IMG/VR virus record: IMGVR_UViG_3300050505_000066 | Location: 1,017-65,016 of that record | DNA length: 64,000 nt | Source of the DNA: a virus | Reading direction: 5' to 3' (one strand) | Notes under the pieces: model-generated | The model's input: the letters and a program-made list of their open reading frames with translations, nothing else | Databases searched by the model: none | What the model was told of the DNA's origin: nothing | In this document: positions 1-64,000 of the stretch, piece by piece | How positions within the stretch are numbered: position 1 is the first letter of the stretch | How the letters are laid out: each line of letters starts with the position of its first letter | Program-made: the position numbers and the translations under genes

Positions 1-31
1 ATTCCTGTCTTAGCTTGTGCTTTAGTTGGCA

Positions 32-2581
32 TTAGGCTCTCGTATAAACCATCTCAAATGCGATCACATTAACTTGGTTCTCGTATGTATCTGTCGCATC
101 AGAGCTAGCATTTCGTTGAAATTCAATAAATACATGATTCCCGGCTGAAAGTGAAGGCATACTAGTTAAATCCATCGCTTCAACTTGGATTCTATCTGCG
201 GACACAGCATCAGCAGCAATAGTATTTGTATTTAGTGTTGTTGTCGCTGTTGCACTTCCTGTATCTGCTACAGTTCGGTAACCAAATTTAATCTTCATGT
301 TACCAGATGAACTATCAGATGGAGTTATCCAGATATTAAATGCTGTGAGGGAACCAAAGTCTGCTGGTACAACAAAACTTGTTTGAAGAATAACATCAGC
401 AGTATTAATAAGTGGCATTGGATAATATGTTCCATTTGAACCACTTGATCTTGCTACAACTACAACATGAGTAATTCCACGAAACCCTTCAATCGCAGCG
501 GCAGGAATTAATACTCTTGAAGTTCCACCACTTCCAGTTCCGGTTGGAGGGTCAGCCCAAATTGCATCTGTGCCATCACTCTTAAGAAATTTTCCAGAAG
601 CACCAAGAGCAAGACGTGCCCAAACTGGACCTGTTTGTCCAGTGATTAAATCACCACGAACAACAGTTGCTCCTGTTGTATCACCGTGAGTTGAAGATAA
701 AAGATTATGTGTATCAGAAGAATATACTAATGTTCGACGATTTGGGCCACCATCTGTAAAATAAATTCGAGCACCATCATATTCAATAGCTCCTTCTACT
801 GGAGTTGTTAATGTTGAACCAGGAAATAATTTAATACAAGCTTTAGTTGCTGTACTACCTGAAATTTCAACAAAATGAGTTGGTGTTGTTGTAGAACCAA
901 ATTTAGTTGGTCCTGCAATAATATTAGGAGCATCAATAAGAAGATACAACATAAATTTATTTGTAACAGCAGCAGGGAGAGTATTTGTACGACGAATTCC
1001 AAACCAATTTGTAACTGCACCGCCACCAGAGACTGTTGCCGGAGTTACAAAAGTGTCTAAATCAATTCCAATAGCATTTGTTACAGTACCAGTTAATAAT
1101 GTAGTAGAACTAAGAAGGACATCAATTCCTTTCATAGTTCCAACAGTCGCAGGACCGGGACGGAGAGTATAAGTTGCACCACGAATTAATGTTACAGTTC
1201 CTGCTGAAGAAGTTCCTGCTTCTCCACTAATACCATCAATTTCATTAACTGCGGAACCAGAACCGATATTAGGAAGAGCACTAAAATTTGCACCAATTAA
1301 AATATTATCTGTTAAACTAGAAGGGACAATTGGTGAAATTGTAATATCAATACCAGTAAAAGAAGGCGATCCTCCTGTTCTTAGTGGAGCACCAGTATTA
1401 TTTATAATTAAAACTTTGTGTGTTCCAGTTACAGTGCCAGTCCCACTATGTTGTGCTTTAAAATTAACAAGATTTAATGCTGTTCCTGTTGTCCAATCAA
1501 AAGCTTCTACATGTACAACTTCACGATTACCTGCGATTGGGAGAACGGTTCCGACACCAAATCGAGTTCCAATTTGAAGACCACCGGCGATAATTGTCCC
1601 ATTCGGTTGAGCACCAATAAATTGACCTGTCGGACCAAATTTTCGAATTAGTTGAGTATGATCATCTGAAGCAAAAGTTCGTGTTTGTGGTTCTGTTCCG
1701 GCTGTTACAGCATTTGAAACTGTAATATTACTAGAATCAGTCACTACTGTTACAGTCGTCCCCGCTATAACACCAGGACCATAAATAACATGACCGACTT
1801 GAACTGCTCCGAATAAAGCGGCTGAGGTTAAAGCAGTTGTTCCATTAGCAGTACATGAAACATTAAAAGCATCACGATCTGTTGTATCAGAATGTTCAAT
1901 TGCAGAGCCGGGGGCAGCAGCGATTGGACCTACCCAAGCTCCATCAGATTTTCGAATACTTGAAAGCGTTACACGGGCACCACCAATTGAATTTGAACTT
2001 TCAAAAAGAATAAAATTTCCTGTTAAACGACTAGTTAAACGACGATAAATAACATCATCTTTATTTGCTCCATATGCCGTATCAACTGAGGCACTTTCTA
2101 ATAAAAGAAATTTATCAGATGATCCAGCTGGAGTTATTCTTAATGATCCATCAATTGTTGCATTTGCAAGATTTACTCCTAAAGCGATATTTAATCCTTT
2201 TGTGTAAGTAGAATCACGTTCAACAATTCGAAGATTTCCCGTACGAATTGTACAATCTTGTTTTAGTTCAATTCTACCAGAATTATTTGTTGCATTACTA
2301 GCTGTAAAAAGATTAAATCCTTGAAGAACTAAAGCAGTTCCTGTAGGGACAGACTGAGAATTACTACCAAAACCTATTTGTCCTGTAGAACGACCAGGAA
2401 GATAAAAATATTGGCTTAAATCAATAGGAATGGGATTCCCACCACCAGATGGGGCCTCGCCTCGGTCAACAGCAGCAAGTTGGATAGCTTGATTATTGAT
2501 AGCAAGTTCAAGACGACGAAATGACTCATAAATCCATCTTGGACTATCTTTATCTAATGGTAACGGTGCTCTAATTGGCAT
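32..2581 (-). CDS. Tail fibre / receptor-binding protein (849 aa)
   Basis: Gly/Thr/Ser-rich beta-type sequence, the common phage tail-fibre segment 'GAIEYDG...YFTDG', and position downstream of the tail genes. Confidence 0.75.
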   Translation of the reverse strand: MPIRAPLPLDKDSPRWIYESFRRLELAINNQAIQLAAVDRGEAPSGGGNPIPIDLSQYFYLPGRSTGQIGFGSNSQSVPTGTALVLQGFNLFTASNATNNSGRIELKQDCTIRTGNLRIVERDSTYTKGLNIALGVNLANATIDGSLRITPAGSSDKFLLLESASVDTAYGANKDDVIYRRLTSRLTGNFILFESSNSIGGARVTLSSIRKSDGAWVGPIAAAPGSAIEHSDTTDRDAFNVSCTANGTTALTSAALFGAVQVGHVIYGPGVIAGTTVTVVTDSSNITVSNAVTAGTEPQTRTFASDDHTQLIRKFGPTGQFIGAQPNGTIIAGGLQIGTRFGVGTVLPIAGNREVVHVEAFDWTTGTALNLVNFKAQHSGTGTVTGTHKVLIINNTGAPLRTGGSPSFTGIDITISPIVPSSLTDNILIGANFSALPNIGSGSAVNEIDGISGEAGTSSAGTVTLIRGATYTLRPGPATVGTMKGIDVLLSSTTLLTGTVTNAIGIDLDTFVTPATVSGGGAVTNWFGIRRTNTLPAAVTNKFMLYLLIDAPNIIAGPTKFGSTTTPTHFVEISGSTATKACIKLFPGSTLTTPVEGAIEYDGARIYFTDGGPNRRTLVYSSDTHNLLSSTHGDTTGATVVRGDLITGQTGPVWARLALGASGKFLKSDGTDAIWADPPTGTGSGGTSRVLIPAAAIEGFRGITHVVVVARSSGSNGTYYPMPLINTADVILQTSFVVPADFGSLTAFNIWITPSDSSSGNMKIKFGYRTVADTGSATATTTLNTNTIAADAVSADRIQVEAMDLTSMPSLSAGNHVFIEFQRNASSDATDTYENQVNVIAFEMVYTRA

Positions 2582-5500
2582 TAAGAATTTGCCCTATTCA
2601 TTTCAGTTCCAGCATCCGAGGCAAGGTAAGAGAAATTATAAATTCTCATATCTTGATTTAAATCGACACTAATGTCGTCTGAAATAAAAACTTTTTCAAT
2701 TTGAAGTTCAATTCCTTGTTTAGACCAATTTTGATCTGAAACTAATAAATCTCCTGTCAAAGTAGAAAAATATTTTGTATCAATCAATGTAACTGGTTCG
2801 GAAATTCCTGATCCTCTAACTCCAATTGAAATCGTACCATCATCAAATACAAGTGTAACATCTCCCGTAAATTCAACTGGTTGAGAAAGAGTTATCACAC
2901 TATCACTAAAAATTGATTCAACAATTGTTTGAGGAGGAATTCCAACTCCCTTTACAAATGTTCCAATGAGCATTTGTCCAAAAAAATGATTTGAAGAGAT
3001 GTCGGCTGAACCCGAGACAAGAGTACAAGGAATTTGAGTATATGTTCCTAAAGCATCATACAAAATATAAGTTCGTTGAACTTGTGTATCTTGATCATAT
3101 CCTGCTGGATAAATTTTTCTAGTAATAATTGATGGTGCAATAGGAGCTGAAGCAAGGATATCATTTTCATCATGAACTTGATATGTAGATGGTTGAATTA
3201 TACCATTATCTTCAATATATACAGTTCCGTTCGTTTGATGTCCAGTTAATAAATAAGGAACGCCCCCTAATTTTGCTGAGGCCGCTGATCTTGCAGAAAT
3301 TGAAAGTGGGCCGGTAACTGGAAGGAATGTTCCATTTTTAATTTTATCAGCACTATAACTGAAAACTATTGCTCGTGTATTTTTTGTATGAGTACCAGCA
3401 GCATTTTTGGGACAATAATAAAAAACTAACCATTTTTCACGTGGATACACTCGAAGAATTGATGTGAAAAGGGCGTCTGTATTTACGAGGTCTTCAATTT
3501 TAATATCAAGATTAAACGGTCGTGTGGAAACTCCATCTGTATAATTAAATCCATTATATGAAACATAACCGCATACAACTCCTGATCCTTTAAGATCGAA
3601 AAGAGTTGCGGCAAGGGGACCAACAATACCGTGATCGACCACTATATCCTCGTGGGCGATTCCTTTACCAAAGTCAGCATCCACTTCAGTAGGAAGGTAA
3701 TTAACTCGTTTAATTGAATCTCGCATCCCAACTAAAAGAATTTGACCAATTCGTCTTATATATGTAATAATATCTTTATTTTTAGAATCAAAAACAATTT
3801 TATAAGGAGCTGGGAAGGATTCTGGAGCACCAGCAATTGAATATCTTAAAGTTGAAGGATTTGTTACATCATTTAAAACAAGTGATCCTTGGAAAATATC
3901 TCCTGTTGAAGCAGAAGGAATAATGAAATTAGCAGGATCACTAACTGTAGTTCCAATTTGTGAACGATATGTAACAACTTGGTAAGGAGGTCCGTCTAGA
4001 TTAATACTACCGTCTGCAGCGGAAGCTCCAGTGTAATAAACACGAACAGCCACATAATCAACATCAAGTTCTTGGTTACTCGCTGTGTAACTTTTTTGAA
4101 TAATAACACGGAGAGTTCCAATTTGCACAGGAGTCCATGAAATCCCCCATTTTTCAAATTGTCCTCCCCAAATTTTAGGGTAAAAAAACCAATATGTAGA
4201 AGCACCGAAATTTCGATTACTAGAAGTTGCTCCTGGCCCTTGATCTAACCAAATCCAATATCCAGCTTGTGTTCCAAGACCAGGAGAACGACTCACAACT
4301 TTAACTTCAATTCCAGTTACAGTATATGTGTTCCAGGGAGCACCAGTCAAGAATCCAAAAGAAGAAAGAGCGTTTTCTTCTGATTGCCCACTCCCCGAGG
4401 TACCAAAAGCAAAAACACCACCAATAGTTGTAAAACCTGATGGATTTGTAAATTGAGGAAGAGCGTCTGGACCTGCGCCTGTAACTGTTGGAAGAAGATA
4501 ATCTTGATAAGTATTCGTAAATTTTATATCAAGAGAAGTGTTTTCAATCGAAGGTTTTGCAATTCGTTTAAATGTTGCAGCAGGAGGCATGTTTGTTGGA
4601 TCAGGATAAGCGGCTTTTCCTGGTCCAATAAAAGACATATAAACACCCCAATTTGTTGCTCTATTCTTTCCATTAGTTCCATCATTTGTAATTATTGGAA
4701 AAGTGATTCTTACAAATTGATTTGATACATCTGTAATTGAAACAACAACAGCTTGTCCACCATTTGCAACATATCCTGCTTCGACATCATTAATATTGGA
4801 ATTATCTGATAATAAAATTTCTGTAATAAGAAACCAGTAATATCCAATCCCTAAAGTTGCAGACCAAGCTGGTCCTGCTTGAACTGAAACTGTTGGAGCA
4901 TTAGAAATTGGTTGAAGACCTGCTGGACGCATAATCAATGTTTCAGGAGCATTTGTTCCTGAAAATTGTTTCCAAAATAATCTATTTACTGTTCCTACAC
5001 GAGGTAATACAAAAAATGTACTTTGCCATTGAACAATATCAAGGAGTTCTTTTCCAGTATCTGACATTGAAAGAGCAATTCCAGCATCAAAAATCAATGT
5101 TACTGTTGCACTAGCTGTTGCAGCTTGAGAAAGTGTAATTTGAGTATCAGAATTAACGGTTAGGATGTAAGTTCCTGCTGAAATTCCTGGACCAGAAACT
5201 TTTACACCAACAAGCATATTTAAAAATGATCCAGCCGGGGCAGTTACAGTTGCATTAAGATTAATGGTAATACAATTAGCAATAGTTCCTGGTCCTGTAA
5301 TAACTGAAAATGTTCCTGTTAATGCTGTAAAATCACTTTTATAAAGATTTGAGGTTGTTCCATTTCCTTGGGGCCATGCAATTAATTGATCTGTATTTTG
5401 ATCAAATGTTAATTGAACAAGACCTTTAAGTCCCCCTGATAAAGGAGTTACATTATAAACAGTTCGGCCAGGAGCACGTTGAATAGATGGATTTTTATCT

Positions 5501-5610
5501 CTATAAACACAATCCGTTGCTCTTTGAAGTTCACCTGGAAATAAAAGAGCCGAATGTCGTACTGTAACTAATCCACCATTTAAAAATTCAGTAATTAAAG
5601 GCATTACCAT
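2581..5610 (-). CDS. Large virion tail protein (tail tubular B / P22 gp10-like role by synteny), 1009 aa
   Basis: Size, beta-rich composition and position right after the adaptor-like gene; assignment rests mostly on gene order. Confidence 0.6.
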   Translation of the reverse strand: MVMPLITEFLNGGLVTVRHSALLFPGELQRATDCVYRDKNPSIQRAPGRTVYNVTPLSGGLKGLVQLTFDQNTDQLIAWPQGNGTTSNLYKSDFTALTGTFSVITGPGTIANCITINLNATVTAPAGSFLNMLVGVKVSGPGISAGTYILTVNSDTQITLSQAATASATVTLIFDAGIALSMSDTGKELLDIVQWQSTFFVLPRVGTVNRLFWKQFSGTNAPETLIMRPAGLQPISNAPTVSVQAGPAWSATLGIGYYWFLITEILLSDNSNINDVEAGYVANGGQAVVVSITDVSNQFVRITFPIITNDGTNGKNRATNWGVYMSFIGPGKAAYPDPTNMPPAATFKRIAKPSIENTSLDIKFTNTYQDYLLPTVTGAGPDALPQFTNPSGFTTIGGVFAFGTSGSGQSEENALSSFGFLTGAPWNTYTVTGIEVKVVSRSPGLGTQAGYWIWLDQGPGATSSNRNFGASTYWFFYPKIWGGQFEKWGISWTPVQIGTLRVIIQKSYTASNQELDVDYVAVRVYYTGASAADGSINLDGPPYQVVTYRSQIGTTVSDPANFIIPSASTGDIFQGSLVLNDVTNPSTLRYSIAGAPESFPAPYKIVFDSKNKDIITYIRRIGQILLVGMRDSIKRVNYLPTEVDADFGKGIAHEDIVVDHGIVGPLAATLFDLKGSGVVCGYVSYNGFNYTDGVSTRPFNLDIKIEDLVNTDALFTSILRVYPREKWLVFYYCPKNAAGTHTKNTRAIVFSYSADKIKNGTFLPVTGPLSISARSAASAKLGGVPYLLTGHQTNGTVYIEDNGIIQPSTYQVHDENDILASAPIAPSIITRKIYPAGYDQDTQVQRTYILYDALGTYTQIPCTLVSGSADISSNHFFGQMLIGTFVKGVGIPPQTIVESIFSDSVITLSQPVEFTGDVTLVFDDGTISIGVRGSGISEPVTLIDTKYFSTLTGDLLVSDQNWSKQGIELQIEKVFISDDISVDLNQDMRIYNFSYLASDAGTEMNRANS

Positions 5611-6557
5611 CCACCATAATCAGGATAGAAAGGTCCATTATTCCAAGTAAGTCGGTATTGAGGCCACATCTCCATTTGGGATTTCATGTGAACTATTTCA
5701 TCTTCAGTTACGTTTTCATCATCTTCTTTAGCTTTAGCTAAAGCTCGATTTGAATCTGAAAGAGCTAAAGCGGGATCATCAAATCCTCTTCGGGTTGTAA
5801 TTAACAATCCTCGACAATAATCTAAAAATTTATAAAGATAGGGACCATACATATCAAGAGGATCAGCCATCTCATCAAATCTACGATAATAATCCACACG
5901 AATACTATCTGATTTTTGTGGAACTCTTAAAATTCTAAGTTGAAAGGTTCCTTTATTTTGACTTAAAGCACTTGAAATATTAAAAATTGTGTAAGCTTCA
6001 GGAGTTCCTTGAATTGTTTGATCTAATGTTACTTTATTCCAATCTCTGAATCGAATGAAGTCTAGAGGCCATTTAAGAGCACTTACAAATCGAACTCCAT
6101 AATGTTTACCAAAATCTGTTGGAAGATTATAATCTGTTTGTCCTGCTACAACAGGAATTAAACCACCAAAAGTTAAAGTAGTTGTTGTTGATCCTGTTGG
6201 ATTTGCAGATAGTGTAATAGATGCAATTGAACGATCAGCATTTCGAGTAAAACTTAACACAGTTGTATTTGCTGGAATATTTGTTCCAATTACTGTAATG
6301 CCTGCATTGATTCCATCAAAAACCGACGCCGAGGGAGCAGTTACAACTGGATTTCCTGAATTTAAAATACAATTATTGACAGCAAAAGTAGAAGTATTAT
6401 CTCGAAGAAGAAATTCCCAATCACGATCTTGCCAATCAGCAAAACCACGTAATATTGCTTCCTCAGCCATGGCTAGACTATCTAGTAATCCAGCTCCTCC
6501 AACTGGGCGAGCAATATATTTTTTAGCATCTGCTCGGGTTATTGATAAATTTGACAC
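5604..6557 (-). CDS. Head-tail adaptor / tail tubular A-like protein
   Basis: Helical N-terminus, 'W.FL' motif, 'GQTDYNLPTDF' and 'GTPEAYTIF' segments typical of podovirus adaptors; position. Confidence 0.6.
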   Translation of the reverse strand: MSNLSITRADAKKYIARPVGGAGLLDSLAMAEEAILRGFADWQDRDWEFLLRDNTSTFAVNNCILNSGNPVVTAPSASVFDGINAGITVIGTNIPANTTVLSFTRNADRSIASITLSANPTGSTTTTLTFGGLIPVVAGQTDYNLPTDFGKHYGVRFVSALKWPLDFIRFRDWNKVTLDQTIQGTPEAYTIFNISSALSQNKGTFQLRILRVPQKSDSIRVDYYRRFDEMADPLDMYGPYLYKFLDYCRGLLITTRRGFDDPALALSDSNRALAKAKEDDENVTEDEIVHMKSQMEMWPQYRLTWNNGPFYPDYGGW

Positions 6558-6558
6558 T

Positions 6559-7821
6559 TTATCTCCTAGCGAGAACTATACGTGGATTTAACTCGCTTTT
6601 TTGTCGATCTTTGAGTTCAGTATAAAAATCATATAAAGCTGGAATAGTTTTTTCTGGTGTTCGATTCTCTAAAACCCATTTTTTAGCATTTTGTGAAATT
6701 TTAGTTCGAAGGTCCTTATTTTCAATTAATTGTCCAAGTTTTTGAACAAATTCTTCTGGAGAATTAAAAAGTAATCCAGTTTTTCCATCTTTAATCTCAA
6801 AATACGGTTCTGTATTAGCTGCTAAAGTTGCTTCAGGTTGATTCCAAATAGAACCTTCGTACCATTTAATAGCTGATTTACAACGATTAAAAGCATTATT
6901 AGCAAGAGGACAAAGATTAATATCAATATTTAAAAGTCCACGTTTAAGTTTGTAAGCTTGGTAATGAGTCCAAGGATGAAATTCTACAATTTCATCAGGA
7001 ATCATATCATGAACCCAATCAAACCATTCCCCGAAAATTACCCATGTAATTTGATTTTTATATTTTTGGGATATTTCTCGAACTGCCTCGCGGAGGGGAT
7101 ACCAATCAACATAATGAGACATTGATCCTTGCCAGAGAATTCGAATTTTAGAGGGGTCTTTTCTGGCTACATCATAAAATTCATAATGAGAAAGATCAAC
7201 GGAATTCGGAAATACGTAAGTATTTGGTTGGCCTATAACTTCTTTAAAGTATGAAGCAAGAGCGGGAGTCGAAACAGTTGCTCCATGACATCTTTGAATA
7301 AGTTCATGACGAACTTTCATTTGATGTAAATTACGGGCTATGTCAAATTGAAGACCATTTCCAGTTGTTACTTTATCTTCCCAAAGCACCCGTCTTTCAT
7401 GATCAGCATCTTCCCATTCAAGAGTATTTCCAGGTTCAAGTAATTTTGCATCTGGATATGAACGAATTCCTAAATAGGAAAACGTGAAGTTCATTGGATG
7501 AACAAAATCTGTATTATCATCAACATCATAAAGAACTAAAGGAGGAATTCTAAGAATATCATCTGCTGTTTTATTTGCTTTTATATCTCGAATAGTATTA
7601 ACTTGATGTAATGCTCCTTCTCCTCCTACTGAGTATAAAATAGCCACATCAGATGTTAACATAGCTCGAAGGGCTTCATCATCATTACTACCATCATCTT
7701 GATAACATATACCAAGTCCCATTTTATGAAAATTCATCATAGGAAGGTCTAGACGATAGTACTGACAAGCGTTCGGATTTCGTGCTCGATTTGTAGCCCA
7801 AATATAAAGTGGTTCTGACAT
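6559..7821 (-). CDS. Glycosyltransferase (GT-B/GT4-like)
   Basis: Motifs 'YYRLDLPM', 'LYDVDDN', 'ILWQGS' and 'DINLCPLANNAFNRCKSAIKWYE' typical of phage GT4-like enzymes. Confidence 0.85.
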   Translation of the reverse strand: MSEPLYIWATNRARNPNACQYYRLDLPMMNFHKMGLGICYQDDGSNDDEALRAMLTSDVAILYSVGGEGALHQVNTIRDIKANKTADDILRIPPLVLYDVDDNTDFVHPMNFTFSYLGIRSYPDAKLLEPGNTLEWEDADHERRVLWEDKVTTGNGLQFDIARNLHQMKVRHELIQRCHGATVSTPALASYFKEVIGQPNTYVFPNSVDLSHYEFYDVARKDPSKIRILWQGSMSHYVDWYPLREAVREISQKYKNQITWVIFGEWFDWVHDMIPDEIVEFHPWTHYQAYKLKRGLLNIDINLCPLANNAFNRCKSAIKWYEGSIWNQPEATLAANTEPYFEIKDGKTGLLFNSPEEFVQKLGQLIENKDLRTKISQNAKKWVLENRTPEKTIPALYDFYTELKDRQKSELNPRIVLARR

Positions 7822-7831
7822 GTACGCCTTT

Positions 7832-8263
7832 CTAGACGATACTGACTTTTCCTCTCATATCAAAATCTTTTAAAGGACCAGACAAGAGGGCATAAAAGAA
7901 ATCTCGATTAAGTTTAACTTGTCCATCATTTGGATCAGTTTTATAGAGAAGACCTTCATCAATGAGATTTCCGGCTTCATCATAACGAGCAAAAACAGAA
8001 AGAACGGCACTCCAAATAGATGAATCAATATTTGCTACATATTGAAATGAACGTTTAGGATCAAATCCAGTTGCATCTGTGTGAGCGCCCAATTTTTGAA
8101 TTGTATTCATATAGTTTTTGTATTGAGAACGAGCTTCAGCAACAGACGCAATTCGAGGTGTTCGTGCGGTTAATCTAGGATCATGGAGGGTCTCATCAAG
8201 AATTCTCATATATTCTTTATTTTGAGCCTTTATTCGTGTTATTTTTAACCCACCATTTGACAT
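7832..8263 (-). CDS. Hypothetical protein (likely start ATG 8263, MSNGGLK)
   Basis: The track ORF 7832..8341 overlaps a separate small gene; ATG at 8263 follows the TAA at 8265-8267. Confidence 0.6.
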   Translation of the reverse strand: MSNGGLKITRIKAQNKEYMRILDETLHDPRLTARTPRIASVAEARSQYKNYMNTIQKLGAHTDATGFDPKRSFQYVANIDSSIWSAVLSVFARYDEAGNLIDEGLLYKTDPNDGQVKLNRDFFYALLSGPLKDFDMRGKVSIV

Positions 8264-8264
8264 G

Positions 8265-8429
8265 TTAAGCCCCGTGAACTTTTTTAAGTCTTGGATTTGC
8301 TTTCTTTGCTGCTTTAGATGCTTTATGAGTACTAGCAGCAATCATAGCTTTACCGGCTTCAAGAGATTCTCCCTCACCAGCAGCGGCTTTTCTTGCAGCA
8401 GCTTCAAAACCAATATGTTTGCGAGCCAT
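8265..8429 (-). CDS. Small basic protein (54 aa, MARKHIGFEAAARKAAAG...ANPRLKKVHGA)
   Basis: Read by hand (below the track size cut-off); Ala/Lys-rich, tightly packed in the late operon, GAGG RBS upstream. Confidence 0.6.
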   Translation of the reverse strand: MARKHIGFEAAARKAAAGEGESLEAGKAMIAASTHKASKAAKKANPRLKKVHGA

Positions 8430-8430
8430 T

Positions 8431-8610
8431 TTAATTCCTCTCAACTATATTACGGGATTCTTTAGAAGAAAGATTTTTCTTTCCAGTGAATTTTCGAAGA
8501 GATTTCCTTTCCCTTTGTCCTTGTTCTTGGGAAGTTTCTGCTCCTTCTGAAAAACTTTCAGCTGGAGTCCTGTTATCTTTTATTTTCAAAATACTTAATC
8601 GTTTAGCCAT
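8431..8610 (-). CDS. Small basic hypothetical protein (likely start MAKRLSILK)
   Basis: ATG at 8610 overlaps the stop of the upstream gene. Confidence 0.5.
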   Translation of the reverse strand: MAKRLSILKIKDNRTPAESFSEGAETSQEQGQRERKSLRKFTGKKNLSSKESRNIVERN

Positions 8611-8941
8611 GATGAGGTGTTCCTTGATGAGGCATTCCGGGGCGTCCTGGAAAAATAGGACTAAAACCAGAGGTATCTTTAACTCTTGTATCTCCTTCTT
8701 GTGGAAGAGATACATCGAATGAATAATTCGGATTATCTCCCTGAGGGGTTCCTGCTTCATTAAAAGTTTCTTGAGTTATTTGATTCCCAGGAACTGAATG
8801 TCTATCTTTATCAGTATCCCCCATTCCAGTTCCAGCCTTAGATTTTCCGCCTTCAGAAGGACCAGATTCTGTACACATATATGATTCAGCCATTTCCCAT
8901 TTAGCAATGACATCACCTGGTTTTGGATTATTATATCCCAT
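8603..8941 (-). CDS. Hypothetical late protein
   Basis: ORF with RBS in the late operon, low-complexity sequence. Confidence 0.55.
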   Translation of the reverse strand: MGYNNPKPGDVIAKWEMAESYMCTESGPSEGGKSKAGTGMGDTDKDRHSVPGNQITQETFNEAGTPQGDNPNYSFDVSLPQEGDTRVKDTSGFSPIFPGRPGMPHQGTPHHG

Positions 8942-8943
8942 AA

Positions 8944-9162
8944 TTATTTCCTCACATCTTTGCCATTAGCAAAGGGAACAGAGATTGGCATTGATGGATT
9001 ATCTCCATTTGATTGTGAATTATTTGGCGCATCACTAGTACGAAGAGCAGCATCATCTTTAAATTCTTCGGGATTCGCTGCTGTTCCAATACCAGCAACA
9101 GTCGCAGTTAAATCCATCTCTTGTTGCCTAGATGTATATCCTTTAATTGGATTCTGTGGCAT
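8944..9162 (-). CDS. Hypothetical late protein
   Basis: ORF with GAGG RBS directly downstream of the capsid gene. Confidence 0.55.
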   Translation of the reverse strand: MPQNPIKGYTSRQQEMDLTATVAGIGTAANPEEFKDDAALRTSDAPNNSQSNGDNPSMPISVPFANGKDVRK

Positions 9163-9180
9163 TGTTTCCTCGTGGGGGCA

Positions 9181-9238
9181 CCCCTCTATAAACCTTATTA
9201 AGATTCATAGAGGGGTGGGGGTCATAAGCCCCTACCCC
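9181..9238 (-). terminator. Overlapping alternative hairpins downstream of the major capsid gene
   Basis: GGGGTGGGGG(9212-21)/CCCCTACCCC(9229-38) competes with CCCCTCTAT(9181-89)/ATAGAGGGG(9207-15); weak U-tract. Confidence 0.5.
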
Positions 9239-9254
9239 GATTACTCAGTCGTTA

Positions 9255-10286
9255 TTATGTAACGCCTGACTTGTTGTTAACAGAAAGAATACGACCATTA
9301 GCAAGTTCGTTTAGAACTTCTAGAGTAACTTCACCCACAACGAGACCTGCAACAGAGTCGCCTCGCTTACCGACTAGCTGATGAACCATTGGTCTCAACC
9401 ATGCTAGACGATTCATGTTCCTCTGTAGGAAGAACATCTGTCCACCAGTCGCTGTTGACGACGCAGTAGCAGTGTTAGCATTAGTTGATTCTGGTACCCA
9501 ACGATCTAGCACGACCTGAATTAGGCCGAAATCTGAATCGAAGAAGTCGATAGCCGAAACTAATTTCTTGTCAACGGCAGCAATACCACGAGAGTGAGGT
9601 ACGCTTGAAGACGCACCAGGAACGCTCAAGGCACTTACCTGACGTTTGACTTTTGGACTTACATAAACCTGTTCGGGATTTCCGCCAGCTTTATAAATAA
9701 GTTCCAACATATCATTGAAGTCTCCAACCGCCAACTGACCATCATGCGTAGCATCACCAGTGTTTGGAGCACCAGCATTAGTTCCTGCATACGCAGTATT
9801 GGTAAGAATGAAGGACTGGAAACCTTTCATGACACGTGCCGATGCTGAGTTACCAGTTGCGGTAGTCAACACACCGAACACGACTTTTTCTAGCTTAATT
9901 GCAAGACGCTTTGTTGCCTTTTGAATTTCATAGGCATAGGCATCCTTAAAGCCAGCAGTGTTAATTGCACGCTGCGTTTCGGAAACACCGATATCCTGAC
10001 GCAGAATCATTGTCACATTGAACACACGCGAAGGAGTGGTTGTAGTGTCATAAGTGTAATCGGCACCTTCCACTGCTCCTGTAGTATCCACGGACCCGAG
10101 AGTATCAATTGGCCACTGATGATAAACATGCTGACATGTTACTTTTGGAGCCTGTGATACCCAAGGGGTGTCCCAAGGGTCTACATTGGTGATCTGGTCT
10201 AGTAAGTCTTCCTTAGCTACACCAACACCTGGGAGTAAACCAAACTTATAGGCACCCGCATTACCAATAGGAGTTGAACCCGGCAT
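9255..10286 (-). CDS. Major capsid protein (DUF5309 / SU10-type, HK97 fold)
   Basis: 'EDLLDQITNVDPWDTP', 'HQWPIDTL', 'NVTMILRQDIGVSETQ', 'SDFGLIQVVLDRW' and 'GEVTLEVLNE' match this MCP family; position after the scaffold gene. Confidence 0.9.
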   Translation of the reverse strand: MPGSTPIGNAGAYKFGLLPGVGVAKEDLLDQITNVDPWDTPWVSQAPKVTCQHVYHQWPIDTLGSVDTTGAVEGADYTYDTTTTPSRVFNVTMILRQDIGVSETQRAINTAGFKDAYAYEIQKATKRLAIKLEKVVFGVLTTATGNSASARVMKGFQSFILTNTAYAGTNAGAPNTGDATHDGQLAVGDFNDMLELIYKAGGNPEQVYVSPKVKRQVSALSVPGASSSVPHSRGIAAVDKKLVSAIDFFDSDFGLIQVVLDRWVPESTNANTATASSTATGGQMFFLQRNMNRLAWLRPMVHQLVGKRGDSVAGLVVGEVTLEVLNELANGRILSVNNKSGVT

Positions 10287-10384
10287 GCGGTTTTACCTCT
10301 ATCACTTTGTTTGCTGTAATATCTCCCGTTTCCGAGCGGGGGTCAGATCATTAGACAGTAGAGCAAAATGACTTATTTTATTGT

Positions 10385-11551
10385 TTATGGCCCAAACACT
10401 GTTCGTGACATTGGGTCATTATCTAAGTCTCTACCTATTGTAAGGCGTCTCCATTCATCTCCTAATCCTGTATTTCTCATTCGAGCAGCAGCAGCATCAA
10501 TATCCTCTTGCGTTGGTCCCACTTTTACAGTCTCATGGACACCGCCCGCAACAGTTGCGAATACTCCTGCATCTTGACGAGCCTGATCTACAGCATCTTG
10601 GCGAACTTTATCTGCAGCGTCAAGTTGAATTTCTTTAACTTGATTAGTTGCAGTTTGATTAGCCTGAATAACCGCATTTCGTGCTCTATCAAACTCAGTC
10701 CAAGCTAACTCTGCTGCCTCGCGATGGTCATTAGAGTTGATCAAGGCGTTTACAGCTTTATTAATCAATGGATTGGTTCGAATAAAAACATCGATTTCAT
10801 CTACAAAATCAAGAGCCGCTGGATGTTTTTCCCTCATATAGGCATCGACATCTTGCCATGTTTTTTGCTCTTTAGCGAGACGATCATCTCGAATCTTAAG
10901 AGCTTCACTCACTGCATTCTGAGCAGTAGATTTAGCATATTCTGTAATGCTATCTCTCAATGCTGGAATGTCCTGTTCGTCGAGAGTTCCACCATCTGCG
11001 ACGATCTTAGATAGCACTTCATCTAATGGTAGGCTCGATGCTGGCTTTGTTTCGGGTAGTCCGAGTTGTGGAGCCTGAACCGAGAGTGTTTGACGGGAAA
11101 TTAGTTCGTTACGAAGACGGAGATTCTCAACTTCGATCATCTCTTTCTGAGTAAGAGCTTCTTTCGCCATCTGAACAGCATGACGTACACCTTTAATAGC
11201 CTCTTCCTTGTTTTTGTACTTCTCAAGGATTAGGCCATTTTTACCGCGATATGATTCCCAATCAATATCCGGCTCCGAGGTAACGGGAACTGTTTCGACT
11301 TTAGCATTCGGTGGAGTTGTAACAGCAGGTGGGTTGTCCACAGGGGCTGTTTCTGTTTTTGGAGGTTCAGTCGTTGTGCTTCCATCAGACGGTGGGTTGT
11401 CCACAGTTTCTGTTGGAGTAGTGCGAGGTTGTGCAGAAGTCCAATTAATTTCATCCATTCGATCCATAACATCTGGTTGTACAATGTTATCTGCGATATT
11501 ACGAAGAAGTTCGGCTTCTGCTTGGGTTACTAATCTTGGATCATAAGTCAT
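10385..11551 (-). CDS. Capsid scaffolding protein
   Basis: Acidic, Pro/Thr-rich N-terminus, coiled-coil, 'KYKNKEEAIKG' segment; lies between portal and MCP. Confidence 0.7.
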   Translation of the reverse strand: MTYDPRLVTQAEAELLRNIADNIVQPDVMDRMDEINWTSAQPRTTPTETVDNPPSDGSTTTEPPKTETAPVDNPPAVTTPPNAKVETVPVTSEPDIDWESYRGKNGLILEKYKNKEEAIKGVRHAVQMAKEALTQKEMIEVENLRLRNELISRQTLSVQAPQLGLPETKPASSLPLDEVLSKIVADGGTLDEQDIPALRDSITEYAKSTAQNAVSEALKIRDDRLAKEQKTWQDVDAYMREKHPAALDFVDEIDVFIRTNPLINKAVNALINSNDHREAAELAWTEFDRARNAVIQANQTATNQVKEIQLDAADKVRQDAVDQARQDAGVFATVAGGVHETVKVGPTQEDIDAAAARMRNTGLGDEWRRLTIGRDLDNDPMSRTVFGP

Positions 11552-11661
11552 TTTATTTTACCTTTCATCCCTGGAGGTTGTCTCGTCAGGGTTAATGTGA
11601 AGCGCCTCTCCGCTCTGGTCACGCCTAGTATTTTTCAATGCCCCGGCGTTCAGGCTGATCT

Positions 11662-11988
11662 TTATGCTTCGTCTACTGGCACACCAGCAGTAAAGTTTAC
11701 TGCACCGGGAGCCGAGTTTGTTACAACAACACTAAGAGTATCACTCTTGGTAGAACCATCCGGGAAATTTACAGTAGCAGAAATAGATGTACTTCCTACC
11801 TTACCACTTGTAATATCTCCATTCATTCCATCAGGACCAACCACAAAATCTGCCACAGTTGGATCAACAGAAGCAAATGTGACAGTAAAGCCTGCTGGAA
11901 GTACATCAAGAGGTTGACCATCAAGGTCTAGAAGGGTTACACCTGCAGCGGCATGCTGCTTATCATTCATTGTAAGAGTTCCTGGCAT
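11662..11988 (-). CDS. Ig-like (Big_2-type) domain protein, probable virion decoration
   Basis: 'VTFASVDPTVADF...ITSGKVGSTSISATV' Ig-like pattern. Confidence 0.7.
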   Translation of the reverse strand: MPGTLTMNDKQHAAAGVTLLDLDGQPLDVLPAGFTVTFASVDPTVADFVVGPDGMNGDITSGKVGSTSISATVNFPDGSTKSDTLSVVVTNSAPGAVNFTAGVPVDEA

Positions 11989-12188
11989 TATTCTTCTCCT
12001 TCGGGCGCATCAAAATGCCATTGAATGCTGCCCACTTCTTTGGGTTTAAATTGAATAATTAATTCTTTAATTACGATTTGAAGATTTTGAATTTCAAGTT
12101 TTGCTTCTCTTATCTCAAAAATTAGATCAAAGAGAAGAGCAATTAAAGTTTTTAAAAGTCTTACGAGGTCAAATATGAGTTTAAACAT
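11988..12188 (-). CDS. Hypothetical protein with hydrophobic N-terminus
   Basis: Stop overlaps the next start (TAATG). Confidence 0.5.
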   Translation of the reverse strand: MFKLIFDLVRLLKTLIALLFDLIFEIREAKLEIQNLQIVIKELIIQFKPKEVGSIQWHFDAPEGEE

Positions 12189-12209
12189 TGGTCATTATTT
12201 TGTCCTCCA

Positions 12210-12431
12210 TTAGTATCCTCCAGCGTTTTCCTTACGTTGCTCTGAGAGGCCAATGGCAATGGCCTGTTTCCTACTTCTCACTTTTGGCCCTGTTTTAGAA
12301 CCACTATGTAGAGTCCCCTCCTTAAACTCATGCATAGATTTTTCAACTTTATTAACACGTCCTTTAGCAATTTTAACGGGAGAATGTCTTGGCATCTTAA
12401 AAGTCCTCTTCAGGTGGGATTTGAATTCCAA
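12210..12431 (-). CDS. DUF6496-like small basic protein
   Basis: 'MHEFKEGTLHSGSKTGPKVRSRKQAIAIGLSE' is the DUF6496-type signature; the real start is probably the internal MPRHSP. Confidence 0.7.
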   Translation of the reverse strand: MEFKSHLKRTFKMPRHSPVKIAKGRVNKVEKSMHEFKEGTLHSGSKTGPKVRSRKQAIAIGLSEQRKENAGGY

Positions 12432-12777
12432 TAACTGGCTTCATGTATCCTTCTTGTTTTAGATATTGATACATTTCTTCTTCTGGAAGAGCTTGTTGTG
12501 CTCTAGCAATTCTTTCAATTTCTGTTTCTTCAACCAATTGTTTACAGAATTTAAGAAGTCCATCAATAATTATAATTCCACCACGAATAAAATCATCAGG
12601 ATATTGGTCTTTACGTTCTTGAGATGGACTTAAAAGAAGAAGATTTAAACTATTACGCATTCGTTGAAGATAAGGTTCAAACACTTGTGAATAACTTGGA
12701 GAATTAATAATATATTCAAGATGTCCAAGTTCATTATCTTCAAGTGACTTAACATCAAAAATTGTTTGAAAATCCAT
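12397..12777 (-). CDS. Hypothetical protein
   Basis: ORF between portal and scaffold. Confidence 0.55.
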   Translation of the reverse strand: MDFQTIFDVKSLEDNELGHLEYIINSPSYSQVFEPYLQRMRNSLNLLLLSPSQERKDQYPDDFIRGGIIIIDGLLKFCKQLVEETEIERIARAQQALPEEEMYQYLKQEGYMKPVIGIQIPPEEDF

Positions 12778-12787
12778 TACTGCCTTT

Positions 12788-14749
12788 CTATGTCATAGCC
12801 GCCATCGGAGGTAATTGGCCAGCTGATCCCATTCCTGATTCATTTTCTCCACTATTCATCATAGGAAGTTGAAGAGGTTGTTGTCCTCTTACAATTTGTC
12901 CTGAAGTTGGAATATTGGGTAATTGACCTCCACCAACATTTTGAACCATTTGATTCAATGGTGGTGTAGATTTAAAAATTTCATTTATATTAGGAATTTC
13001 AAACTCTCGGAAAATACCACGCCAGAAATTAACAGCATTAATTTGTGCCATAGCAACTTGACCAAGAGGCGTTCCCATGGCAGTCAAAAGTTGAATCAAA
13101 GCTTGTTGTTTCATACTTTGAGATAGACCAGATGTAGCTCCTACTGCTCTAGCAGCATAATTTGGAACCATATCATAATGATCTAATGTTTCTCGACTAG
13201 CTCCAATTGGTGCTCCAGTGACCGGATCAACTTGTGCTCCATCACCAAGAATCAAAATTTCAACTGGAGTATCTAAGAATTGTTTATCTAAAGCCACAAA
13301 CATATTAGCAAGTGGTTCAAGTGTTGTTTCTTCAAATAATCTAGATTCAAGAAGAAGTCTGGTTCCAGCTGCCTCGCGCCTTCCTACGAATTCACGAGCA
13401 GTTTGACGATCAGGACCTTGTAATCCTTGAACAGCATCATCTACAATTCCTGTACCCATTTGGACGAATTCTTGGATTTGGGCAATTTTATTATCAGCAA
13501 TTGAGAGACCAGCCAAATCTTTCATTAATGGACGAATCATAGCATCAGGATTTCCATCAATCCCAATAAAACGTCCAGGTCTAGCATAAAGATTTCTAGT
13601 ATTTAGATTAGATGCTCGATCATAAAACCAAACAGGATCAATAACAAGATCAGCAGCATCTAGTGATTGATTGATATAACGATTCCCAACTAATTGAAGT
13701 TTTTCGACAGTTTCAGCTTTTCCTGGTGCATAGAAATAATGAGGATCAGGTGTTGGAGCGAAACTTACGAAAGGAAGGAGATTGTGCCAGAAAGGATTTG
13801 GGCGGTTTCGGAATAAATATCTCTTATTTGCGACAGTTAATACACGATTTAAAACGCCGTCTGAAGAAAGTTCGGATGGGATATAGCCCCAAAATTCTAA
13901 TATTTCAATTGGTCTAGAATATCGATCCATCCAGCGAATGGATTCATCATCCATTCCAGCACGTACAGCAAATCTACGAATCATTGACTGGGCATCCGTA
14001 GACTGATAATTGACCCCACCCTCACGCTCTAGCCGAGCTACTTCATTCTTATCAAATATTCCCTCACTCGCGAGGAATCTGATATCATCAAGGTCTAGGA
14101 AATATCTACGAATAACCCATTTCATATCTTTTAGACGTTTTACTCCTGGTTGAGGGAAAAAGTCTAGAAGATCAAGAATTTCGGTTATTGGTCCATCAAA
14201 AGAAGTAATTTCACCTTTTTTGATGCTTTTAACTACACGACCAGAAATTGGGAGTTTATCAACATATTCGATGATTCTTTGTTCTTTTTTACGTTTCCAT
14301 CCGACTTGAGCCACTGCTACTCCATAGAGATCAGCAGTTACTATGAAGTCTGTCATTTTAACGAAGGCATCATCATCCTTCATTTGAGCAGAAACTAGAG
14401 CTTCGCGTTTCCTCGCGGTAGGCATATCATCTGGACCATAACCGAGGAATGTAACAATTGGCCATTTGTTGAGGGATGTGGCTGATTTACGAGCAGCATC
14501 AGCCCAAATGGCTGAGAAAATAAGAGGAATATGGATGTTATTTTTATGAGGATGGAAACGTCCAGTCCAAGTTCCCCTCCAAAGATCATAGAGGCGAGGC
14601 CATTGGATTCGAGTTCCCCCAAAATATTGTTGTGATAACTTCATTCGTGATGTTACAAGATCGATTAATTGATCTCGAAAAGCATCAGGGGTTGGTGCGC
14701 GGTTAATGACTAAACTTGTGTTTGAGCCTCCCGCACTTTGATAAAGCAT
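12788..14749 (-). CDS. Portal protein
   Basis: 653 aa; 'DFFPQPG', 'NPFWHNLLPFVSF', clip-like 'ARPGRFIGIDG' and 'QTAREF' segments; position after terL. Confidence 0.9.
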   Translation of the reverse strand: MLYQSAGGSNTSLVINRAPTPDAFRDQLIDLVTSRMKLSQQYFGGTRIQWPRLYDLWRGTWTGRFHPHKNNIHIPLIFSAIWADAARKSATSLNKWPIVTFLGYGPDDMPTARKREALVSAQMKDDDAFVKMTDFIVTADLYGVAVAQVGWKRKKEQRIIEYVDKLPISGRVVKSIKKGEITSFDGPITEILDLLDFFPQPGVKRLKDMKWVIRRYFLDLDDIRFLASEGIFDKNEVARLEREGGVNYQSTDAQSMIRRFAVRAGMDDESIRWMDRYSRPIEILEFWGYIPSELSSDGVLNRVLTVANKRYLFRNRPNPFWHNLLPFVSFAPTPDPHYFYAPGKAETVEKLQLVGNRYINQSLDAADLVIDPVWFYDRASNLNTRNLYARPGRFIGIDGNPDAMIRPLMKDLAGLSIADNKIAQIQEFVQMGTGIVDDAVQGLQGPDRQTAREFVGRREAAGTRLLLESRLFEETTLEPLANMFVALDKQFLDTPVEILILGDGAQVDPVTGAPIGASRETLDHYDMVPNYAARAVGATSGLSQSMKQQALIQLLTAMGTPLGQVAMAQINAVNFWRGIFREFEIPNINEIFKSTPPLNQMVQNVGGGQLPNIPTSGQIVRGQQPLQLPMMNSGENESGMGSAGQLPPMAAMT

Positions 14750-14750
14750 A

Positions 14751-15344
14751 TTAACTCCCTAAGGAAAACATCCAATTTGGTCTTGGTAGCGGAAGGGCTG
14801 AGTTATTTATGCTTTGGATGCCCCCATTTTTACCAATACTCTTTAAGAGATCATATGTTAAATGAACATCATCACTACAATAGTTAAATAATTCACCAAA
14901 ACGTTTTTCAGCAATTAAAGTCTTGATATTTGAACCATGGAAAATTTTACCACGACCAATTGTTCGTTGACAGACTGAATCAAGGGTAAAATCTCCTTTA
15001 TATCCCACTATTCCTCGTTGAGCATTTGCTTTAGAGATTTCGGTGTATACATCGTAATGGTGTTTGATAGCAACTTTTCGTCCGAGTACACCTTCGATGA
15101 CCGGAAGGTCAAATTTTTCGGAGAAGTACCCGGCAACCAAATCAGCGGATTCAAGATGTTTCGCTGCTGCGAGGATAGAATTATCGTCATAGAGATATGT
15201 CCAGTTCATTTCTGAGTCATAGATTACGAGGGCAGAAATTCCTCCTTTACCTTGTCGGAGGAGTTCCCAACCGTGTTCTTCATTCTCAGGATCAAGATCA
15301 ATTGCATATAAACGTGTTTCTAGGTCAAAGACACAAATCTTCAT
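14751..15344 (-). CDS. RNase H-like (DEDD) 3'-5' exonuclease
   Basis: 'VFDLET', 'FDLPV', 'TLDSVC' and 'YCSDDVHLT' acidic motifs. Confidence 0.8.
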   Translation of the reverse strand: MKICVFDLETRLYAIDLDPENEEHGWELLRQGKGGISALVIYDSEMNWTYLYDDNSILAAAKHLESADLVAGYFSEKFDLPVIEGVLGRKVAIKHHYDVYTEISKANAQRGIVGYKGDFTLDSVCQRTIGRGKIFHGSNIKTLIAEKRFGELFNYCSDDVHLTYDLLKSIGKNGGIQSINNSALPLPRPNWMFSLGS

Positions 15345-15353
15345 TTAAACTTT

Positions 15354-17222
15354 CTAGATTGGCACACGTGGATATTCAAGTTCGTTATCAAAAGGCTCCA
15401 TTGGAATATCTGGTCCATGACCAGGACCCATCCATTGAACTTCCCGTTGCTGGTCAATCATTTCATAAACTTCTTCGATAGAAGGAGGTTTTGAGAAGGC
15501 TCGTAAATCATCTCCCCAAGGAGATCGGGGAACGGCACCCTCATCTGTGATTTGATACTGAGTGGAAGGTTTAACCCAAATTCCAGGTGTAAACCCGTCT
15601 GTTGCGGCATCTGCGAGGTCGTCGTGGTCTACGACATCAATTCGAAGGATTTGATTGAAGAGTTTTCGAACAACCATTGGGATAATCCATTCTCCTGATG
15701 CGTCTTTATGGAGAAGGATACGAACATAATTTTCTACCCAAAAACCAATTCCAGTTCGAATACGTGCTTTTTTGTTGGTTGTTCTATTTAATTGAATAAA
15801 ACGTTCGAATGGTAAAGAAATTCCAACACCATTTACTACTGAAAGAAGACGATTCTTATAAGTTCCTGATTTGCCTCCAGGTTCAATCTCGTCTGTAAGA
15901 GCTTTGACACGAATTTGTCGTCGTCGAAGACTTAAAAGAACTTTAATAAGTTCGCTATTGAAATCTTCTTCGCGCCATTCATTCGAGGCCCTAAGTAAAT
16001 CAGTGTCAAGATACATGACACCATTACGACGAGCATCATGGAGCCAGACGACAATTGCTGAATCATCTCCCGTTCGCACAGTATCAAGGCGTTTAAAAGC
16101 TGTATCAATATGGACAGAAGCGCATTCGATGGGAGTATCAAATTTATAGTCTTTATAGTCTATAAAAAGATCAGCAAGTTGTGATTCAAGGAGTGGAGCA
16201 CGTTCACCAGTTCCTGGGTTATTTTGTTGCTGACAAGCAAAGTCTTCAGGATCACGAGCTTTAGCTTCTTTAATTTTCTTGGCATCCATGAGTGTTGGAT
16301 GCGTCGGCTTCCCTGTTAGTTCATCTTCTGTTTGAAAGAAGTATACATGCCAAATTCCTTGACCCATAGGAACTTTTTCAAACATGGACATATTTGGACA
16401 GGGCATCCCGGACCAAGTGGCTATTCCTTCATCTCTTAAGTGTTTTCCAGCCACGTCATTGTCAAGGTAACGCGTTAGACTAAAGATTAAAAGACCATTG
16501 GTCTGGAGAGCATTATATGAAGCATTGACCGCATCATGGACAGAGCGAAGATAAGCATCTCGTCCTTCACGAAGTTTATTTTTGAAAATTGGATCATCCC
16601 ATATATGAATTCTATGGTGATATCCTGTCATACCAACATCAACTGAGGTTACGTCAAAAGAAGGTTCTGAAAGATTTTTGTTTTTGCGGTAACCGTGATG
16701 AAGGAATTCTTTAGTCCATTCCTTTGCCCCCTTTCTCCAATTTCCATATAACCATGTAAACCAGGCATCAGGATCGTCACCATCCATAACAGCCTGCATG
16801 GCTTTGTAAATGTCTTGGGAAAGAGAACCAGTCGCCGAAGCAATAAGAGTAGACATGTCAGGTTCATCTAGATGTGCCCACAACATTGCTGATTTTGTAG
16901 ATGTAACAGTCTTCCCAAAGCCTCGGGGCATGTTAATACAAAGGTAGTATCTATCAGTACCACCAGATTTACAATAAGCTTTCCAACGAAGAATGTGGGT
17001 TTGGAGCCATTCTAGATATGGACCATGGATTTCTTCTGTAAGCCAAACGGGTTGCTCGGGATGGTTGGAAAAGAAAAATTCCGCACCCCAAGCGACCTGC
17101 ACGAACCACCAAAGGGATTTTGGGTGTGTAGAAATTTCTCCAGAATCATTAAACCAATGATTTGGAGAACAAATTGCTCGAAATATATCTCTTTCTGCTT
17201 CTAAATCCCATTTGGCTTTCAT
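15354..17222 (-). CDS. terL: Terminase large subunit
   Basis: Walker A 'PRGFGKT', Walker B 'HIWDD', nuclease 'HIDTAF', 'DDSAIVV', 'HDDLADA'. Confidence 0.92.
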   Translation of the reverse strand: MKAKWDLEAERDIFRAICSPNHWFNDSGEISTHPKSLWWFVQVAWGAEFFFSNHPEQPVWLTEEIHGPYLEWLQTHILRWKAYCKSGGTDRYYLCINMPRGFGKTVTSTKSAMLWAHLDEPDMSTLIASATGSLSQDIYKAMQAVMDGDDPDAWFTWLYGNWRKGAKEWTKEFLHHGYRKNKNLSEPSFDVTSVDVGMTGYHHRIHIWDDPIFKNKLREGRDAYLRSVHDAVNASYNALQTNGLLIFSLTRYLDNDVAGKHLRDEGIATWSGMPCPNMSMFEKVPMGQGIWHVYFFQTEDELTGKPTHPTLMDAKKIKEAKARDPEDFACQQQNNPGTGERAPLLESQLADLFIDYKDYKFDTPIECASVHIDTAFKRLDTVRTGDDSAIVVWLHDARRNGVMYLDTDLLRASNEWREEDFNSELIKVLLSLRRRQIRVKALTDEIEPGGKSGTYKNRLLSVVNGVGISLPFERFIQLNRTTNKKARIRTGIGFWVENYVRILLHKDASGEWIIPMVVRKLFNQILRIDVVDHDDLADAATDGFTPGIWVKPSTQYQITDEGAVPRSPWGDDLRAFSKPPSIEEVYEMIDQQREVQWMGPGHGPDIPMEPFDNELEYPRVPI

Positions 17223-17383
17223 GCATTAGTGATAAATTCCCCAATGTTTTTCTTGTTCTCGACCACAAAAAGAACAATACATGGGTTTTGGACGAGGGTT
17301 TTTGTGGGAACAATCACAACTTGAATCAATGAATGTTGTTTTAAGTTTAATCCCACAATATTTACAATATGCATCTTTAAACA

Positions 17384-17542
17384 TTATTTACCCTGGACTT
17401 TAGCTACAATAGCTGCAATAACAGCTGCAACTGCTCCACCAAAAGTCCAAGATGCAACATCAGGGTGTCCTTGAGTATAAGCAAGAAGTCCAGCAAGAAT
17501 TGCAACTACAGCGGCACCAAGAAATTGTTTTGTGAGAGTCAT
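17384..17542 (-). CDS. Small two-TM membrane protein (holin-like), 52 aa
   Basis: Hand translation MTLTKQFLGAAVVAILAGLLAYTQGHPDVASWTFGGAVAAVIAAIVAKVQGK; AAGGAG RBS upstream. Confidence 0.55.
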   Translation of the reverse strand: MTLTKQFLGAAVVAILAGLLAYTQGHPDVASWTFGGAVAAVIAAIVAKVQGK

Positions 17543-17555
17543 TTAAATCTCCTTG

Positions 17556-19784
17556 TTAATTTGCATTAGGGAAATTACACTTATGATTCATGTGTTGTTT
17601 AAGAATATTTAAATCTGAAACATTAAGAAGTCCATCTCCATTAAAATCATATTGATATTGATATCCTCCTTGAATTGCAGCATTAATGACATTAAAATCT
17701 AAAATATTAACAATTTCTCCTTGATTTGTAGTTTCAGGATCAAAAACGTCAACATTTTTGACATTTGCTGTGAATGTTCCATTTGCCGAGGCAGTTGTTA
17801 GTCTTCCCTGAAGTTGAACACCAAGAGCAAAAATTGGAATATCTCCAGCAAAAAGACCCCATTTACGATTACGATCACGTGTTGCAACTCCTGGTTGCCC
17901 AGGTGTAGAACCTTTCCATGTGATATATGTTGTTCCCGTAACGTCTGTCGCAGCATCAGCATTGATATGTCGTGTATTTGGACATCCAGCGAGAGGTTGC
18001 CAGACTGAACTGGCCATAAGTGTATCATCACCAGTTCCTGAGAAACCCTGCGAGGCAGGACCACCATTTAGAGATGCATAAATATCTGTAGCTGCAACAC
18101 CAGAAAGAGGGGTTCCACTAGCTGTTTTAAGAACAATTTTAATTCTAGCATTGTTATTTAGAAGATCATTATTCGGACAAGTTACAGCAAAGGCAAGAGC
18201 AGCTGTTCCAGTGATAGGACTTAGAGTAGTTCCGGCTTCTGGAACAAAATAGGATGTAGTTGGGCTTACAATAGCAGTTGTAGTTGGAATAATCCCAATA
18301 ATTTCATTTCCTGTTTGATAAACACCTATATTAATTAATTCAGTTGTATTACCATTATTATTTAAATCACCAAAATCAGGAGCCGCTCCAATGCAAGGAG
18401 AACCGTTTTGAAGATGAAAATCTCGTGTTCCTGCATTTACAAATAATGGATCAGATACTATAGAATTTAAATCTTTATTAGAACCAGATTTCCATGTAGT
18501 AAAAGTTGAATAGGTGGTTGGACAAGAACGCCAACTTTGGAGAGAGAAAAAATCATTGTAATTAGATGTATACTCATTCTCCATATGTTCAATTCCTAAA
18601 CAAAATCCACCATCATGTGTATTTAAATTAGAGATATTCATAACAATATTATTTCTTAAATCATTTCCAGGTCCAGTATATCTGTCAGGTAATCCTTCAA
18701 GATCAAAAGCTTTCCACCAACCATAAATCACGTTGTTGTAAACATCTCCATTTTTAGGAGAAGCAGGTGGACTGGATGGACTAGCGGGACAACTTCCTGC
18801 GTCAAAAGTGGTTCCGAAACAAGTCTCAGAGTAAAAAATAGCATAAGATTCACCATTTGAAAGACGACCATCTCTTATAATATTTTGATAAACTTTTGTA
18901 TTAATTGCAAAATGATCATCTATTCCAAAACAACAATCATAAATTAAATTATAACGAATAATAACATGATCACAAACAATTTGGGCAGTTCCACCACCTT
19001 TAAGAGCAATTCCACAACCAGCATTATTAATTTCATTATGTTCAATTAATAAACTATCTGTATTATATGTCATAATTCCAGTATAATTTCTTACATTAAA
19101 CACAGTAGCATCTGCTGAAACTCCACGTATCTTAGAATTTGAAATTTCACATCCTGTTGTCCATTCTGTACGAATACTATTGTGATTATCTGCAAAAGCA
19201 ATAAAAATACTTCTTATATCACAATTTTTAATTTTACATCCTCTCAAAATTGGATTTGAAAGAGGATCGCCACCAGTCATAACAACTGGACCAGTATCCG
19301 GTTGATAATTTGCGGAAGTTTCAATTATAACAAATCCATTCCATTCTATATAATTTTTTTGATATGAACCAATAAGTGGTCCTGTTCCTGTTTCTATTGG
19401 ATCATATTTAATTGCAACAGAATCTCCCGGCCAAACTCTAAATACAATTGGTTGTGTTGATGTTCCTTGATTAATAGTTGCTAAACATGGTTGAAATCTA
19501 TCTGAGGAATTACTTATAGTTGAAGTAGATCGTTCGCCATAAGGAGCAGAACGTCTATTTAAATATGTAGCAAGAACACCAGGAGAATTTCCATGAACAT
19601 AAGTAGAATCACCAGCTTGAACAACGTGACATGCCCATTGAATAGTGTGCCAAGCGGTTGCAAGTGAAAGTCCATCATTGAGATCATTCCCAGTGGGACT
19701 AACATGATAAACTGTTGCCTCGGCAGGGTGAGCAAGACAGAGAAGAGAAGCTAGAATTAATATAAATTTAAAGATATTTTTCAT
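17556..19784 (-). CDS. Secreted right-handed beta-helix protein with C-terminal dockerin-like repeats
   Basis: Signal peptide ending AEA, 'YHVSPTGNDLNDG', parallel beta-helix repeats, 'DPLFVNAGTRDFHLQNGSPCIGA', and 'DFNGDGLLNVSDL'. Confidence 0.8.
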   Translation of the reverse strand: MKNIFKFILILASLLCLAHPAEATVYHVSPTGNDLNDGLSLATAWHTIQWACHVVQAGDSTYVHGNSPGVLATYLNRRSAPYGERSTSTISNSSDRFQPCLATINQGTSTQPIVFRVWPGDSVAIKYDPIETGTGPLIGSYQKNYIEWNGFVIIETSANYQPDTGPVVMTGGDPLSNPILRGCKIKNCDIRSIFIAFADNHNSIRTEWTTGCEISNSKIRGVSADATVFNVRNYTGIMTYNTDSLLIEHNEINNAGCGIALKGGGTAQIVCDHVIIRYNLIYDCCFGIDDHFAINTKVYQNIIRDGRLSNGESYAIFYSETCFGTTFDAGSCPASPSSPPASPKNGDVYNNVIYGWWKAFDLEGLPDRYTGPGNDLRNNIVMNISNLNTHDGGFCLGIEHMENEYTSNYNDFFSLQSWRSCPTTYSTFTTWKSGSNKDLNSIVSDPLFVNAGTRDFHLQNGSPCIGAAPDFGDLNNNGNTTELINIGVYQTGNEIIGIIPTTTAIVSPTTSYFVPEAGTTLSPITGTAALAFAVTCPNNDLLNNNARIKIVLKTASGTPLSGVAATDIYASLNGGPASQGFSGTGDDTLMASSVWQPLAGCPNTRHINADAATDVTGTTYITWKGSTPGQPGVATRDRNRKWGLFAGDIPIFALGVQLQGRLTTASANGTFTANVKNVDVFDPETTNQGEIVNILDFNVINAAIQGGYQYQYDFNGDGLLNVSDLNILKQHMNHKCNFPNAN

Positions 19785-20044
19785 CCTTCTTGTTCTCCTG
19801 GTCTAGCTGGATTCCAATATTGAGCTTTACTTACTGGATAACGAGGATCAATGTGGTTTTGATGGACTGAGAAAGCTCGTTGAGCAAGAGCAGCGCGCGT
19901 TGCAGCGCCAGCGTCAGCTCCCTCACGAGTTGCGAATTCTCGGGCTTCTTTTACAGCTGTTGTGCAGCCGAGACAGTAATTGTCAGAATAGTTTGCGATG
20001 TCTTTGGGACCACCACAATTGCGGCATGTGCTTGACATTGGCAT
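19781..20044 (-). CDS. Small CxxC hypothetical protein (GC-rich)
   Basis: CRNC...CLGC motifs. Confidence 0.5.
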   Translation of the reverse strand: MPMSSTCRNCGGPKDIANYSDNYCLGCTTAVKEAREFATREGADAGAATRAALAQRAFSVHQNHIDPRYPVSKAQYWNPARPGEQEG

Positions 20045-20056
20045 TAGATTAACCTT

Positions 20057-20272
20057 TCATTCTACATATTTACAATTTTGACATTGATATTGGCCTGAAT
20101 TTATTGGCCACATAGGAGAACCACAAGATGGACAAAATTTGTCTGGAAATTCAGATTTAATTGCTTTGAGAAATTTATCTTGTTCTTTCTGAACAATTCC
20201 TTGAGGAAAGAGTCCTTCATCTAAATTACCAGGATTCAGAGGTTGTAGATCATAAGGATATTGATTATGCAT
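20057..20272 (-). CDS. Zinc-ribbon small protein
   Basis: CPSC...CQNC. Confidence 0.55.
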   Translation of the reverse strand: MHNQYPYDLQPLNPGNLDEGLFPQGIVQKEQDKFLKAIKSEFPDKFCPSCGSPMWPINSGQYQCQNCKYVE

Positions 20273-20555
20273 GATACACTACCTTATCTAAGAGAGTTGA
20301 AATCCAATCTTGTTTGTCTTTTCGTTGTTCTAAAATAACGGAATGATGGATAGGAACATCATCTCTGTGCTCAATTACAAGAACTTCAATTCCAAAAGAA
20401 TTAGTCTCCCAATGGATATCAGAAGGCTCACACCAACAATCAGTTGACATGAGATGTCCAGCAGGAAAATTAACAACATGGAGTTCATTACGCCCAGGTG
20501 GTGGGGCTGGAACTGTCATCATCTTACGAGCTTCCTGCCAATTGCTTGGCTCCAA
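20265..20555 (-). CDS. Hypothetical phage protein
   Basis: 'H...DCWCEP' motif; overlaps its neighbours. Confidence 0.5.
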   Translation of the reverse strand: MEPSNWQEARKMMTVPAPPPGRNELHVVNFPAGHLMSTDCWCEPSDIHWETNSFGIEVLVIEHRDDVPIHHSVILEQRKDKQDWISTLLDKVVYHA

Positions 20556-20902
20556 CTTTCGAGAAGGTCTTCACGAACATGAATATAGTTATAAAGATGT
20601 TGTTCCCAAGCCAAAACAAGAGATTCTTCGATTTCATATGTCATTTTGACGTTTAAGTTTATTGCGATATATACGTGAATAAGCTCATGAAGGACAAGAC
20701 GAACGTATCCATCACGGCGGGGATCAAAGCGTATGACAATATTTTTGACACGAATGTCATTTTGGAGCCATGAAGAGGAACCACAACCTTTAAGTTTGCG
20801 ACGGAGAACTTTCGTATCCGGCCTCGATAGGAGCTTCCGTAGTTCCGATAGGAGTTGAATCTTGCTGATTCGACGTTTGCGAGGCATTGGAATCCTTTTC
20901 AA
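20519..20902 (-). CDS. Small HExxH metallopeptidase-like protein
   Basis: 'LVLHELIHV' followed by 'EIEE'. Confidence 0.55.
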   Translation of the reverse strand: MKRIPMPRKRRISKIQLLSELRKLLSRPDTKVLRRKLKGCGSSSWLQNDIRVKNIVIRFDPRRDGYVRLVLHELIHVYIAINLNVKMTYEIEESLVLAWEQHLYNYIHVREDLLESWSQAIGRKLVR

Positions 20903-21464
20903 TCTGAAATGTCATTTCAAGGGCCTTGATAGCGAGTTTTGGTCCCACTGCTCTATAGATTCGAGTAAGTCTGTTAAGAACATCTTCTTCTGAAAGTGGT
21001 AATCCTGGCCCCAATTCTTTGGTTCTTGCGATATCACGAAGTTTTGTCCAGGCTTGAATAGCTGTAATTCGTGTATCGGGGTGAGTTCTTTGGTTAAAGG
21101 CGATGTTTTTGATAATTCTAAGTAGTTTTTTACGAGTTTCTTCATCATTTTCAAGGTCTTCATCGACTTCGACATCCACAATCTCTCGAAGAGTCTTACC
21201 ACCGAGCATTTGTTTTTCAGATTCTTCTGTGAGAGGCTGATCTGTTGCCTCGGCAGGCTTTATTTCATCAATTTTTTGTGAAATTTCGATTTTTGTTGGT
21301 TCTGGAACTCGTCTATTTGGCTGAAGTACACCTTCTACAATAAGATCGGCTCTTGCTGAGGCTACAGTTCTTGGAGAAACCCCGGTTTTCTTAGCAATTT
21401 CATAATCTGTGGCGTCAGGAGTCTTGATAATCGCGTTTTTGGCTAATCTTCTCGGTAATCCCAT
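20790..21464 (-). CDS. Putative terminase small subunit (N-terminal HTH)
   Basis: 'DATDYEIAKKTGVSPRTVASAR' HTH; first gene of the late operon upstream of terL. Confidence 0.65.
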   Translation of the reverse strand: MGLPRRLAKNAIIKTPDATDYEIAKKTGVSPRTVASARADLIVEGVLQPNRRVPEPTKIEISQKIDEIKPAEATDQPLTEESEKQMLGGKTLREIVDVEVDEDLENDEETRKKLLRIIKNIAFNQRTHPDTRITAIQAWTKLRDIARTKELGPGLPLSEEDVLNRLTRIYRAVGPKLAIKALEMTFQIEKDSNASQTSNQQDSTPIGTTEAPIEAGYESSPSQT

Positions 21465-21664
21465 TAATCTGCACTTTGTCTAAAATTGAATTCCACATTG
21501 ATTTTCGCCAGTTTTTGGCATATTCACTATCATCACACCACAAACAGATGGATTTTTGGAGGTTAACTTGTTTATTTTCAATAGGTTGGGTCATATTTTT
21601 GCATTCAGTTTTTTATTTTTGTGCCATACACGTTCTGAATCTATCTCGCCCTCGCTTGGGGGGT

Positions 21665-22008
21665 TGGCCCGGTTCTTGCATGGTGTAAACATTACAACGC
21701 CCCTATCCTGGCACGAAACTTGCTACAACAAGAAGCGTGCCACGTGTAACATGATGGGGCACAACACGTTAGAAATGAAAGCAAGAACTATGCCTCGCGG
21801 AGGGGCCTGGACGGTACACCCCAGCATAAACCTTGCCAAACTAACCCCTTGCGAGGCAACACATTACCGACCCCACGTACACCGAATGTCCCATTTAGTA
21901 CGAAATCCCCGTGGCACACTTTATGAAGCAAAGAGAGAGCGCGTAACCCATTGCGCGACAACGATTTAAATTCTTTCTCATCTGGTAGAATGTGGCACGT
22001 TAATGGCA
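21665..22008. promoter_or_regulatory. Cluster of sigma54-type -24/-12 elements on both strands
   Basis: Plus: TGGCCCG-GTTC-TTGCA (21665-80), TGGCACG-AAAC-TTGCT (21709-24), TGGCACG-TTAA-TGGCA (21993-22008). Minus: TGGCAAG-GTTT-ATGCT (21823-38) and near-match TGGCACG-CTTC-TTGT (21728-42). Confidence 0.55.
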
Positions 22009-22067
22009 ATAGGTACATGTGTCCGCGAGAGAAAACGCGGATGCGGAGACTGTCAAAAAATTGGACA

Positions 22068-22416
22068 GACTAGGCGCATGGTACACTTGTAATGAAAGGA
22101 TACAGGTAAATCCATGCCAAAGGTAGCATTCACAGCGGATGATGTTGCTGCGGCGAATCGTGCCGACAAGCATCAAGTCAAGGTAAACAACGCCTATGTC
22201 AAGGCGATGCGTTCACAGGCCGATGCTCTGTTGGGACAGGGAATCAAGCCGGGTTCAAAGGACTACGCCGAGAAGATCGATCCCATCCTAGCGGATATCG
22301 GCGCTACGGATTGGCTTACGACACGGATCGAGGAGCGTATCTCCCATCGTGTTCCCGGTGCGGTCAAGGTCAAGGGAAGCAATCCCTTTCGCTCGTAATC
22401 CGCCATGCGCCTAGTC
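22068..22416. repeat. 14-bp perfect inverted repeat flanking the first early gene
   Basis: GACTAGGCGCATGG (22068-81) and CCATGCGCCTAGTC (22403-16). Confidence 0.9.
22114..22398 (+). CDS. First early gene, hypothetical (GC-rich)
   Basis: Clean ORF with RBS-like sequence upstream; codon usage is more GC-rich than the rest of the genome. Confidence 0.7.
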   Translation: MPKVAFTADDVAAANRADKHQVKVNNAYVKAMRSQADALLGQGIKPGSKDYAEKIDPILADIGATDWLTTRIEERISHRVPGAVKVKGSNPFRS

Positions 22417-22420
22417 AAAT

Positions 22421-22559
22421 GATATGCCGAAATATTCCCGGTATAGGCCCGCCTAATCAGCGGGGCAATAGGATTCGGAGTGATTCTCCGACGAACCCAG
22501 TTATTTACTGGGACCGGGAATATCTACCAGCTTGACATGCTGGTACTGATGAGGCTGTC
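22421..22559 (+). ncRNA. Type II hammerhead ribozyme with a multi-hairpin insertion in stem III; predicted cleavage 3' of C22524
   Basis: GCC-GAAA (22426-32); stem III ATATTCCCGGT/ACCGGGAATAT; AUC triplet; stem I TACCAGC/GCTGGTA; CTGATGA (22546-52); stem II GGC-TGTC pairs with GATA-T-GCC. All core residues are present. Confidence 0.9.
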
Positions 22560-22589
22560 TATCGTATCGTATCATCGGAGGATCATATC

Positions 22590-22787
22590 ATGTCTCGTCG
22601 TAATCCATTCTCTCCATCGTTCACATCAGGTTCTCTTGATGATCTAATCATCAAGAATCGTTGTGAACACGAAACCCACGGTTCTATCTTCGTAGAAGGA
22701 TCGGATTGGCAACAGTGTTCTCTCTGTGGTGAGATGTATTGTCTTGATGACATCACCGAAGTCTTCAATCTCGATTACGCAGGTTAA
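22590..22787 (+). CDS. Small early protein (C/H zinc-binding-like)
   Basis: GGAGG RBS; CEH...CSLC. Confidence 0.6.
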   Translation: MSRRNPFSPSFTSGSLDDLIIKNRCEHETHGSIFVEGSDWQQCSLCGEMYCLDDITEVFNLDYAG

Positions 22788-22916
22788 ATTAGGAACCTTG
22801 TTTTCACGTGATTATCCTGTGAGCCATAAATACCCAAAACATCGCGGGCTAGGCTCGATGGATACGTGGAAATGCAAACAAAGGGTTTCTGATTCTAAGT
22901 CTACGAAGGGAGAAAC

Positions 22917-23111
22917 ATGAGAACGCCAAAACAATCAGCTGACATGATTGGTGTCTTGTATCGAGCAATGAAAACATTTCCTGATCTTCGTCTCTGTCAA
23001 ATCATTTCAAACGCAACAAGATTAGGAGATGTCTTCTACGTAACCGATGATGTTCTCATCGCTCGTCTTCATCAATATATCGAGGATTTCAAGCCACAAT
23101 CCACCATCTAA
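22917..23111 (+). CDS. Small conserved-type phage protein
   Basis: 'FPDLRLCQIISN...DVFYVTDD' pattern seen in many phages; GGGAG RBS. Confidence 0.6.
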   Translation: MRTPKQSADMIGVLYRAMKTFPDLRLCQIISNATRLGDVFYVTDDVLIARLHQYIEDFKPQSTI

Positions 23112-23143
23112 ATCATTCCACGGGGAATGTATTGGTGGAAGAC

Positions 23144-23297
23144 GGAAGGGATAACTAGGTGATCTCTAACAATGCGCTGAACCGAATGCGCTAACAAATG
23201 AGATCATCAAACAGTCTCCGCTGAGACTATACCTAGCACAAGTGACAAGGCTTCTAAGCTATTGTCCGCCATCGGTATACAGATGGTCCCATCTTTC
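23144..23297 (+). ncRNA. Candidate multi-stem structured RNA
   Basis: Nested helices CTAGG/CCTAG, TGATCTC/GAGATCA, AGTCTC/GAGACT, GACAA/TTGTC, GCCATC/GATGGT and GGG/CCC in an intergenic region. Confidence 0.6.
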
Positions 23298-24490
23298 AGG
23301 AGACGACAATGAAAATAATCAAAGCCACACCACTCGACTGGATTCTTTTCATTCTCGCCATCATCGCTCTATTACTATTTGCATCTCACGATCTTCAGCT
23401 TTCATCTTCTGACTCCCATACTCAAACCGTGGAGATTGAACAGTGACAGATGTAATTCTCAAAATCTGTCCAATCTGTAAAGGATATCGACGTTTTCACC
23501 ACATTTGGAATAGCACTACCAAAAAAGGTGATCTTTGTTGTGATGAATGTCTCACCCCACTCAAACCAAAGGAGAAATAATGCTCTATCTTTGGTCCCGC
23601 TGGCATTACATCAAAAGAATTCTCGAAAGGAACACATGAACGGTATTTTTCCTCATCCCTGGGCAGTAAAGCTATTCATAACCGGAATCACAGTTTTCAT
23701 AGTTGGTTATCATGGAAACACAGATACTGAAAAACAACGTGAATTCGGTGGTGCCTGTTTAATCTTTGGATATCTCATGATTCTCATTGGAATTTGGGGA
23801 TGGTAAAAATGAAAACACCCAAACACGTTCGTTTCACCAAATGTCGTAATCCCGGTTGTAACAAGAGGAGACCCCGGCGAGAAGTAAAAGATGATTATGT
23901 ATGTCTCACTGGTGCAAAACGCCGTTGTCCCTACTCCAAATAAGGAGGATTCATGAAGAATTCGTTTCTGATTCTTCTCTGTCTCATTTCAATGGGCTGT
24001 TCACAAAGGAGCAGAGCACCGGCTAATCCATCTTTTGTTGCCTCGCAGGTGTACACAAACAGTGTGTACATACAGCGACCATATCATCATCCCCACAAAG
24101 TTCGTCCTTTGAAAACATGGACTGGAACAATGTGGCTTGACTGGCTCGCTAGAGGCCGAAGAAACTAGGCTCAAACATTCATGGTAAATTATAAATTAAA
24201 TTATTGGAGTAGTTCGCTGGTTTACCCAACTAGCTAACACGGCGAAACCAGGAATAATAATCAACTGGACACTAGCTAGTGACACTAGCCGCTAGAAGAT
24301 TTTATTCTTGGTCATATCCAGTTCGGTACTGGATATCTGACGATGCCAACCGCGAGGGAACAATGGTAGTTAAATGTCCAAACTGTAAAACTCCAATGAC
24401 AATCGGTGCTCCACACGATGATTCTTCACGTTATCAGTATGAGTGTCATTCATGTGGTAAGATAATTCGAATCAGTAAAACCTGGGAATA

Positions 24491-25870
24491 TTGATGCCAA
24501 TTTCAACAGTGGAATTTCGAATGCCCTTTCAGATTCCTATTTTAGATGAACATACATCTATTTTAGGACACAGAAGCTCTGAAAGAATGAGTTGTATTTG
24601 TCCTGAATGTAGACGCCTTTGTCCAAATCAACATTGTCAGTGTAAACAAATTGAGGATTTCATGCCAACAACACCAGTCAATCCATTTCGTAATTTCCTT
24701 TGTCACTATTGTCAGCAAACGAAACCCCCGGAAGAACGTCATATTCCGCCGGCAAGAATTGTTCCTTATAACATGTGCAATGCATGTTTCACACGTCTGA
24801 TCTTTGTTTGTCCAACTTGTCACAATGAAGTTGTTCAAGGAGACAGAACTTCTTTTTCTTACGGTGAAGAACGAATTCAAATATGTCGAGTTTGTTTCAA
24901 TCGCACATATTATTGTTGTGTGAATTGTAATGCCATTAGATCACGAGAACTTCAACCAGGACATTGTGTTTCAGCTAATAGATTGGTTTGTGAAGCTTGT
25001 GTAGAACACTATACAGAATGTGAAAATTGTGGCCGTCTAACTTATCATGACGAAGTGTGTTATGATGATGAAGATGAAGATCACAATCATCCTCTTTGTG
25101 GCAATTGTATGGAGAGACCAAGGCTTCTTATGAGTGACACATTTAATCTCAATCCGTTCCGAAGAAAAGTTGGATTTGAAATCGAATTCTGTTCTCGTGA
25201 TGAACCCAATATCAGAAGCTTTGGTCAAATAAAAGGTGATGGTAGTATCATGCCATCTTCAGGTGATTATGGTTATGAATTTGCCAGCCATATCACTCAA
25301 GGTGACAAACTTTTCGAAATCATTGGAAAGGTTTGTAACCGAATTCGTGCGACAGGCGGTTATGTAAATTCAAGCTGTGGTGTTCATGTTCACCTTGACA
25401 TGAATGGTTCAACTGTAACTCAGAGAAATAACATTACAAGTTGGTGGGGAATCTTTGAAAGAATTTTCTTTGGTATGGTCGCCCCCTCTCGAAGAAACAA
25501 TCAATACACTCGCTCTGTGGGAGACCGATATTCTTCACCAAATGACCGCTACAGAACTCTCAACACTTCAGCATTTTCCAAATTTGGAACATATGAAATT
25601 CGTGTACATCAAGGAAGTCTTTCCTCAGCTAAACTCAAAGATTGGACATTAACTCTTCTGTCCTTCTTCGAAACATTCCAAGATATTCGTCCAACTGAAG
25701 CACGTTTTACTCAAATTCGATCAATGAATGATCGAGAACTCTTGATCTTTTTCTTCCAACAAATCAAGATTCCTCGTCACCTTCAGAAAAACATTCTGAA
25801 GAGAATCCGTACTTACAACGGAAAACCTGAACATCAGTTTCTTAATCTCGCAAAGAAAGGAAAAATTTAA
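24491..25870 (+). CDS. Putative amidoligase (COOH-NH2 ligase type 2) with N-terminal Cys-rich zinc-finger array
   Basis: 'VGFEIEF', 'DGSI', 'GYEFAS', 'SCGVHVHL', 'RYRTLN', 'YEIRVHQGS'; many CxxC pairs in the first ~200 aa. Confidence 0.85.
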   Translation: MMPISTVEFRMPFQIPILDEHTSILGHRSSERMSCICPECRRLCPNQHCQCKQIEDFMPTTPVNPFRNFLCHYCQQTKPPEERHIPPARIVPYNMCNACFTRLIFVCPTCHNEVVQGDRTSFSYGEERIQICRVCFNRTYYCCVNCNAIRSRELQPGHCVSANRLVCEACVEHYTECENCGRLTYHDEVCYDDEDEDHNHPLCGNCMERPRLLMSDTFNLNPFRRKVGFEIEFCSRDEPNIRSFGQIKGDGSIMPSSGDYGYEFASHITQGDKLFEIIGKVCNRIRATGGYVNSSCGVHVHLDMNGSTVTQRNNITSWWGIFERIFFGMVAPSRRNNQYTRSVGDRYSSPNDRYRTLNTSAFSKFGTYEIRVHQGSLSSAKLKDWTLTLLSFFETFQDIRPTEARFTQIRSMNDRELLIFFFQQIKIPRHLQKNILKRIRTYNGKPEHQFLNLAKKGKI

Positions 25871-25873
25871 ATA

Positions 25874-26752
25874 ATGTGCAGCATTAGTGGTTTCATTAGC
25901 TCTCAACCAATCGCAAAAAAGACAGCAAGTCGTCTTTGTTCAGCACTTCTGTTTTATGGCTCTGTTCGTGGTTCTCAAAGTTCTGGTATTTGGATCAACA
26001 ATCATCTGCTCAAGAAGGCTGAATCACCAGATGATTTCATCTATTCACCAGAATTCTCAAATGTATTTGATCGTGGTCCAACAATCGCCCTAATGCACAC
26101 AAGACAACCAACTTCTGGTGGTCTTGGTGATGCTCAAGCTCAGCCTTTTAAGGTAGGAAATACGGTCACAGTTCACAACGGGTATTTCCACAACATCACC
26201 GAACTAAAGAATAAATGGTCTATTCAGAAAAAGTCGGGAGTTGATTCCGAACTCGTAACTCAGTTTATTGAATCATATGGAATCAATATGCTTCCGAAAT
26301 TTCTTGCTTCCTCTGAAGGACCAAGCGCATTTGCAATTCATCACAATGGTGAATTGTATTTAATGCGAGATACCAATCCAATTCATGTTGCAAATCTTGA
26401 CATGAAAAATGGAACCAAACTCACCATTTTCGCTTCCACAGCAGACATCATTCATGATGCTCTTAAATATTGCTGGCTCATTGAATCGAATGTCAGAGCC
26501 AACATGATCAAAGAAGGAATTCTATTTCATCTCAACCGGGAAGGCGTTCTTGAAAAACTCTCAGAGAAAACCTCTTCAAAATTCTATAGTCGAGTATGTC
26601 GAGGCCATTCATCTTATTCCTCATGTGGTGATAACTACCCACATTGGTGGAAAGAGAAAAATCATGGAGTTAAAGACATTGAATCCACCTACGAAAAACA
26701 TCGCAAAAATCAACTCTCTATTGAAAAATGCTATCGGAGCGAATCGGATTAA
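25874..26752 (+). CDS. Class II glutamine amidotransferase (Ntn hydrolase)
   Basis: N-terminal MC, 'RGSQSSG', 'HTRQPT', 'HNG', 'VDSE'. Confidence 0.88.
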   Translation: MCSISGFISSQPIAKKTASRLCSALLFYGSVRGSQSSGIWINNHLLKKAESPDDFIYSPEFSNVFDRGPTIALMHTRQPTSGGLGDAQAQPFKVGNTVTVHNGYFHNITELKNKWSIQKKSGVDSELVTQFIESYGINMLPKFLASSEGPSAFAIHHNGELYLMRDTNPIHVANLDMKNGTKLTIFASTADIIHDALKYCWLIESNVRANMIKEGILFHLNREGVLEKLSEKTSSKFYSRVCRGHSSYSSCGDNYPHWWKEKNHGVKDIESTYEKHRKNQLSIEKCYRSESD

Positions 26753-29700
26753 ACTTCTTAATGAACGTTGTGATCTCATTCTCCAATATATAAGGAGGCT
26801 CAGAAACTATCTTTTTAGTTTCCTGTAAAATTATGCCGCGAATGCCAAAACCTGTAATTTCAACATCAAAAGACTCTAAAATAACATTTGAACAAATTCC
26901 TGGTGATCGAGATATTTTAATCACAGTTGAATCTCGAAATCCAGGCGTCATTCAAGGTTTTAGAGCACGCTTTAATCATCTTGATATTACCCGACTTGAA
27001 CAATTTTTCGATTTATCAGAAGCCTACACTGACGAATTGGATGGTGGATAAATGAGTTCCAAAATCTTTAATAATGCAATGTTACAAGATTCTCTTTTTT
27101 CTGCTAACGAAGAACTTCTAATTGCCTCGCGGCATGTAGACGATCCTGAGATAAGCTTAGAATTAAAAACAATGGCTGATAAGGTGGAGCAATATTTAAA
27201 ATTAGCAGAATCAGAGGGGAGACTTACAACATATAGACACCCCGAATAATTGAATCATATCATGTTAGAGTTTATTTGTCAAGTATTATTTTCATCAAAA
27301 GGAAAATAATTGAAAGCCTATATTATCACCAAAAACTCAAAAAGACACTCAATTGATCTCTTAAAGAAAGCTAAATTGTCACGAATCAAACATCTTGTAA
27401 CTCTTCGTGATGAAGAAAGCCTATTTTATGATCAAATTCAGGTCTTTCAAGTTTTTGGGACCAAGAAACGCATCACAAATCTATTTTGTGAAGATGAAGA
27501 TGTTCTCCAAGTCACGGAGATAACATGAAACATGAAGATGAAGATTTTTTAGAATCAGACTACATCATCAAACCAAATTATTATGAAGAAGAATTTGGAG
27601 ATTTTCTCGATCTAAGGATTCCTAATCCAGATCGAGGTTTCGATACTGAATATACTCTAAATAGCCTCCGAAGCAGTTATGGTTTATCCCAAGCTCGCGC
27701 CAGAAACGTCCTTAATTATTGGCTTTGGGAAAGGACACAGTGTCAATAGAAAGTCTTGATTTGGTAAACAAAGGTGATTGGTTAATTTGTAATCGCGGAC
27801 CTAAAATTCTAAGCACTTCCCCATTCAATGAAACCATCACTAGCGTTGTAGATCATACATTGGAAGGTTGTCTCGCGAAAGTATTGGCGATCAATCCTCC
27901 AATTATGTTATTGAAAATCTATACTAAACCAGGAGACTCAGGACGACTTCGAATCTCTCTCAAATGGGGTGTCGCTGAATGGGGAAAAGCTAATCGTTCA
28001 TATGTTCGAGCTTACCTTAAAAAGAATCCTAAAAAGATTAAACAACCAGAACCTGAATCAGAACCATTCAGAATTCCCGTTATTAAAATCAAAGAAGGCC
28101 CCAAATGAATCAATTTTGGCCAATAACAACTGAACCGCTTCCAAAAGCAAATGCTCCTCCTGATTCTGAAAGTTCAGATTATCGAGTTATTTTTCACCTA
28201 GTTTCTTTTGGAAGAGTTCAAGCACACATCAAACAAGGAAGTTTTATCATCGACATTCTCTCAGGTCACAATTTTGAGGAAGTTTACAATCTAGTTTCCC
28301 AAGAGTATCCTCAAGCCTCTTGGAACCCTCTAGAAAATAGGTAAATCAAATGCCAAATGAAAATAGAACAGAGGTTTTAAGAAGACTTCGTGAAGAATAT
28401 CCAGAATATTGGACCCTCACAAATGAAGGAGATGATCTTTGTATTTCCGTAGAATCAGAAACCGCAGTTAGGATTCAAATAAGAGGAATAACATTCACTC
28501 TTACAGGACAAAATGTTTTTAATTTTTCTCAGCAACTCTTTAACATGTATAATGGCTTTCTAAGACTACCTCCTACAATAAGAACACCTAGAACAACAAC
28601 AACACGAACAACTGGATCAGGATCAACTAGACTAGAACGACGAAATCTTTCAACTTTTGATATGCCAATTTGGGATACTTTAACTCAACCAGTTATTGAA
28701 ATGCCAAATTGGGAACAAATTCCTGTTGAAGAACAAGCTCCAAGAGCAGGAAGATTCGAAGTTCCTGGTCCATCAAGACCAACAGAAGCATCACTTTCAT
28801 CACCAGTTGAAACTGTATGTGGTGATGGGAGTTGTAGTGTCTGTTATCCAGAAGCACATGGTTATTCTATGGATCATGATCCTATGGATATTGATGGTAA
28901 TTCTCTATGAACAAATATAAAAGTACAATCTATTTATATTGCAATGATCTAAAAAGCCGAGAAACAATGAATCTCGGTTGTTGTGAAAAATGTCATTCTG
29001 TTCCAATTGATTTATTTCGACGAACAATTACTACCAATACCTTTTCAATTCAAGGTTATTTTTGTTGCTTTAGAGTCTGGCCAACATCCCTTACAGAACT
29101 AAAAGAAATCGCCCGGAGAAATACATGAGAAAAATAATCTACATAAACTGTGAGGACCTCCCATTTCGAAGAGATGCCACGGAATGTTGTGATGAATGTC
29201 ACTACGGGTCCACAGAAGCATTTGGAGCCTGGGACGATCTTTTTGAAGAAACCTGGGAATTTGAAGATGATAATGAAGAATTTGAAATCCTCACAAAGCA
29301 TTGCTGTGCAAAGCGTTCCCCCCAAACAGATGTGGGTTGGATGTGGCTTCTAGAAGACTTTCTAAAGAAAGAGAAAGAAAGTGAAGCTGCTCTCTCTGTA
29401 GTGGATCGGTAAGAAAATCGTTCCTAGAGCCTGTTAGGGGCCTTTAAAGGCATTCTGGAAGCCTAGATTGGATAGTTTACATGCCTCAAAATCCAGATTT
29501 CGACACTTTCTGGTTTAAATTCTTCTGTTTCCTCGGAGTAGCTCTTTTTATCTTCACATTGTTGGTGTATGGAGGGATCAAATGGATAGAATCGCAATAA
29601 CACCGGAATCTGTTATCCTAAAAGAGTTTAAGGCAAAAGAACGAATGACTATTCGTTCAAATCTTGTAAGAGAAATGCTAAAACACCTCAAAAATCATGA

Positions 29701-29783
29701 GTGTAATCGTTGCACCGAACTCTTCAATAGACTTTATCTTGTCGCTATAGGACAGGGAATTGAACCATTCGAGAATCGACACT

Positions 29784-29851
29784 AGATAGATATGATTAAG
29801 GATGAGCGAGCGATGAGCGAGATACTACGCTCACTCCTTATTTATCTATCT
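29784..29851. repeat. Long imperfect inverted repeat containing a 10-bp direct repeat, followed by an AT-rich tract
   Basis: AGATAGATA/TATCTATCT, TAAGGA/TCCTTA, TGAGCG/CGCTCA; GATGAGCGAG at 29801 and 29812. Confidence 0.75.
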
Positions 29852-29896
29852 CTTTTATATTATAATTTATAACGCGGAGAAGAAAAGGAATACTTT

Positions 29897-30175
29897 ATGG
29901 ACGGAAAACACCTATCTCTTTATACAATTCCAGGTTACGAGGGATATTTCCTAGATTCTGAAGAATTCATCTGGTCAGCTAAAGGGCTTCCTGGTTCATT
30001 GAAAAGATTAACTTGGGGTAAACTCAAAGGGAGAGCAGTAGTTAGACTCTTCAAAGCACCAGGAAAATACAATGTTTTGTCAAAATTACAAATTATTTCT
30101 CTAGCCCACTCGCGAGGCATCAAAGGAACCTGGATCAATCACAAGTTTACACCGGAGGTTTCTAATGGTAACTAA
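29897..30175 (+). CDS. NUMOD4-like domain protein (possible homing endonuclease remnant)
   Basis: 'IPGYEGYFLDSEEFIWS' resembles the NUMOD4 N-terminus; no HNH motif follows. Confidence 0.45.
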   Translation: MDGKHLSLYTIPGYEGYFLDSEEFIWSAKGLPGSLKRLTWGKLKGRAVVRLFKAPGKYNVLSKLQIISLAHSRGIKGTWINHKFTPEVSNGN

Positions 30176-30382
30176 GCCAACCAAAGAAATCTACAATGCT
30201 TTGGAAACTCTTAAATCTTATCTTAATTTAATTCCACCTTATCCTATTGATGATGATGGTTTTTACCTTCCCAGTAATAGTTTATATTCTAGTGATCCCT
30301 CACGAGCAGCGGAGATTGCAAGAGAATGGTGTAGAGAGCTTCTAGCTACCTCGCGAGCGAATGGAATGGGAGGATGTAGGTT

Positions 30383-30922
30383 ATGTCGCTCATAATGGTT
30401 GACATTGAGTCTGGTGGTCCATGTCCCGGTCTTTATCCAATGATAGAAATTGGAGCGTGGCATGTAACTCCAAATATCACAAATGGTTTCAGTGTTGAAA
30501 TAATTCCCGATCCCGATAATTTTCATCCTGATACCATGAAAGCTATGAATTGGACTCAAGAAATTCTCTACAATCGACCATATTCAGTTTCACCAATTGA
30601 GGCTATGAAGAGATTTGAGAATTTCATTCTTCAAGCTCAAGGACAACCTATTTTCATCTCCGATAACAATGGATTTGATTGGCAATTTGTGAACTACTAT
30701 TTTTGGAGATATATTGGTCGAAATCCTTTTGGATTCAGTTCAATGAATCTTGGACAATTATATAAAGGTCTTCGACAAGACATTCGTCAAAGCTTCCGAC
30801 ATCTTCGAAAAACAAAACATACTCACAAAGCAATTGATGATGCTCTTGGAAACACAGAGGCTCTTCTTCAAATTCACAAGGACTTTCCTTGCCTCTTTAA
30901 AAATCAAATCCGAGATTTTTGA
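30383..30922 (+). CDS. DEDDh 3'-5' exo(ribo)nuclease
   Basis: 'VDIESGG', 'SDNNGFDW', 'HTHKAIDDA'. Confidence 0.85.
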   Translation: MSLIMVDIESGGPCPGLYPMIEIGAWHVTPNITNGFSVEIIPDPDNFHPDTMKAMNWTQEILYNRPYSVSPIEAMKRFENFILQAQGQPIFISDNNGFDWQFVNYYFWRYIGRNPFGFSSMNLGQLYKGLRQDIRQSFRHLRKTKHTHKAIDDALGNTEALLQIHKDFPCLFKNQIRDF

Positions 30923-31086
30923 ATGCGTTGTCAATGCACAATGAATGATGAAGAATTTCCTTGGGTCCACACATTAACTTTGCGATGCTCAAATACAGGA
31001 AAATACAGAGTAGTTCGACATCGCCGAGGTAACCAAGAGTGGATCACCGTTTGTAAACTCTGTATGAAATTCCATAGGAGACGCCG

Positions 31087-31581
31087 ATGGAGAATCTAAA
31101 ACCCGCATATTGGTCTTCATATCCAAGTAGCTGTGGTCTCTCAGCCCTTGCAGCTGTTACAGGATTAGATACTAATAAGATTCTCAAGGATGTTCGAAAA
31201 TTTGATAAATATGTATGTACCGAAGGATATGGAATGTTCATGGAAGATGCCGCTCGATTCCTTTATAAAAAAGGATACAAAATCTCGGTCCTTCATGAAG
31301 GCAAAGTCAGTACAATTGCAGAAAGAATCAAAGAAAAGAAAGCAGTTCTTGCTATTCGAGTCGATCCAAACCTTAAACTTCCACCAGGGCAAACCGTTCA
31401 CGCTATTGCAGTTGGAAACAATCAGATTTGTGAAAACAATTGGGTATTTCCAACTCCAATTGAACCTTGGCTTAAATACAATCCTTGGAAATCTGAAAAA
31501 GTGATAGCTGGTATCATTATTGAAGATGAACCAAATCCAATCAGACGAATTCTCAACAACATCTTCGGTATCGGACGATAG
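31087..31581 (+). CDS. Papain-like (C39-type) cysteine peptidase-like protein
   Basis: 'SSCGLSALAAV' and 'HAIAV' catalytic-dyad pattern. Confidence 0.55.
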   Translation: MENLKPAYWSSYPSSCGLSALAAVTGLDTNKILKDVRKFDKYVCTEGYGMFMEDAARFLYKKGYKISVLHEGKVSTIAERIKEKKAVLAIRVDPNLKLPPGQTVHAIAVGNNQICENNWVFPTPIEPWLKYNPWKSEKVIAGIIIEDEPNPIRRILNNIFGIGR

Positions 31582-31644
31582 CTCAATGGTTTAGAGCACG
31601 TGTCTTATAAACACGCGATCCAGGTTCAATTCCTGGTCGTCCTA
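31572..31644 (+). tRNA. tRNA-Ile (anticodon UAU), no encoded CCA
   Basis: GCTC/GAGC D-stem, CGTGT-CT TAT AA-ACACG anticodon arm, CCAGG-TTCAATT-CCTGG T-arm; C1:U72 mismatch. Confidence 0.88.
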
Positions 31645-31652
31645 TTTCTCAC

Positions 31653-31683
31653 TTGACACCCCGCGAGGTAACTATGTTACAAT
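31653..31683 (+). promoter_or_regulatory. Sigma70-type promoter
   Basis: TTGACA, 19-nt spacer, extended -10 TGnTACAAT. Confidence 0.55.
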
Positions 31684-31704
31684 TCTCTTTCCTCAGGAGC
31701 CACC

Positions 31705-32136
31705 ATGTATCAAATGAACGAAGCTGAAAAAGAGCTTGTAGTTGCTTTGAGATCAGGGAAATATCAGCAAGGCATAAATTGTTTAAGACCAACTGAAAAT
31801 AGTTTTTGTTGTCTTGGTGTTGCTTGTGATATTTTCCTTCCAGGTTATTGGTCTGTTGAAAATCATAATGGTCACATGGCATGGTATTCAAAAAATACAC
31901 AAGGCTCAGTTTTACCATATGATGTTGTAGTAAAATTAAAATGGTACGATGAACAAGGAACTACAACTATTCCAGTAAATAGAGATGATCTAGATTCTAT
32001 GGGAAGTGATTTTTATGATTTAGCTACATTAAATGATTCAGGTTTTACATTTAATCAAATTGCTGATATCATTGAAGCAGGGCTTGTTTGTCATGACGAT
32101 GAAGAATACGCTTTATTGGAGGAAAAAGATGTCTAA
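31705..32136 (+). CDS. Conserved phage hypothetical protein
   Basis: 'ALRSGKYQQG...FCCLGVACD...LND.G.TFNQIAD' motif family common in phages. Confidence 0.7.
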   Translation: MYQMNEAEKELVVALRSGKYQQGINCLRPTENSFCCLGVACDIFLPGYWSVENHNGHMAWYSKNTQGSVLPYDVVVKLKWYDEQGTTTIPVNRDDLDSMGSDFYDLATLNDSGFTFNQIADIIEAGLVCHDDEEYALLEEKDV

Positions 32137-33325
32137 AATCCGCTGGTTTTGTGAACAACCAGAAAAAGACGCTATTCTCCAAGTTTACGATACTGCATCC
32201 ATGCCTTTCGTTCACGGTGTTGCTGTTATGCCTGACTGTCACTATGGTCGAGGTTCTACCGTGGGAACCGTAGTAGCTACAAAAGGGGCTATCATGCCCG
32301 CCTGTGTGGGGGTTGATATTGGATGTGGGATGATTGCCCTTGAAACAAATCTCACTCTTAAAGATATTAAGCCTTTTCTTTCAGATATTCGAAAAGGAAT
32401 TGAAAGACGAATTCCAACAGGGATTGGGAATTATGGAATGAATTCCAACCTTTCTGAAAGTGCAAGACCACGAATTGAAAAACTTGAAGACTTAAATGAA
32501 AAAGACGGTAAAAATAGAGGAGATTTTGATAAAAACTGGAGAAATGCTCTCGGAAGTCTCGGAGGGGGAAATCATTTTATTGAGATTTGTTTAAATCAAT
32601 ATGAAGCAAATCTTGACGAAACTCCAGTTTGGGTAATTCTCCACTCTGGCTCTCGTGGTGTTGGAAATAGAATTGGAACTTTTTGGACACGATTTGCTCA
32701 AAATCTAGCTAAGAAATATTATTATAACTCATTTCTTCCAAATCCCGATCTCGCATATCTCGTGGAAAAGAGCGAGGAATTCTGGTTCTACATGAAAGAC
32801 CTATTTTGGGCACAAGAATTCGCTCGTCTCAATCGCGAGGAAATGATGGACAGGGTAATCCAAGAACTGACTCACACTGTCTGTAAGACTACTACATCAG
32901 AGTACAACATTCAAGTTCAAAGAATCAATTGTCATCACAATTTTGTTCAGAAGGAAAATTACAGTGGACAAAATTATTGGATCACAAGAAAAGGAGCCAT
33001 TGAAGCAAAAGAAGGGATGTTGGCTCTCATCCCCGGTTCAATGGGAACCCCTTCATACGTTGTTAAAGGACTTGGAAACGAAGGAGCCTTCAATAGTGCC
33101 CCTCACGGTGCGGGAAGGAAAATGAGTCGTGGTAAAGCAAGAAAGATGTTTACTCTCGCCAATCTACAAGACAAGATGCAAGGAATTGAATCAAGGCTCA
33201 GAACTGAGATTCTTGATGAACACCCTGAGGCATACAAAGATATTAACCAAGTTATGGAAGAAGCAAAAACACTTGTCGAACCAGTTCACAAATTAGTGCA
33301 AGTGATTAATGTGAAGGGAGATTAA
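32129..33325 (+). CDS. rtcB: RNA 2',3'-cyclic phosphate/3'-phosphate--5'-OH ligase RtcB
   Basis: 'MPDCHYG', 'VGVDIGCG', 'GGGNHFIE', 'HSGSRG', 'HHN', 'HGAGR', 'DEHPEAYK'; start ATG 32129 with GGAGG RBS. Confidence 0.95.
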   Translation: MSKIRWFCEQPEKDAILQVYDTASMPFVHGVAVMPDCHYGRGSTVGTVVATKGAIMPACVGVDIGCGMIALETNLTLKDIKPFLSDIRKGIERRIPTGIGNYGMNSNLSESARPRIEKLEDLNEKDGKNRGDFDKNWRNALGSLGGGNHFIEICLNQYEANLDETPVWVILHSGSRGVGNRIGTFWTRFAQNLAKKYYYNSFLPNPDLAYLVEKSEEFWFYMKDLFWAQEFARLNREEMMDRVIQELTHTVCKTTTSEYNIQVQRINCHHNFVQKENYSGQNYWITRKGAIEAKEGMLALIPGSMGTPSYVVKGLGNEGAFNSAPHGAGRKMSRGKARKMFTLANLQDKMQGIESRLRTEILDEHPEAYKDINQVMEEAKTLVEPVHKLVQVINVKGD

Positions 33326-33625
33326 ATGAAGGAAAAATGGGAATTAATTGGTGAAGTTGGTGTTGATTCAGGGACTATTATGATTTGTGATCCTTGTTAC
33401 TGGATAGATAGTCAAGAAAAGAAATTTACATGGAAAGAATGGTGTAAACTTACAGAAAAATTAGGATTATTTAAAGATGGTTTTTCATCAATTCCCTATG
33501 ATTTAGGTCATGAAGGAAGAGGAGTTGTTATTGGTTCATTTGGTGGAGATGGAACTTATGGCGTTTATGTAAAAAGAAAAGGATTAGCAATTCAAGAAAT
33601 GAAGATTGTTTTTAATAATTATTAG
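33326..33625 (+). CDS. Hypothetical protein (DUF4241-like)
   Basis: 'GEVGVDSGTIMICDPCY' and 'GGDGTYGVY'. Confidence 0.55.
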   Translation: MKEKWELIGEVGVDSGTIMICDPCYWIDSQEKKFTWKEWCKLTEKLGLFKDGFSSIPYDLGHEGRGVVIGSFGGDGTYGVYVKRKGLAIQEMKIVFNNY

Positions 33626-34045
33626 AAAGGAATTTTAATGTCTGACTTAAAGAGATTAAAATGAATTATGACCCATCAAGACTACATCCAAATCTTTGGA
33701 CACTAGCTGATGTTCAAGCTGCCCTTGATGAAATAAATTATCAGGATAATCATGGAACTCCATTTGGTTTTAATGAATTTCGTAAAGCTTTAGAAAATAG
33801 GAAAAAAGAAATACTTCGTAATGGAATTCTTTTATCTGAAAAAATATAAGGAGGATTAAAATTGGAACAGATGTTTTCTAAACTTAGACAATTATCTCAA
33901 AATTTAGATGATATTTGTGATTGTGAAGAATCAAAATGTATCACATGTGAAGGATCATATCTTATAGATGATGTAATCGAAAAATTAGAAGGTTTGGAAA
34001 CTGCAATTAATGATTTAAATTCTACTTGGGACGGAGAGAATTAAA

Positions 34046-34294
34046 ATGAGAAAATGTCGAAAGTGTAATAAGAAAACCTATCTGTATTATTGCCCTGATT
34101 GCCAAAACACAAGAACTGATGATGATGATGATTTTGATTCTTTAAATCCTCTTAATCCTCTCAGTCCAATAAGTCCCTTTAATCCATTATTGGATTTCAC
34201 TCCAACCCCCGATCCAATTGATTCTGGATCATCTGGATTTGATGGATTTGGTGGAGGAGAATCAGGTGGTGGTGGAGCGAGTGGAGGATTTTAA
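34046..34294 (+). CDS. Small CxxC protein with Gly-rich C-terminal tail
   Basis: CRKC..CPDC; ends FGGGESGGGGASGGF. Confidence 0.6.
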   Translation: MRKCRKCNKKTYLYYCPDCQNTRTDDDDDFDSLNPLNPLSPISPFNPLLDFTPTPDPIDSGSSGFDGFGGGESGGGGASGGF

Positions 34295-34650
34295 TGTCTG
34301 AAACTCAAAATGAAGTTCTTTATCAAGAACTCCTCAAAGCCAAAGACGAACTAATCTCAGCCATGCGAGAATTCATGGGTCCCGCAAATCAAATCGCGGC
34401 TGCTCTTCTTCTCCGTGCTGAACAGATTAAACCTGAACTTGGTGAGGGGTTTCAGAGACGAGTTAAACGAATTATGTATAAGGAAACTCCTGCCTCGGGG
34501 GAGGGCATCAACAAGAATGAAGAATCAGAGATTAAACAAGAATTAGCTGAAAAAGAAGCTTCTATCCCTGTTGGAAAGAGAGCTTGTTCAATTTGTAGAA
34601 AGCCGGGGCATCGTAGAACAAATTGTCCTGAAATTAAGGTGGTTTTATAA
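34294..34650 (+). CDS. Protein with C-terminal CCHC zinc knuckle
   Basis: 'CSICRKPGHRRTNC'. Confidence 0.65.
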   Translation: MSETQNEVLYQELLKAKDELISAMREFMGPANQIAAALLLRAEQIKPELGEGFQRRVKRIMYKETPASGEGINKNEESEIKQELAEKEASIPVGKRACSICRKPGHRRTNCPEIKVVL

Positions 34651-34725
34651 TGTTATGGTGGTTTGTAGCGACAGGGGGTCCTTGGAGTTTTAATTATCTC
34701 CCTTGGAATTGGAAAATTTTCCCTG

Positions 34726-35895
34726 ATGTCAAATAATGATCTTCGTCTCATAGGTCTCGAAAAGGTCAAACCCTATGCACTCATTGAATCTACGCAACTA
34801 TATCATATCGAGTCGCCGCCGATGCTGGTGGATGGCATTCTGCCAAAACAGACGATTACTGGTCTGACCTCGTATCCTGGCGTGGGGAAAACGTGGCTAG
34901 CCTTCGAACTCATGCGAGCTATTGCGACAGGCACCAAATTCCTAAACTATTTCCAAGCGGAACAAGGCTCTGTACTCTTTGTGGGAAGCGATGCCTCCAT
35001 CTTCGATTACGCTCGTCAATGGCGACGCCTAACGGTCCAAGAATGGTCCAAGCTCGCCCCCGAGGAAACTAATTGGCAACACTTCGAGAATCCTCTTGAC
35101 GACCATGTACGTTTTCTGATACAATCTGACTTCATGTTCGAAAACTTGGACTCCGTTCGACAACTTATCCAGACTTCGAGGCAATTCCAATGGGGTTTGC
35201 CAACGCAAACAGAACAAGGGATTTACCGTAATAGTGGTTTTTCCCTTATTATCTTTGATACACTTTCAGCTTTAACTCATTGCAATCAAAACGATAACAC
35301 CCAAATGCAGGAAGTCTTTCGTAATCTTAGACTTATCTCTGAACAATCTAGGGCGGGCGTTATGATTCTCCACCATAACTCATATGCCAATGAATTCAAT
35401 GATGGAGAACGATGGAGAGGAGCGGGAGCACAAATTGGTGCTCTTGATAACTGGTTTCACTTAACTCCTAGTCAGACTGATACCTCGTTGGTGGGGGTTA
35501 AAGTAAAGAGATTCAGGGGAATAACCCCTGCTCCATTCTCATATGAGATGAACGTTAATGATGAAGAAACAGCTTCATTAGTCTTTAGTAAGGAAGACGT
35601 TAACAACAATGCAAAAATAGATGACGGTATGTCTGAATCTGTTATTAATTTTTTACATTCTCCCGTCGCTGTAGGTAAATGGTTCACGCTCAAACAAGTA
35701 TCTGAGGCTATTTGGCCTGAATATAAGGAGCTTTATGGTAACAATTTAAAGAGATTCACTAACACTGTCCGTGATCATCTTAATCATGAGTGTAGGAAAT
35801 CAACTCCTAGTGTTGTGAAGTCTGGTGGAGGCCAACGAGGTATCAGAGCGGAATTTACCGCAAAGCGAAAGGAAAATGATGCATCATCTAACTAG
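34726..35895 (+). CDS. AAA_25 / RepA-like replicative helicase
   Basis: Walker A 'YPGVGKT', Walker B 'IIFDTL', 'ILHH', 'RWRGAG'. Confidence 0.85.
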   Translation: MSNNDLRLIGLEKVKPYALIESTQLYHIESPPMLVDGILPKQTITGLTSYPGVGKTWLAFELMRAIATGTKFLNYFQAEQGSVLFVGSDASIFDYARQWRRLTVQEWSKLAPEETNWQHFENPLDDHVRFLIQSDFMFENLDSVRQLIQTSRQFQWGLPTQTEQGIYRNSGFSLIIFDTLSALTHCNQNDNTQMQEVFRNLRLISEQSRAGVMILHHNSYANEFNDGERWRGAGAQIGALDNWFHLTPSQTDTSLVGVKVKRFRGITPAPFSYEMNVNDEETASLVFSKEDVNNNAKIDDGMSESVINFLHSPVAVGKWFTLKQVSEAIWPEYKELYGNNLKRFTNTVRDHLNHECRKSTPSVVKSGGGQRGIRAEFTAKRKENDASSN

Positions 35896-36049
35896 TTTTG
35901 TTGGTGGGTTAATTCTTGGGGTAGCTACTCTATTTGCAACCACTTATTTACGTGATGAACGTTACGCAAGTTTCAAAACTTTTTGTCTGAGTTCAATGTG
36001 GGCAGTTTTGATTGTTCTTCTATTTGCTTATGGTTTTCATGGGTGAAAA

Positions 36050-36799
36050 ATGATAAACCAAAAGATCGCTGAAGATAATTGCATTCTTCGTGCTCAAGTT
36101 GGTTCTAAAGCTCACGGTCTTAACATTGAGGGAACAGATGATACAGACGAGATGGGAATTTGTATTCCTCCTCCTGAATATGTGATTGGTCTTAAACCTT
36201 TTGAGCAGTGGGTTTACAGAACCCAACCCGAGGGAGTTAGAAGTGGTCCCGGTGATCTTGATCTTACGATCTATTCTCTTAAGAAGTATGTAAAGCTTGC
36301 AGCAGGAGGAAATCCATCCATCTTGATGTTGTTGTTTCTTCCATCATATCAATTTAAACATTATCTTGCTGAAGATTTGATTAAACACCGAGAATGGTTC
36401 ATTTCTAAAAGGGCGCTTAAAGCATATCTTAATTATATGATCGCTCAAAAAGAAAGACTTTTTGGGGAAAGAGGTCAAAAACGAGTTAATCGGCCTGAAT
36501 TAGTTGAAGAGTTCGGTTTCGATGTAAAGTACGCTATGCATGTTATTCGTCTTGGACTTCAAGGGCAAGAACTAGCAAAAACTCATAATATTTCATTACC
36601 AATGAATGAAGTGGATAAGGGTTGTTGTTTAGCAATTCGAAAAGGACGATGGTCTCTTATAGAAATTCGTCAATATTATGAATCTTTAAGAACTAAATTA
36701 GAATATGAAATTGATGAAGGAGACCTTCCCGATGAACCAAATCACAATCGAATTGATAATTGGTTAGTTGATGTTCACCAAGAGTATTGGAGACTTTAA
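36050..36799 (+). CDS. DNA polymerase beta-superfamily nucleotidyltransferase (PF10127-like)
   Basis: 'VGSKAHGL...DDTDEMG', 'GNPSIL', 'KYAMHVIRL'. Confidence 0.85.
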   Translation: MINQKIAEDNCILRAQVGSKAHGLNIEGTDDTDEMGICIPPPEYVIGLKPFEQWVYRTQPEGVRSGPGDLDLTIYSLKKYVKLAAGGNPSILMLLFLPSYQFKHYLAEDLIKHREWFISKRALKAYLNYMIAQKERLFGERGQKRVNRPELVEEFGFDVKYAMHVIRLGLQGQELAKTHNISLPMNEVDKGCCLAIRKGRWSLIEIRQYYESLRTKLEYEIDEGDLPDEPNHNRIDNWLVDVHQEYWRL

Positions 36800-37202
36800 A
36801 AGAAAGGGTTTAAGTGAAACAGGAAATTGCTGTTGGTCTAAATAAAGAAACTGCTGATCTTCTCCGTGATTTAGCTTCAAAGATTGGTGTGACAGTAGAT
36901 CATCTTTGGGGTGTACTTGTGAAGCAAGCCCCAATTTATGGGTGGACTATTCTTTCCCTTGGAATTCCTCTTTTGTTCGGATGGATTTTTTGGTTTAGAT
37001 GGTTGGGCTGGCTTGAGAGGACAATAAATAGTAAAAAAGAAAAACATCAATATTATGAAAGTGATCCTCACTATGTTGGAGCAGTAGTAAGTGCAATTTT
37101 ATTAGTAACTGGAACTTTGATATGGGTTTTTAATCTTCCTACAGTTTTTGGTTGTTTATTCAATCCTGAATATTGGGCACTTAAACAAATTTGGAAGTAA
37201 AG

Positions 37203-37766
37203 ATGATTAAAAATGATAAATGGATTCTGAATCATTGTAACTCAACCGATCGTCTCATTGAACCCTTTGAAGTTCAAAAAGAAAAAGGGATTTCGTGGGG
37301 TGTTTCCTCGTTTGGGTATGATCTTCGACTTGCAGATGAATTCAAGATATGTAATGGTGGAGAATATTTTCAACCAGGATCAGCACGGATAATTGATCCA
37401 AAAAACTTTGATCCTAAACTTTTTGAGGATTATAAAGATGATTTTTGTATTATCCCTCCTCATGGTTTCGTTTTAGGTAGGAGTGTTGAGTATCTTCGAA
37501 TTCCACGAAATATTATGACAGTTTGTGTGGGTAAATCTACTTATGCTAGATGTGGGATTATTCTCAATGTGACTCCTCTTGAACCGGAGTGGGAGGGTTA
37601 CGTTACCTTGGAGATTTCTAATACGACTCCACTTCCCGCTAAGATATATGCCAACGAGGGAATAGCCCAAATTCTCTTCTTTGAAGGTGAAGAACCTTGG
37701 ACATCATATGCTGATAAAAAAGGAAAGTATCAAGGACAGAAAGGGATAACACTTCCACGTTTGTGA
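37203..37766 (+). CDS. dcd: dCTP deaminase
   Basis: 'SSFGYDLRL', '[10 protein letters not shown]', 'PLEPEWEG', 'GKYQGQ'. Confidence 0.95.
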
Positions 37767-37974
37767 TTATCCACAAATACCGTTGGTCTAATAAAAATAA
37801 ATTACTTTGTGGTTTAAATATTTGGAAAACTACCCATAATCAATGGAAATATGTAACATGCAAAAAATGTTTAAAATTCAGGAAAGGAAATGAAAAAACC
37901 AAACATCCGAAAGCTTCTTAATGAACACGAACCAGATGAAGTGGATGAAATTTTAATTGAGAAAGGACTAAAGA

Positions 37975-38649
37975 GTGGAATTAACAGAATTTATAGAAAA
38001 ACAAAAAGAAAATTTGAGGAGGGGGATAGCAGAACTTCAAAACCCTCTAGCCGAAGAAAAGAAAATTGAGTTTACTCCTTGGCCAAAGATAAGTCGTTTT
38101 AATCGTGAAATATGTATCACGGAGAAAATTGATGGCACAAATTCAGCTATTGGAATCACCGATAACGGGGAAGTTTATGCTCAATCTCGCAACCGCATTC
38201 TTGAGCCGGGAAAATCTGACAATTACGGTTTTGCTGGATGGGTCCAAAAACATAAAGAAAGCCTTAAATTACTTGGGCCTGGAGTCCACTTCGGGGAATG
38301 GTATGGGGTTGGAATTGGTCGTGGATATGGACTTTCAAAAAGAGTATTTGCCCTCTTTAATGTTAAAAGGTGGAGAGAAGAGAAAGAGAATTTAATTTTT
38401 CAATCTTTGTGGGGACAAAATATAGATATTCGAACTGTTCCAGTCCTTTATGAAGGACCTTGGTGTGATCCTAAATTTGGGGATTTCATGCCTCCCAAGA
38501 TTCTTTATCAACTCGGAGCACACGGTTCAAAAGCTGAACCGGGATATGATCGCCCTGAGGGAATTGTAATTTTTCATAAAGCCAGCCAAGCGATGTTCAA
38601 AATCACCTTAGAAAAGGATTCTGAATGGAAGGAACAAAGCAAAACTTAG
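37975..38649 (+). CDS. ATP-dependent RNA ligase (Rnl2-like adenylation domain)
   Basis: 'TEKIDGTN' (KxDG), 'FGEWYG', 'FALFNV', 'EGIVI'. Confidence 0.85.
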   Translation: MELTEFIEKQKENLRRGIAELQNPLAEEKKIEFTPWPKISRFNREICITEKIDGTNSAIGITDNGEVYAQSRNRILEPGKSDNYGFAGWVQKHKESLKLLGPGVHFGEWYGVGIGRGYGLSKRVFALFNVKRWREEKENLIFQSLWGQNIDIRTVPVLYEGPWCDPKFGDFMPPKILYQLGAHGSKAEPGYDRPEGIVIFHKASQAMFKITLEKDSEWKEQSKT

Positions 38650-39604
38650 AGGAACTTTTAGCCTACCCAAGTATCAGTCATCCTTGGTTCTTGGTGCAGA
38701 AGAAACAAGATCGTCGAATGCTCTATTACACCTTTCAACTCGAAGGTAATCACGAATTTACAGATAAGAAATCTCAAGCTATGATCTTCACAAATCTTGT
38801 TTATGCCTCGCGAGTGGCTCTTGTGGAGAATTCAGAGATTCGTGTTCTCGTGACGAAAGAGGATGCCATTGAGTTTGGACGCGAAATTATGTAGAAATTG
38901 TGGAGATTTTCTAGATCGAGATTCTCTTTTGGGTCGTTGTTCTAATTGTATTCGTAAACGTGAGGAACATACTTTGTGGATGAATGATCGTGAGTTGATG
39001 GAAAAGATTATAAACGAGATGTCAAAAGTTCTTGACATGAGAATTACTGAGGGTTGTTATGAGTATGAGTGCATTAAACGTTGGAAAGATATGCTTGGAC
39101 ATAAAACTGTAGGAGCATTTGAACCACCAGATGAAATTATCTAGTCTTGAAATGTTGGAAGTCGAAATAAGAGCACTTGAGCCTTGGCCTTTACCATCTG
39201 ATTTTTCTAATTTTAAAGAATATAAAGATTATTTAGATGGAATGGGACCACGATATCGTCAGATGAAAGCTGATCTAATTAGATTAAAAAGATCATTAAA
39301 GAGATTAAGATGAGAAAACCTATTCCACTTCGATGTGTTCAATGTGATGAAATAATTTATGATGATCAACCTTATGATGAATATGGTTGGGATTGGGATT
39401 CTAGTCCAATGCCCTGTCATACCTCATGTTGGAAAGAATCAGAACTTAAAAAGAGAGAAGAACAAATAAAATATCTTGAAAAAATAAAAGAACTTAGTAA
39501 AATGCCACGAGATTCATTAAGTTACAATGACCTTCTTGCTTTACATTCATATGAAATGCATCAAAGTTTTGTCGATTTTATAACCCAACCAACCGAGGGG
39601 TTTA

Positions 39605-39883
39605 ATGAAAGTTCTTGGAAATCGAATTCTAGTAAAGAAGATTGATCCACCCAAACCAGAATCTTCACTCATTGAAGTTATTCAATTCGAACAAGAAGAA
39701 TCTCAATTCGCTCTTGTTCTTGGTGTTGGTAATGGGCCTCAAGTAGACCCCGAGGTGACAAAGGGAGATACTGTTGTAATCAAGCCCTATTCAGGTGCTC
39801 CTTTAAAAGTGAACATCAAAGGAAAGGATGTTGAAGCTCATATGTTAGCAGCTGAAGATGTTTTGGCGGTAGTTTTAGTATGA
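39605..39883 (+). CDS. groES: GroES-like co-chaperonin
   Basis: 'LGNRILVK', 'VLGVGNG', 'GDTVV', 'EDVLAV'; the mobile loop is divergent. Confidence 0.8.
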   Translation: MKVLGNRILVKKIDPPKPESSLIEVIQFEQEESQFALVLGVGNGPQVDPEVTKGDTVVIKPYSGAPLKVNIKGKDVEAHMLAAEDVLAVVLV

Positions 39884-40250
39884 GTTGGTCTTTTACACCA
39901 AGATTTAATATCCAAAAATGGTTGTGTAAACATCGTTTCCATTGGTGGATAAATATGGTTTCTCAGAAAGGTAATGAATATCGTATATGTTTATGGGATA
40001 GTTGTACATCATATCAACGACCTATTAAAAAAGGAAGACTCTTCACAAAATGGGAATATTGCTCTTCTTTCCAAGCATGGGGGTTAAGAGATTAAAATGA
40101 CTTCTTGTCGTCACGATCCTAAACTTTTAACTGGTCTCCCAATTGGAATGTATCACTGTCCTGATTGTGGGATTATGGTTGTGGCTGGACTTCCCCACCT
40201 TACTGATAAAGATTGTAAAGATTTAGACCCATATTGGGAAAAACCAATTT

Positions 40251-40787
40251 ATGATAATCGAACCAATCCATAATTCCACCCAAGTCGAACTTATGCGTCA
40301 GATTTACAATGAGAACCGACAATACATGGAAACAAAAGGACCATTACCAGAACGCACCCGTGAGGCTCAACTTGAATGGTGGGATTCATTAGATCATGAT
40401 AAGGTAAAGGCATGGTTACATTATGATTTATTTGAAAGACTCTTTTTATCAGATCATAATGATGAACGAAAACTAATTGGTTTTTCAATGCTTCAAAACC
40501 GTGGATCATTTTCAACTCCCATGTTTGCAATTAAAAAAGAATACCATGGCAAGGGGTATGGTCGAGAATTCATAAAGTGGTATCTCGACCGAGCATCGCG
40601 ACCCCTTGCCGGTTCTCAACTTCAATCTAATAAGGCGATTTGTCATTTGAATAAGGAGTTTGGGTGGAAAATTCTTTGTTCCCATAGTGGTGTAGATCAT
40701 TTATATCATCCCGGTCCTAACTATTGGATAACTTTACATTTTTTAGATGTTGTAAAATTTCATCATCCAGAGGAGAATAACAATTAA
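40251..40787 (+). CDS. GNAT-family N-acetyltransferase
   Basis: Acetyl-CoA loop 'YHGKGYGRE' and 'NKAICHLNKEFGW'. Confidence 0.75.
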   Translation: MIIEPIHNSTQVELMRQIYNENRQYMETKGPLPERTREAQLEWWDSLDHDKVKAWLHYDLFERLFLSDHNDERKLIGFSMLQNRGSFSTPMFAIKKEYHGKGYGREFIKWYLDRASRPLAGSQLQSNKAICHLNKEFGWKILCSHSGVDHLYHPGPNYWITLHFLDVVKFHHPEENNN

Positions 40788-41913
40788 TTTCAATCTCGAT
40801 CTTTGTGAATCATATTCCGAAGAAATTGAACAGGCAATCATAAGAGCCGTTCGTAATCATGCCTATATTCTAGGTCCTGAAACCCAAGCCTTCGAAGAGG
40901 AATTCGCTTCATATTGTGGGCAGCGATACGCTGTCACTGTGAACAGCGGAACGGATGCAATTCTAATTGCCCTCCAAGCCCTCGGGATAGGTCCAGGCGA
41001 CGAGGTTATATCCCCTGCCCACAATGTCGCTTATACCGCCCTTGCCGTTAATCGTCTTGGGGCAAAAAATGTCTTCGTTGACATTGACCCCTTGACAATG
41101 CTCATGGATTGTGATAGAATCCAAGATGTCATTACAGGATCGACGAGGGCGATTGTTCCGGTTCACTTGTATGGGCAAATGGTTAATATGAAACGAGTTA
41201 GGGACATCGCCCGCGCCAATAACCTAATGGTGGTCGAAGATGCTGCTCAAGCTCATGGTGCTCTTTATGATGGACACCCACCTGGATATTTTAGTCATGC
41301 TGTTGCTTATTCTTTTTACCCTACGAAAAATCTCGGATCGTTAGGTGAGGCTGGTGGGATTACGACTAATATTCCCTCTGTAGCGAAGGCCGCGAGGCAA
41401 CTACGGGATGGTGGGCGTTCTGATCGGTACATCCATAGTTTACCGGGTGTGAATTCGGTGATGGATGAAATCCAGGCAGCTGTTCTTAGGGTAAAACTTA
41501 AACATCTTGATCTTTCAAATAGGAAAAGATGTAAGTTAGCATTTGAATATATTAAAGAATTAAGTCGAATTGAAGATATTAGACTTCAAGTTTGGCCACA
41601 AAAAGTTTCTCCAGTCTATCATTTATTTGTAATTCGTATTAAAAGACGAACAGCACTTATGCAATGGTTAAAAGAAAATGAGGTTCCTACACTAATTCAC
41701 TACCCTTTGACCGTTCCTGAACAACCAGTTTTTGTCTCAGAGTGTTATGAACAGGGACCATTTCCACACGCTCAAGAAGCCTCACGAACTGTATTAAGTC
41801 TACCCATGTTTCCAGATATGTCTAAAAAACAACAGGATTGGATAATTGGAAAAATTAAAGCTTTCTTTGATCTGCCCAACAATCGGAAGAAGCTCACTTG
41901 CTCAACTTCTTGA
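40783..41913 (+). CDS. DegT/DnrJ/EryC1/StrS PLP-dependent sugar aminotransferase (probable AUU start at 40783)
   Basis: 'EDAAQAHGA', 'SFYPTKNLG', 'GEAGG', 'MDEIQAA'; the conserved N-terminal region continues in frame 52 codons upstream of the track's GTG start. Confidence 0.9.
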   Translation: MNFNLDLCESYSEEIEQAIIRAVRNHAYILGPETQAFEEEFASYCGQRYAVTVNSGTDAILIALQALGIGPGDEVISPAHNVAYTALAVNRLGAKNVFVDIDPLTMLMDCDRIQDVITGSTRAIVPVHLYGQMVNMKRVRDIARANNLMVVEDAAQAHGALYDGHPPGYFSHAVAYSFYPTKNLGSLGEAGGITTNIPSVAKAARQLRDGGRSDRYIHSLPGVNSVMDEIQAAVLRVKLKHLDLSNRKRCKLAFEYIKELSRIEDIRLQVWPQKVSPVYHLFVIRIKRRTALMQWLKENEVPTLIHYPLTVPEQPVFVSECYEQGPFPHAQEASRTVLSLPMFPDMSKKQQDWIIGKIKAFFDLPNNRKKLTCSTS

Positions 41914-42451
41914 ACAAGTCTATCCTCAACTTGAAGAAGGAGACGAATTCATTGTTGTCGGAGATGGACCCCAACCTACCGCTATGGAAATGTGTCTCCC
42001 GTACGATCCAGAAAAAGTTGTTTATCGAGAATTGCCTGAACATGTTGGAAACTACGGCTGTGATCCTTGTGATCTCGGCATTAGCATTGCTCGCGGTGAT
42101 TTTGTTTGGTTTATTGGCGATGATGATGTTTGTCCTGACAATGTGTTTAGTCTCATACGGTCTCGCGTAGTTGAGGCTCCTGATGTTCCACATCTATTTG
42201 CTATGTGGCATACTGGGAGTTTTTTCCCAGGTGACAGATTTATCTGTTGTCAAACATCTGGTCAACAACTTGTAGTTCCAAGAGATATGGACCGAATGCC
42301 AAGAATGGGAGATGTGGCACAAGAACAATGGCCTGTATCAGATTGGGTATTTATGGATAAGGTTGCCTCGGCATGGAATAGAGAAATAAAGTTTCATCGT
42401 GATGATGTGATTTGTATATTGCCTGTGATGAATCAAGGGAGGATGGTTTGA
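41846..42451 (+). CDS. Glycosyltransferase family 2 (GT-A)
   Basis: 'LICPTIGR', 'IVVGDG', 'ARGDFVWFIGDDD'. Confidence 0.85.
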   Translation: MEKLKLSLICPTIGRSSLAQLLEQVYPQLEEGDEFIVVGDGPQPTAMEMCLPYDPEKVVYRELPEHVGNYGCDPCDLGISIARGDFVWFIGDDDVCPDNVFSLIRSRVVEAPDVPHLFAMWHTGSFFPGDRFICCQTSGQQLVVPRDMDRMPRMGDVAQEQWPVSDWVFMDKVASAWNREIKFHRDDVICILPVMNQGRMV

Positions 42452-42632
42452 ATTGAATAATATTGATTCCGTTGTAGAACAAATGACAAATTGGATTATC
42501 AAAGATAAAGACAAAGATGATCCCTGGCAAACGATTAGTGATGCTGAGTCATTAATGGAGATTTGTATCAGAAAACTCCTTCAAATTGAAAATTGGAAAG
42601 AGGATTTTGATCCTCTAAGAAAGGATTAAATC

Positions 42633-43337
42633 TTGAATCAAGAAGATGTTTATGGTGATGAAGAAAGACCAGAAAGAACAATAATTTTTCCTGGTGAAGA
42701 ACCCAAACAAGAAGTTTACGATTTTTCTAAAGGTAAACTCGCGGAACAAATCAAAGAACTAAAAGAAAAAATTGGGATGGATAAAGCCGAACTTACGCCC
42801 GAAGCTGAGCAAGCCCGAGCAGAAGCCCCCGAGGAATCCGGCATTCCTGGGAAAGAAATTAATTGGGAAGATTATGATCTTGATCCCAAATATGCTCATT
42901 TTTATCCCAAATCTACGTTCATGGAAACCGGGGCAGGTCCTAAATTCGTTGTTGAAATTACAGAATTTCACTCAGAGAACAAAAATCCCACAGGATCAAT
43001 TGGAACTTTAAATCAAAAAGGTCAACCTGTTAATCTTGGTGAGTACATGACGTATCTTGTGAATGGTCAAGAACAATGGCATCCATTTGCATTCATCCCA
43101 GGTGGAACAGGAAGTGTTTATGCTATTTTCCAGCGTCGTGTAAAGGTTGCCCTACCTGATCCAGTTTTAATTGAAAAGGAAACTAAGGTTGAAAAACCAA
43201 CAGATGAAGAACTCAAGAAGATTGAAGATAAGGCTCTTGCGTGGACTGGTGAGAGTTCTTCAAATCCTGAACATGAGGAACAAAACTCGGGGGCATCGAC
43301 AGAGATATCAGGGGAAGTGGGTAACGTGTCAGAATAA
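42633..43337 (+). CDS. Acidic hypothetical protein
   Basis: Long ORF with RBS; no recognised motif. Confidence 0.6.
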   Translation: MNQEDVYGDEERPERTIIFPGEEPKQEVYDFSKGKLAEQIKELKEKIGMDKAELTPEAEQARAEAPEESGIPGKEINWEDYDLDPKYAHFYPKSTFMETGAGPKFVVEITEFHSENKNPTGSIGTLNQKGQPVNLGEYMTYLVNGQEQWHPFAFIPGGTGSVYAIFQRRVKVALPDPVLIEKETKVEKPTDEELKKIEDKALAWTGESSSNPEHEEQNSGASTEISGEVGNVSE

Positions 43338-43433
43338 GATTCTTGGTGTATCTTCAGAAGGAATAATTACTAGTTGTCCAGCATGTCTAATGGAATCTTA
43401 TAATTTTAAACGACATATAAAGGAGGTTAATCA

Positions 43434-43751
43434 GTGGTTTCGAAGTCTGCAATGATCCGGCTTGCTAAAAGGTCTCCCTACACCAATTGGAAACATGGAG
43501 CAATTGTGTTCAAGGGAGGGTGTGTTGTTGGAATGGCGACCAATGACCGAAGAACACATGCCGAGGTAAGAGCATTGTCCCAAACCAAGTATCCTAAGAA
43601 TACAACTGTTCTAAGTGTTCGTGTGAATAAGAGTGGGGATTTGTGTAATGCTCTTCCCTGTTTGAATTGTTGGAACTTTATGAAGAAAGAGGGAGTTAAA
43701 ACGGTGTTTTATTCAACGGATGCAGGGTCTATTGAAAGGATTAGAATATGA
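43434..43751 (+). CDS. Cytidine/dCMP deaminase-fold protein
   Basis: 'HGA', 'HAE', 'PCLNC' zinc motif. Confidence 0.85.
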   Translation: MVSKSAMIRLAKRSPYTNWKHGAIVFKGGCVVGMATNDRRTHAEVRALSQTKYPKNTTVLSVRVNKSGDLCNALPCLNCWNFMKKEGVKTVFYSTDAGSIERIRI

Positions 43752-44176
43752 CCGGCCCGCCTGATGTGGAGGGAGTGAAGGAGAGGCTTGCATACTACGA
43801 CCGACAGTCTCTAAAGACTCCCGAGTACGATCCATTGCTCGCCCGCGACGCCCTAGCCGTGATCGAGGCGCTGGAGAAGGAGAACGCTGAGATTGTGGGC
43901 GGCGCGAGATGGAATCGCATGAACGCTCGCATCGCGCCCCTCGAAGAAGCAGCGCAGCCAAGCGAAGAATACGTGCAGCGGCCTGTCGAAGATCGTGGGG
44001 CGGCACGGTGCGCTCTATCCTCCACGAGAAGTCATCGTGGAGGATTCGGACCAAGCGGTCGCAAACTTCCTGACGAACGCCGCGGTGTTCCGATGAGCGC
44101 CCCCACTCCTGAATCAATCGCTTTCCGAGACCTTGCGACCGCTCTCGACCAAGCTCTCGCAGGAGAAGAGTCTTGA
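43748..44176 (+). other. GC-rich insert encoding a hypothetical ORF
   Basis: Visibly about 60% GC against an AT-rich background, with sharp edges at the ORF boundaries. Confidence 0.7.
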
Positions 44177-45117
44177 TTCCTTATAAAGTTAATGTTTCAG
44201 CTATAAACCAATTTTCCCGTTGTCGTTTCCGTTGGTGGGCACAGTACATTGAAAATTGGGTTCCTATCCAAGAAGCACAACCCCTTGCTTTTGGAAGGCT
44301 TCTTCATGAAGTGTTTGAAGCTTCACACCAAGCAGATATTTCAATGAAAGGAGCTATTGAACTTTGTTTTCAATTATGGCAGAAAAAGGCTGAAACAACA
44401 ACAGATTCCTTTGAACGAACAATGAGATTTGATGCTCTTCAACAACTTGATGAATTAAGTGAAGCTCTTTGTCTTTGGGTGGATAAATATCCAATTACAA
44501 CAACATTAGCGGTTGAAGAACCCTTTGAAATCGAACATCCCGATGATCCATCAATTCATATAATTGGTCGCCCCGACCGCGAGGTCGTAATGAATAATAA
44601 GATTTGGCACATCCAAAACCGTGGCCTCGCGCCTGGAATTAACTTCGGAACTTATATTGAACTACAGAAACGAAGTTACCATGAGCATGTTTATGCTGAA
44701 GCCTTAAACCGAAAATATATTAATCCAAATGAAAAATTTGGATTAAAATATGGTGGAACTCTTTTCAATCTTGTTCGTAAATTAAAATATCGGACAAAGG
44801 TTACAAAGAAAAATCCCGAAGGTGAGATCAAAGACCTCTCGGAAATGTTTTTCCAGCATCCAATGACAATTGACTTGACTTCTCCACTTCATAAGCATAT
44901 AATGGCATGTGTGCTTGGGTATGCAAGGGAGATGCGTGATGCTGAGGTAGCATATCGGGATGAGGGGATTATTCCACTTCCGAATGAGTCAGTTAACGGT
45001 GGGGCTTATGGAAATTCACCAGACCCTTATTTCAAAGTCCTGATTGGAGAATATGAACTTGGAGACAGCCGATATTTCAAAAAGCGCGATGATCCCTACA
45101 CAGGGGTTCACGTATAA
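44173..45117 (+). CDS. PD-(D/E)XK (RecB/Cas4-like) exonuclease
   Basis: 'CRFRWWAQY', 'FGRLLHEVFE', 'VEEPF', 'IGRPD'. Confidence 0.75.
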   Translation: MIPYKVNVSAINQFSRCRFRWWAQYIENWVPIQEAQPLAFGRLLHEVFEASHQADISMKGAIELCFQLWQKKAETTTDSFERTMRFDALQQLDELSEALCLWVDKYPITTTLAVEEPFEIEHPDDPSIHIIGRPDREVVMNNKIWHIQNRGLAPGINFGTYIELQKRSYHEHVYAEALNRKYINPNEKFGLKYGGTLFNLVRKLKYRTKVTKKNPEGEIKDLSEMFFQHPMTIDLTSPLHKHIMACVLGYAREMRDAEVAYRDEGIIPLPNESVNGGAYGNSPDPYFKVLIGEYELGDSRYFKKRDDPYTGVHV

Positions 45118-45233
45118 ACAAGAGAAACAATTAACAGTTAGAGAGTTAACATTACTTTTGTATAAATGTAATCAAGAAGCTTTGGTGTATACAGATGGAT
45201 GTGATTGTACTGGACATGCTAATGGGGTGAGTT

Positions 45234-46229
45234 TTGACGAACGATCAAGTGTCTATATTACAAGATCAAATTGAAAAATTCTGGAATTGTCTTCCTCATC
45301 CAACTCCAGATCACGTTGTTCGTTTGTTTGCAAAGAAAGGTGATGTAAGATATGGTGACTTTGCCCGTTCCCCTAGCGAGCTTAAACGTTTTATCCTGGG
45401 CCATCTTGACTTCGATGTGTATATGGCACCTAACCCAACAACAAAAACCACAGAAACTAGACATTCGGCATCTGATGTTGATTATTGGTCTTTTCTTTTC
45501 TTTGACATTGACCCTATCGAATCTATTAATAATCCAACTTTAGCATTAGATGAAATTCTTAAATTATTTGGAGGATGGTCTGGTCATGACTTAATCACAA
45601 AAGATCGACCAACTATTATTGATAGTGGCCGTGGTGTCCAAGCGTGGCTACAACTTGAAAGTATCAATTTAGATCGACCAATCCTCCAAATGAAATTAAC
45701 ACAAAAACCTGTTGAAAGAAAAGAAGTTCGTAAATTAATGAGCTTCTGGCTTCGTCATATTTCAGACCGAATTGGACTTGTTCATGGTTGCCGTCTAGAT
45801 ACCTCGGTGTCGGACTTACCAAGAGTTATGAGAATGCCTGGAACAGTGAATCAGAAAACAGGACGGATGGCGAGCGTTCTTCACTATCAAGAACGACCAT
45901 ATCCTTGGCTTGCTTCATTTCTTATTCATGGCGCACCAGATTCTATCTACCAGGAACCAGATAATTTAAGCATGCCCGAGGGAACTTCATGGCAGATGGT
46001 TTTTAACCGTTTATCAATGCAATCTCAAAAATATTATTTTGAGGGAAAGGCTGAGCCTGGAAGACATAAATTAGCGTGGCACACAGCACGGACGTTTTGT
46101 GAACTTGGAATTAGTCGTGAACAAGCATATTTGTTTATTAAGACAGCTAATAGTCGATTGGGAGAAGATGAAGAACTCGATGAAGGAGCGATAAAGCATG
46201 CCCTTGACACAGCCTATTCCACAGAATGA
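45234..46229 (+). CDS. Archaeo-eukaryotic (RepB-type) primase
   Basis: Motif I 'FFDID', motif II 'SGRGVQ' (usual His is Gln), motif III 'DLPRVMRMPG'; helical C-terminal domain. Confidence 0.75.
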   Translation: MTNDQVSILQDQIEKFWNCLPHPTPDHVVRLFAKKGDVRYGDFARSPSELKRFILGHLDFDVYMAPNPTTKTTETRHSASDVDYWSFLFFDIDPIESINNPTLALDEILKLFGGWSGHDLITKDRPTIIDSGRGVQAWLQLESINLDRPILQMKLTQKPVERKEVRKLMSFWLRHISDRIGLVHGCRLDTSVSDLPRVMRMPGTVNQKTGRMASVLHYQERPYPWLASFLIHGAPDSIYQEPDNLSMPEGTSWQMVFNRLSMQSQKYYFEGKAEPGRHKLAWHTARTFCELGISREQAYLFIKTANSRLGEDEELDEGAIKHALDTAYSTE

Positions 46230-46619
46230 ACCTAATTTTTCAGGCACCTTAGTTTTGAATGATAATGGAGAAAATGGGACTTTTTGGACATATAGTCTGC
46301 CAAATGCTATAGATTTTTATGATTCTAGTTTTGGATCAATTCGACCAAGACAAGTTTGTGATATTCGAACAATGTTTTTTCAAGATTGGATTAGATTAGC
46401 AACATCAGACGTTACAATTTATACATTTAAATTAGTTCTTTCAAACCAAAGAACATATTCAAAATCTAGAAATATTTCAAGATTAGAAGAGGTTCGAGGT
46501 GATAGACCAGGGATTGAAAGAATAACAAAATTTGAGTTAGTGAGTGAACTTTTGAATGGTCAAATTTCTCTTTGTCCCGATCATCGACGACAACTTGAGA
46601 TAATGCGTGAAGAATATTC

Positions 46620-46648
46620 TTGACATAAGGGTTAAATTGTGGTAATAT
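46620..46648 (+). promoter_or_regulatory. Sigma70-type promoter
   Basis: TTGACA-17 nt-TAATAT with TG extension, upstream of the vWA/recombination block. Confidence 0.65.
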
Positions 46649-47388
46649 ACAAGTTCAATCATCCAAACAAGAAGGGAATGTCGATGCCGAAAGTTAAAGC
46701 AAAGAAACGAGTTACAAAATCTGTAAAAACAAAGCCCGTCCATGTGGTTTTCATCCTCGATGAAACAGGGTCTATGCTTCGAGTTAAGGATTCTACGATT
46801 TCCGGTTTCAATGAGTATCTTGAAACTCTTCAAAATGATAAGAATGCTAATACTCATAAAATGAGCTTCTTAACTTTTAATTCACGAGGAGTTAGACGTA
46901 GAGAGCTTTTTACAAATTTGAAGGCTGTAGAAAAGTTGAATCATCAAAGCTATAATCCTGCAGCTAATACTCCGCTTTATGATGCTATTGGAGAAGGACT
47001 TGCAGGAATTGATTTAGATTCTAAACATGATATTCTTGTAGTTATTCAAACAGATGGTGAAGAGAATTCGAGTGTTAGGGAAACAAGAGATTCAATCTTT
47101 AGAAAAATTGAAGAGGCTAAAAAAGCGGGATGGGGATTTGTTTTCCTTGGGGCTGATCAAGATGCATGGGGTGCAGCTCAGTTAATTGGAATTCCTCGTG
47201 GGTCTACTATGAGTTATGATAATACAGCTCAGGGAATTCAAGGAGCAATGACAGATACAGAAAGAGCCACAGTTAGATACATGAATAGCACTGCAGAACA
47301 AAGAAATCAATTGCGAGCTTCTTTTTTGTCGGGTGATGAAAATCAAGGTCTCGACCTTAGAAGGGATGTAAATGCTCCGAATTCTTAA
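46639..47388 (+). CDS. vWA domain protein (real start probably the ATG near 46678)
   Basis: MIDAS 'DETGS', 'TPLYDA', 'TDG.ENSS', 'FVFLGA'. Confidence 0.85.
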   Translation: MVIYKFNHPNKKGMSMPKVKAKKRVTKSVKTKPVHVVFILDETGSMLRVKDSTISGFNEYLETLQNDKNANTHKMSFLTFNSRGVRRRELFTNLKAVEKLNHQSYNPAANTPLYDAIGEGLAGIDLDSKHDILVVIQTDGEENSSVRETRDSIFRKIEEAKKAGWGFVFLGADQDAWGAAQLIGIPRGSTMSYDNTAQGIQGAMTDTERATVRYMNSTAEQRNQLRASFLSGDENQGLDLRRDVNAPNS

Positions 47389-48220
47389 AACAGCAGATAT
47401 TCTTAAAGAAACAAAAGAACGAATTATCATTTATGGGAGAGCAGGAATTGGTAAAACTCGTCTCGCTCTTTCTCTTACACCAAGATTTGGAAAGATCGTT
47501 TATTATGCCTCAGACATGAACTCTGAGTTTCTTTCTTCTATTGAACCAAGAAAAAGAGATCGAATTTATGTAATTAAGCCTTCAGGAGATGATCCAATTC
47601 AGAACTTCATGGAGTTCTGTATGCACGATTGGAAATCTGTTGACAAGGAAATTCAAACGATTGTTGTTGATACTTACACAAAGGTTGCTTTAGATTGTAT
47701 TCGACATTCAGCTAATAGTGGTTCAGTCACGAGTGAAAAACACTTTGTTGTAGGTGATCCCTCAAAGGGGGGACAAACAATTCCGAATCGAGGAGACTAT
47801 CTTGGGATTGAATCAATTAGTCGAGGATTTCTCGACATGTTGTTTGACAAACAACGAGACCTTAACATCATCTTACTTTTTCACGAGGATATTAAACTGG
47901 TGGAAGGAATACACGCTGTTGGAGGTCCAGCCCATCCTGGCAGAGCGATGGCTGAATTTATCCCGGCTCAATTCAACACTGTAATCCGTCTTATCCGTGA
48001 ACAAATCCTAATACCGGGTGCGTCAGTCCCTGAGGATGTTGTCGTAGCAATCACGGAGAATGACGGAAAGTTTATTAGTAAAGTCCGTACAACGGATGAA
48101 TCAAAAGCAAATCCTTTAGCAAAGGTTACGTTGGATTTGAATCCTGAAACATATTGGTCACAGAAGTATGATCCAATCTATGCGCCTAAGGCGGAAAGAG
48201 AGACAGTAAATGTCGGATAA
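47372..48220 (+). CDS. AAA_24 (Sak4-like) ATPase
   Basis: 'YGRAGIGKT', 'IVVDT', 'LLFHE'. Confidence 0.8.
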   Translation: MLRILKTADILKETKERIIIYGRAGIGKTRLALSLTPRFGKIVYYASDMNSEFLSSIEPRKRDRIYVIKPSGDDPIQNFMEFCMHDWKSVDKEIQTIVVDTYTKVALDCIRHSANSGSVTSEKHFVVGDPSKGGQTIPNRGDYLGIESISRGFLDMLFDKQRDLNIILLFHEDIKLVEGIHAVGGPAHPGRAMAEFIPAQFNTVIRLIREQILIPGASVPEDVVVAITENDGKFISKVRTTDESKANPLAKVTLDLNPETYWSQKYDPIYAPKAERETVNVG

Positions 48221-48803
48221 TATGCACGTTCCAGATTTCATAGACATTGCGGAAGACACTCAGAAGGCGGCTCAAGCCGCAATGAATCGTTCATTCGTTC
48301 TTACTCCACCAGAAGATGCTGTTGTTTCTGTGGCGAAAAATGGTGATGAATACAAGAGATGGGTGGAAGGCGGGGTTATTGAAGATACATGGCGCGAAGG
48401 AACAGCTAGTGGACTTGTTGTTGCTGTTGCTCAGGTAAAAATTCGTTCAGGATATCCAAATCAACATGAACGAGTTTGGGCGCGTCATATGCTTCATCCA
48501 AAGGTCCTTCTTGGACAGGGAAATGAGCAAGAGAAGAAATCTTATGAAGGAATGAATAATCGTTCTATTAATGCTATTACAACCCTTCTACAGGCGACAG
48601 GATATGCTCCTACCTCGGGGGGTCTTAGCAAGAGACTTCTTGAGATGATGTTTCCAATTAAGAACCAGCCAGGAGCTAAAGCACCTGTTGTTGGGAAGAG
48701 TGTGATGCTTAATCTCGTAGATCAACCCAATCGTGGAGAAAAAGCCCGTTCACCAAGACAGACTACTGTTGACTCATACTTGCCTGATGTTGTGGAGGCT
48801 TAA
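48210..48803 (+). CDS. Probable single-stranded DNA-binding protein
   Basis: Position after AAA_24; OB-like beta pattern; family not securely recognised. Confidence 0.5.
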   Translation: MSDNMHVPDFIDIAEDTQKAAQAAMNRSFVLTPPEDAVVSVAKNGDEYKRWVEGGVIEDTWREGTASGLVVAVAQVKIRSGYPNQHERVWARHMLHPKVLLGQGNEQEKKSYEGMNNRSINAITTLLQATGYAPTSGGLSKRLLEMMFPIKNQPGAKAPVVGKSVMLNLVDQPNRGEKARSPRQTTVDSYLPDVVEA

Positions 48804-49588
48804 TGCTTAACGCCCCAGGACTTGAAAAGAAAAATCCCTTCACTGACTTGATCCATGAAGTAAATCGGATCAATAGAGAAGGTGGGGCATTAGCTGGTCG
48901 TGGCGGGGGGACTCCAATCGTGCAAGGAGGTCCTCTCGTTCGATCTGCAGAAGTTAATAGACCACCAGATATTTTATCACCAGAAGAATATGCGGAACGT
49001 GATAGATTGGCTAGAGAAATAGGGATTTTGCCCCCATCTGAGGAAGAACCACCAGCTTATCCCACATGGGAATCTGCAGCTAAAATTGGAAGAGAAGATA
49101 TTATTAATCCTGTAGCTTTCCAGGGATCGGCTAGAGAATATATTGGAGAAACTAAAAATGAGCTTCCTCGGCTCATTGATTTTAAAAAAATTCAGGGGAT
49201 CGATCTTATTCTAAATTGTGTTTACGTTGATGGATTTAGGATACCACTCCCCGAGGAAACAGTTAAACAATATAAACAAGATGTTCTTAATCTTGCGGTA
49301 AATTTTGTAACTCAGCAACTTGCAGAAGCTCTTGCAGAAATTACCTTTACCAAGGAACAATTATCTGAAACTATGCAACGGATGCCAGACGATCAAGGAA
49401 AGGAGCCACTTCAGTCGGAGAACGGAATCACCCAAGAAACTACGGAGCCATTGCAAACCGTGTCGGGTGAAAGTCAGTCTTCGATGGCAGAAAAACAATC
49501 GGAATCGACAGAATCAGAATTGCCAGAAATACAACCAGTCAGAAAAAGGGGTCGCAAGAGGCTTAAGAGCACACCACAATCTGAGTAA
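48803..49588 (+). CDS. Hypothetical protein
   Basis: ORF translationally coupled to the upstream gene (TAATG). Confidence 0.6.
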   Translation: MLNAPGLEKKNPFTDLIHEVNRINREGGALAGRGGGTPIVQGGPLVRSAEVNRPPDILSPEEYAERDRLAREIGILPPSEEEPPAYPTWESAAKIGREDIINPVAFQGSAREYIGETKNELPRLIDFKKIQGIDLILNCVYVDGFRIPLPEETVKQYKQDVLNLAVNFVTQQLAEALAEITFTKEQLSETMQRMPDDQGKEPLQSENGITQETTEPLQTVSGESQSSMAEKQSESTESELPEIQPVRKRGRKRLKSTPQSE

Positions 49589-49982
49589 ACTTCAATCAGG
49601 ATTTTGGTCGCGACTTCTCAATAATCCTAATACGAGATGTGGAATCTGTGGATTACCTAATTATCTTCTAAAACTATATTATGAATCAGGACCTTATCCC
49701 AAATTTATGGGAGAACGTAAATATGGTCGGAGATTACACCTTGACCATCGATCCCCAGGAGATAAAAATGGGGGATTCCGGCCTCTTTGTCCTGGCTGTA
49801 ATATTAGACGAGGAAATAATCAATACTCAGACAATGAAGTTTTGGCCTGGATTAGACGAAAATGGGAATACATTCTTCCCTTACGGTTTCTCTACTGGTT
49901 AAATACGTCCCCTGGAAAAGGGGGAGATTTGGAACGGAATGAGTTTATGGAAAAGAAATTGATCCGTCTTATGAATGAGTAA
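49320..49982 (+). CDS. HNH / endonuclease VII-like nuclease with N-terminal zinc finger
   Basis: CNGC..CKPC, 'CGICG', 'LHLDH', 'LCPGCN'. Confidence 0.75.
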   Translation: MQKLLQKLPLPRNNYLKLCNGCQTIKERSHFSRRTESPKKLRSHCKPCRVKVSLRWQKNNRNRQNQNCQKYNQSEKGVARGLRAHHNLSKLQSGFWSRLLNNPNTRCGICGLPNYLLKLYYESGPYPKFMGERKYGRRLHLDHRSPGDKNGGFRPLCPGCNIRRGNNQYSDNEVLAWIRRKWEYILPLRFLYWLNTSPGKGGDLERNEFMEKKLIRLMNE

Positions 49983-52359
49983 ATATTTATTCGTTCTCCC
50001 TCATAAACCATCTGAAGGAATGTCAGCTTGGTTCTGGAAAGTTGTTTCACAAGAATGTGGAATTCAAACCACTGATTGTGAAGTAATTTACATGTTGGAT
50101 TCAGTTCCTAAAGGAGCATCAGGTCGGGCTACTAAAGAACAAATACGAGCATCATGGGATAGATTTTCTAAAGAGATAGAGGAATCTGAAGCTAGAGTCG
50201 TCATTCCTTTAGGTAGTCAACCTCTTTATTTTCTCACTGGTATTCAAAAATCTATCTTTGATGCTCGTGGTTATGTTATTACCAATAAATTCTTCCGTCC
50301 AATTGAATACGATTCATGGGAACAATTTGGAGAATACAAGACCGGTAACAAAAAATTGGGTCGGATTAAGGGCGATCCAAGATATAAGTGGATAACAAAA
50401 TCAAGTGAAGGACTCCTGGGAAGTGACTTTCAAGGAATAGTCATTCCCACCTTCACTCTTGAATATATCCGAACGTCTGCATTCTCCTGTAAACCCTCCC
50501 TTAAAGAGGATATTCTTCGTGCAAAAAGAGCCAGCAAGGGAACACTTAAACTAGTTGATGAAAACCTTGTTTACTATACGGATTTTTCACATGTAGAAAC
50601 AGAAGATGGAACTCGAACATCCGTATCTTTAAATCTCAAACAAATTCCATGGTCTAAAGATTTGATTGCTTTAGACATTGAAACACATGGAATTGATAAT
50701 GATGTAATTGATCGAGTTTCTATTAGTGATGGACATATAACTGCCTCGCTTGCGTGGTCGAATGAAGTTAGATCATTATTAAATGATATTTTAACTCTTT
50801 CAGAACCTAAGTTTGTTTTTCATAATTCACCATTCGATGTTCCACGTCTAATTCAACATGGTGTGAACATCACAACTCGAATTTTAGAGAATCAGATTTT
50901 TGACACGATGTTCGGGGCAGTTATTCTTCAACCTGATCTTCATAAAGGATTAGGTCGCTGTGCTTCTGTGTATTTAGATTGTCAGTTGTGGAAAGATCAG
51001 AACGAAAGTAATCCAATTTTTTATAGTGCTAAGGATGCCTTCATAACCGCTTGGTTAGCTAGACAAGAGATCAAGGTTATGAAGACCCTTGGAACTTATG
51101 ATCTCTTCACAAAGAAGATAATGCCAGCAATTCCAGTTCTCACGGAAATGACACAAAAGGGCATACGAACAAATCGTCCTTATGCTGAGAAATGGACTAA
51201 AAAATTAGTCCGAAGGCAACTAAAATATGAGCAACTATGGGCAAAGAAATTCCCTAATACCGATCCTCATTCTTCTCAATCTGTACAAAAATTATTGTAT
51301 GGTGAATGGGGACTACCTATACAAAGAACTAGAGAGGGCGGGATTTCGGTTGATGAACTTTCACTTGTAAAACTTAAATATTACATTAACGCTCCTCCAG
51401 AAGAACTTGTTAAAGTTGTAAGTAGTCGAACATTAGACCTTCTTCTCAAGCTCCGTGATGTTTCTAAAATGTTAAGTACCTATGTTCAACCTGTTGCAGA
51501 GAGTGAATCGATTTGGGTTCATCCAAGTTACCTTCCGATTTCCAAAGATGCTGAGGCTGGTAAGTCGAATAAAATGACCAGTAAAGGAAATACTTCTACT
51601 GGTCGCCTAGCAACTTATAATCCAAATATTGGAAATCAACCAAAGAAAGCACGAGTTCTTTATGTTCCTGATAATGAAGATATGTGCTTCCTCGAAGCGG
51701 ATTGGAAGTCCGCTGAATCATATGTAATGGCTTATTCTGCGAACGATAAACGTCTTTTAGATGATCTAAAAATAGGAATTCATGAACAGAATGCCGAACG
51801 ATTTGGAATCGACAGAGATACAGCTAAGAATGTTTATTATGCACAACAATACCTTGCTGGACCATCTAAAGTTAATGAGATGATTCTGGAACAAACTCAT
51901 AAATATGTTCCAGTTGAAGAATGCAAACGAATTATGTATGGTCTTCAAGAATATTACTACCAAACAACTGCCTTTAAAAGGCACCTAGTTCAACTTTGTG
52001 AAACACAGAAATACATAAAGAACCCATTCGGACGAATTAGATTTTTTCATGATGGACGGACACCCGCTGCGGTCGATTTTTGGCCACAATCCATCGTCGC
52101 AGATTGCCTTTGGGAAATCATCCCCGAGGTAGCTAGAATGGCTAAAAGTCTTGGAGGACGTTTTACAACTACTGTTTATGATAGTGTGTTAATCCAAGTG
52201 CCACGACAGGTCATACAAGAAACTGCAGAACGCCTTATGGGGATAATGCAGCGGCGCTTTGAAATCGTAGCACCCTTGTTTTCTATTCCATGTGAGTTAA
52301 AATTTGGACAACCTGGAGCTTCGTGGGGGGAATTAAGTGTTGACAGATTATTCGAATAA
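49975..52359 (+). CDS. Family A DNA polymerase: degenerate UDG-like N-domain + 3'-5' exonuclease + polymerase
   Basis: 'VIPLGSQPL...SIFDARG...VIPTF' UDG-like; ExoI 'LDIET'; 'TGRL'; motif A 'DWKSAE'; motif B 'RDTAKNVYYAQQY'; motif C 'VYDS'. Confidence 0.9.
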   Translation: MSKYLFVLPHKPSEGMSAWFWKVVSQECGIQTTDCEVIYMLDSVPKGASGRATKEQIRASWDRFSKEIEESEARVVIPLGSQPLYFLTGIQKSIFDARGYVITNKFFRPIEYDSWEQFGEYKTGNKKLGRIKGDPRYKWITKSSEGLLGSDFQGIVIPTFTLEYIRTSAFSCKPSLKEDILRAKRASKGTLKLVDENLVYYTDFSHVETEDGTRTSVSLNLKQIPWSKDLIALDIETHGIDNDVIDRVSISDGHITASLAWSNEVRSLLNDILTLSEPKFVFHNSPFDVPRLIQHGVNITTRILENQIFDTMFGAVILQPDLHKGLGRCASVYLDCQLWKDQNESNPIFYSAKDAFITAWLARQEIKVMKTLGTYDLFTKKIMPAIPVLTEMTQKGIRTNRPYAEKWTKKLVRRQLKYEQLWAKKFPNTDPHSSQSVQKLLYGEWGLPIQRTREGGISVDELSLVKLKYYINAPPEELVKVVSSRTLDLLLKLRDVSKMLSTYVQPVAESESIWVHPSYLPISKDAEAGKSNKMTSKGNTSTGRLATYNPNIGNQPKKARVLYVPDNEDMCFLEADWKSAESYVMAYSANDKRLLDDLKIGIHEQNAERFGIDRDTAKNVYYAQQYLAGPSKVNEMILEQTHKYVPVEECKRIMYGLQEYYYQTTAFKRHLVQLCETQKYIKNPFGRIRFFHDGRTPAAVDFWPQSIVADCLWEIIPEVARMAKSLGGRFTTTVYDSVLIQVPRQVIQETAERLMGIMQRRFEIVAPLFSIPCELKFGQPGASWGELSVDRLFE

Positions 52360-53119
52360 TGATACAATTGATGTTGAAATTATGCATGACAATACTTCTG
52401 GAGGAACAAAAGAACTTTACGCTCGACCTGGAAAATTTCTTGGAATCGATGGACCAGAAGAAGATAAAAGGATTCTTGAAAGAATGAATAAGCAAACTAC
52501 AATCTACTTATCCGGGCCAATGAGCGGATTGCCAGATTATAATTCTGCAGAGTTCGCTAAATACGCAGAAATCTATCGTCAACAAGGATTCCGGGTTCTT
52601 TCCCCTCCCGAATTAGATGCCGGGGATTGGTCTAAGGATTATGCATTCTACATTAAAAGGGATATTGAAGTCCTTGTAAAAGAACACGTCAGTCGTATCT
52701 ATCTTCTTCCTGGTTGGCAAGATTCTCGTGGAGCTAGACTCGAACACCACATTGCAGAGCTTCTTGGAATTGGAATTTACGATGCTGTAACAGGTAAGCC
52801 ATATAAAGAAACAGTTGCTCAAGAAGCAAATAGAATTGTAAATGGAGACCGCCGAGGGAACTATGGTTCTCCCCTCAAAGATTTTGGTCGTACCTCGGGC
52901 ATGCTTAATGCATTGTTAGCACATAAGCTTCGAGAGAAATTATCTGAAGAAGATGTTTCTTTAATTATGATTTGTGTGAAACTCAGTCGTTTAGCAAATT
53001 CACCTGATCATAGAGATTCCCTCGTGGATATTTGTGGGTATGCTTTAACGTATGAACTAGTTCAGAGTGAACGAAAGGATTATAGTGGGACTGTGGTTTC
53101 TGGATCAAGCACGAAATAG
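52337..53119 (+). CDS. DUF4406 (nucleoside deoxyribosyltransferase-like) + DUF6378-like fusion with a portal-like N-terminal peptide
   Basis: 'IYLSGPMSGLPDYN', 'W.DSRGARLE', 'GDRRGNYGSP', 'DSLVDICGYA'. Confidence 0.75.
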   Translation: MLTDYSNNDTIDVEIMHDNTSGGTKELYARPGKFLGIDGPEEDKRILERMNKQTTIYLSGPMSGLPDYNSAEFAKYAEIYRQQGFRVLSPPELDAGDWSKDYAFYIKRDIEVLVKEHVSRIYLLPGWQDSRGARLEHHIAELLGIGIYDAVTGKPYKETVAQEANRIVNGDRRGNYGSPLKDFGRTSGMLNALLAHKLREKLSEEDVSLIMICVKLSRLANSPDHRDSLVDICGYALTYELVQSERKDYSGTVVSGSSTK

Positions 53120-53396
53120 ACTTTGGTTAAATGATTATACTGGTGAATGGATTTTTACACGACCTGAATTAAGATATCAAAGATGTAAAAATCCAATTTT
53201 TGTTCATTTTAAACGTGAAACTCAACCAGGATTTCATAATCGTAGCCATAGAAAAGCAATTTCAAATGCTTGGTATAAATATTTACTAGATCAAATTACT
53301 AATATTGATCCTTGGGAAACTCCTTGGATTTGGAAACATCCTAAAATAACAGATTTTATATGCGATATTGTGCCGAATGTCATGGTAGAAAAATAA
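53067..53396 (+). CDS. Hypothetical protein containing a copy of the MCP N-arm peptide
   Basis: LLDQITNIDPWETPWIWKHPKIT versus MCP LLDQITNVDPWDTPWVSQAPKVT. Confidence 0.7.
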   Translation: MNERIIVGLWFLDQARNRLWLNDYTGEWIFTRPELRYQRCKNPIFVHFKRETQPGFHNRSHRKAISNAWYKYLLDQITNIDPWETPWIWKHPKITDFICDIVPNVMVEK

Positions 53397-53923
53397 AAGC
53401 TGTTCTTGGTTCTCGTTGTATAAGACATTACCTTTGGAGACAAGCTAGATATCATAGAATTTCTAAATATGGATGGTGGAAACATCACGTTCCTAAACTT
53501 TCTAGACAAATTCTTGGACGATATCTTGCAATTAGTGAGGGATTTGATCCAGGAAACATCAAACCCATTATTCAACAGTTTTTAATGGGTGATCATTCAG
53601 TTCATAGATCAAAGAAGAAAGCTCGATATTCAGGAATTATTGCGATAGTTAAGATCATAGACGCAGCAGATAGACACGCTAGGAAGGATTATGAAGCCAG
53701 TCAACGTAGCAATAGTAGCAAAGAAAATTGATGGGAAGTATGAAGGAGTTTATCTTGTGGATAATCGTTTCACAAGAATTTTAACTGGAACGGCCCTCGT
53801 GCCAATGGTTCAAGGACAGATTTCAAAGATACTTAAAGAGGATTTTCCTGAAGGTGTTGATGTAGCGATCAATATTAGCATTAATGAAGACGATACAATT
53901 CAACCCAAAGAAGAAGAAAAAGA

Positions 53924-54262
53924 ATGACTCTAGGTGAACAACAAAGATTATTTGGTAAATTAGTTGGAGAACTTCTTCATCATATTTATGATCAAAAATT
54001 AGAAGTCACCTTAGATTGGATGTATCGTCCTCCTGAAGTTGCTGCTTACTATGCATCCATCGGCGTGGGAATCCGTTCAAGTCTTCATACACTTAAACTT
54101 GCTCTTGATATAAATTTGTTTAAAGATGGGGTTTGGCTTCGTGATACTGAATCTCATAAACCTATTGGTGAATGGTGGAAACAACAACATCCACTTTGTC
54201 GATGGGGTGGAGATTGGGGAGATGGAAATCACTATAGTTTAGAATGGAATGGGGTTAAATGA
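53924..54262 (+). CDS. Endolysin, peptidase M15 family
   Basis: 'SLH.LKLALD' (SxHxxxxAxD), 'WGGDW', 'DGNHYS'. Confidence 0.88.
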   Translation: MTLGEQQRLFGKLVGELLHHIYDQKLEVTLDWMYRPPEVAAYYASIGVGIRSSLHTLKLALDINLFKDGVWLRDTESHKPIGEWWKQQHPLCRWGGDWGDGNHYSLEWNGVK

Positions 54263-54852
54263 TAAATGCAAAACTTCTAGTAGTGGATGTCGAAACAGGT
54301 GGATTGGACCCAAGTGAACATTCAATCCTCAGCTTGGGGGCAGTAGTTTTAGATGAAGGAGAAGTTGTAGATAAGTTTCTCGCAACTATCAAAGAACCTA
54401 ATTTTTTAGCGACAGAACCTGCTTTGAAAATCAATGGCTTTACCAAAGAACGAATTGAAAAAGAAGGGCATAATCCTGAAGAAGTTGTCCTAGAATTTGA
54501 GTCTTTTATCCTCCGGAATGATTTTGATGATGATAAAATCGTTCTTGCAGGTCATAATGTAAATTTTGACATTGGATTTATTAAACGTCTCTATTCATTT
54601 ACAAAACAAAGTTATGAATCCAGATTCTCACATAGAGTTCTAGATACTCAAACAGCAGCACTTCTTTTAAAGTATGCCGGTAGAATCACCACCGAGGCAA
54701 CAAGTTTAGATGCTCTTTGTGCATGTTTTGGGATTAAGGGACGAAAGAAAGGAACACCACATACAGCTTTAGAGGATGCTGAATTAACAGCGGAACTTCT
54801 TAAACGAGAGTTAAAAATGTTAGAGCAACCACTTACAATACCGGATTTTTAA
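54259..54852 (+). CDS. DnaQ-like 3'-5' exonuclease
   Basis: 'DVETGG', 'GHNVNFD', 'HTALED'. Confidence 0.9.
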   Translation: MINAKLLVVDVETGGLDPSEHSILSLGAVVLDEGEVVDKFLATIKEPNFLATEPALKINGFTKERIEKEGHNPEEVVLEFESFILRNDFDDDKIVLAGHNVNFDIGFIKRLYSFTKQSYESRFSHRVLDTQTAALLLKYAGRITTEATSLDALCACFGIKGRKKGTPHTALEDAELTAELLKRELKMLEQPLTIPDF

Positions 54853-55328
54853 ATGAAGGGATTAACAAGCCACCAAGAAGATTCAATTTGTCTTGATTTT
54901 TGTATTTCTTGTGGAACAAAAATGGTAAGTTACCAATGTATGGCTCATTTTTGGGTGAATGAATGTCTAGAGTGTCAGAAAAAGAAAGTTGAGAAAATGA
55001 AACAAGATTTTCTCACAAAATCAACTAATGAGATAATGAAATATATCGAAGATGAAGTCTTCAGGAAACTTAAATAGTGCAAGTCTATGTGAACTTCATT
55101 ACCGCTTGTGGGTGTTCACGCATGGAAGTTGCTGTTCCTGATTGGAAGGCTCCTCCATCTATAAAAATGCCTCTCCAATTTCCACCTAAAATAATGGATT
55201 GGGTGAACACTCCTACTGATTCTGTTTTAGAAACCCAAGTTATGAGAGAAAGAAAGTTTCAATTAAACAGTGAAGAAGTTATGAAAGATGGACAAATGAA
55301 GATATTTATTTATAGGGAGGTTGAATAA

Positions 55329-55601
55329 TTGCCGTATATCAAACAATCAATTCGGAATAAACTTGATCCTTTTATTGACGAACTTATTTATTGTCTTGTG
55401 GGATATGATAAATACGTCGAACCAGGGACATTGAATTATGTTTTAACTAGAATTCTCTCTCGAACCCTTTCTGACCATCCTTCATATGGGGAACTTTCTT
55501 CGATTGTTGGGGTTCTAGAGACGATGAAGCTTGAGTTTCAGAGACGGATTGTCTCTCCATATGAAGATAAAAAAATCTTAGAAAATGGGGACGTGTATTG
55601 A
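55329..55601 (+). CDS. Conserved phage protein (MPYIK family, DUF6899-like)
   Basis: 'MPYIK', 'GTLNYVLTRI', 'KLEFQRRIVSPYED.KI.ENGDV'. Confidence 0.6.
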   Translation: MPYIKQSIRNKLDPFIDELIYCLVGYDKYVEPGTLNYVLTRILSRTLSDHPSYGELSSIVGVLETMKLEFQRRIVSPYEDKKILENGDVY

Positions 55602-55782
55602 AAAAGATAAAATGTAGTGAATGCGGAATTGATTTAGTTACGGCTTGTCTTTCATTTCTTGATGATAAACCTACATGTAAAGATCATGAAAAATCTTCTA
55701 AAGCTGAACCTGGATCAATTAGTTTAGGAGCCATGGTTGATCCTGGTAATATTGATATTTATGGTGGTGTAATTGTCTAAAA

Positions 55783-55870
55783 GCCAGAGTAAACGGTTAA
55801 TAGAGACCGCCGAGACTGTAAACCTCGTCCCTCGGGTTATCGCGTGGGGCAGTACCACGATCTGGCACCA
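55783..55870 (+). tRNA. tRNA-Tyr (GUA), atypical elbow, encoded CCA
   Basis: GCCAGA/TCTGGC acceptor, CT GTA AA loop, long variable arm, T-loop GGCAGTA, D-loop without GG. Confidence 0.7.
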
Positions 55871-55877
55871 AAATTAA

Positions 55878-55951
55878 CGGCTCGTGGCTGTAATTGGTAA
55901 ACACACTTGGCTCAAACCCAAGGCATGAAGGTTCGAATCCTTCCGAGCCGA
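55878..55951 (+). tRNA. tRNA-Leu (CAA) with short variable loop
   Basis: CGGCTCG/CGAGCCG, CTTGG-CT CAA AC-CCAAG, GAAGG-TTCGAAT-CCTTC. Confidence 0.85.
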
Positions 55952-55956
55952 CATTA

Positions 55957-56049
55957 AGTTGGTGTCTGAAAAGACCACTGAGTCAATCACATGGCCCCAA
56001 GGACAAGAAATTACAGGGGGAGTGCCTGGAAGTTGCACCAGGACCAACT
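55957..56049 (+). ncRNA. Candidate structured RNA with a perfect four-way junction
   Basis: AGTTGGT/ACCAACT, GTC/GAC, CACT/AGTG and CCTGG/CCAGG abut with no linker nucleotides. Confidence 0.55.
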
Positions 56050-56231
56050 AATTAATTATGGAAAAAGAAATAACTGGATATGTGGCTTGGGATGATGGAA
56101 ATTGGAAATTAGTTTTAAAATGTCCTTGTACATGTTGGTATTGTTTATGTACTAGAGAAGGACATTGTGGAAAAAATAAATGTGATAAACAAAAATTTCA
56201 TCCAGAAGATGAAACACGGAGAAAATAATGA

Positions 56232-57869
56232 ATGGAATCAATGTCATTTTTCGCACAAACAATCATGGAACAAAAGTATAGCCACACACGAACAAATGGT
56301 GAGAAAGAACAATGGCACCACATAGCACGTCGAGTAGCGCGACATGTTATGGGTGCCATTAACGCCTCTGATGAACTTGTCAAAGAGATTGCGGAGATAA
56401 TTGAACAACGAAAATTTATTCCTGGGGGTAGATATCTAGCTGCCTCGGGCAGGCAGTATCATCAAACACAGAATTGTATCCTTCTCAAGGCCGAGGATTC
56501 ACGAGAAGGATGGGCTGATATAATGCAGAAGTCCACTTTAGCTCTTATGACAGGAGCAGGGATAGGATGCGATTACTCAGATATCCGACCCGAGAATAAA
56601 CCAATTAGAAAAACGGGTGGAGTCTCTACAGGCCCTATTGCCCTTATGCAAATGGTTAACGAAGCTGGTCGAGGCATCATGCAGGGGGGTTCACGTCGCT
56701 CAGCAATTTGGGCGGGACTTAGTTGGAAGCATGCGGATATTCAAAAATTCATCACATTAAAAAATTGGATTCCAGAAGTTCGGGAGATGAAGGAAAAGGA
56801 TTTTAATTTCCCGGCAACAATGGATGGAACAAATATCTCAGTTATTCTTGATGATGAATTTTTCAAGGCTTTTCATGATGATAAAAATCCTTTAAACTCT
56901 CATGCTCAATCTGTTTATTGGTCTACTCTTCGTCAGATGTTAAAAACCGCTGAACCAGGATTTAGTATTGATATAGGGAAAAATAAGGGAGAAACATTAA
57001 GGAATGCGTGTACTGAAGTATCTTCAGGAGATGATAGTGATATTTGTAATCTTGGTTCTATTAATTTGGCTAGGATCACATCCTTAGAAGAAATGAAGAA
57101 AGTTGTAAATCTTGCGACTGCTTTTCTTACAGCTGGAACTGTTTATAGTGATGTTCCATATTCAAAACTAGATCAGATTAGGAATAAGAATAGACGCCTT
57201 GGTCTTGGTCTTATGGGTCTTCATGAATGGCTTCTTGTTAGAGATGAAAAATATGGATTTAATGAAGACCTTCAAAAATATTTAGAAATTTATGGAGATA
57301 GTACACATTACGCACATGAATGGCAAGATAAGTGGGACCTTTCAAGATCAATCAAAACAAGAGCAATTGCACCGACTGGGACTATTGGGATCATTGGTGA
57401 AACTACAACAGGAATTGAACCAATTTTCTGTGTAGCATTTAAAAGACGATATCTTAAATATCACACCTGGAATTATCAATATGTTATTGATCCAACAGCT
57501 AAAAGATTAATTGAAAATGGTATTCATTCAGATTCTATTGAAGACGCTTATGTTCTCGCAAGTGATGTAGAACGTCGAGTTGCATTTCAATCATGGGTTC
57601 AGAAATATGTAGACCATGCAATTTCTTCTACGATCAATCTTCCAGCATGGGGAAGTGAATTGAATAACGATGGAACTGTTTCTAAATTTGGTAATATGCT
57701 TATCAATTATCTTCCTAATCTACGCGGTTTTACAGTGTATCCTGATGGAGGACGAGGAGGACAACCATTGACACCCGTGAAGTATAGTGTAGCCGTGAAT
57801 CATGCAGATAAAGTGTTTGAAGAGATTAATGTATGTGATATAACTAAAGGTGGTAGCTGTGGAAGTTAA
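56232..57869 (+). CDS. nrdJ: Ribonucleotide reductase, probably class II (AdoCbl-dependent)
   Basis: 'NACTE' catalytic motif, 'CNLGSINL', 'APTGT', 'ISSTINLP', C-terminal Cys pair; no nrdB gene in the window. Confidence 0.85.
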   Translation: MESMSFFAQTIMEQKYSHTRTNGEKEQWHHIARRVARHVMGAINASDELVKEIAEIIEQRKFIPGGRYLAASGRQYHQTQNCILLKAEDSREGWADIMQKSTLALMTGAGIGCDYSDIRPENKPIRKTGGVSTGPIALMQMVNEAGRGIMQGGSRRSAIWAGLSWKHADIQKFITLKNWIPEVREMKEKDFNFPATMDGTNISVILDDEFFKAFHDDKNPLNSHAQSVYWSTLRQMLKTAEPGFSIDIGKNKGETLRNACTEVSSGDDSDICNLGSINLARITSLEEMKKVVNLATAFLTAGTVYSDVPYSKLDQIRNKNRRLGLGLMGLHEWLLVRDEKYGFNEDLQKYLEIYGDSTHYAHEWQDKWDLSRSIKTRAIAPTGTIGIIGETTTGIEPIFCVAFKRRYLKYHTWNYQYVIDPTAKRLIENGIHSDSIEDAYVLASDVERRVAFQSWVQKYVDHAISSTINLPAWGSELNNDGTVSKFGNMLINYLPNLRGFTVYPDGGRGGQPLTPVKYSVAVNHADKVFEEINVCDITKGGSCGS

Positions 57870-58016
57870 AACCTTAGAAAAATACAAAGTAAAATTTCAT
57901 GTTTCTTTCGAAATAGATGCGGAAAATAATGCTCAAGCAATTGTGAAAGCTTATGATTTATTAAATTTCTATGGGTTGGAAAGAATTATTTTTACAATTA
58001 AAGTTAAAAAGAAATA

Positions 58017-58089
58017 GCCCGATTGGTGTAATTGGTAAACACAATAGACTTAGACTCTATTTTTGAGGGTTCGAATCCTTCATTGGGCA
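58017..58089 (+). tRNA. tRNA-Leu (UAG) with short variable loop and A37
   Basis: GCCCGAT/ATTGGGC, ATAGA-CT TAG AC-TCTAT, T-loop TTCGAAT. Confidence 0.88.
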
Positions 58090-58093
58090 CTTT

Positions 58094-58166
58094 TCCCTGG
58101 TAGTTTAAGTAAAACATCTGTCTCCAAAACAGAAAGATGTTGGTTCAAATCCAGCCTGGGGAGCCA
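58094..58166 (+). tRNA. tRNA-Trp (CCA), encoded CCA end
   Basis: TCTGT-CT CCA AA-ACAGA; G73; T-loop TTCAAAT. Confidence 0.88.
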
Positions 58167-58171
58167 TTTTA

Positions 58172-58244
58172 TGCGGTCAGATGCTCCGGGTGGCATACAA
58201 GCCTCATAAGCTTGATTCAGTGGGTTCGACTCCCACGACCGCTA
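58172..58244 (+). tRNA. tRNA with CAU anticodon (Met or Ile2), U1:U72 mismatch
   Basis: CAAGC-CT CAT AA-GCTTG; GTGGG-TTCGACT-CCCAC; lacks the three G-C pairs of initiator tRNAs. Confidence 0.85.
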
Positions 58245-58248
58245 CATT

Positions 58249-58323
58249 GTGACTGTAGCTTAAAGCCAAAGCCCCTGATTGTGAATCAGGTGAATGTGGA
58301 TGCGAGAACCACCAGTCACCCCA
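58249..58323 (+). tRNA. tRNA-His (GUG), C73, no encoded G-1, atypical T-loop
   Basis: GTGACTG/CAGTCAC, CCTGA-TT GTG AA-TCAGG, encoded CCA. Confidence 0.8.
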
Positions 58324-58325
58324 TA

Positions 58326-58415
58326 ATCTAGCGTGACCGTTCGATTCGGTTGGGTGGAATACCGGGGTTCGATTCCCTGCTTGAACTGGTGTTGGCGCTA
58401 GATAAAGAACACCGG
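58326..58415 (+). ncRNA. Candidate tRNA-elbow-mimic / Y-RNA-like RNA
   Basis: ATCTAGCG/CGCTAGAT closing stem, two TTCGATT T-loop motifs, possible pseudoknot CTGGTGTT/AACACCGG. Confidence 0.6.
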
Positions 58416-58467
58416 CCTAATTACGTTCTAATCCAAATGGGTCATTCCCTACGTGATGAAAGCCAAT

Positions 58468-58543
58468 CCGTCTATAGTTCAGTGAATAGAACGCTTGGCT
58501 ACGAACCAAGAGGACGGGGGTTTAAATCCCTCTAGACGGTCCA
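58468..58543 (+). tRNA. tRNA-Arg (ACG), encoded CCA
   Basis: CCGTCTA/TAGACGG, CTTGG-CT ACG AA-CCAAG; T-loop TTTAAAT. Confidence 0.9.
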
Positions 58544-58546
58544 TTT

Positions 58547-58623
58547 CAGAGAGTAGCTCAGCCCGGTAGAGTTCTCGGCCTGGAACCGAGATGTCGCAGG
58601 TTCGAATCCTGCCTCTCTGACCA
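58547..58623 (+). tRNA. tRNA-Pro (UGG) with C33 and A37, encoded CCA
   Basis: C1-G72/A73, CTCGG-CC TGG AA-CCGAG. Confidence 0.9.
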
Positions 58624-58633
58624 CACAAAGAGG

Positions 58634-58707
58634 CTCTAAACGCGCAACGAGCAGTCTGAGGCACGGCCTTGGAGGAAGGCGGATGCGGCGGCTAGGATGG
58701 TTTAGAG
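58634..58707 (+). ncRNA. Candidate GC-rich rod-like RNA
   Basis: CTCTAAAC/GTTTAGAG, AGTC/GGCT, GCA/TGC, GCCTT/AAGGC. Confidence 0.45.
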
Positions 58708-58711
58708 TAAT

Positions 58712-58756
58712 AAAAAAGCCCCGAAGGATTAAGTTCCCTCGGGGCTTCTCTTTTTC
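58712..58756. terminator. Bidirectional intrinsic terminator at the convergence of the early and late blocks
   Basis: AAAAAA-GCCCCGA...TCGGGGC-TTCTCTTTTT. Confidence 0.85.
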
Positions 58757-58764
58757 TATTAAAT

Positions 58765-59277
58765 TTACACAGATAAACTCTTAATAGTCTCATCTTTTGT
58801 TTGACTTCCAGATGAACTACCAAAATAAAATCCTAATACAAGCATTAACGCTGAATTGAAAGTACCTAAAGCAATATTGATGATTTGAGCGTTAGATTGA
58901 GGAACTGTTTCCATAAGAAGATAAATCATAAGCCCAATCCACCCAACAACAACAACACCAGCTAATACAGCAGGAGTTTTACTCTTAGTTGAAAGTTGCA
59001 TTGCCCTGGCATTGGCTGTGTCCTCGGTGGCGAGCTTAATGACATCAATCTTTTGTTGTCCCATCTTCTCAACAAAATCAGTCTCAGCTTGCTTAAGTTT
59101 AATAAGAAGATCAGGACTTGCTGAAGCTAAAAGTTTCTCTATTTCCTCCTGCGAGGTAACAGATTTACCTAATACATCTCCAATAACTTTCTGAACGACC
59201 GAACCAAGTGGCCCAGGGAGAAGACCAGCGAAAATTGGGGTAACTGCTCCAAGAATTCCTTTTAGTGTTATACTCAT
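58765..59277 (-). CDS. Holin-like membrane protein (3TM/GTA-holin type)
   Basis: 'ANARAMQ', two C-terminal TM helices and 'VLGFYFGSS' ending. Confidence 0.7.
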   Translation of the reverse strand: MSITLKGILGAVTPIFAGLLPGPLGSVVQKVIGDVLGKSVTSQEEIEKLLASASPDLLIKLKQAETDFVEKMGQQKIDVIKLATEDTANARAMQLSTKSKTPAVLAGVVVVGWIGLMIYLLMETVPQSNAQIINIALGTFNSALMLVLGFYFGSSSGSQTKDETIKSLSV

Positions 59278-59627
59278 TTTCCTGATATCCCCTTAATCAG
59301 TACCCCTTCTAGAAAATCTATACGATTTCTAGCTCTTTCATTTTCAGCACGTAATATATCTCGTTGTTCTTTTGATACATTTATTTCTCTTTCAAACTCA
59401 CCCCGATGAATAAATCCATTATTATTCATCTCTTCCAAGATATTTTTAATGTCTTTAGCATTTGAATCTCCTTGTCCCTTAAGTCTATAGTAAAGCATTA
59501 AAGAAGTCCCTACAAGAGCAAGGATTTGAACAATAATTTGAATTAAGGCTTGAAGCATGTTAGCATCCATTGGTGTCCTCTTATTGGGTTTGCTTAGCCT
59601 GTTCTTTGGCTTGGACTTCTGGTCCAC
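59274..59627 (-). CDS. Single-TM coiled-coil protein (likely start MDANML); lysis-associated by position
   Basis: One hydrophobic helix followed by a charged coiled-coil. Confidence 0.5.
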   Translation of the reverse strand: MDQKSKPKNRLSKPNKRTPMDANMLQALIQIIVQILALVGTSLMLYYRLKGQGDSNAKDIKNILEEMNNNGFIHRGEFEREINVSKEQRDILRAENERARNRIDFLEGVLIKGISGK

Positions 59628-62600
59628 CTAATCCAACAAGAGCTTTATACTTCATGCGGATAGGTTCTTGTGCTTTTTGAACAACATTATTCAGAAGTTT
59701 CCGTTTTTGTTCATCACTAAGATTGGTAAATTGTGGTTGTTGAAATATATCAATTGCTTCATGAACAACTTGATCTGCGGCTTTATTCATTTCTATGAAA
59801 TATTGTTCTTTTTGTTTTCCTTTAAGTTCAAATTCTTTGTCTTGATATTTTAACTTTCTTTCAACATCAGGAGGTTCCCAAGCGAGTTTGTTTTTGAGTT
59901 CAAGTTCAGGTGATGTAGGTGTTGCTGTAAAAACTTGTTTACTTGCTCTAAGAAGTCTATTTTCGACCTGCATACGAGGTTTTCCAGAAGTTGTAATATC
60001 TGCAGGAACACGTTCAGATAAACCAGGAATCATGTTCTCGATGGCTTCTTGGAGATTAGATGGTTTTCGAACAACTGGATCAATTTGATTTCTTATGTCT
60101 CGAAGAACATTAGGGAAAAATCCAGTAACAAGAAGTCGTTTGAAATTCTCAAGATTAGCATGTGGGTCTTCAAGAGCTTGAGATAGGTCTTCAATGCTTC
60201 CTAAGAATGGAAGATCAAATCCGCCATGAGCGTATTGATAAATTAATTTTTGAGACATCGTAGATGCTTCGTCATATTTATCATTAACTATGGCAGTTTT
60301 AATTGCTGTAATGTGTTGTAAAAACGTTCCTAATGGTTGAGTTTTATCAAATTTAATAAAATATTTTCCAATTCGGATAGACCAAGGTTGAATATTGTTA
60401 TCTTTCCAATGTTGTCTTTCTTTAGGATTATGTGGAAAAGCTCCATACATTTCAAAATTGTTTGCGAGAGTTAATCCAACACCTGTTAAGAAAATACCAG
60501 TTAATTGTCTTCCAATCTCATCTGCTCGACGAAGAGGCTCTTTAGCAAAAAGGTTCTCTTTAACCTCACCACTAAAAGCAAGACCTAAAGGAGAAGACCT
60601 TGAAGCCATTTTTGAGACATTATATGGGAATTTAACAACTGGCATAATAAGTCTCATGAAAGGAAGATTCTGAATTTTTTGAATAACTTTAAGAAGAGCA
60701 TCCGGGTCTTCCTGACCAGTTAATTTCTTCGCAACTTCATCAGCTTCAAAATGCCATTCTTTATTAGGATGTTCCATTAAAAATCGGAAACGTTCCATTA
60801 ATTGTTCTGGATTTGTTATTCCTTCAGAAAGTGCTTGAGTGTAAACTTTAGTTGCCATCTCAGAATGATAACTAACAGCATGCCAAGCATTCGTGACCGC
60901 CTGAAGAGCACTTAATACATTAACGGGACGAAGTTTTTTAGCTAAACGAGGAGAACCATAAATTCGTTTAAATGATGTAATGTCTCCGTCTAAGATTGTT
61001 CCAGCAGGAGTATCATCAAGATACACTTGCTTAAATGCTTTAAACCCATTACGAAAACCTTCTTTAACGCCAAAAGCAAATTTAAGATTAGCTAAAGCCT
61101 CAGCATCATATCCTTGAACTTTAAGAATTCCAGCACTTAAAGTTTTTGAAACTCCTCTAAATGCATAGAAAAATGAGTCTGTTAAGAATTTAAGAGGCGG
61201 AAGAGCAACCGTTTCAAGTTTAGCAAATACTGAGTATGTTTCAATTGTACGAAGCATACTTTTCTTTTCAGGTGTATTTGGATTGACTTTAGCTTCTTCT
61301 TCAGCACGGATAGCTTCTAGTTTAGCTGCCATCTGCGAGGGAGGAATATTCTGATCCCACAATTCAGTTGTTCGTTTTACAATATTTTCTCCAGCACTAA
61401 AAACTTTTTGAATTTCAAGAGCACGACCAGGAGTTCCAGTAAGGTTATGATATCCGGCTTCAGTCTTTAAAAATAAACTCTTAACGTGTTCAGCACCTTC
61501 TGTAAAACCACTTGTAATAGCATCCCAATATGTATTCCAAAGATGAGTTCTTAGAATAGCTGCACGAACCTCATCTGTAGGGTGTACGGGTTTATCAGGA
61601 GTCCAATTGCTCAATTCCTCAATTGTCATAGCAGGTGATTCTAGGGCTTTTTGAACGGTTTCAGCGTGGGATATACGTCTCCCACCACCCATTTCTTCAA
61701 GTTGCTGACGATATGCGGGACTGGTTTCTAGTTTCCTCGCGGCTTCTTGATGAATTGGGTCTAACTGGTGTGCTCGGGACGATGTCCCATTAGGTGCTCC
61801 CAAGTTGGGACTGGTGGGGAACCTTGGGGCCTGATCTTCAACGCTAGTTGGTAAAGGTCCTTGGGATTTAGTCCCTGTTTCTTTGCTAGGTTTAATACTG
61901 CCTTTATTGGTTCCAGTTGCACTTTCCCTAATAGGGTTGGCAACAGGTGATACAACATTTGGCGTTCCTTTTGATCCTTTAATTCGTTTGTAGTCATTGT
62001 GGATAAGCTTTGCGAGGCCATTATCATTTTCATCCATTCCTTCTAGAAGAAGTTTTTTGAGTTCAGGAAGATCATTAGCAAGTCGGGAGATATTATGAGT
62101 TAACTCATAGGCAAAATTTGTACCTTCATCTCTGTAAATATTGTGGGTCAGTTCATGAATAATTGCCCCAACTGCTTGTCCAGCATAAGCATCATTAATT
62201 GCATCCCAAGAATTTGGAATTTTCTTTTCAAGTAAAAGATTTTGAACACTTTCCCAAATATTATATGGATGGACTGTAATTAAATTTTTAGTCGAATTTT
62301 CATATGAACCTGGGATATTAGCAGCTTCATGGGTTCCACCAGAAATATCTATTCCCCAAAATTTAGAGTTTAAATATTTTTTATTATATTTAACTAATTT
62401 TTGAACAACCGCATCATGAATATCTTGAAGAGTTCCAGAAAGAGCCTCATAAATTGGAGATTCTGCAATATCTTGAACAATTTCAAGTGGACGGTTAGAG
62501 ATATCTAATATCTTAAAATTACTCCCGAGGATTCTAGGAGCACGATGGACAGCAGTTAAATGATCATTAATTGATTGTTCAATAGCAGCACGTTCTGCTT

Positions 62601-63999
62601 TTTTGCGTTCAATTCGAATTTTTGCTCGTTGTTCTTTAGATAATTCTGAAGGTTCTTGAGGAGCCAATTTCTTCTCAAGCTGATCAATTAAATCCAACAT
62701 TTTTTGATTATCTTCAGGCGATAATCCAGTTTGTAGAATTTCTTTTCCTGTGATATCTAATTTCTTTGTTGGAATTACATTTATTTTTTGTTGAATTTCT
62801 TCCTGTCGAGTTTTAGGTTCTTCAATTTTAGGTTCAAGTTCTGGAAGAGCTGGTTCTTTTACATCTGTTCGAAGAAAAGGATTTTCAAGTTTCTTTTGGA
62901 TAATTCCAATTGCTTTATTACGAATTGATGGATTAATATCTGTTCCACCAAAATCTTTAACAATTTCAGTTGCTTGAGTTACTGGATCAATCCCCCGAGG
63001 CACCATATCTGGATGAAATGCATTAGCAAATTTCATTATAGCATGTTCAGATTCAACAGGTGTTTTAGCCGAAGCTAAGGCTTTTCCAGCTGCCTCGGCT
63101 TTGGTCATAGGATAATGAATTCGTTCATTTCCTAGTTCATCTTTATATAACCAAGTTCCATCAGGTTTACGTTCAATAGGGGAACCAGAGAACCAATCTG
63201 AAGTAATATGTTTATCAAGAGCAGCTTTAGCTGTTTTACCAACGTCTCCAACAGCACCTAAAACTGGACCAGCAATTGCTCCGGCTTTAGCTCCTTCAAT
63301 AACCCCTTGGACTCCTGTTGAAAAAGCTTTTCCAAGATCACCACTTGTAGCAAGTTCTTTGGTTCCAGCATATGTTCCACCAAAAGTACCAAAACCTACT
63401 GCACCGTGGATAGAACGTTTAGCAATGGTTCCTAATAACCCTTTAGCTGCTGATCCTTCAAGAAAGGGAATGGCTTCAGTTAATCCACCAGTTAGAGATG
63501 CAGCAGCAGTAGCAGCGGCAAAAGCACCACCACGAGCTAGATGTTGTCCAGCTTGTTTTTGTAGTTGTTCTCTTTGTGGATTTTCTTGTGGGGGAACACC
63601 AAATGCTGTATTCTTTGCTTGCTGTAATTGATCAGAAACCAGTTGGCCTGTTTCAGCTAATCCTTTAGGAATTCCAGTGATATCATTGATAATACCAGCA
63701 CCAAAATCTTTAGCCATAGCTACGCCCCGAGGAATCAATCCTGGTTTTGGTGGTGGTGTCCAGTCTTGTCCATACAATTTATGAGCAACTTGCATAAATT
63801 GCTCAGGCGTAGCTTCAGGAAGATTTACCTGTTTAGCTGTTTTTAGAACCACAATATCTGGTTGATCTTTAAAAAGATCAGGATGTTCAGCTCGAATTTT
63901 TGAAGAAATATGTTTAATTAACGAGTCTTGACTCTCTTTCTGATATTGTTGATCTAAATCTTGATTTGCAGTCTCTGGTAAATCTGAATAACCAATAGT
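59581..63999 (-). CDS. Large virion / DNA-ejection polyvalent-type protein (5' end outside the window)
   Basis: The frame stays open to the window edge (TIGYSDLPE...QPDIVVLK); contains HELTH metallopeptidase motif and a C-terminal 'PWSIRIG...QPLG' region typical of large ejection proteins. Confidence 0.7.
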   Translation of the reverse strand, partial: TIGYSDLPETANQDLDQQYQKESQDSLIKHISSKIRAEHPDLFKDQPDIVVLKTAKQVNLPEATPEQFMQVAHKLYGQDWTPPPKPGLIPRGVAMAKDFGAGIINDITGIPKGLAETGQLVSDQLQQAKNTAFGVPPQENPQREQLQKQAGQHLARGGAFAAATAAASLTGGLTEAIPFLEGSAAKGLLGTIAKRSIHGAVGFGTFGGTYAGTKELATSGDLGKAFSTGVQGVIEGAKAGAIAGPVLGAVGDVGKTAKAALDKHITSDWFSGSPIERKPDGTWLYKDELGNERIHYPMTKAEAAGKALASAKTPVESEHAIMKFANAFHPDMVPRGIDPVTQATEIVKDFGGTDINPSIRNKAIGIIQKKLENPFLRTDVKEPALPELEPKIEEPKTRQEEIQQKINVIPTKKLDITGKEILQTGLSPEDNQKMLDLIDQLEKKLAPQEPSELSKEQRAKIRIERKKAERAAIEQSINDHLTAVHRAPRILGSNFKILDISNRPLEIVQDIAESPIYEALSGTLQDIHDAVVQKLVKYNKKYLNSKFWGIDISGGTHEAANIPGSYENSTKNLITVHPYNIWESVQNLLLEKKIPNSWDAINDAYAGQAVGAIIHELTHNIYRDEGTNFAYELTHNISRLANDLPELKKLLLEGMDENDNGLAKLIHNDYKRIKGSKGTPNVVSPVANPIRESATGTNKGSIKPSKETGTKSQGPLPTSVEDQAPRFPTSPNLGAPNGTSSRAHQLDPIHQEAARKLETSPAYRQQLEEMGGGRRISHAETVQKALESPAMTIEELSNWTPDKPVHPTDEVRAAILRTHLWNTYWDAITSGFTEGAEHVKSLFLKTEAGYHNLTGTPGRALEIQKVFSAGENIVKRTTELWDQNIPPSQMAAKLEAIRAEEEAKVNPNTPEKKSMLRTIETYSVFAKLETVALPPLKFLTDSFFYAFRGVSKTLSAGILKVQGYDAEALANLKFAFGVKEGFRNGFKAFKQVYLDDTPAGTILDGDITSFKRIYGSPRLAKKLRPVNVLSALQAVTNAWHAVSYHSEMATKVYTQALSEGITNPEQLMERFRFLMEHPNKEWHFEADEVAKKLTGQEDPDALLKVIQKIQNLPFMRLIMPVVKFPYNVSKMASRSSPLGLAFSGEVKENLFAKEPLRRADEIGRQLTGIFLTGVGLTLANNFEMYGAFPHNPKERQHWKDNNIQPWSIRIGKYFIKFDKTQPLGTFLQHITAIKTAIVNDKYDEASTMSQKLIYQYAHGGFDLPFLGSIEDLSQALEDPHANLENFKRLLVTGFFPNVLRDIRNQIDPVVRKPSNLQEAIENMIPGLSERVPADITTSGKPRMQVENRLLRASKQVFTATPTSPELELKNKLAWEPPDVERKLKYQDKEFELKGKQKEQYFIEMNKAADQVVHEAIDIFQQPQFTNLSDEQKRKLLNNVVQKAQEPIRMKYKALVGLGGPEVQAKEQAKQTQ

Positions 64000-64000
64000 T

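Follow-up and report, generated by a model that had tools for sequence, protein, structure and literature searches.

Type II hammerhead ribozymes (RF02276; Perreault et al. 2011, PMC3088659) have a consensus in which, for most members, a pseudoknot joins loop I to the nucleotides just past stem II. Intergenic hammerheads of phages have been documented to cleave polycistronic transcripts of ~2 kb (PMC3088659), and the resulting transcripts have been suggested to differ in stability or translation efficiency (PMC6765202). Matches to the consensus also arise by chance in large databases, and inactive look-alikes have been reported (PMC3088659). We describe here an element that is very probably a true self-cleaving hammerhead; the proposal as a whole, namely that a rhizosphere phage carries it as a functional type II ribozyme within its rightward, polycistronic early RNA, we regard as reasonably probable.

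The element lies in a 64-kb stretch of viral DNA (hereafter the window) comprising bases 1017-65016 of an IMG/VR virus record; the record is 65.6 kb long and complete according to CheckV. The phage is contained in three rhizosphere metagenome DNA runs, with zero differences among the copies, and none of the runs listed as containing it is an RNA run. Genes leftward of ~21465 are oriented leftward, and from ~22114 a rightward series of very small genes runs into an amidoligase/GATase pair, followed later by RtcB, RlaP, a family A DNA polymerase and a tRNA cluster. The ribozyme occupies the 191-nt gap separating a 94-aa ORF (22114-22398, plus strand) and a Cys/His-rich 65-aa ORF (22590-22787, plus strand), both of which were called as genes in independent assemblies. 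Among 5.8 billion proteins, the 94-aa ORF had no homologues except itself and the 65-aa ORF was an ORFan as well; a blastn search of phage GenBank with 21500-24500 returned zero matches. The 65-aa ORF has a Shine-Dalgarno (SD) sequence, GGAGGA, at 22577-82, and its ATG (22590-92) is located 30 nt 3' of the ribozyme. Across 21300-24600 around the ribozyme, no terminator-like sites were found on the plus strand, and promoter-like sites were no more frequent than in shuffled sequence. Since the ribozyme is intergenic, on the sense strand and without a terminator-like site, it should be transcribed within early polycistronic RNA. Two further intergenic gaps of the early operon would also be stably folded as RNA, one into a long hairpin (22788-22916, z=-3.1) and one into a multi-hairpin domain (23112-23308, z=-2.6); neither gap matched an Rfam family at E<=10 or contained a hammerhead core.

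The whole type II hammerhead extends over 22421-22563 on the plus strand, as supported by sequence, minimum free energy (MFE) fold, descriptor and covariance model. Inside an outer 4-bp clamp, GAUA/UAUC (22421-24 / 22560-63), it runs 5' to 3' from one strand of stem II through GAAA, the stem III domain, UC, the stem I hairpin and CUGAUGA to the second strand of stem II. The 5' strand of stem II, GCC (22426-22428, with C11.1 at 22428), pairs with GGC at 22553-22555 (G10.1 at 22553) and is followed by core residues G12, A13 and A14 (22429-22431). The 5' strand of stem III (22432-22442, with A15.1 at 22432) then makes 11 perfect pairs with 22513-22523 (U16.1 at 22523), the two strands constituting an inverted repeat of 100% complementarity. 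Stem III is capped by a 70-nt insertion (22443-22512) predicted to fold into three hairpins (22446-66, 22475-91 and 22496-22512), which form a four-way junction with stem III. The residue following stem III, C22524, is C17 by its position relative to the core, and cleavage is predicted between 22524 and 22525. The stem I hairpin (22525-22545) consists of 7 bp, UACCAGC/GCUGGUA (22525-31 / 22539-45), and a UUGACAU loop, and leads into core residues C3-A9, CUGAUGA (22546-22552).

When compared with the published definition of the hammerhead core (PMC3088659), the element deviated at no position. The pairs adjacent to the core are intact (U22525-A22545, G22553-C22428 and A22432-U22523), and stems I, II and III comprise 7, 3 and 11 bp without wobble pairs. 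[quoted passage not shown] This agrees with the preliminary description of the locus, which had identified a type II hammerhead with a full core and three stems, a ~70-nt three-hairpin domain in stem III, and C22524 as the residue at the cleavage site. In addition, we found a pseudoknot that this description lacked: the 3' tail UGUC (22556-22559) can form 4 bp with GACA of loop I (22534-22537), beginning directly after stem II with zero offset. By a rough count, the chance probability of a 4-bp Watson-Crick match at this offset is ~1.6%, and the pseudoknot is a feature for which our descriptor did not select.

This descriptor demanded the exact core and contiguous stems, with minimal stem lengths of 4/3/4, and was run over both strands. 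It returned one site in the 64-kb window on either strand, compared with 0.027 sites per window at minimal stems in 300 dinucleotide-preserving shuffles of the window; none of the 300 shuffles had a site with stem I of at least 6 bp and stem III of at least 8 bp. A type I/II/III descriptor applied to the window identified no other robust hammerhead, the remaining matches being minimal-stem sites that we judged to be at chance level.

In contrast with the descriptor, RF02276 and all other Rfam hammerhead models left the element unmatched both at the gathering threshold and at E<=10. A search with the Hammerhead_II model had been suggested in the preliminary description as a check, and it thus failed to recover the ribozyme. 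Positive controls scored in the same scan, namely the L018 locus (5 matches, 44-56 bits) and the L084 locus. We also built our own type II covariance model, R1, from canonical examples in the control loci. The best match of R1 on both strands of the window was the ribozyme (22499-22563, 21.2 bits, E ~4e-4), with UC, stem I, CUGAUGA and GGC correctly aligned; the match covered only the 3' half and did not bridge the insertion. Rfam therefore misses the element because of the 70-nt insertion, which is a limitation of the model and not a missing feature of the ribozyme. In their annotated example and type I descriptor, the published RNAMotif hammerhead descriptors permit a loop III of 3-100 nt, and this 100-nt limit would place the element inside the original definition of the family.

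The unconstrained MFE fold of 22415-22570 reproduced all helices, giving the three-way junction together with the three stem III hairpins, and none of 200 shuffles was equally stable (z=-4.56). Folded alone, the insert adopted these hairpins again at -28.6 kcal/mol (MFE frequency 0.56, z=-3.5), and they recurred in a 582-nt context fold; stem III plus insert was very stable, reaching -44.9 kcal/mol (z=-5.7). In a model of secondary structure only, the probability of the ribozyme-competent fold fell from 0.4 to <0.003 once bases past 22580 had been transcribed, suggesting that cleavage is probably co-transcriptional or is aided by the pseudoknot or tertiary contacts. After cleavage, the freed core strand GAUGAGGC (22548-22555) can pair with GUCUCGUC (22592-22599), which spans the G of the start codon and the following codons of the 65-aa ORF, and in the MFE structure of the 3' product UG at 22556-57 is additionally paired with CA at 22589-90. 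We rejected this pairing with the start codon as evidence, since its duplex energy departs only marginally from chance (p ~0.05). A tRNA-like reading of the cloverleaf was likewise rejected: the tRNA model had no match at E<=10, and on inspection the loop sizes and sequences were unfit.

All other copies of the phage (L086 and the contigs of the three runs) are identical, so the locus itself provides no covariation, and because the flanking ORFs are without homologues, orthologous ribozymes are not recoverable by synteny. The amidoligase encoded 2 kb downstream of the ribozyme does have distant homologues. One of these is carried by an 8.9-kb JGI metagenome phage contig, L087, which has the same layout of small ORFs, amidoligase and GATase. 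Its amidoligase and GATase share 39% and 52% identity, respectively, with those of the window; conservation does not extend beyond these two genes, and the ORFs next to the two ribozymes show no relationship. Between two called genes of L087 that are 504 nt apart lies a type II hammerhead whose core is complete (L087:499-615); its stems I/II/III measure 6/5/9 bp and C17 is at 577. A 6-bp pseudoknot, UCUCGC (588-593) with GCGAGA (616-621), again lies directly past stem II. Stem III contains a branched 52-nt insertion, in the form of an extended helix with a two-hairpin tip, that is weakly structured (z=-0.5), and an Rfam scan of this hammerhead also returned no match. The L087 element thus resembles that of the window in being type II, in its pseudoknot and enlarged stem III, and in its location in a small-ORF early region upstream of the amidoligase, but it differs in having G10.1-U11.1 in place of G-C and in the sequence of every helix. 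Nearly every comparable pair differs on both sides with pairing kept, in a comparison of two sequences. A MAFFT alignment that combined both enlarged elements and canonical hammerheads was discarded, since it was incorrect.

Canonical type II hammerheads (L018, L021, L084 and L277) have a loop III of 4-8 nt, and in the 3.9 Mb of loci examined, only the window element and L087 exceed this range, with 70 and 52 nt. The recurring feature is an enlarged stem III and not a specific domain; because the insert of L087 is built differently, nothing supports a particular role for the three hairpins. Among ~150 other amidoligase-homologue loci we found no further hammerhead with an enlarged stem III, and we count the fact that other amidoligase-module phages are without a hammerhead against our proposal, together with the short stem II of only 3 bp. 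A 16-mer scan of IMG/VR produced mostly chance matches, plus canonical type II (L018, L084) and type III (L008, L012) hammerheads, and no hammerhead resembling the window element. Several other features of these loci were recorded. L018 (IMGVR_UViG_3300005613_004910, 384-5899) contains at least 6 canonical 59-nt type II hammerheads within ~5.5 kb, between small genes, and L021, on the same contig, contains three more. A tRNA gene is found in the small-ORF region upstream of the amidoligase in both L087 (1310-1381, ~3.2 kb upstream) and L088 (972-1044, ~110 nt upstream), and the L087 hammerhead is followed at a short distance by a 16-nt inverted repeat (640-655 / 750-765).

What might the element do? 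RiboJ is a synthetic insulator made of the sTRSV hammerhead, an engineered type III ribozyme, plus a hairpin in the 5' UTR; upstream of the SD, its hammerhead strips away the upstream RNA context and leaves a 5'-OH and a hairpin before the ribosome binding site. The type III hammerheads of L008 and L012 are also just upstream of an SD and ATG. For the window element, we propose that once RNA polymerase passes ~22559, stems I-III and the pseudoknot between loop I and the tail would fold and the RNA would cut itself between C22524 and U22525. The upstream piece would carry the 94-aa ORF and end in ...AUC>p, with the 2',3'-cyclic phosphate enclosed by a stem III domain of 92 nt that could block 3'-exonuclease in place of a terminator hairpin. 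The downstream piece would begin with 5'-OH-UACCAGC, directly on the stem I hairpin and 65 nt before the start codon of the 65-aa ORF, and would thus acquire a defined, context-independent, RiboJ-like 5' UTR. The net effect would be to separate the GC-rich first gene from the AT-richer later genes in both stability and translation. The nature of the end groups, 2',3'-cyclic phosphate and 5'-OH, follows from established hammerhead chemistry acting on a cleavage that is itself predicted.

The element probably serves to process and insulate polycistronic RNA of the phage, a function proposed previously for such ribozymes. Where the preliminary description had the ribozyme process or stabilise the early transcript, processing is plausible from precedent and from the intergenic, sense-strand position; that the ribozyme is active in vivo, and that its stem III domain stabilises or insulates, we infer.

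Two features of the surrounding sequence fit the uncoupling role. GC content drops from 0.47-0.565 to ~0.40 exactly at the ribozyme, and a perfect 14-bp inverted repeat (22068-22081 / 22403-22416, plus strand, 100% complementary) brackets the 94-aa ORF, with arm 2 ending 5 nt 5' of the ribozyme. This repeat forms a long-range RNA helix in both the MFE and centroid structures of 22019-22600; paired in RNA, its arms would enclose the 94-aa ORF as a panhandle. Arm 1 overlaps an extended -10-like sequence, TGGTACACT, and the repeat could equally be a pair of DNA operators. Sigma-54-like -24/-12 elements are also present 5' of the first early gene, at window positions 21993-22008 and 21709-21724 (TGGCACG-N4-TTGCT and a near match, TGGCACG-N4-TGGCA); transcripts arising from them, if they are used, would contain arm 1.

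We considered whether the element could instead be a chance or decayed motif that matches the consensus without cleaving and whose hairpins serve another purpose or none. The silence of Rfam, the absence of covariation among identical copies, the short stem II, the predicted competing downstream pairing and the existence of inactive look-alikes (PMC3088659) are all compatible with this reading. However, its stem lengths were reached in 0 of 300 shuffles, the type II pseudoknot is present although the descriptor made no demand for it, the site is intergenic and on the sense strand, a related phage (L087) has a second, independently diverged example, and the competing pairing is not beyond chance (p ~0.05), making a chance origin quite improbable. 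A cleaving ribozyme might still be under allosteric control, with the four-way junction binding a protein or small molecule and so switching the early genes. The insert is indeed discrete and well folded, and two of its hairpins are alike (6-bp stems with U-rich 5-nt loops), which might suit a binder that acts as a dimer. Between the junction and the core, however, lies the perfect 11-bp stem III, which isolates the junction, so that folding of the core should not depend on the insert. In addition, Rfam aptamer and riboswitch families were unmatched, the insert of L087 folds differently and weakly, and look-alike hairpins number 3 per strand genome-wide against 1.55 expected, which is not beyond chance and led us to reject a genome-wide regulon of such hairpins. 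We therefore consider allosteric control very improbable. Another reading refines our preferred explanation and does not oppose it: the GC-rich region at ~21600-22560 would be a moron-like acquired cassette, its ribozyme kept to detach the foreign transcript from the resident early genes. The GC island, which includes an ORF-free leader, the 94-aa ORF and the hammerhead, stands out from flanks of ~0.40 and ends exactly at the ribozyme, the 94-aa ORF is an ORFan, and an inverted repeat flanks it. Yet no copy was present in the collections searched (phage GenBank, IMG/VR and 5.8 billion proteins), the neighbouring 224-aa minus-strand gene yields only sub-threshold HTH matches, and structured RNA and regulatory DNA alone could account for the high GC, so we rate acquisition as a cassette as unlikely.

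The preliminary description had further raised the possibility that phage RtcB rejoins the hammerhead ends and thereby circularises or re-splices early RNAs, for which a variant would be an RNA circle containing the 94-aa ORF, brought together by the 14-bp helix. RtcB acts on 2',3'-cyclic phosphate plus 5'-OH ends, which suits the predicted products, and the same genome does encode the enzyme, as this description had stated (32033-33325, plus strand; Pfam PF01139, E=7e-115); moreover, the perfect 14-bp repeat flanks the 94-aa ORF and stops 5 nt short of the ribozyme. A circle made by ribozymes and RtcB, whether Tornado-like or viroid-like, nevertheless needs two flanking cleavage sites, and there is one. 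With a single cut no circle is possible, and RtcB could merely reverse the cleavage. The second self-cleaving element that had been suspected at 23144-23297 did not materialise, as neither a hammerhead by descriptor nor an Rfam ribozyme family by permissive scan was found there; permissive scans likewise matched no Rfam ribozyme family across the window, with 23101-23305, 21440-22440 and 22300-23400 among the segments covered, and RF02276 had no match on the whole genome. The 10-kb flanks of phage RtcB genes (80 loci) were also not enriched in hammerheads (1 in 1.41 Mb, versus 2 in 1.62 Mb of controls), although this association test is crude and its controls were amidoligase loci unrelated to RtcB; the sole hammerhead near those genes is a canonical one (L277). 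Five viral records that bear hammerheads are without RtcB, a weak point since all are fragments. The RtcB gene itself is 9.5 kb from the ribozyme; a tRNA gene precedes it by ~390 nt and an RlaP gene follows a few kb later, the usual setting for tRNA repair. Finally, spliced or circular products were considered for other phage hammerheads and none was detected (PMC3088659). Given the absence of a second cut, the lack of enrichment and the tRNA-repair context, we regard a link to RtcB as extremely improbable, and our result weakens the idea that phage RtcB partners with phage hammerheads. We give equally little credence to a form of this reading in which the ribozyme, cloverleaf cap and 14-nt helix would make a panhandle RNA of the first early gene, whose cyclic-phosphate end RtcB reseals, reversing the processing, or joins to a second, as yet unrecognised 5'-OH; if true, it would constitute a ribozyme/ligase switch for early gene expression.

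Processing of the early transcript by a self-cleaving hammerhead remains the explanation that we prefer, and it bears on a wider question. The role of the abundant hammerheads of bacteria and phages is unsettled, and a locus where a lone ribozyme lies between two tiny genes and would give a defined 5' UTR offers a simple test case of whether phage hammerheads are natural transcript insulators or stabilisers. Because both of the enlarged-stem-III examples are invisible to Rfam (2/2 missed), surveys based on covariance models probably under-count such hammerheads. In relation to RiboJ, the window element is a natural type II ribozyme as opposed to an engineered type III, and it would leave a large domain on the upstream product. 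With the type II hammerheads of RF02276 (PMC3088659) it shares an identical core, the G10.1-C11.1 pair, the pseudoknot and an intergenic position inside a phage operon, while differing from them in total length (~140 nt compared to ~50-66 nt for canonical members) and in occurring as a single copy, in contrast with clustered type II hammerheads. Taken together, these comparisons indicate that the element represents a modest structural departure within a well-known family, distinguished by an atypically large, branched stem III.

Follow-up and report, generated by a model that had tools for sequence, protein, structure and literature searches.

An intercistronic gap between two hammerheads

The window analysed here, the whole stretch of 64,000 nucleotides, covers nearly the whole of an IMG/VR virus record that is complete at 65.6 kb. 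The closest full-length relatives of this phage carry SU10-type portal, capsid and adaptor genes, and it is an SU10-like soil phage; the DNA runs that hold the sequence are all rhizosphere metagenomes, with no RNA run among the public runs listed. Structural genes occupy the minus strand up to ~21.5 kb, and from there a long early region of small ORFs runs on the plus strand. Within this region a gap of 197 nt, 23112-23308 (+), separates ORF 22917-23111 (64 aa), which stops with a TAA at 23109-11, from ORF 23309-23446, the gene of a 45-aa hydrophobic peptide. The ORF list gives no credible ORF of at least 20 aa within the gap, so the earlier note was right to call it intergenic.

The phage is without close kin, the best homologue of its large terminase subunit (TerL) among ~15 billion proteins being 69% identical. 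Homologues of the early genes adjoining the element are absent elsewhere or distant, and no relationship links the early genes of the phage to those of 46 IMG/VR relatives. The upstream 64-aa protein has 56 representative homologues, which form a family of complete proteins of ~60 aa; in these 56 representatives the downstream neighbours abut directly, with no RNA gap. Promoter-like sites were found at shuffle level and none was listed inside the element, and the DNA-level check gave no notable repeats. A long-range complementarity of 11 nt (22043-53 / 23211-21) was dropped, as it lay at chance expectation. The neighbouring gap 22788-22916 resembles an RNase III-type hairpin more than does the four-way element described below.

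The element is located between two hammerheads of the early strand. The features that frame it are as follows.

22421-22559 (+): HH1, a type II hammerhead with its core at 22546, re-read in the sequence
23298-23311 (+): SD AGGAG (23298-23302) and ATG (23309-11) of ORF 23309-23446, from the sequence and the ORF list
24169-24363 (+): gap holding HH2, a second type II hammerhead with its core at 24337 and the same layout as HH1

HH1 reads GCC-GAAA, an 11-bp stem III with a three-hairpin insert, C17 at 22524, a stem I hairpin, CUGAUGA and then GGC. In HH2 the order is GGC-GAAA (24241-47), an 11-bp stem III, C17 at 24313, a stem I hairpin (24314-36), CUGACGA (24337-43) and then U-GCC, where the extra U after A9 recurs in a hammerhead of a relative, L026. 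The pseudoknot between loop I and the 3' tail that has been described for type II hammerheads (Perreault et al. 2011, PMC3088659) reads GACA:UGUC in HH1, and that of HH2 reads CGGU:ACCG. A heuristic hammerhead scan returned only the cores at 22546 and 24337 and none in 23101-23305, where neither the core motif CUGANGA nor GAAA is present. Type II hammerheads also lie on the early strand of three relatives (L025, L026 and L039), and multi-ribozyme arrangements are documented for phage-type polycistronic RNAs (PMC3088659).

Fold of the element

The earlier note had described the locus as an unassigned structured RNA with a multi-helix fold, and in this it was borne out. The plus strand of 23101-23305 folds with an MFE of -65.8 kcal/mol (z = -4.51), none of 200 shuffles being as stable, and the opposite strand reaches a z of only -2.55. 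In a 200-nt scan of both strands over the whole window, the segment ranked 12th of 2554 strand-windows (top 0.5%), and it is thus a folding outlier, though not unique in the window. Pair probabilities lie at 0.8-1.0 for the upstream hairpin and for every arm. The parts of the fold, all on the plus strand, are listed below.

23101-23138 (+): hairpin H0, CCACCA...UGGUGG enclosing CAUUCC-ACGG-GGAAUG; MFE, pair probabilities 0.91-1.0
23141-23150 (+): P1 5' strand, GA.GGA.GGG, paired with 23288-23297; the outer pairs covary
23151-23154 (+): junction J1/2, AUAA, identical in the window and in both further copies
23155-23160 (+): P2 5' strand, CUAGGU, paired with ACCUAG at 23231-36
23161-23230 (+): lineage-specific insert inside P2, pair probabilities 0.85-1.0
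23161-66 / 23200-05 (+): insert arm A', GAUCUC/GAGAUC
23174-91 (+): inner GCGC hairpin of arm A'
23213-28 (+): insert arm B, AGUCUC-CGCU-GAGACU
23214-23219 (+): candidate anti-SD GUCUCC in arm B, fully complementary to GGAGAC at 23299-304
23231-23236 (+): P2 3' strand, ACCUAG, paired with CUAGGU at 23155-60
23238-23243 (+): J2/3, ACAAGU, invariant in all three copies
23244-23266 (+): P3 hairpin, GACAAGGCU-UCUA-AGCUAUUGUC, pair probabilities 0.91-1.0
23267 (+): invariant C joining P3 to P4, identical in the copies
23268-23287 (+): P4 hairpin, GCCAUC-GGUAUACA-GAUGGU, 100% of cells paired, three pairs covarying
23288-23297 (+): P1 3' strand, CCC.UCU.UC, from MFE, pair probabilities and covariation

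H0 is the upstream hairpin that the earlier note had drawn, and it exists. Its 5' arm extends into the end of the upstream ORF, over the final codons and the stop, no U-tract follows on its 3' side, and it lies outside the conserved motif, without a counterpart in the two further copies. From P1 onwards the RNA forms a four-way junction. The inner GGG of P1 (23148-50) and its partner CCC are invariant in all three copies and, together with J1/2, give the invariant GGGAUAA. A fold containing P2 lies only 0.7 kcal/mol above the MFE in the window copy, and within the P2 insert the internal-loop strands of arm A' are near-identical (UAACAAU / UAACAAAU). In the MFE structure G23242 pairs with the invariant C23267, leaving U23243 bulged, and this G-C pair is itself invariant. 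P4 is closed by a G.U wobble found in all three copies and abuts the 3' strand of P1 without a linker; P1 in turn ends 1 nt before the SD in the window copy.

A conserved four-way junction and its copies

A covariance model with the window sequence as its single member (R1) was run with filters off on the full early region of a 56-kb Logan contig, L061, whose TerL is 66% identical to that of this phage. It found two copies, both intergenic and on the early strand: L061a at 4868-4997 (17.1 bits, E 0.0047) and L061b at 6960-7053 (12.6 bits, E 0.08). The element at 23141-23297 (+) is a member of a conserved four-way-junction RNA motif, not described before, that SU10-like soil phages carry in their early polycistronic mRNAs. 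Its common core can be written P1...GGG-AUAA-P2-ACAA-G-U-P3-C-P4-CCC...P1, and the order GGG-AUAA, ACAAGU, C, GC..GU, CCC is the same in all three copies on the early-gene strand (window 23148-23290; L061 4877-4989(-) and 6970-7045(-)). The strict pattern GGGATAA..ACAAGT..GTCCC occurs only in these three places in ~0.76 Mb of related loci, both strands included. The invariant G.U of P4 and several other G.U pairs identify the strand as early sense (+).

The helices differ in sequence among the copies. P2 is CUAGGU/ACCUAG in the window, ACCUAGC/GCUAGGU in L061a and UCCUG/CAGGA in L061b, enclosing ~71 nt, 44 nt and only a 5-7-nt hairpin loop, respectively, and the P4 loops read GGUAUACA, UUGCAA and CCUAUCA across the three copies. 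The copies span 94-162 nt, L061b being the compact one at 94 nt. MAFFT alignments of the copies were not structure-consistent, and we therefore used an alignment fitted to the structure model (A4; three copies from two phages). On A4, 95% of cells are paired and 17/27 pairs are changed on both sides, including 8 of the 10 pairs of P3; none of 500 shuffles reached 17/27, and slid controls gave only 1-5 such pairs. RNAalifold, run independently, predicted P1, P3 and P4 with compensatory changes in 15/23 pairs, and the unconstrained MFE of L061a gives the same four-way junction (z -3.96). Homologues and covariation, which the earlier note had named as a check, thus support the four-way junction fold. 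P1-P4 are kept through compensatory changes; with no more than three sequences, and an alignment fitted to the model, this support is suggestive and falls short of statistical proof.

The genes on either side of the three copies encode proteins unrelated to one another, indicating that the RNA itself is the conserved thing. Two of the copies abut an SD and ATG and L061b lies ~270 nt from the next ORF, so the link to a downstream cistron is not uniform. The downstream gene in L061a encodes a 64-aa acidic protein.

Further members were sought with the three-sequence model (R3), which scores the three copies at 78-82 bits and finds no others in 0.70 Mb of loci. It gave 0 matches on 32 whole IMG/VR relatives and, with filters off, only noise on L060, L109, L110 and L014. 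L060 is the nearest full relative, and the motif is absent there with R1 as well as R3; given its absence in these 32 relatives and L060, the motif is dispensable for the phage group. A syntenic segment, L014 2741-2921(-), scored 10.1 bits with R1 and was dropped, since chance hits score equally and R3 gave no match there. There was no match in 46 TerL relatives in IMG/VR by blastn, nhmmer or R1 (default or unfiltered), none in INPHARED phages by blastn, and no motif in the amidoligase neighbours L052-L054. Pattern scans of IMG/VR returned nothing or chance matches only, and those of JGI metagenomes and 185,579 GTDB genomes no further member. The element is 100% identical in four to five other assemblies and in Logan contigs, which are thus uninformative on variation.

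Rfam was searched at E<=10 with 4227 families on 22700-23700 and 23095-23315, and none matched the element; at gathering thresholds and at E<=10, the window, the element, the hammerhead gaps and the L061 copies gave only tRNAs and noise, in a search that also missed the two hammerheads of this phage, which have large inserts. The models of twister, twister-sister, pistol, hatchet, HDV-like, hairpin, glmS and VS ribozymes matched none of the three copies, and the riboswitch models of Rfam matched neither the window copy nor the L061 copies. ARAGORN called no tRNA in 22300-24500, and the Rfam tRNA model did not match. The motif has no counterpart in Rfam 15 and, with three copies to go by, is best seen as a new structured-RNA motif whose setting is of a known kind.

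R2, a single-sequence model made from the compact copy L061b, is unspecific, scoring tRNA-shaped RNAs and missing the insert-bearing copies. It gives 21.8 bits to a genuine tRNA and 23.4 bits (E 9e-4) to the three-hairpin domain in stem III of HH1 (22436-22519), from which we take the shape to be cloverleaf-like. The HH1 domain and the compact copy also have an identical 7-nt loop, CUAAUCA, and the motif may be distantly related to the HH1 stem III domain.

Possible functions and known systems

What lies on the early mRNA strand is a conserved, covarying four-way junction in the intercistronic niche of the hammerheads. Invariant junction nucleotides together with covarying stems usually signal a specific job. 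Hammerheads fill the same niche in this phage group. Our preferred reading, held tentatively as a possibility short of an even chance, is that the motif is a processing or punctuation module of early mRNA; we infer both that it is processed and by what. P4 would stack directly on P1, and P2 is the variable arm, which in the window holds two extra hairpins. The fold could cleave itself, or a structure-specific RNase of the host could recognise its cloverleaf-like shape and cut it; alternatively, the fold could act as a protective 5' structure. The downstream cistron would in this way gain a separate 5' end, with a stability and a rate of translation of its own, and in the window that cistron would be the one for the 45-aa membrane peptide, whose SD follows P1 after 1 nt. 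Against a processing role, the invariant junction nucleotides fit a ligand or protein pocket equally well, the copies number only three, in two phages, one of them (L061b) lies at a distance from the next ORF, and the motif is missing from relatives. If cut, by itself or otherwise, the motif would be a new element in the division of phage early mRNAs into separately controlled pieces.

The invariant junction (GGGAUAA/ACAAGU/C/G.U) could instead form the pocket of a riboswitch-like or protein-binding regulator, in which binding would stabilise P1 and thereby govern expression downstream of it. Conserved nucleotides in the junction and a variable peripheral arm are the usual pattern of aptamers, and two of the three copies lie directly upstream of an SD and ATG. 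In the window the output would be access to the SD, which a competing helix, GUCUCC:GGAGAC, would hide; this conformer folds at -65.7 kcal/mol versus -67.6 kcal/mol, only 1.9 kcal/mol above the MFE, with a pair probability of 0.05. In L061a it would be a terminator-like P1 helix (CCCCC/GGGGG), followed there by UUUUAU. However, the anti-SD complementarity is not kept in the L061 copies and is expected by chance at ~5%, the genes downstream of the window copy and L061a are unrelated, and no gene adjoins L061b; the known riboswitch classes gave no match, and neither a ligand nor a binding protein suggests itself. We regard such a regulator as somewhat unlikely; should the motif bind a ligand or protein, it would count as a new regulatory RNA of phages.

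We also considered that the motif is a new catalytic or ligand-sensing RNA, either a ribozyme that replaces the hammerhead or an aptamer with three outputs, namely SD access in the window, the terminator-like P1 of L061a and the related domain in stem III of HH1. Taken as a whole this is an unlikely proposition; were the HH1 domain a related aptamer, HH1 would be a natural allosteric ribozyme. A new self-cleaving ribozyme class that substitutes for hammerheads would be a sharper form of the processing reading. No hammerhead was found in the 22 kb of L061 that were covered, which have two motif copies instead, and one of these begins 36 nt after the first early gene, the position of HH1 in the window. 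The motif core measures ~90 nt, its junction nucleotides being invariant and its stems variable. Shared genomic contexts led to the discovery of twister-sister, pistol and hatchet (PMC6765202), and the hammerhead slots of early transcripts are a context of the kind that yielded these earlier classes. Against this, the motif has just three copies, none of them suggests a site of cleavage, and most conserved motifs near ribozymes are not ribozymes. We consider a self-cleaving class improbable.

A free-standing small RNA excised from the early mRNA, such as a decoy or cofactor of cloverleaf-like shape, would tie the element to the tRNA and RNA-repair genes reported for the phage (nine tRNAs, RtcB and an Rnl2-like ligase). 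The cloverleaf-like shape and the R2 score of a tRNA are in keeping with this. Cleavage by HH1 and HH2 would leave a 5'-OH and a 2',3'-cyclic phosphate on a 1.79-kb RNA bearing the element, and if both hammerheads are active this RNA would be released with ends that the phage RtcB could join. The idea is nonetheless very unlikely: no promoter or terminator delimits the element, P1 abuts the SD, T-loop, D-loop and anticodon features are missing, and the link to RtcB is a co-occurrence in one genome only.

The earlier note had also proposed a group I-like core, built on a drawable 6-bp pairing with a bulged A (P7, GAGACUA 23223-29 / UGGUCC 23284-89) in the order P3-P4/5-P7-P3'-P8-P7'. The helix it labelled P3-like (CTAGG 23155-59 / CCTAG 23232-36) is real and covaries, but it is P2 of the four-way junction. 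Since the P2 insert varies across the copies, the P4/P5-like stem and the 5' strand of P7, in arm B and absent from the homologues, belong to a lineage-specific insert. The 3' strand of P7 is already taken up by the covarying P4 and P1. P7 itself has a pair probability of 0.00, and the best fold that contains it reaches -58.5 versus -67.6 kcal/mol, a cost of ~9 kcal/mol. The suggested Infernal search against Rfam and group I models gave no match (E<=10, RF00028 included). Both neighbouring ORFs are complete, one with its own stop and the other with its own SD and ATG, so that no gene is interrupted by the element, and a group I-like ribozyme core or degenerate group I intron can be dismissed with near certainty.

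In scope the motif comprises three copies in two uncultured soil phages. It makes a concrete candidate for a new class of ribozyme or of regulatory RNA, and the three natural variants (94-162 nt) make it cheap to test.

Set beside known systems, the element shares with group I introns (RF00028) a size of ~200 nt and one helix labelled P3, but lacks their P7 G-binding site, P4-P6 domain, P1 and splice sites. Like the four-way-junction aptamers of riboswitches such as SAM-I, whose expression platforms are SDs or terminators, the motif has invariant junction nucleotides and variable peripheral stems, and sits in a 5' leader near an SD or U-tract; unlike them, it matches no Rfam riboswitch, and the class of the downstream gene is not conserved. 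With tRNA it has in common a four-way junction, three hairpins of tRNA-like size and a last hairpin (P4) set directly against the closing stem, in the way the T arm adjoins the acceptor stem. However, its linkers are 4, 6 and 1 nt, compared with 2, 1 and 4-5 in tRNA, and it has no T-loop or D-loop consensus, anticodon loop or CCA; with no T-loop, no 3' CCA and no tRNA call, recognition by RNase P is an analogy only.

In the early genes of T7, RNase III hairpins in the spacers yield separate, stabilised mRNAs. These are likewise structured spacers between early cistrons, but they are long near-continuous duplexes, whereas the motif is branched, with helices of at most 9 bp. Type II hammerheads differ from the motif entirely in their conserved nucleotides and junction, yet they share its niche between the cistrons of phage early operons, where one transcript sometimes carries several, and the compact copy of the motif is similar to the stem III domain of HH1 (22436-22519).

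Sequences flanking the four-way-junction element

The intergenic gap at window 22788-22916 (+), which adjoins the 64-aa gene 5' of the element (ORF 22917-23111, +), folds as a long, near-continuous hairpin (-37.1 kcal/mol, z -2.94), a shape closer to that of RNase III-type processing sites than to that of a branched RNA. The 64-aa protein itself belongs to a widespread family of ~60-aa proteins (56 representatives at E<=1e-3), for which neither Pfam nor PHROG provided a name. Three other genomic contexts of the family were inspected, and none has an RNA gap 3' of the gene.

On the same strand, window 22043-22053 (GCGGAGACUGU) is a perfect 11-nt complement of 23211-23221 (ACAGUCUCCGC) in arm B, a hairpin within the P2 insert of the element; chance would yield roughly one match of this kind over this 3.2-kb region. 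On the 3' side, three short, independent contigs (L003, L004 and L005; ENA, JGI and Logan) end at a common base, window ~23346, which lies 38 nt inside the ORF at 23309 encoding a 45-aa hydrophobic peptide. The shared end points to a break in assembly, or to a junction that varies between strains, just 3' of the element.

Related loci and the stem III domain of the first hammerhead

In a related phage, L014, the stretch at 2722-2959 (-) occupies the position syntenic to the element, folds strongly (z -3.6) and, as in the window, precedes a gene for a very small hydrophobic peptide. The stretch does not belong to the motif, and a 78-aa ORF runs across it. The early region of L061, a distant relative, encodes at 3455-3531 (-) a tRNA of unusual type, with the anticodon loop CUUAUAA and the anticodon UAU (Ile).

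HH1, the first type II hammerhead of the window, carries within stem III a three-hairpin domain (22436-22519, +) that resembles L061b, the compact motif copy of this relative (23.4 bits, E 9e-4). Both share the hairpin loop CUAAUCA, whose AUCA is complementary in each case to UGAU in the loop of the next hairpin, making a kissing-loop contact possible.

A probable second type II hammerhead

Window 24241-24352 (+) probably forms a second type II hammerhead, HH2, which was not picked up by Rfam. Its parts are:

24241-47, +, GGC-GAAA
+, stem III, 11 bp, with an inserted hairpin
24313, +, C17
24314-36, +, stem I hairpin
24337-43, +, CUGACGA, then an extra U, then GCC

Together, HH1 (cut after 22524) and HH2 would free an RNA of 1.79 kb. 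A heuristic scan found type II hammerheads with a long stem III on the early strand of three related phages (reverse-complement coordinates):

14378, early strand, L025 hammerhead
16166 and 17196, early strand, two L026 hammerheads
16666, early strand, L039 hammerhead

In one L026 hammerhead, as in HH2, an additional U separates A9 from stem II. CGGU in loop I of HH2 can pair with ACCG at 24349-52, a pseudoknot characteristic of type II hammerheads.

What the first reader, a model, noticed from the sequence alone, without database searches (positions are those of the whole stretch)
40251..42451. GNAT-DegT-GT2 cassette: a phage pathway to build and transfer an acetamido sugar
Three overlapping genes mirror the WecE (DegT aminotransferase) + WecD (GNAT acetyltransferase) logic that converts an NDP-keto-deoxysugar to an N-acetylated amino sugar, followed by a short soluble GT2. 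There is no flippase or membrane GT (unlike Gtr serotype conversion) and no recognisable hydroxymethylase. The cassette lies among DNA metabolism genes. The acceptor (DNA base, virion protein, host receptor or defence protein) is unknown; an amino-sugar DNA or virion modification would be unusual.
Basis: partly seen in the sequence, partly recalled or inferred. Interest (0 to 1): 0.7.

Follow-up and report, generated by a model that had tools for sequence, protein, structure and literature searches.

The report
Phage amino-sugar tailoring and transfer cassette
An uncultured 65-kb phage carries three linked enzymes that most likely turn a host sugar intermediate into an N-acetylated 3-amino sugar and attach it to something, probably the phage particle itself, but the receiving molecule is not proven.

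Summary
Window 40251-42451 encodes a GNAT-fold acyltransferase, a full-length DegT-family sugar aminotransferase and a minimal 201-aa soluble GT2 glycosyltransferase.

- **Start codon:** the DegT starts at ATT 40783, where orthologues have ATG. The same ATT stands in four independent assemblies. Only with this start do the first two genes overlap.
- **Linkage:** the three genes form a real, mobile module. It recurs in about 15 related uncultured SU10-like podophages, in three gene orders, at five or more genome positions, and with GT2 and GNAT fused in several.
the DegT is not WecE-like. Solved relatives and the neighbours of its closest cellular homologues place it with C-3 aminotransferases (QdtB, FdtB, DesV, WbpE).
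- **Dependence on the host:** the phage encodes no dehydratase, ketoisomerase, oxidoreductase or nucleotidyltransferase, so it must take a host 3-keto sugar nucleotide.
- **DNA as acceptor is unlikely:** there is no ThyA homologue, TET enzyme or C5-methylase, and the GT2 is acidic.
- **Virion as acceptor is my inference:** every phage of this clade has a GT-B glycosyltransferase between capsid and adaptor genes, and the cassette is an accessory in about a fifth of them.

The scan noted a sister cassette earlier on other DNA (e1-3429607).

The parts
40251..40787 (+). GNAT-fold N-acyltransferase (178 aa), member of a small, mostly phage-borne family
   Evidence: PF00583 scores 21.2 bits against a cut-off of 20.7. 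The AlphaFold model (pLDDT 92) is a GNAT fold with Z 16.9. The acyl-CoA motif HGKGYGRE is present. Only 53 representative clusters match among 1.84 billion proteins, five of them fused behind a short GT2.
40770..40775 (+). Shine-Dalgarno GAGGAG serving the ATT start of the DegT gene
   Evidence: Read from the sequence. The spacer to ATT 40783 is 7 nt.
40783..41913 (+). DegT-family PLP-dependent sugar aminotransferase (376 aa) with ATT start, of the C-3 aminotransferase type
   Evidence: PF01041 matches at E 3.9e-104. The best solved relatives are DesV, QdtB and WbpE. The ATT aligns with the ATG of orthologues and is fixed in four assemblies. K182 and D153 are invariant.
41846..42451 (+). Minimal soluble GT2 (GT-A fold) glycosyltransferase (201 aa, TTG start, AGGA Shine-Dalgarno at 41834-41837)
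   Evidence: PF00535 scores 30.5 bits. The AlphaFold model has pLDDT 96; top structural matches are WrtF, AvpGT, SpsA and TarP. The DDD at 92-94, D40 and D166 are conserved. Homologues start 3-5 residues before LSLICPT, which supports the start at 41846.
6559..7821 (-). GT-B fold glycosyltransferase (420 aa) between the capsid and adaptor genes; core gene of the clade and inferred partner of the cassette
   Evidence: Weak PF00534 and PF13524 matches. The ESM Atlas model lies with viral GT-B clusters (TM 0.88). The order MCP, GT-B, adaptor holds in 72 of 79 related IMG/VR loci and in every cassette-bearing relative where the region is available.

Best explanation
The three genes are one functional module.

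1. The DegT enzyme takes a nucleotide-linked 3-keto sugar made by the host. Candidates are dTDP-3-keto-6-deoxyhexose from an FdtA/QdtA-type isomerase, or a UDP-3-keto-GlcNAc-type sugar from a WbpB/GnnA-type oxidoreductase. It converts this sugar to the 3-amino sugar.
2. The GNAT enzyme N-acylates that amine.
3. The minimal GT2 transfers the finished sugar, inside the cytoplasm, to an acceptor.

The acceptor is most likely a glycan or protein of the phage particle. In that reading the clade's core capsid-adjacent GT-B starts the glycosylation, and the cassette is one of several interchangeable accessory sets that vary the sugar coat.

Shown here: the enzyme families, intact catalytic motifs, the gene linkage and fusions, the C-3 affinity of the DegT, the absence of upstream sugar enzymes, and the absence of known base-hydroxylating enzymes.

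Inferred: the sugar's identity, the order of the steps, and the virion as acceptor.
For: (1) Family and fold assignments with conserved catalytic residues.

(2) Linkage.
- GNAT and the short GT2 are adjacent in all 11 relatives first examined. DegT is present in 9 distinct loci.
- Three gene orders occur: GNAT-DegT-GT2, GNAT-GT2-DegT, and a GT2~GNAT fusion followed by DegT.
- Among 32 clade records of at least 30 kb, DegT occurs in 7. A GT2 lies within about 1.2 kb in all 7, and a GNAT-family gene lies beside it in 6. Fisher p = 5e-5, not corrected for relatedness.

(3) C-3 type.
- Ranking of solved relatives.
- Of the 80 nearest cellular homologues, 17 have an FdtA ketoisomerase, 6 a GFO oxidoreductase and 12 an LbH acetyltransferase within 3 kb.
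- FdhC, a GNAT that acylates dTDP-3-amino-3,6-dideoxygalactose, is a structural match at Z 14.9.

(4) Phage DegTs form one clade (SH-aLRT 98), so the gene has been kept for a long time in phages.

(5) The 100%-complete genome has no 4,6-dehydratase, FdtA or sugar nucleotidyltransferase.

(6) Virion link.
- The GT-B between MCP and adaptor is a core gene.
- In five relatives the cassette sits inside the TerL-portal-MCP operon at three different sites.
- Some of these carry extra GT2, GT17 and Methyltransf_24 genes.
- All enzymes are soluble.
- Virion glycosylation by phage glycosyltransferases is established for mycobacteriophages Che8 and Rita (Freeman et al. 2023, as summarised in PMC11256854).
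Against: - No direct evidence identifies the acceptor.
- In the window and in five other relatives the cassette lies in the replication or lysis modules, not the head operon. Position alone therefore does not argue for virion proteins.
- The structural neighbours of the GT2 are polysaccharide, teichoic-acid and nucleoside glycosyltransferases, not protein glycosyltransferases.
- The GNAT fold is generic: SpeG, PAT and protein acetyltransferases score as well as sugar acyltransferases.
- Three relatives have GNAT and GT2 with no DegT in the DNA seen. The GNAT substrate therefore need not come from a phage DegT.
- The phage DegT clade is not nested in either the FdtA- or the GFO-associated subclade, so the sugar is undetermined.
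- The ATT start implies weak or coupled translation of DegT in this particular phage.
Confidence: 0.45

Rival explanations
1. The module remodels a host envelope glycan during infection (O-antigen, capsule, teichoic acid or S-layer glycan). It would add an acetamido sugar to a cytoplasmic lipid-linked or polymer intermediate. The effect would be to block superinfection or to stop progeny from binding to debris.
For: The best structural matches of the GT2 are polysaccharide and wall-teichoic-acid glycosyltransferases: WrtF, SpsA, TarS, RmlT and the prophage-encoded TarP. The nearest cellular DegT homologues lie in surface-glycan clusters.
Against: - There is no membrane segment, flippase or polymerase.
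- No integrase appears among all ORFs of 300 aa or more, so the phage is probably lytic.
- The short GT2 and GNAT families have no members beside the 80 bacterial DegT homologues examined. They have no tblastn match in 50,697 GenBank phages, prophage-type records included.
- This reading does not explain the clade-wide GT-B inside the head-neck operon.
Confidence: 0.2
2. The module hypermodifies phage DNA with an acetamido sugar, as a shield against restriction and CRISPR. This was the reading the first reader found most exciting.
For: - The cassette lies among nucleotide-metabolism genes: a dCTP-deaminase-like gene at 37191, a dCMP deaminase at 43434, and a DUF4406/DUF6378 gene at 52337.
- GT-A enzymes resembling TarP are known phage DNA glycosyltransferases, and such clusters can lie near structural genes (Pyle et al. 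2023, bioRxiv 10.1101/2023.12.21.572611).
- AvpGT, a nucleoside glycosyltransferase, is a structural match.
Against: - Known DNA O-glycosylation needs a hydroxylated base. That base is made by a ThyA homologue (5hmC, 5hmU, 5hoC; PMC13326640) or by a C5-methylase plus a TET-like 5mYOX.
- The complete genome has no match to Thymidylat_synt, Tet_JBP or DNA_methylase even at E <= 1.
- The GT2 is strongly acidic: pI 4.5, net charge -14, family median pI 5.5. This is soft evidence only.
- In relatives the cassette moves into the head operon and travels with O-methyltransferase-like and further glycosyltransferase genes, which is typical of glycan building.
Confidence: 0.07
3. The module acts on something else in the cytoplasm: a host protein, an RNA, or a small molecule such as a nucleoside or an immune signal. 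In this reading the GNAT acetylates the final target rather than the sugar.
For: The GNAT fold matches protein, polyamine and antibiotic acetyltransferases as well as sugar ones. GNAT and GT2 persist together without DegT in some relatives. RNA-repair genes (RtcB, RlaP, RNA ligase) are neighbours in the window.
Against: A DegT of the nucleotide-sugar C-3 aminotransferase type is linked to the pair in most lineages, including the fusion forms. The RNA-repair neighbours are not kept next to the cassette in relatives. No precedent was found.
Confidence: 0.1

Closest known systems
FdtA/FdtB/FdhC and QdtA/QdtB/QdtC pathways for dTDP-3-acylamido-3,6-dideoxyhexoses (bacterial O-antigen and S-layer glycans)
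   Same: Both use a C-3 sugar aminotransferase of the DegT family followed by N-acylation. FdhC shows that a GNAT-fold enzyme can acylate an NDP-3-amino sugar (PDB 5ktc matched at Z 14.9). QdtB is among the best solved relatives of the DegT (267 bits). FdtA genes flank 17 of the 80 nearest cellular homologues.
   Different: The phage has no RmlA/RmlB and no FdtA/QdtA ketoisomerase, so it can run only the last steps on host intermediates. Its GNAT is not an orthologue of FdhC, WecD or PseH. Its glycosyltransferase is a 201-aa phage-specific GT2.
WbpB/WbpE/WbpD (Pseudomonas) and GnnA/GnnB-type 3-oxidation and 3-transamination of UDP-GlcNAc-type sugars
   Same: WbpE is a close solved relative (223 bits). 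The single best cellular homologue (Pyrinomonadaceae, 46% identity) is flanked by a GFO/IDH/MocA oxidoreductase and an LbH acetyltransferase.
   Different: No oxidoreductase was found among the phage ORFs that were scanned. The acyltransferase here is GNAT, not LbH.
   Same: The logic is the same: a DegT aminotransferase plus a GNAT N-acetyltransferase acting on an NDP-keto-deoxysugar.
   Different: WecE works at C-4. The phage DegT scores 128 bits to WecE structures against 292 to DesV, and it falls below the WecE equivalog cut-offs (207 against 375, and 158 against 435). The GNAT has no NCBIfam match.
Mycobacteriophage virion glycosylation (Che8, Rita; Freeman et al. 2023 Cell Host Microbe, known here through PMC11256854)
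   Same: Soluble phage-encoded glycosyltransferases act in the cytoplasm, with no flippase. Glycosyltransferase genes are an accessory, variable part of the genome. The proposed product is a glycan coat on capsid proteins.
   Different: This is a different phage type (SU10-like podophage, not an actinophage siphovirus) with different glycosyltransferase families. An amino-sugar tailoring pair is added here. Glycosylation of these virions has not been shown.
Giant-virus glycan machinery (Mimivirus viosamine and bacillosamine genes, chlorovirus capsid glycosyltransferases)
   Same: A virus-encoded DegT-type aminotransferase, an N-acetyltransferase and GT-A glycosyltransferases decorate the particle. 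The nearest BFVD fold matches of the short GT2 include giant-virus multi-domain glycosyltransferases. The Mimivirus pathway details are from my own knowledge.
   Different: Giant viruses encode whole pathways, dehydratases included. This phage encodes only the last three steps.

Membership tests
DegT/DnrJ/EryC1/StrS aminotransferase family (PF01041) | Full-length profile match above the curated cut-off | tested here: met
   349.2 bits against a cut-off of 19.8; residues 12-358 match profile positions 4-359 of 360.
DegT/DnrJ/EryC1/StrS aminotransferase family (PF01041) | PLP-binding lysine and the aspartate that pairs with the pyridine nitrogen | tested here: met
   K182 in SFYPTKN and D153 in EDAAQAHG are invariant in five phage orthologues. 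The roles of these residues are from general knowledge of the family.
C-3 sugar aminotransferases (QdtB, FdtB, DesV, WbpE type) | Closer to characterised C-3 enzymes than to C-4 enzymes | tested here: met
   DesV 292, QdtB 267, WbpE 223 and the 5u1z aminotransferase 222 bits, against perosamine synthase 160, ArnB 143-158 and WecE 128.
C-3 sugar aminotransferases (QdtB, FdtB, DesV, WbpE type) | Genomic company of a 3-keto-sugar-forming enzyme | tested here: inconclusive
   The company is present beside the nearest cellular homologues: FdtA in 17 of 80, GFO in 6 of 80. It is absent from the phage itself (no GFO among scanned ORFs). The phage clade is not nested in either subclade.
C-3 sugar aminotransferases (QdtB, FdtB, DesV, WbpE type) | Regiospecific amination at C-3 of an NDP-ketosugar | not testable with these tools
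   Needs an enzyme assay.
WecE (dTDP-4-amino-4,6-dideoxygalactose transaminase) or PseC equivalogs | Score above the NCBIfam equivalog cut-off | tested here: not met
   NF008687 scores 207.2 against 375, TIGR02379 157.9 against 434.85, and TIGR03588 (PseC) 213.5 against 423.5.
GNAT superfamily | GNAT fold with an acyl-CoA binding motif (R/Q-x-x-G-x-G/A) | tested here: met
   PF00583 scores 21.2 against 20.7. The AlphaFold model has pLDDT 92 and aligns to SpeG at Z 16.9, rmsd 1.9 over 142 residues. The motif HGKGYGRE has G100 and G102 nearly invariant.
WecD or PseH sugar N-acetyltransferase equivalogs | Match to the family model | tested here: not met
   No NCBIfam family matches at E <= 0.01. 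PseH is only a fold-level match (Z 15.1), about 2 Z units below SpeG at the top and level with many unrelated GNATs ranked around it.
Glycosyltransferase family 2 (GT-A fold, inverting) | Profile match above the cut-off, GT-A fold and a DxD metal/nucleotide motif | tested here: met
   PF00535 scores 30.5 against 23.3. The AlphaFold model has pLDDT 96, and Foldseek matches WrtF at E 2e-11 with TM 0.76. D92, D93 and D94 are invariant or nearly so.
Gtr-type serotype conversion (GtrA/GtrB/GtrC) | Membrane-bound bactoprenol glycosyltransferase, flippase and periplasmic transferase | tested here: not met
   No hydrophobic 19-mer exceeds 1.33 on the Kyte-Doolittle scale in any of the three proteins. 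No such families appear in the Pfam scans of the genome.
Phage DNA glycosylation systems (T4-type, 5mYOX-dependent, ThyA-homologue-dependent) | A phage enzyme that creates the hydroxylated base acceptor (ThyA homologue, or C5-methylase plus TET/5mYOX) | tested here: not met
   PF00303, PF12851 and PF00145 give no match at E <= 1 in the 100%-complete genome.
Phage virion glycosylation (mycobacteriophage type) | Soluble phage glycosyltransferases encoded with or near virion genes | tested here: met
   The GT-B lies between MCP and adaptor in the window and in 72 of 79 related loci. The cassette lies inside the head operon in five relatives.
Phage virion glycosylation (mycobacteriophage type) | Glycan covalently attached to capsid or tail proteins | not testable with these tools
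   Needs virions and mass spectrometry.

The most novel reading that the evidence does not exclude
The cassette attaches a 3-acetamido sugar to the phage's DNA, or to another nucleic acid, through an acceptor chemistry that needs none of the known hydroxylated pyrimidines. That would be a new class of nucleic-acid hypermodification. It would be made from a hijacked host keto-sugar by a 201-aa GT-A enzyme.
Probability: 0.06. Interest if true: 0.9.

Novelty: new variant of a known kind. Interest (0 to 1): 0.55.

Why it matters
If the virion reading is right, glycan coats on phage particles are not a curiosity of mycobacteriophages. They would be a standard, strain-variable feature of a large clade of uncultured SU10-like phages: at least 140 IMG/VR contigs carry the capsid-adjacent GT-B.

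The accessory cassettes would play the role that O-antigen gene swaps play in bacteria. That bears on phage stability, on recognition by defence systems or grazers, and on the immunogenicity of therapeutic phages.

Independently of the acceptor, the module offers three things for glyco-engineering:
- a compact three-enzyme route that parasitises a host 3-keto sugar nucleotide;
- a minimal 201-aa GT-A glycosyltransferase;
- a natural GT2~GNAT fusion.

The ATT-initiated DegT is also a clean natural example of a non-canonical, probably coupled, start codon fixed in a phage population.

Tried and rejected
- **Nucleotide search in GenBank phages** with 7.5 kb around the cassette found no match.
- **Single-protein scans of IMG/VR** with the GT2 and the DegT found nothing. 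The broad GT2 alignment had no conserved stretch to search with. A tighter alignment worked.
- **tblastn in 50,697 GenBank phages:** no match for the short GT2 or the GNAT. DegT matched in only 16 records, at 37.6% identity or less.
- **Complex prediction** of the GT2 with the GNAT gave no verdict; it is neither support nor evidence against binding.
- **The genome search on loci from the look-up of encoding contigs** was not possible, so DegT absence in L006 and L008 rests only on the 12-17 kb seen.
- **Tree of DegTs**: only the quick tree finished. It shows phage monophyly but does not place the clade with the FdtA- or the GFO-associated enzymes, so the sugar's identity could not be narrowed.
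- **GNAT fold search** did not single out sugar acyltransferases.
- **PDB sequence search with the GT-B** found nothing useful.
- **Freeman et al. 2023** could not be read and is cited second-hand.
- **GNAT-DegT frameshift fusion** was considered and rejected. Orthologues have their own ATG at the ATT position.
- **GT2 start at TTG 41867,** as used by gene callers (194 aa), was considered and rejected. It would remove part of the conserved first strand.
Full report
**What is there**

The window is nearly the whole of a 65,612-bp IMG/VR virus record that CheckV rates 100% complete. It is an SU10-like podophage:
- SU10-type major capsid protein at 9255-10286 (-);
- portal at 12788-14749 (-);
- adaptor at 5604-6557 (-).

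It has no nucleotide-level relative among 50,697 GenBank phages.

The finding's coordinates enclose three + strand genes.

- **Gene 1 (40251-40787, 178 aa).** It reaches the Pfam GNAT model only marginally. It folds with high confidence into a GNAT domain and keeps the acyl-CoA motif.
- **Gene 2.** It is an unambiguous, full-length DegT/DnrJ/EryC1/StrS aminotransferase (E 3.9e-104) with the PLP lysine and partner aspartate conserved.
- **Gene 3 (41846-42451, 201 aa).** It is a minimal GT2. The Pfam match is above cut-off. The AlphaFold model (pLDDT 96) is a GT-A fold. The DDD motif, D40 and D166 are conserved across 33 family members.

None of the three has a membrane segment.

**The start of the DegT gene**

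With standard start codons the DegT ORF begins at GTG 40939. Gene callers in three other assemblies also chose that start. It would remove about 50 conserved N-terminal residues.

The frame is open from 40756. Orthologues in three relatives begin M-NFNLD exactly where the window reads ATT-AAT-TTC-AAT-CTC-GAT. A perfect GAGGAG lies 7 nt upstream. The ATT overlaps the GNAT stop (ATTAA). The same bases stand in four independent assemblies from different samples, so this is not a sequencing error.

I read this as a fixed non-canonical start, probably served by termination-reinitiation from the GNAT gene. That mechanism is an inference.

**The three genes are a unit**

The short GT2 has about 30 relatives of the same length, all metagenomic. 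The GNAT family is tiny, with 53 representative clusters in 1.84 billion proteins. Five of those clusters are fusions carrying a short GT2 at the N-terminus and this GNAT at the C-terminus. Two fusion genes that I looked up are each followed by a DegT.

In neighbourhoods of relatives the GNAT and the short GT2 are always adjacent, and DegT is with them in most. Gene order varies:
- GNAT-DegT-GT2;
- GNAT-GT2-DegT in G005;
- GT2~GNAT fusion then DegT.

The genomic position varies too:
- between Cpn10 and the PD-(D/E)XK nuclease (window, G006, L004);
- after the DNA polymerase and lysin genes (G001, L009, L010);
- just before the large terminase (G002/G003);
- between the terminase-adjacent gene and the portal (L006);
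- just upstream of the portal, with a second GT2 between (L007);
- between portal and capsid genes (G005, L008).

In a sample of 32 clade records of at least 30 kb, DegT occurs in 7. In all 7 a GT2 lies within about 1.2 kb, and in 6 a GNAT-family gene lies beside it. Fisher p = 5e-5, uncorrected for shared ancestry. The nine phage DegTs form one clade apart from the 80 nearest cellular homologues (SH-aLRT 98, quick tree only).

**Which sugar chemistry**

The WecE/WecD comparison does not fit. By sequence the DegT is closest to solved C-3 aminotransferases:

| Solved relative | Bits |
|---|---|
| DesV | 292 |
| QdtB | 267 |
| WbpE | 223 |
| 5u1z aminotransferase | 222 |
| ArnB (C-4) | 143-158 |
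| WecE (C-4) | 128 |

It is far below the WecE and PseC equivalog cut-offs.

Its nearest cellular homologues are 40-46% identical and spread over many phyla. Within 3 kb of them lie an FdtA-type 3,4-ketoisomerase in 17 of 80 loci, a GFO/IDH/MocA oxidoreductase in 6, and a hexapeptide acetyltransferase in 12. These are the two known routes to 3-amino sugars.

A GNAT that acylates an NDP-3-amino sugar exists (FdhC) and is a fold match (Z 14.9). Generic GNATs score as well or better, so the fold does not decide the substrate.

The complete phage genome has no 4,6-dehydratase, no FdtA and no sugar nucleotidyltransferase. The Pfam scans of its larger ORFs show no oxidoreductase. The phage can therefore run only the last steps: amination, acylation and transfer. 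It must draw a 3-keto sugar nucleotide from the host. Which sugar is not resolved.

**What receives the sugar**

*DNA.* Known phage DNA glycosylation needs a hydroxylated base. That base is made by a thymidylate-synthase homologue (PMC13326640) or by a C5-methylase plus a TET-like dioxygenase (Pyle et al. 2023). The genome has none of these even at E <= 1. The GT2 is strongly acidic (pI 4.5). I rate DNA at about 7%.

*Host envelope.* The GT2's structural neighbours are polysaccharide and teichoic-acid enzymes, including prophage TarP. Against this:
- there is no membrane machinery;
- no integrase appears among the ORFs of 300 aa or more;
- the short GT2 and GNAT families are not found beside the bacterial DegT homologues.

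- The order TerL-portal-MCP-GT-B-adaptor holds in 72 of 79 related IMG/VR loci, and in every cassette-bearing relative where that region is available.
- Cultured phages have at most weak, partial matches to this GT-B (8 records, 30% identity or less): Streptomyces phages Zuko and KimJongPhill, where it is annotated as glycosyltransferase, two Klebsiella phages and two uncultured records. No cultured SU10-type phage is among them.
- Within the clade the cassette is accessory. Five of 32 sampled records carry a clear member of the short GT2 family and a sixth a more distant one, and 14 of 32 have some GT2.
- Relatives carry other sugar genes in the same places: extra GT2, GT17-like and Methyltransf_24.

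A core glycosyltransferase in the head-neck operon plus swappable tailoring sets, all soluble and cytoplasmic, is what one expects for glycosylation of the particle. This is established for mycobacteriophages Che8 and Rita (Freeman et al. 2023, via PMC11256854) and for giant viruses. It remains an inference: half of the cassette positions are outside the head operon, and no glycan has been seen.

**Relation to earlier work in this scan**

A follow-up on other DNA (e1-3429607) described a GNAT + GT2 + DegT cassette in a 43-kb relative. It noted a capsid-adjacent glycosyltransferase throughout the group. I found the GT-B independently, before reading that note. I then tested its generality myself. 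The result agrees.

**Verdict**

- the pathway logic is right in kind but is C-3, not WecE-like;
- the module is incomplete and depends on the host;
- a DNA acceptor is unlikely;
- particle glycosylation is the best-supported but unproven acceptor.

The case is a new variant of a known kind, of moderate interest.

Noticed in passing
window 24491-26752 (+): Adjacent genes for an Amidoligase_2 protein (459 aa) and a class-II glutamine amidotransferase domain protein (292 aa, GATase_6/7 without a SIS domain). This looks like a possible peptide- or metabolite-ligating pair in the early region.
   Followed up: no
window 32033-38649 (+): An RNA-repair set is spread over the early operon: RtcB ligase (32033-33325), an RlaP nucleotidyltransferase (36050-36799) and an Rnl-type RNA ligase (37975-38649). 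A dCTP-deaminase-like gene (37191-37766) lies between them. RtcB is kept in relative G006.
   Followed up: no
window 52337-53119 (+): A fusion of DUF4406 (nucleoside 2-deoxyribosyltransferase-like) and DUF6378 lies next to the DNA polymerase. The same fusion, or a dGTP_diPhyd_N protein, lies just upstream of the cassette in L009 and L010.
   Followed up: no
window 10385-11551 (-) and 11662-11988 (-): The scaffold-position protein has a roughly 50-residue Thr/Pro-rich stretch near its N-terminus. A 108-aa ORF between portal and scaffold looks like an Ig-like (Big_2-type) domain by eye. Either could be a glycosylation target or a decoration protein.
   Followed up: no
window 39605-39883 (+): A phage-encoded GroES-like co-chaperonin (Cpn10, E 6e-10) lies about 370 nt upstream of the cassette. 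It is conserved in that place in G006 and L004.
   Followed up: partly
L007 12223-13568 and L008 8586-9952: In relatives without a DegT nearby, the GNAT and short GT2 pair travels with a Methyltransf_24 and Glyco_transf_17-like gene pair inside the portal-to-capsid interval. This suggests a different, methylated glycan variant.
   Followed up: partly
G023 26630-28689 (-) and G020 27329-28303 (+): Within the same GT-B phage clade, the GT2 and GNAT matches share one open frame of 399 and 373 aa. These are further natural GT2~GNAT fusions. The one in G023 is followed by a DegT.
   Followed up: partly
window 56232-57869 (+): A ribonucleotide reductase of 545 aa with the B12-dependent class II insertion domain.
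   Followed up: no

What the first reader, a model, noticed from the sequence alone, without database searches (positions are those of the whole stretch)
52415..52453. Portal peptide copied into a nucleotide-metabolism protein
The N-terminal extension of the DUF4406/DUF6378 ORF contains LYARPGKFLGIDG; the phage's own portal (13553-13591, minus strand) has LYARPGRFIGIDG (11/13 identical, 2 conservative). Codons differ at synonymous sites (TAC/TAT, CGA/AGA, GGA/GGG, ATC/ATT), so the peptide rather than the DNA is conserved. The segment likely maps to the portal clip, a region contacted by portal-sensing Avs STAND receptors. Inference: an early-expressed decoy or competitor of a portal-recognising immune sensor, or a tag that recruits the enzyme to the packaging machine.
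Basis: partly seen in the sequence, partly recalled or inferred. Interest (0 to 1): 0.85.

Follow-up and report, generated by a model that had tools for sequence, protein, structure and literature searches.

The report
Portal fragment fused onto phage enzyme
In an uncultured rhizosphere phage, a nucleotide-metabolism enzyme carries at its front end a selectively maintained ~36-residue copy of the exposed "clip" region of the phage's own portal protein, and neighbouring early genes carry copies of capsid-protein pieces. The phage therefore appears to reuse bits of its structural proteins as mimic tags, for a purpose not yet tested.

Summary
The 13-mer sits at the stated coordinates. It is the core of a 36-residue segment of the enzyme's N-terminal extension (residues 9-44) that is homologous to portal residues 368-404 (hhalign 95%, E 3e-8). 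It scores far above 25 shuffles (43.6 bits against at most 34.4).

The extension is almost certainly translated. A 56%-identical enzyme in a second phage starts at GGAGG-N6-ATG just before the same motif and has no later in-frame start. Twelve of 20 motif residues are kept between the two enzymes, while 8 of those 12 use different codons.

The portal segment lies between the two stem helices, so it is the clip. The extension is predicted to be disordered.

The motif does not follow each phage's own portal. It follows the family consensus. It is also rare: about 105 other homologues lack it.

The adjacent ORF carries a homologous copy of the capsid N-arm, conserved across its small family. A third early ORF weakly resembles the capsid C-terminal third.

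Function is untested. Either a decoy for a portal sensor or a tag for phage clip partners remains possible. The only related note in this scan is on this same window (e1-5347887).

The parts
52337..53119 (+). Gene for the 260-aa enzyme. It has an N-terminal extension (residues 1-54), DUF4406 (residues 55-147) and DUF6378 (residues 160-236). The likely start is GTG 52337, preceded by GGGGGG and a 6-nt spacer, overlapping the polA stop at 52357-52359. An alternative start is ATG 52382. Either start includes the motif.
   Evidence: Gene callers in three assemblies chose 52337 or 52382 and never 52484. The DUF4406 domain resembles nucleoside 2-deoxyribosyltransferase and MilB and phrog_355.
52361..52468 (+). 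Portal-derived segment of the extension (residues 9-44). It is homologous to the end of portal stem helix alpha3 plus the clip hairpin.
   Evidence: hhalign probability 95.1%, E 3.4e-8. BLASTP E 1e-7. AF2 pLDDT is below 50 for residues 1-39, so the region is a flexible tail.
52415..52453 (+). The flagged 13-mer core, LYARPGKFLGIDG. With the preceding TKE it forms the 16-residue conserved motif T-K-x-L-Y-x-R-P-G-basic-F-hydrophobic-G-hydrophobic-D-G.
   Evidence: It keeps every residue that is invariant or nearly invariant in this stretch of 34 portals: T384, Y388, R390, P391, G392 and G399.
52484..52486 (+). Internal ATG (M50) where a canonical DUF4406 protein would start. The nearest AGGA is 11 nt upstream, which is a poor spacing. 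A short isoform without the tag cannot be excluded.
   Evidence: Most homologues start here, directly before IYLSGPM.
12788..14749 (-). Portal gene (653 aa, SU10-type).
   Evidence: PF23899, E 8e-25. 293 homologues found. The model matches solved portals at Z 22-26.
13538..13648 (-). Portal residues 368-404, the source segment: the end of stem helix alpha3 and the first part of the clip, including the basic residues R385, R390 and R393.
   Evidence: The motif is conserved in 117 of 120 portal homologues.
53067..53396 (+). Adjacent small ORF (103-109 aa). Its C-terminal part (core at 53283-53351) is homologous to the capsid-protein N-arm.
   Evidence: Top hit of the self-comparison at 58.1 bits. 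Four representative homologues at 31-47% identity all keep ITNIDPW[DE]TPW. hhalign against the MCP family gives probability 97.8%, E 6.8e-13. The gene order enzyme, this ORF, CxxC protein recurs in L100 and L101.
9255..10286 (-). Major capsid protein (343 aa, PF17236 SU10_MCP). N-arm residues 28-50 (nt 10205-10137) are the source of the ORF 53067 peptide. Residues ~240-332 (nt 9569-9291) weakly match ORF 46198.
46198..46623 (+). 141-aa early-region ORF. Residues 33-123 weakly resemble the C-terminal third of the capsid protein. This is a possible third case and is not secure.
   Evidence: BLASTP E 9e-5 for the pair. hhalign probability 79%, E 1.6e-5. The ungapped 13-mer alone is at chance level: 31.0 bits, reached by 3 of 25 shuffles. 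The database-wide E-value is 0.013.

Best explanation
Shown:
- The first ~50 residues of the enzyme are a translated, flexible tail.
- The tail contains a piece copied long ago from the phage's portal gene: the end of stem helix alpha3 plus the clip hairpin with its basic residues.
- Purifying selection has kept this piece.

Inferred:
- The tail is a molecular mimic of the portal clip, the part of the portal that protrudes from the capsid and is the docking surface for other proteins.
- It lets a soluble protein made with the replication genes occupy a binding site built for the clip.

Favoured target, by inference only: a host defence sensor that recognises unassembled or free portal through its stem and clip. 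A monovalent copy on an abundant non-structural protein would compete with the portal without providing the whole fold or the 12-fold ring that activates such sensors. It might also bring the nucleotide-hydrolysing enzyme to the sensor. The neighbouring capsid N-arm copy would do the same for a capsid-motif sensor.
For: Real and non-random: 43.6 bits against at most 34.4 in 25 shuffles, and hhalign probability 95%, E 3.4e-8 over 36 residues.

Translated: L001 has GGAGG-N6-ATG five codons before the motif and no in-frame ATG, GTG or TTG before IYLSG. L105 also has an SD-GTG extension, sharing IDxxHDN.

Selected: the motif is 12/16 identical between enzymes that are 56% identical overall. Third codon positions differ at 14 of 20 sites, as in the catalytic core (31 of 45). 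The flanks cannot be aligned. All portal-invariant residues are retained.

Exposed and flexible: pLDDT is below 50 for residues 1-39.

Clip location.

Clip as a docking and sensing surface:
- The adaptor binds the clip in SU10 and T7, and the T7 clip has a basic belt (PMC9509320, PMC6702177).
- SpbK binds the YonE clip, and EcAvs4 binds stem, clip and wing of monomeric portal (PMC12847820).

Accessory, arms-race-like pattern:
- Only 2 lineages among about 105 homologues carry the motif.
- The hairpin is degenerate in L105.
- The motif follows the family consensus rather than the phage's own portal.
- A second and possibly third structural-protein fragment sit in early genes of the same phage.
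Against: - No binding or defence assay exists, the host is unknown and no sensor has been identified.
- Avs-type sensors use extended shape-complementary interfaces, so a 16-36-residue piece may not compete with them.
- Attaching a decoy to an enzyme is unexplained.
- Only two genomes carry the motif, so selection is inferred from one pairwise comparison.
- Two complete relatives (G001, G002) show no such fragments.
- A short isoform from ATG 52484 could be the main product in this phage.
- The one complex prediction gave no answer.
Confidence: 0.4

Rival explanations
1. The clip mimic binds the phage's own clip partners: the large terminase, the adaptor's embracing loop or acidic dock, or neighbouring portal subunits. 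That would place the enzyme at the packaging vertex, time or damp the use of a partner, or load the enzyme into particles. The capsid N-arm copy in the next gene would likewise dock on capsid or scaffold.
For: The clip is the docking site for the adaptor and terminase. The basic residues K25, R30 and K33 match the clip's basic positions. The gene order enzyme, N-arm-bearing ORF is conserved in related phages. T4 uses short N-terminal capsid-targeting peptides (own knowledge). In relative G001, MCP-N-terminus-like motifs appear on two ORFs of the head module (E 0.002, weak).
Against: There is no covariation with the phage's own portal where the two differ (W, A and T in the L094 portal are not mirrored). 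The adaptor loop and terminase tails bind composite sites formed by two or more clips, which one hairpin cannot rebuild. The tag is absent from most relatives, so it is not needed for assembly. There is no evident reason to place a nucleotide hydrolase at the motor. The complex prediction with clip fragments gave no answer.
Confidence: 0.3
2. The portal fragment was exapted for a role unrelated to mimicry, for example as a regulatory, autoinhibitory or oligomerisation element of the enzyme, or simply as a hairpin that happens to fold well.
For: The motif is conserved but always sits 12-17 residues before the first strand of DUF4406. Other family members carry unrelated N-extensions (P0005, P0013).
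Against: AF2 does not dock the tail on the domain (pLDDT below 50). Exactly the portal-invariant residues are retained. The same phage has a parallel capsid-derived case in the next gene, which points to a shared logic tied to structural proteins.
Confidence: 0.15
3. The segment is a relic of an illegitimate duplication of ~100 nt of the portal gene. It is translated but functionless and is slowly decaying.
For: The hairpin is degenerate in L105 and absent in most homologues. The outer part of the segment (residues 9-22) is only weakly similar to the portal.
Against: The core is as conserved as the catalytic domain even though synonymous sites are saturated between the two phages. The unconstrained flanks have diverged beyond alignment over the same time.
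Confidence: 0.1
4. The match is chance, or the region is untranslated leader or intergenic sequence.
For: DUF4406 proteins normally start at the internal ATG position.
Against: The shuffle null. The same motif recurs as the top self-hit of a second phage, at 40.2 bits. L001 leaves no alternative start. hhalign E is 3.4e-8.
Confidence: 0.03

Closest known systems
Portal clip as a recognised epitope: SpbK-YonE (B. subtilis SPbeta) and EcAvs4-PhiV-1 gp8
   Same: The stem and clip region of a portal is the surface bound by a defence protein (PMC12847820). The window's segment covers the stem-alpha3 end plus the clip hairpin.
   Different: In those systems the epitope is on the portal itself and triggers immunity. 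Here a copy sits on a non-structural enzyme. No sensor is known for this phage's host, and a phage-encoded copy of a trigger epitope has not been described in the papers searched.
Short capsid motifs sensed by Lit (Gol peptide) and CapRel
   Same: A short linear piece of a structural protein is sufficient for recognition (as summarised in bioRxiv 10.64898/2026.01.04.697583). This shows that peptide-sized epitopes can matter.
   Different: Those motifs are in the capsid protein and act as triggers. Nothing is known about mimic copies.
T4 capsid-targeting sequence on internal proteins (own knowledge)
   Same: A short N-terminal peptide on a non-structural cargo protein directs it to the assembling head.
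   Different: The T4 sequence is not a copy of a structural protein. It binds the scaffolding core and is removed by the prohead protease. No protease was recognised here, and the clip lies outside the capsid.
Short-linear-motif mimicry by eukaryotic viruses (own knowledge)
   Same: A disordered tail carries a short conserved motif that competes for a binding site.
   Different: Those motifs copy host proteins. Here the phage copies its own structural protein, and the origin is a gene-fragment duplication rather than convergence.
DUF4406/DUF6378 two-domain phage enzymes (nucleoside 2-deoxyribosyltransferase-like plus all-alpha pyrophosphatase-like)
   Same: The body of the protein is an ordinary member of this family.
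   Different: Only the window phage and one other lineage have the portal-derived motif. A third lineage has a degenerate version.

Membership tests
DUF4406 (PF14359) | HMM match above the gathering score | tested here: met
   73.1 bits against a cutoff of 22, residues 55-147. The fold resembles nucleoside 2-deoxyribosyltransferase and MilB (Foldseek probability 1.0, TM to target ~0.5).
DUF6378 (PF19905) | HMM match above the gathering score | tested here: met
   70.9 bits against a cutoff of 27.1, residues 160-236.
SU10-type portal (PF23899), source of the peptide | HMM match and portal fold | tested here: met
   87.7 bits against a cutoff of 30. The model matches VP1, A4, N4, SU10 and T7 portals at Z 17-26.
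Portal clip domain (location of the motif) | The segment lies between the two antiparallel stem helices and before the tunnel loop and the long wing helix | tested here: met
   Order in the model: H344-373, residues 374-416 (motif at 384-399, short helix 401-405), H417-433, loop, H451-490. The layout matches that described for T7 gp8. The strands themselves were not modelled in the monomer (pLDDT below 50).
Homologous copy of a portal fragment (as opposed to convergence) | Significant profile-profile similarity extending beyond the core motif | tested here: met
   hhalign 36 columns, probability 95.1%, E 3.4e-8. BLASTP E 1e-7.
Anti-defence decoy or competitor of a portal sensor | Binds the sensor and lowers its activation by the portal | not testable with these tools
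   Host and sensor are unknown. Only the literature shows that stem and clip are sensed.
   The L001 enzyme motif matches its own portal at 12/20 positions and the window portal at 14/20. Only two genomes were available. A sensor that reads the conserved core would not require covariation.
Capsid or packaging targeting tag (T4 CTS-like) | N-terminal position on a non-structural cargo protein | tested here: met
   The motif is at residues 24-39 of 260 in the window and 6-21 of 250 in L001.
Capsid or packaging targeting tag (T4 CTS-like) | Physical association with portal, terminase or adaptor, or presence in virions | tested here: inconclusive
   The single complex prediction (extension with two copies of the portal stem-clip fragment) gave no answer because the chains did not fold. 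No virion proteome is available.

The most novel reading that the evidence does not exclude
This phage lineage has repeatedly turned fragments of its own most conserved structural proteins into parts of genes in its replication module. The fragments are the portal stem and clip, the capsid N-arm and possibly the capsid C-terminal third. Together they would form a set of self-epitope decoys made before the real structural proteins appear. They would blunt host sensors that detect portal and capsid, and one decoy would also deliver a nucleotide-hydrolysing enzyme to the sensor.
Probability: 0.22. Interest if true: 0.9.

Novelty: new variant of a known kind. Interest (0 to 1): 0.64.

Why it matters
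Portal and major capsid proteins are the commonest protein triggers of bacterial immunity (Avs, SpbK, CapRel, Lit). How phages escape such sensing without changing constrained structural proteins is an open question.

This phage offers a clean, testable candidate. It has short, conserved, self-derived copies of the exposed portal clip and of the capsid N-arm on non-structural proteins.

Even if the purpose turns out to be internal, such as targeting to the packaging vertex or the capsid, it would be a new way of building targeting tags: by duplicating fragments of structural genes. It would also give a simple signature that can be searched for in other phage genomes, namely significant short self-matches between structural and early genes.

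Tried and rejected
- Complex prediction of extension residues 1-60 with two copies of portal 335-445 gave no answer. The chains did not fold, so this is neither support nor evidence against.
- A word-based search with extension residues 1-52 found only the query itself. The search is insensitive because the L001 homologue shares no 5-mer.
- Cultured phages: no DNA match, and portal identity is at most 28%. There are no close relatives to compare.
- 80 IMG/VR DUF4406 loci and a strict degenerate-pattern scan of IMG/VR gave no further enzyme-type copies, only 3 portals.
- The enzyme tree is an unresolved polytomy, so one gain cannot be distinguished from two.
- The test for covariation with the phage's own portal was not met, with only two genomes.
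- The ungapped 13-mer shared by capsid residues 242-254 and ORF 46198 is at chance level by itself. It was retained only as a weak case after gapped and profile tests.
- The similarity between ORF 53067 and the nozzle protein was rejected (hhalign probability 0.8%).
- The exact 7-mer RQTAREF shared by an L001 ORF and the portal is at chance level.
- ORF 53067-family genes on long contigs could not be found, so covariation with the phage's own capsid could not be tested.
- Self-comparison of two complete relatives (G001, G002) found no structural-fragment copies in early genes.
- No RNA runs hold the region.
- Numbering note: the capsid reference lacked its first codon, so residue numbers there are one lower than the true ones. 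The same applies to the portal.

Full report
What is there.

The window is nearly all of a 65.6-kb virus record that CheckV rates as complete. The same phage appears in rhizosphere metagenomes and in three independent assemblies. It has an SU10-like head and tail module on the minus strand:
- TerL at 15354-17222.
- Portal at 12788-14749.
- Capsid protein at 9255-10286.
- Adaptor at 5604-6557.
A replication module lies on the plus strand. No cultured phage is close, with portal identity at most 28%.

ORF 52337-53119 follows DNA polymerase A and overlaps its stop codon. It encodes DUF4406 (residues 55-147) plus DUF6378 (residues 160-236), preceded by a 54-residue extension. The DUF4406 part resembles nucleoside 2-deoxyribosyltransferases and the CMP N-glycosidase MilB.

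The observation.

The match is not chance.
- In an ungapped all-against-all comparison of the 188 ORFs of 60 aa or more, the pair scores 43.6 bits. The best hit in each of 25 shuffled proteomes scored 26.4-34.4 bits.
- A gapped search with E-values scaled to the database gives 3e-4.
- The similarity extends beyond the 13-mer. BLASTP aligns extension residues 11-39 with portal 370-399 (16/30 identical, E 1e-7, where portal numbering is one lower).
- A profile comparison of 34 portals against three N-extensions aligns portal 368-404 with extension 9-44 (probability 95.1%, E 3.4e-8).
The extension is therefore a diverged copy of about 100 nt of the portal gene, not a convergent motif.

Is it translated and selected?

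A homologous enzyme (P0004, 56% identical) on a 66-kb contig from another sample has the extension MAEIDTKNLYLRPGRFIGVDGDPQDY....
- Its ATG follows GGAGG and a 6-nt spacer and overlaps the upstream stop. There is no in-frame ATG, GTG or TTG between the motif and the first strand of the domain. The motif must therefore be part of that protein.
- Its portal lies on the same contig. The enzyme-portal pair is again the best self-match in that phage, at 40.2 bits.
- Between the two enzymes, 12 of 20 motif positions are identical, but only 4 of those 12 codons are. Fourteen of 20 third positions differ. This is the same saturation as in the catalytic core, where 31 of 45 third positions differ and 69% of residues are identical. 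The rest of the extension cannot be aligned.
- The residues kept are those that are invariant or nearly so in 34 portals: T384, Y388, R390, P391, G392 and G399. The three basic positions are also kept.
- A third lineage (L105) has an SD-GTG extension that shares IDxxHDN with the window's, but its hairpin is degenerate.
- In the window itself, GTG 52337 has a G-rich SD-like run 6 nt upstream. ATG 52382 is also possible. The internal ATG 52484 has poor SD spacing. Gene callers never chose 52484. A short untagged isoform cannot be excluded.

Where the segment sits.

The AF2 portal model matches solved podophage portals, including SU10, T7 and the Avs4-bound PhiV-1 portal (Z 17-26). Its elements run in this order:
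- a long helix, 344-373;
- a poorly modelled stretch, 374-416, containing a short helix;
- a helix, 417-433;
- a loop;
- a 40-residue helix, 451-490.
This is the stem, clip, stem, tunnel-loop, wing-helix order described for T7 gp8. The copied segment is therefore the end of the first stem helix plus the first part of the clip. In the enzyme model, residues 1-39 have pLDDT below 50, which indicates a flexible tail.

Distribution.

The motif is rare.
- Of 28 sequence relatives, only the window protein and P0004 have it.
- None of the 80 IMG/VR DUF4406 loci has it.
- A degenerate-pattern scan of IMG/VR returns only portals.
- The enzyme tree is unresolved, so a single origin cannot be shown.
- The motif does not follow its own portal. 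Where the second phage's portal deviates (RWIATDG), its enzyme keeps the consensus (RFIGVDG).

The same phage does this more than once.

The strongest self-match in the window involves the next gene, ORF 53067-53396. Its LLDQITNIDPWETPWI matches capsid N-arm residues 28-43, and 37 of 48 nt are identical. I found this independently. The scan had also noted it on this window (e1-5347887).
- The ORF belongs to a small conserved family at 31-47% identity, and every member keeps ITNIDPW[DE]TPW.
- A profile comparison with the capsid family gives probability 97.8%, E 6.8e-13, over 40 residues.
- The gene follows the DUF4406 enzyme in L101 and probably in L100 and L103. In L104 it follows polA directly.
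- The N-arm motif is itself conserved in a solved relative, 9ny2.
A third early ORF (46198-46623) weakly resembles capsid residues ~240-332 (BLASTP E 9e-5 for the pair; hhalign 79%). Its database-wide significance is marginal (0.013). Two complete relatives show no such fragments in early genes.

Mechanism.

Shown: a translated, flexible, selectively maintained copy of the portal stem and clip region on a non-structural enzyme, with a parallel capsid N-arm case in the next gene.

Inferred: the tail acts by mimicry, occupying a site made for the clip.

The literature establishes two kinds of clip binders.
- The phage's own adaptor and terminase. In SU10 the adaptor's embracing loop wedges between clips. 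In T7 an acidic adaptor patch meets a basic belt on the clip.
- Host sensors. [quoted passage not shown]

I favour a host-sensor competitor (0.4). The reasons are the patchy, accessory distribution, the tracking of the family consensus rather than the phage's own portal, the position in the replication module, and the choice of fragments from the two structural proteins most often sensed.

Against this, Avs sensors use extended interfaces, and nothing has been tested. A tag for the phage's own clip partners is nearly as likely (0.3). The other readings are an unrelated exapted role (0.15), a relic (0.1), and chance or an untranslated region (0.03). The one complex prediction gave no answer.

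Novelty.

In the papers searched I found no description of a phage carrying copies of its own trigger-type structural epitopes on non-structural proteins. Mimicry by short motifs and N-terminal targeting peptides are known kinds, so I class this as a new variant. Its importance depends on experiments that are straightforward to run.

Noticed in passing
window 53067-53396 (core 53283-53351) and capsid gene 10137-10205: The next gene downstream carries a 23-40-residue homologue of the capsid N-arm, conserved across its small family (hhalign 97.8%, E 6.8e-13). It also has an unexplained conserved basic N-terminal motif (NPIFVHY..R...PGFHNRGHRKAIS) with no Pfam or PHROG match.
   Followed up: yes
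window 46198-46623 (residues 33-123, nt 46294-46566) against capsid nt 9291-9569: A 141-aa early ORF weakly resembles the C-terminal third of the capsid protein (AIDF[FY]DS.FG, RN.sRL, RGD, EL.NG.I). Pairwise E is 9e-5 and hhalign probability 79%, but genome-wide significance is marginal. No homologues were found in IMG/VR.
   Followed up: partly
L111:16944-17665 (G001 36944-37665): In a complete relative, the capsid gene is split between codons ~36 and ~43, inside the conserved N-arm motif. The interruption is ~650 bp and carries a LAGLIDADG-type ORF. A paralogous ORF lies just upstream (G001 36435-36905). It is probably an intron with a homing endonuclease that targets the same conserved sequence.
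   Followed up: no
L111:11435-11542 and L111:14513-14611 (G001): Two head-module ORFs of relative G001 share a Y.YG.RP..G.N.EDI motif. It resembles the extreme N-terminus of the capsid protein (E 0.002, weak).
   Followed up: no
window 53360-53731; L100:480-923; L105:7704-8117; L001:10645-11079: A conserved small CxxC...CxRC protein always follows the enzyme (or ORF 53067) in this phage group. It has no family match.
   Followed up: no
window 54259-54852 and 30383-30922: Two plus-strand ORFs are distant paralogues (24% identity over 113 aa, E 2e-4). The L001 counterpart of the first carries RNase_T/DEDDh exonuclease hits.
   Followed up: no
L001:9655-10008 and L105:6612-7004: In two relatives a separate small protein lies between polA and the enzyme. 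It resembles a MazG-type pyrophosphatase by eye only and was not scanned against families (motif KYG..L...NGRDALMDA.QE). The window phage lacks it at that position.
   Followed up: no
L094:1-891 and L094:2284-2757: The second motif-bearing phage encodes an Amidoligase_2 protein and a Fic-domain protein in its early region.
   Followed up: no
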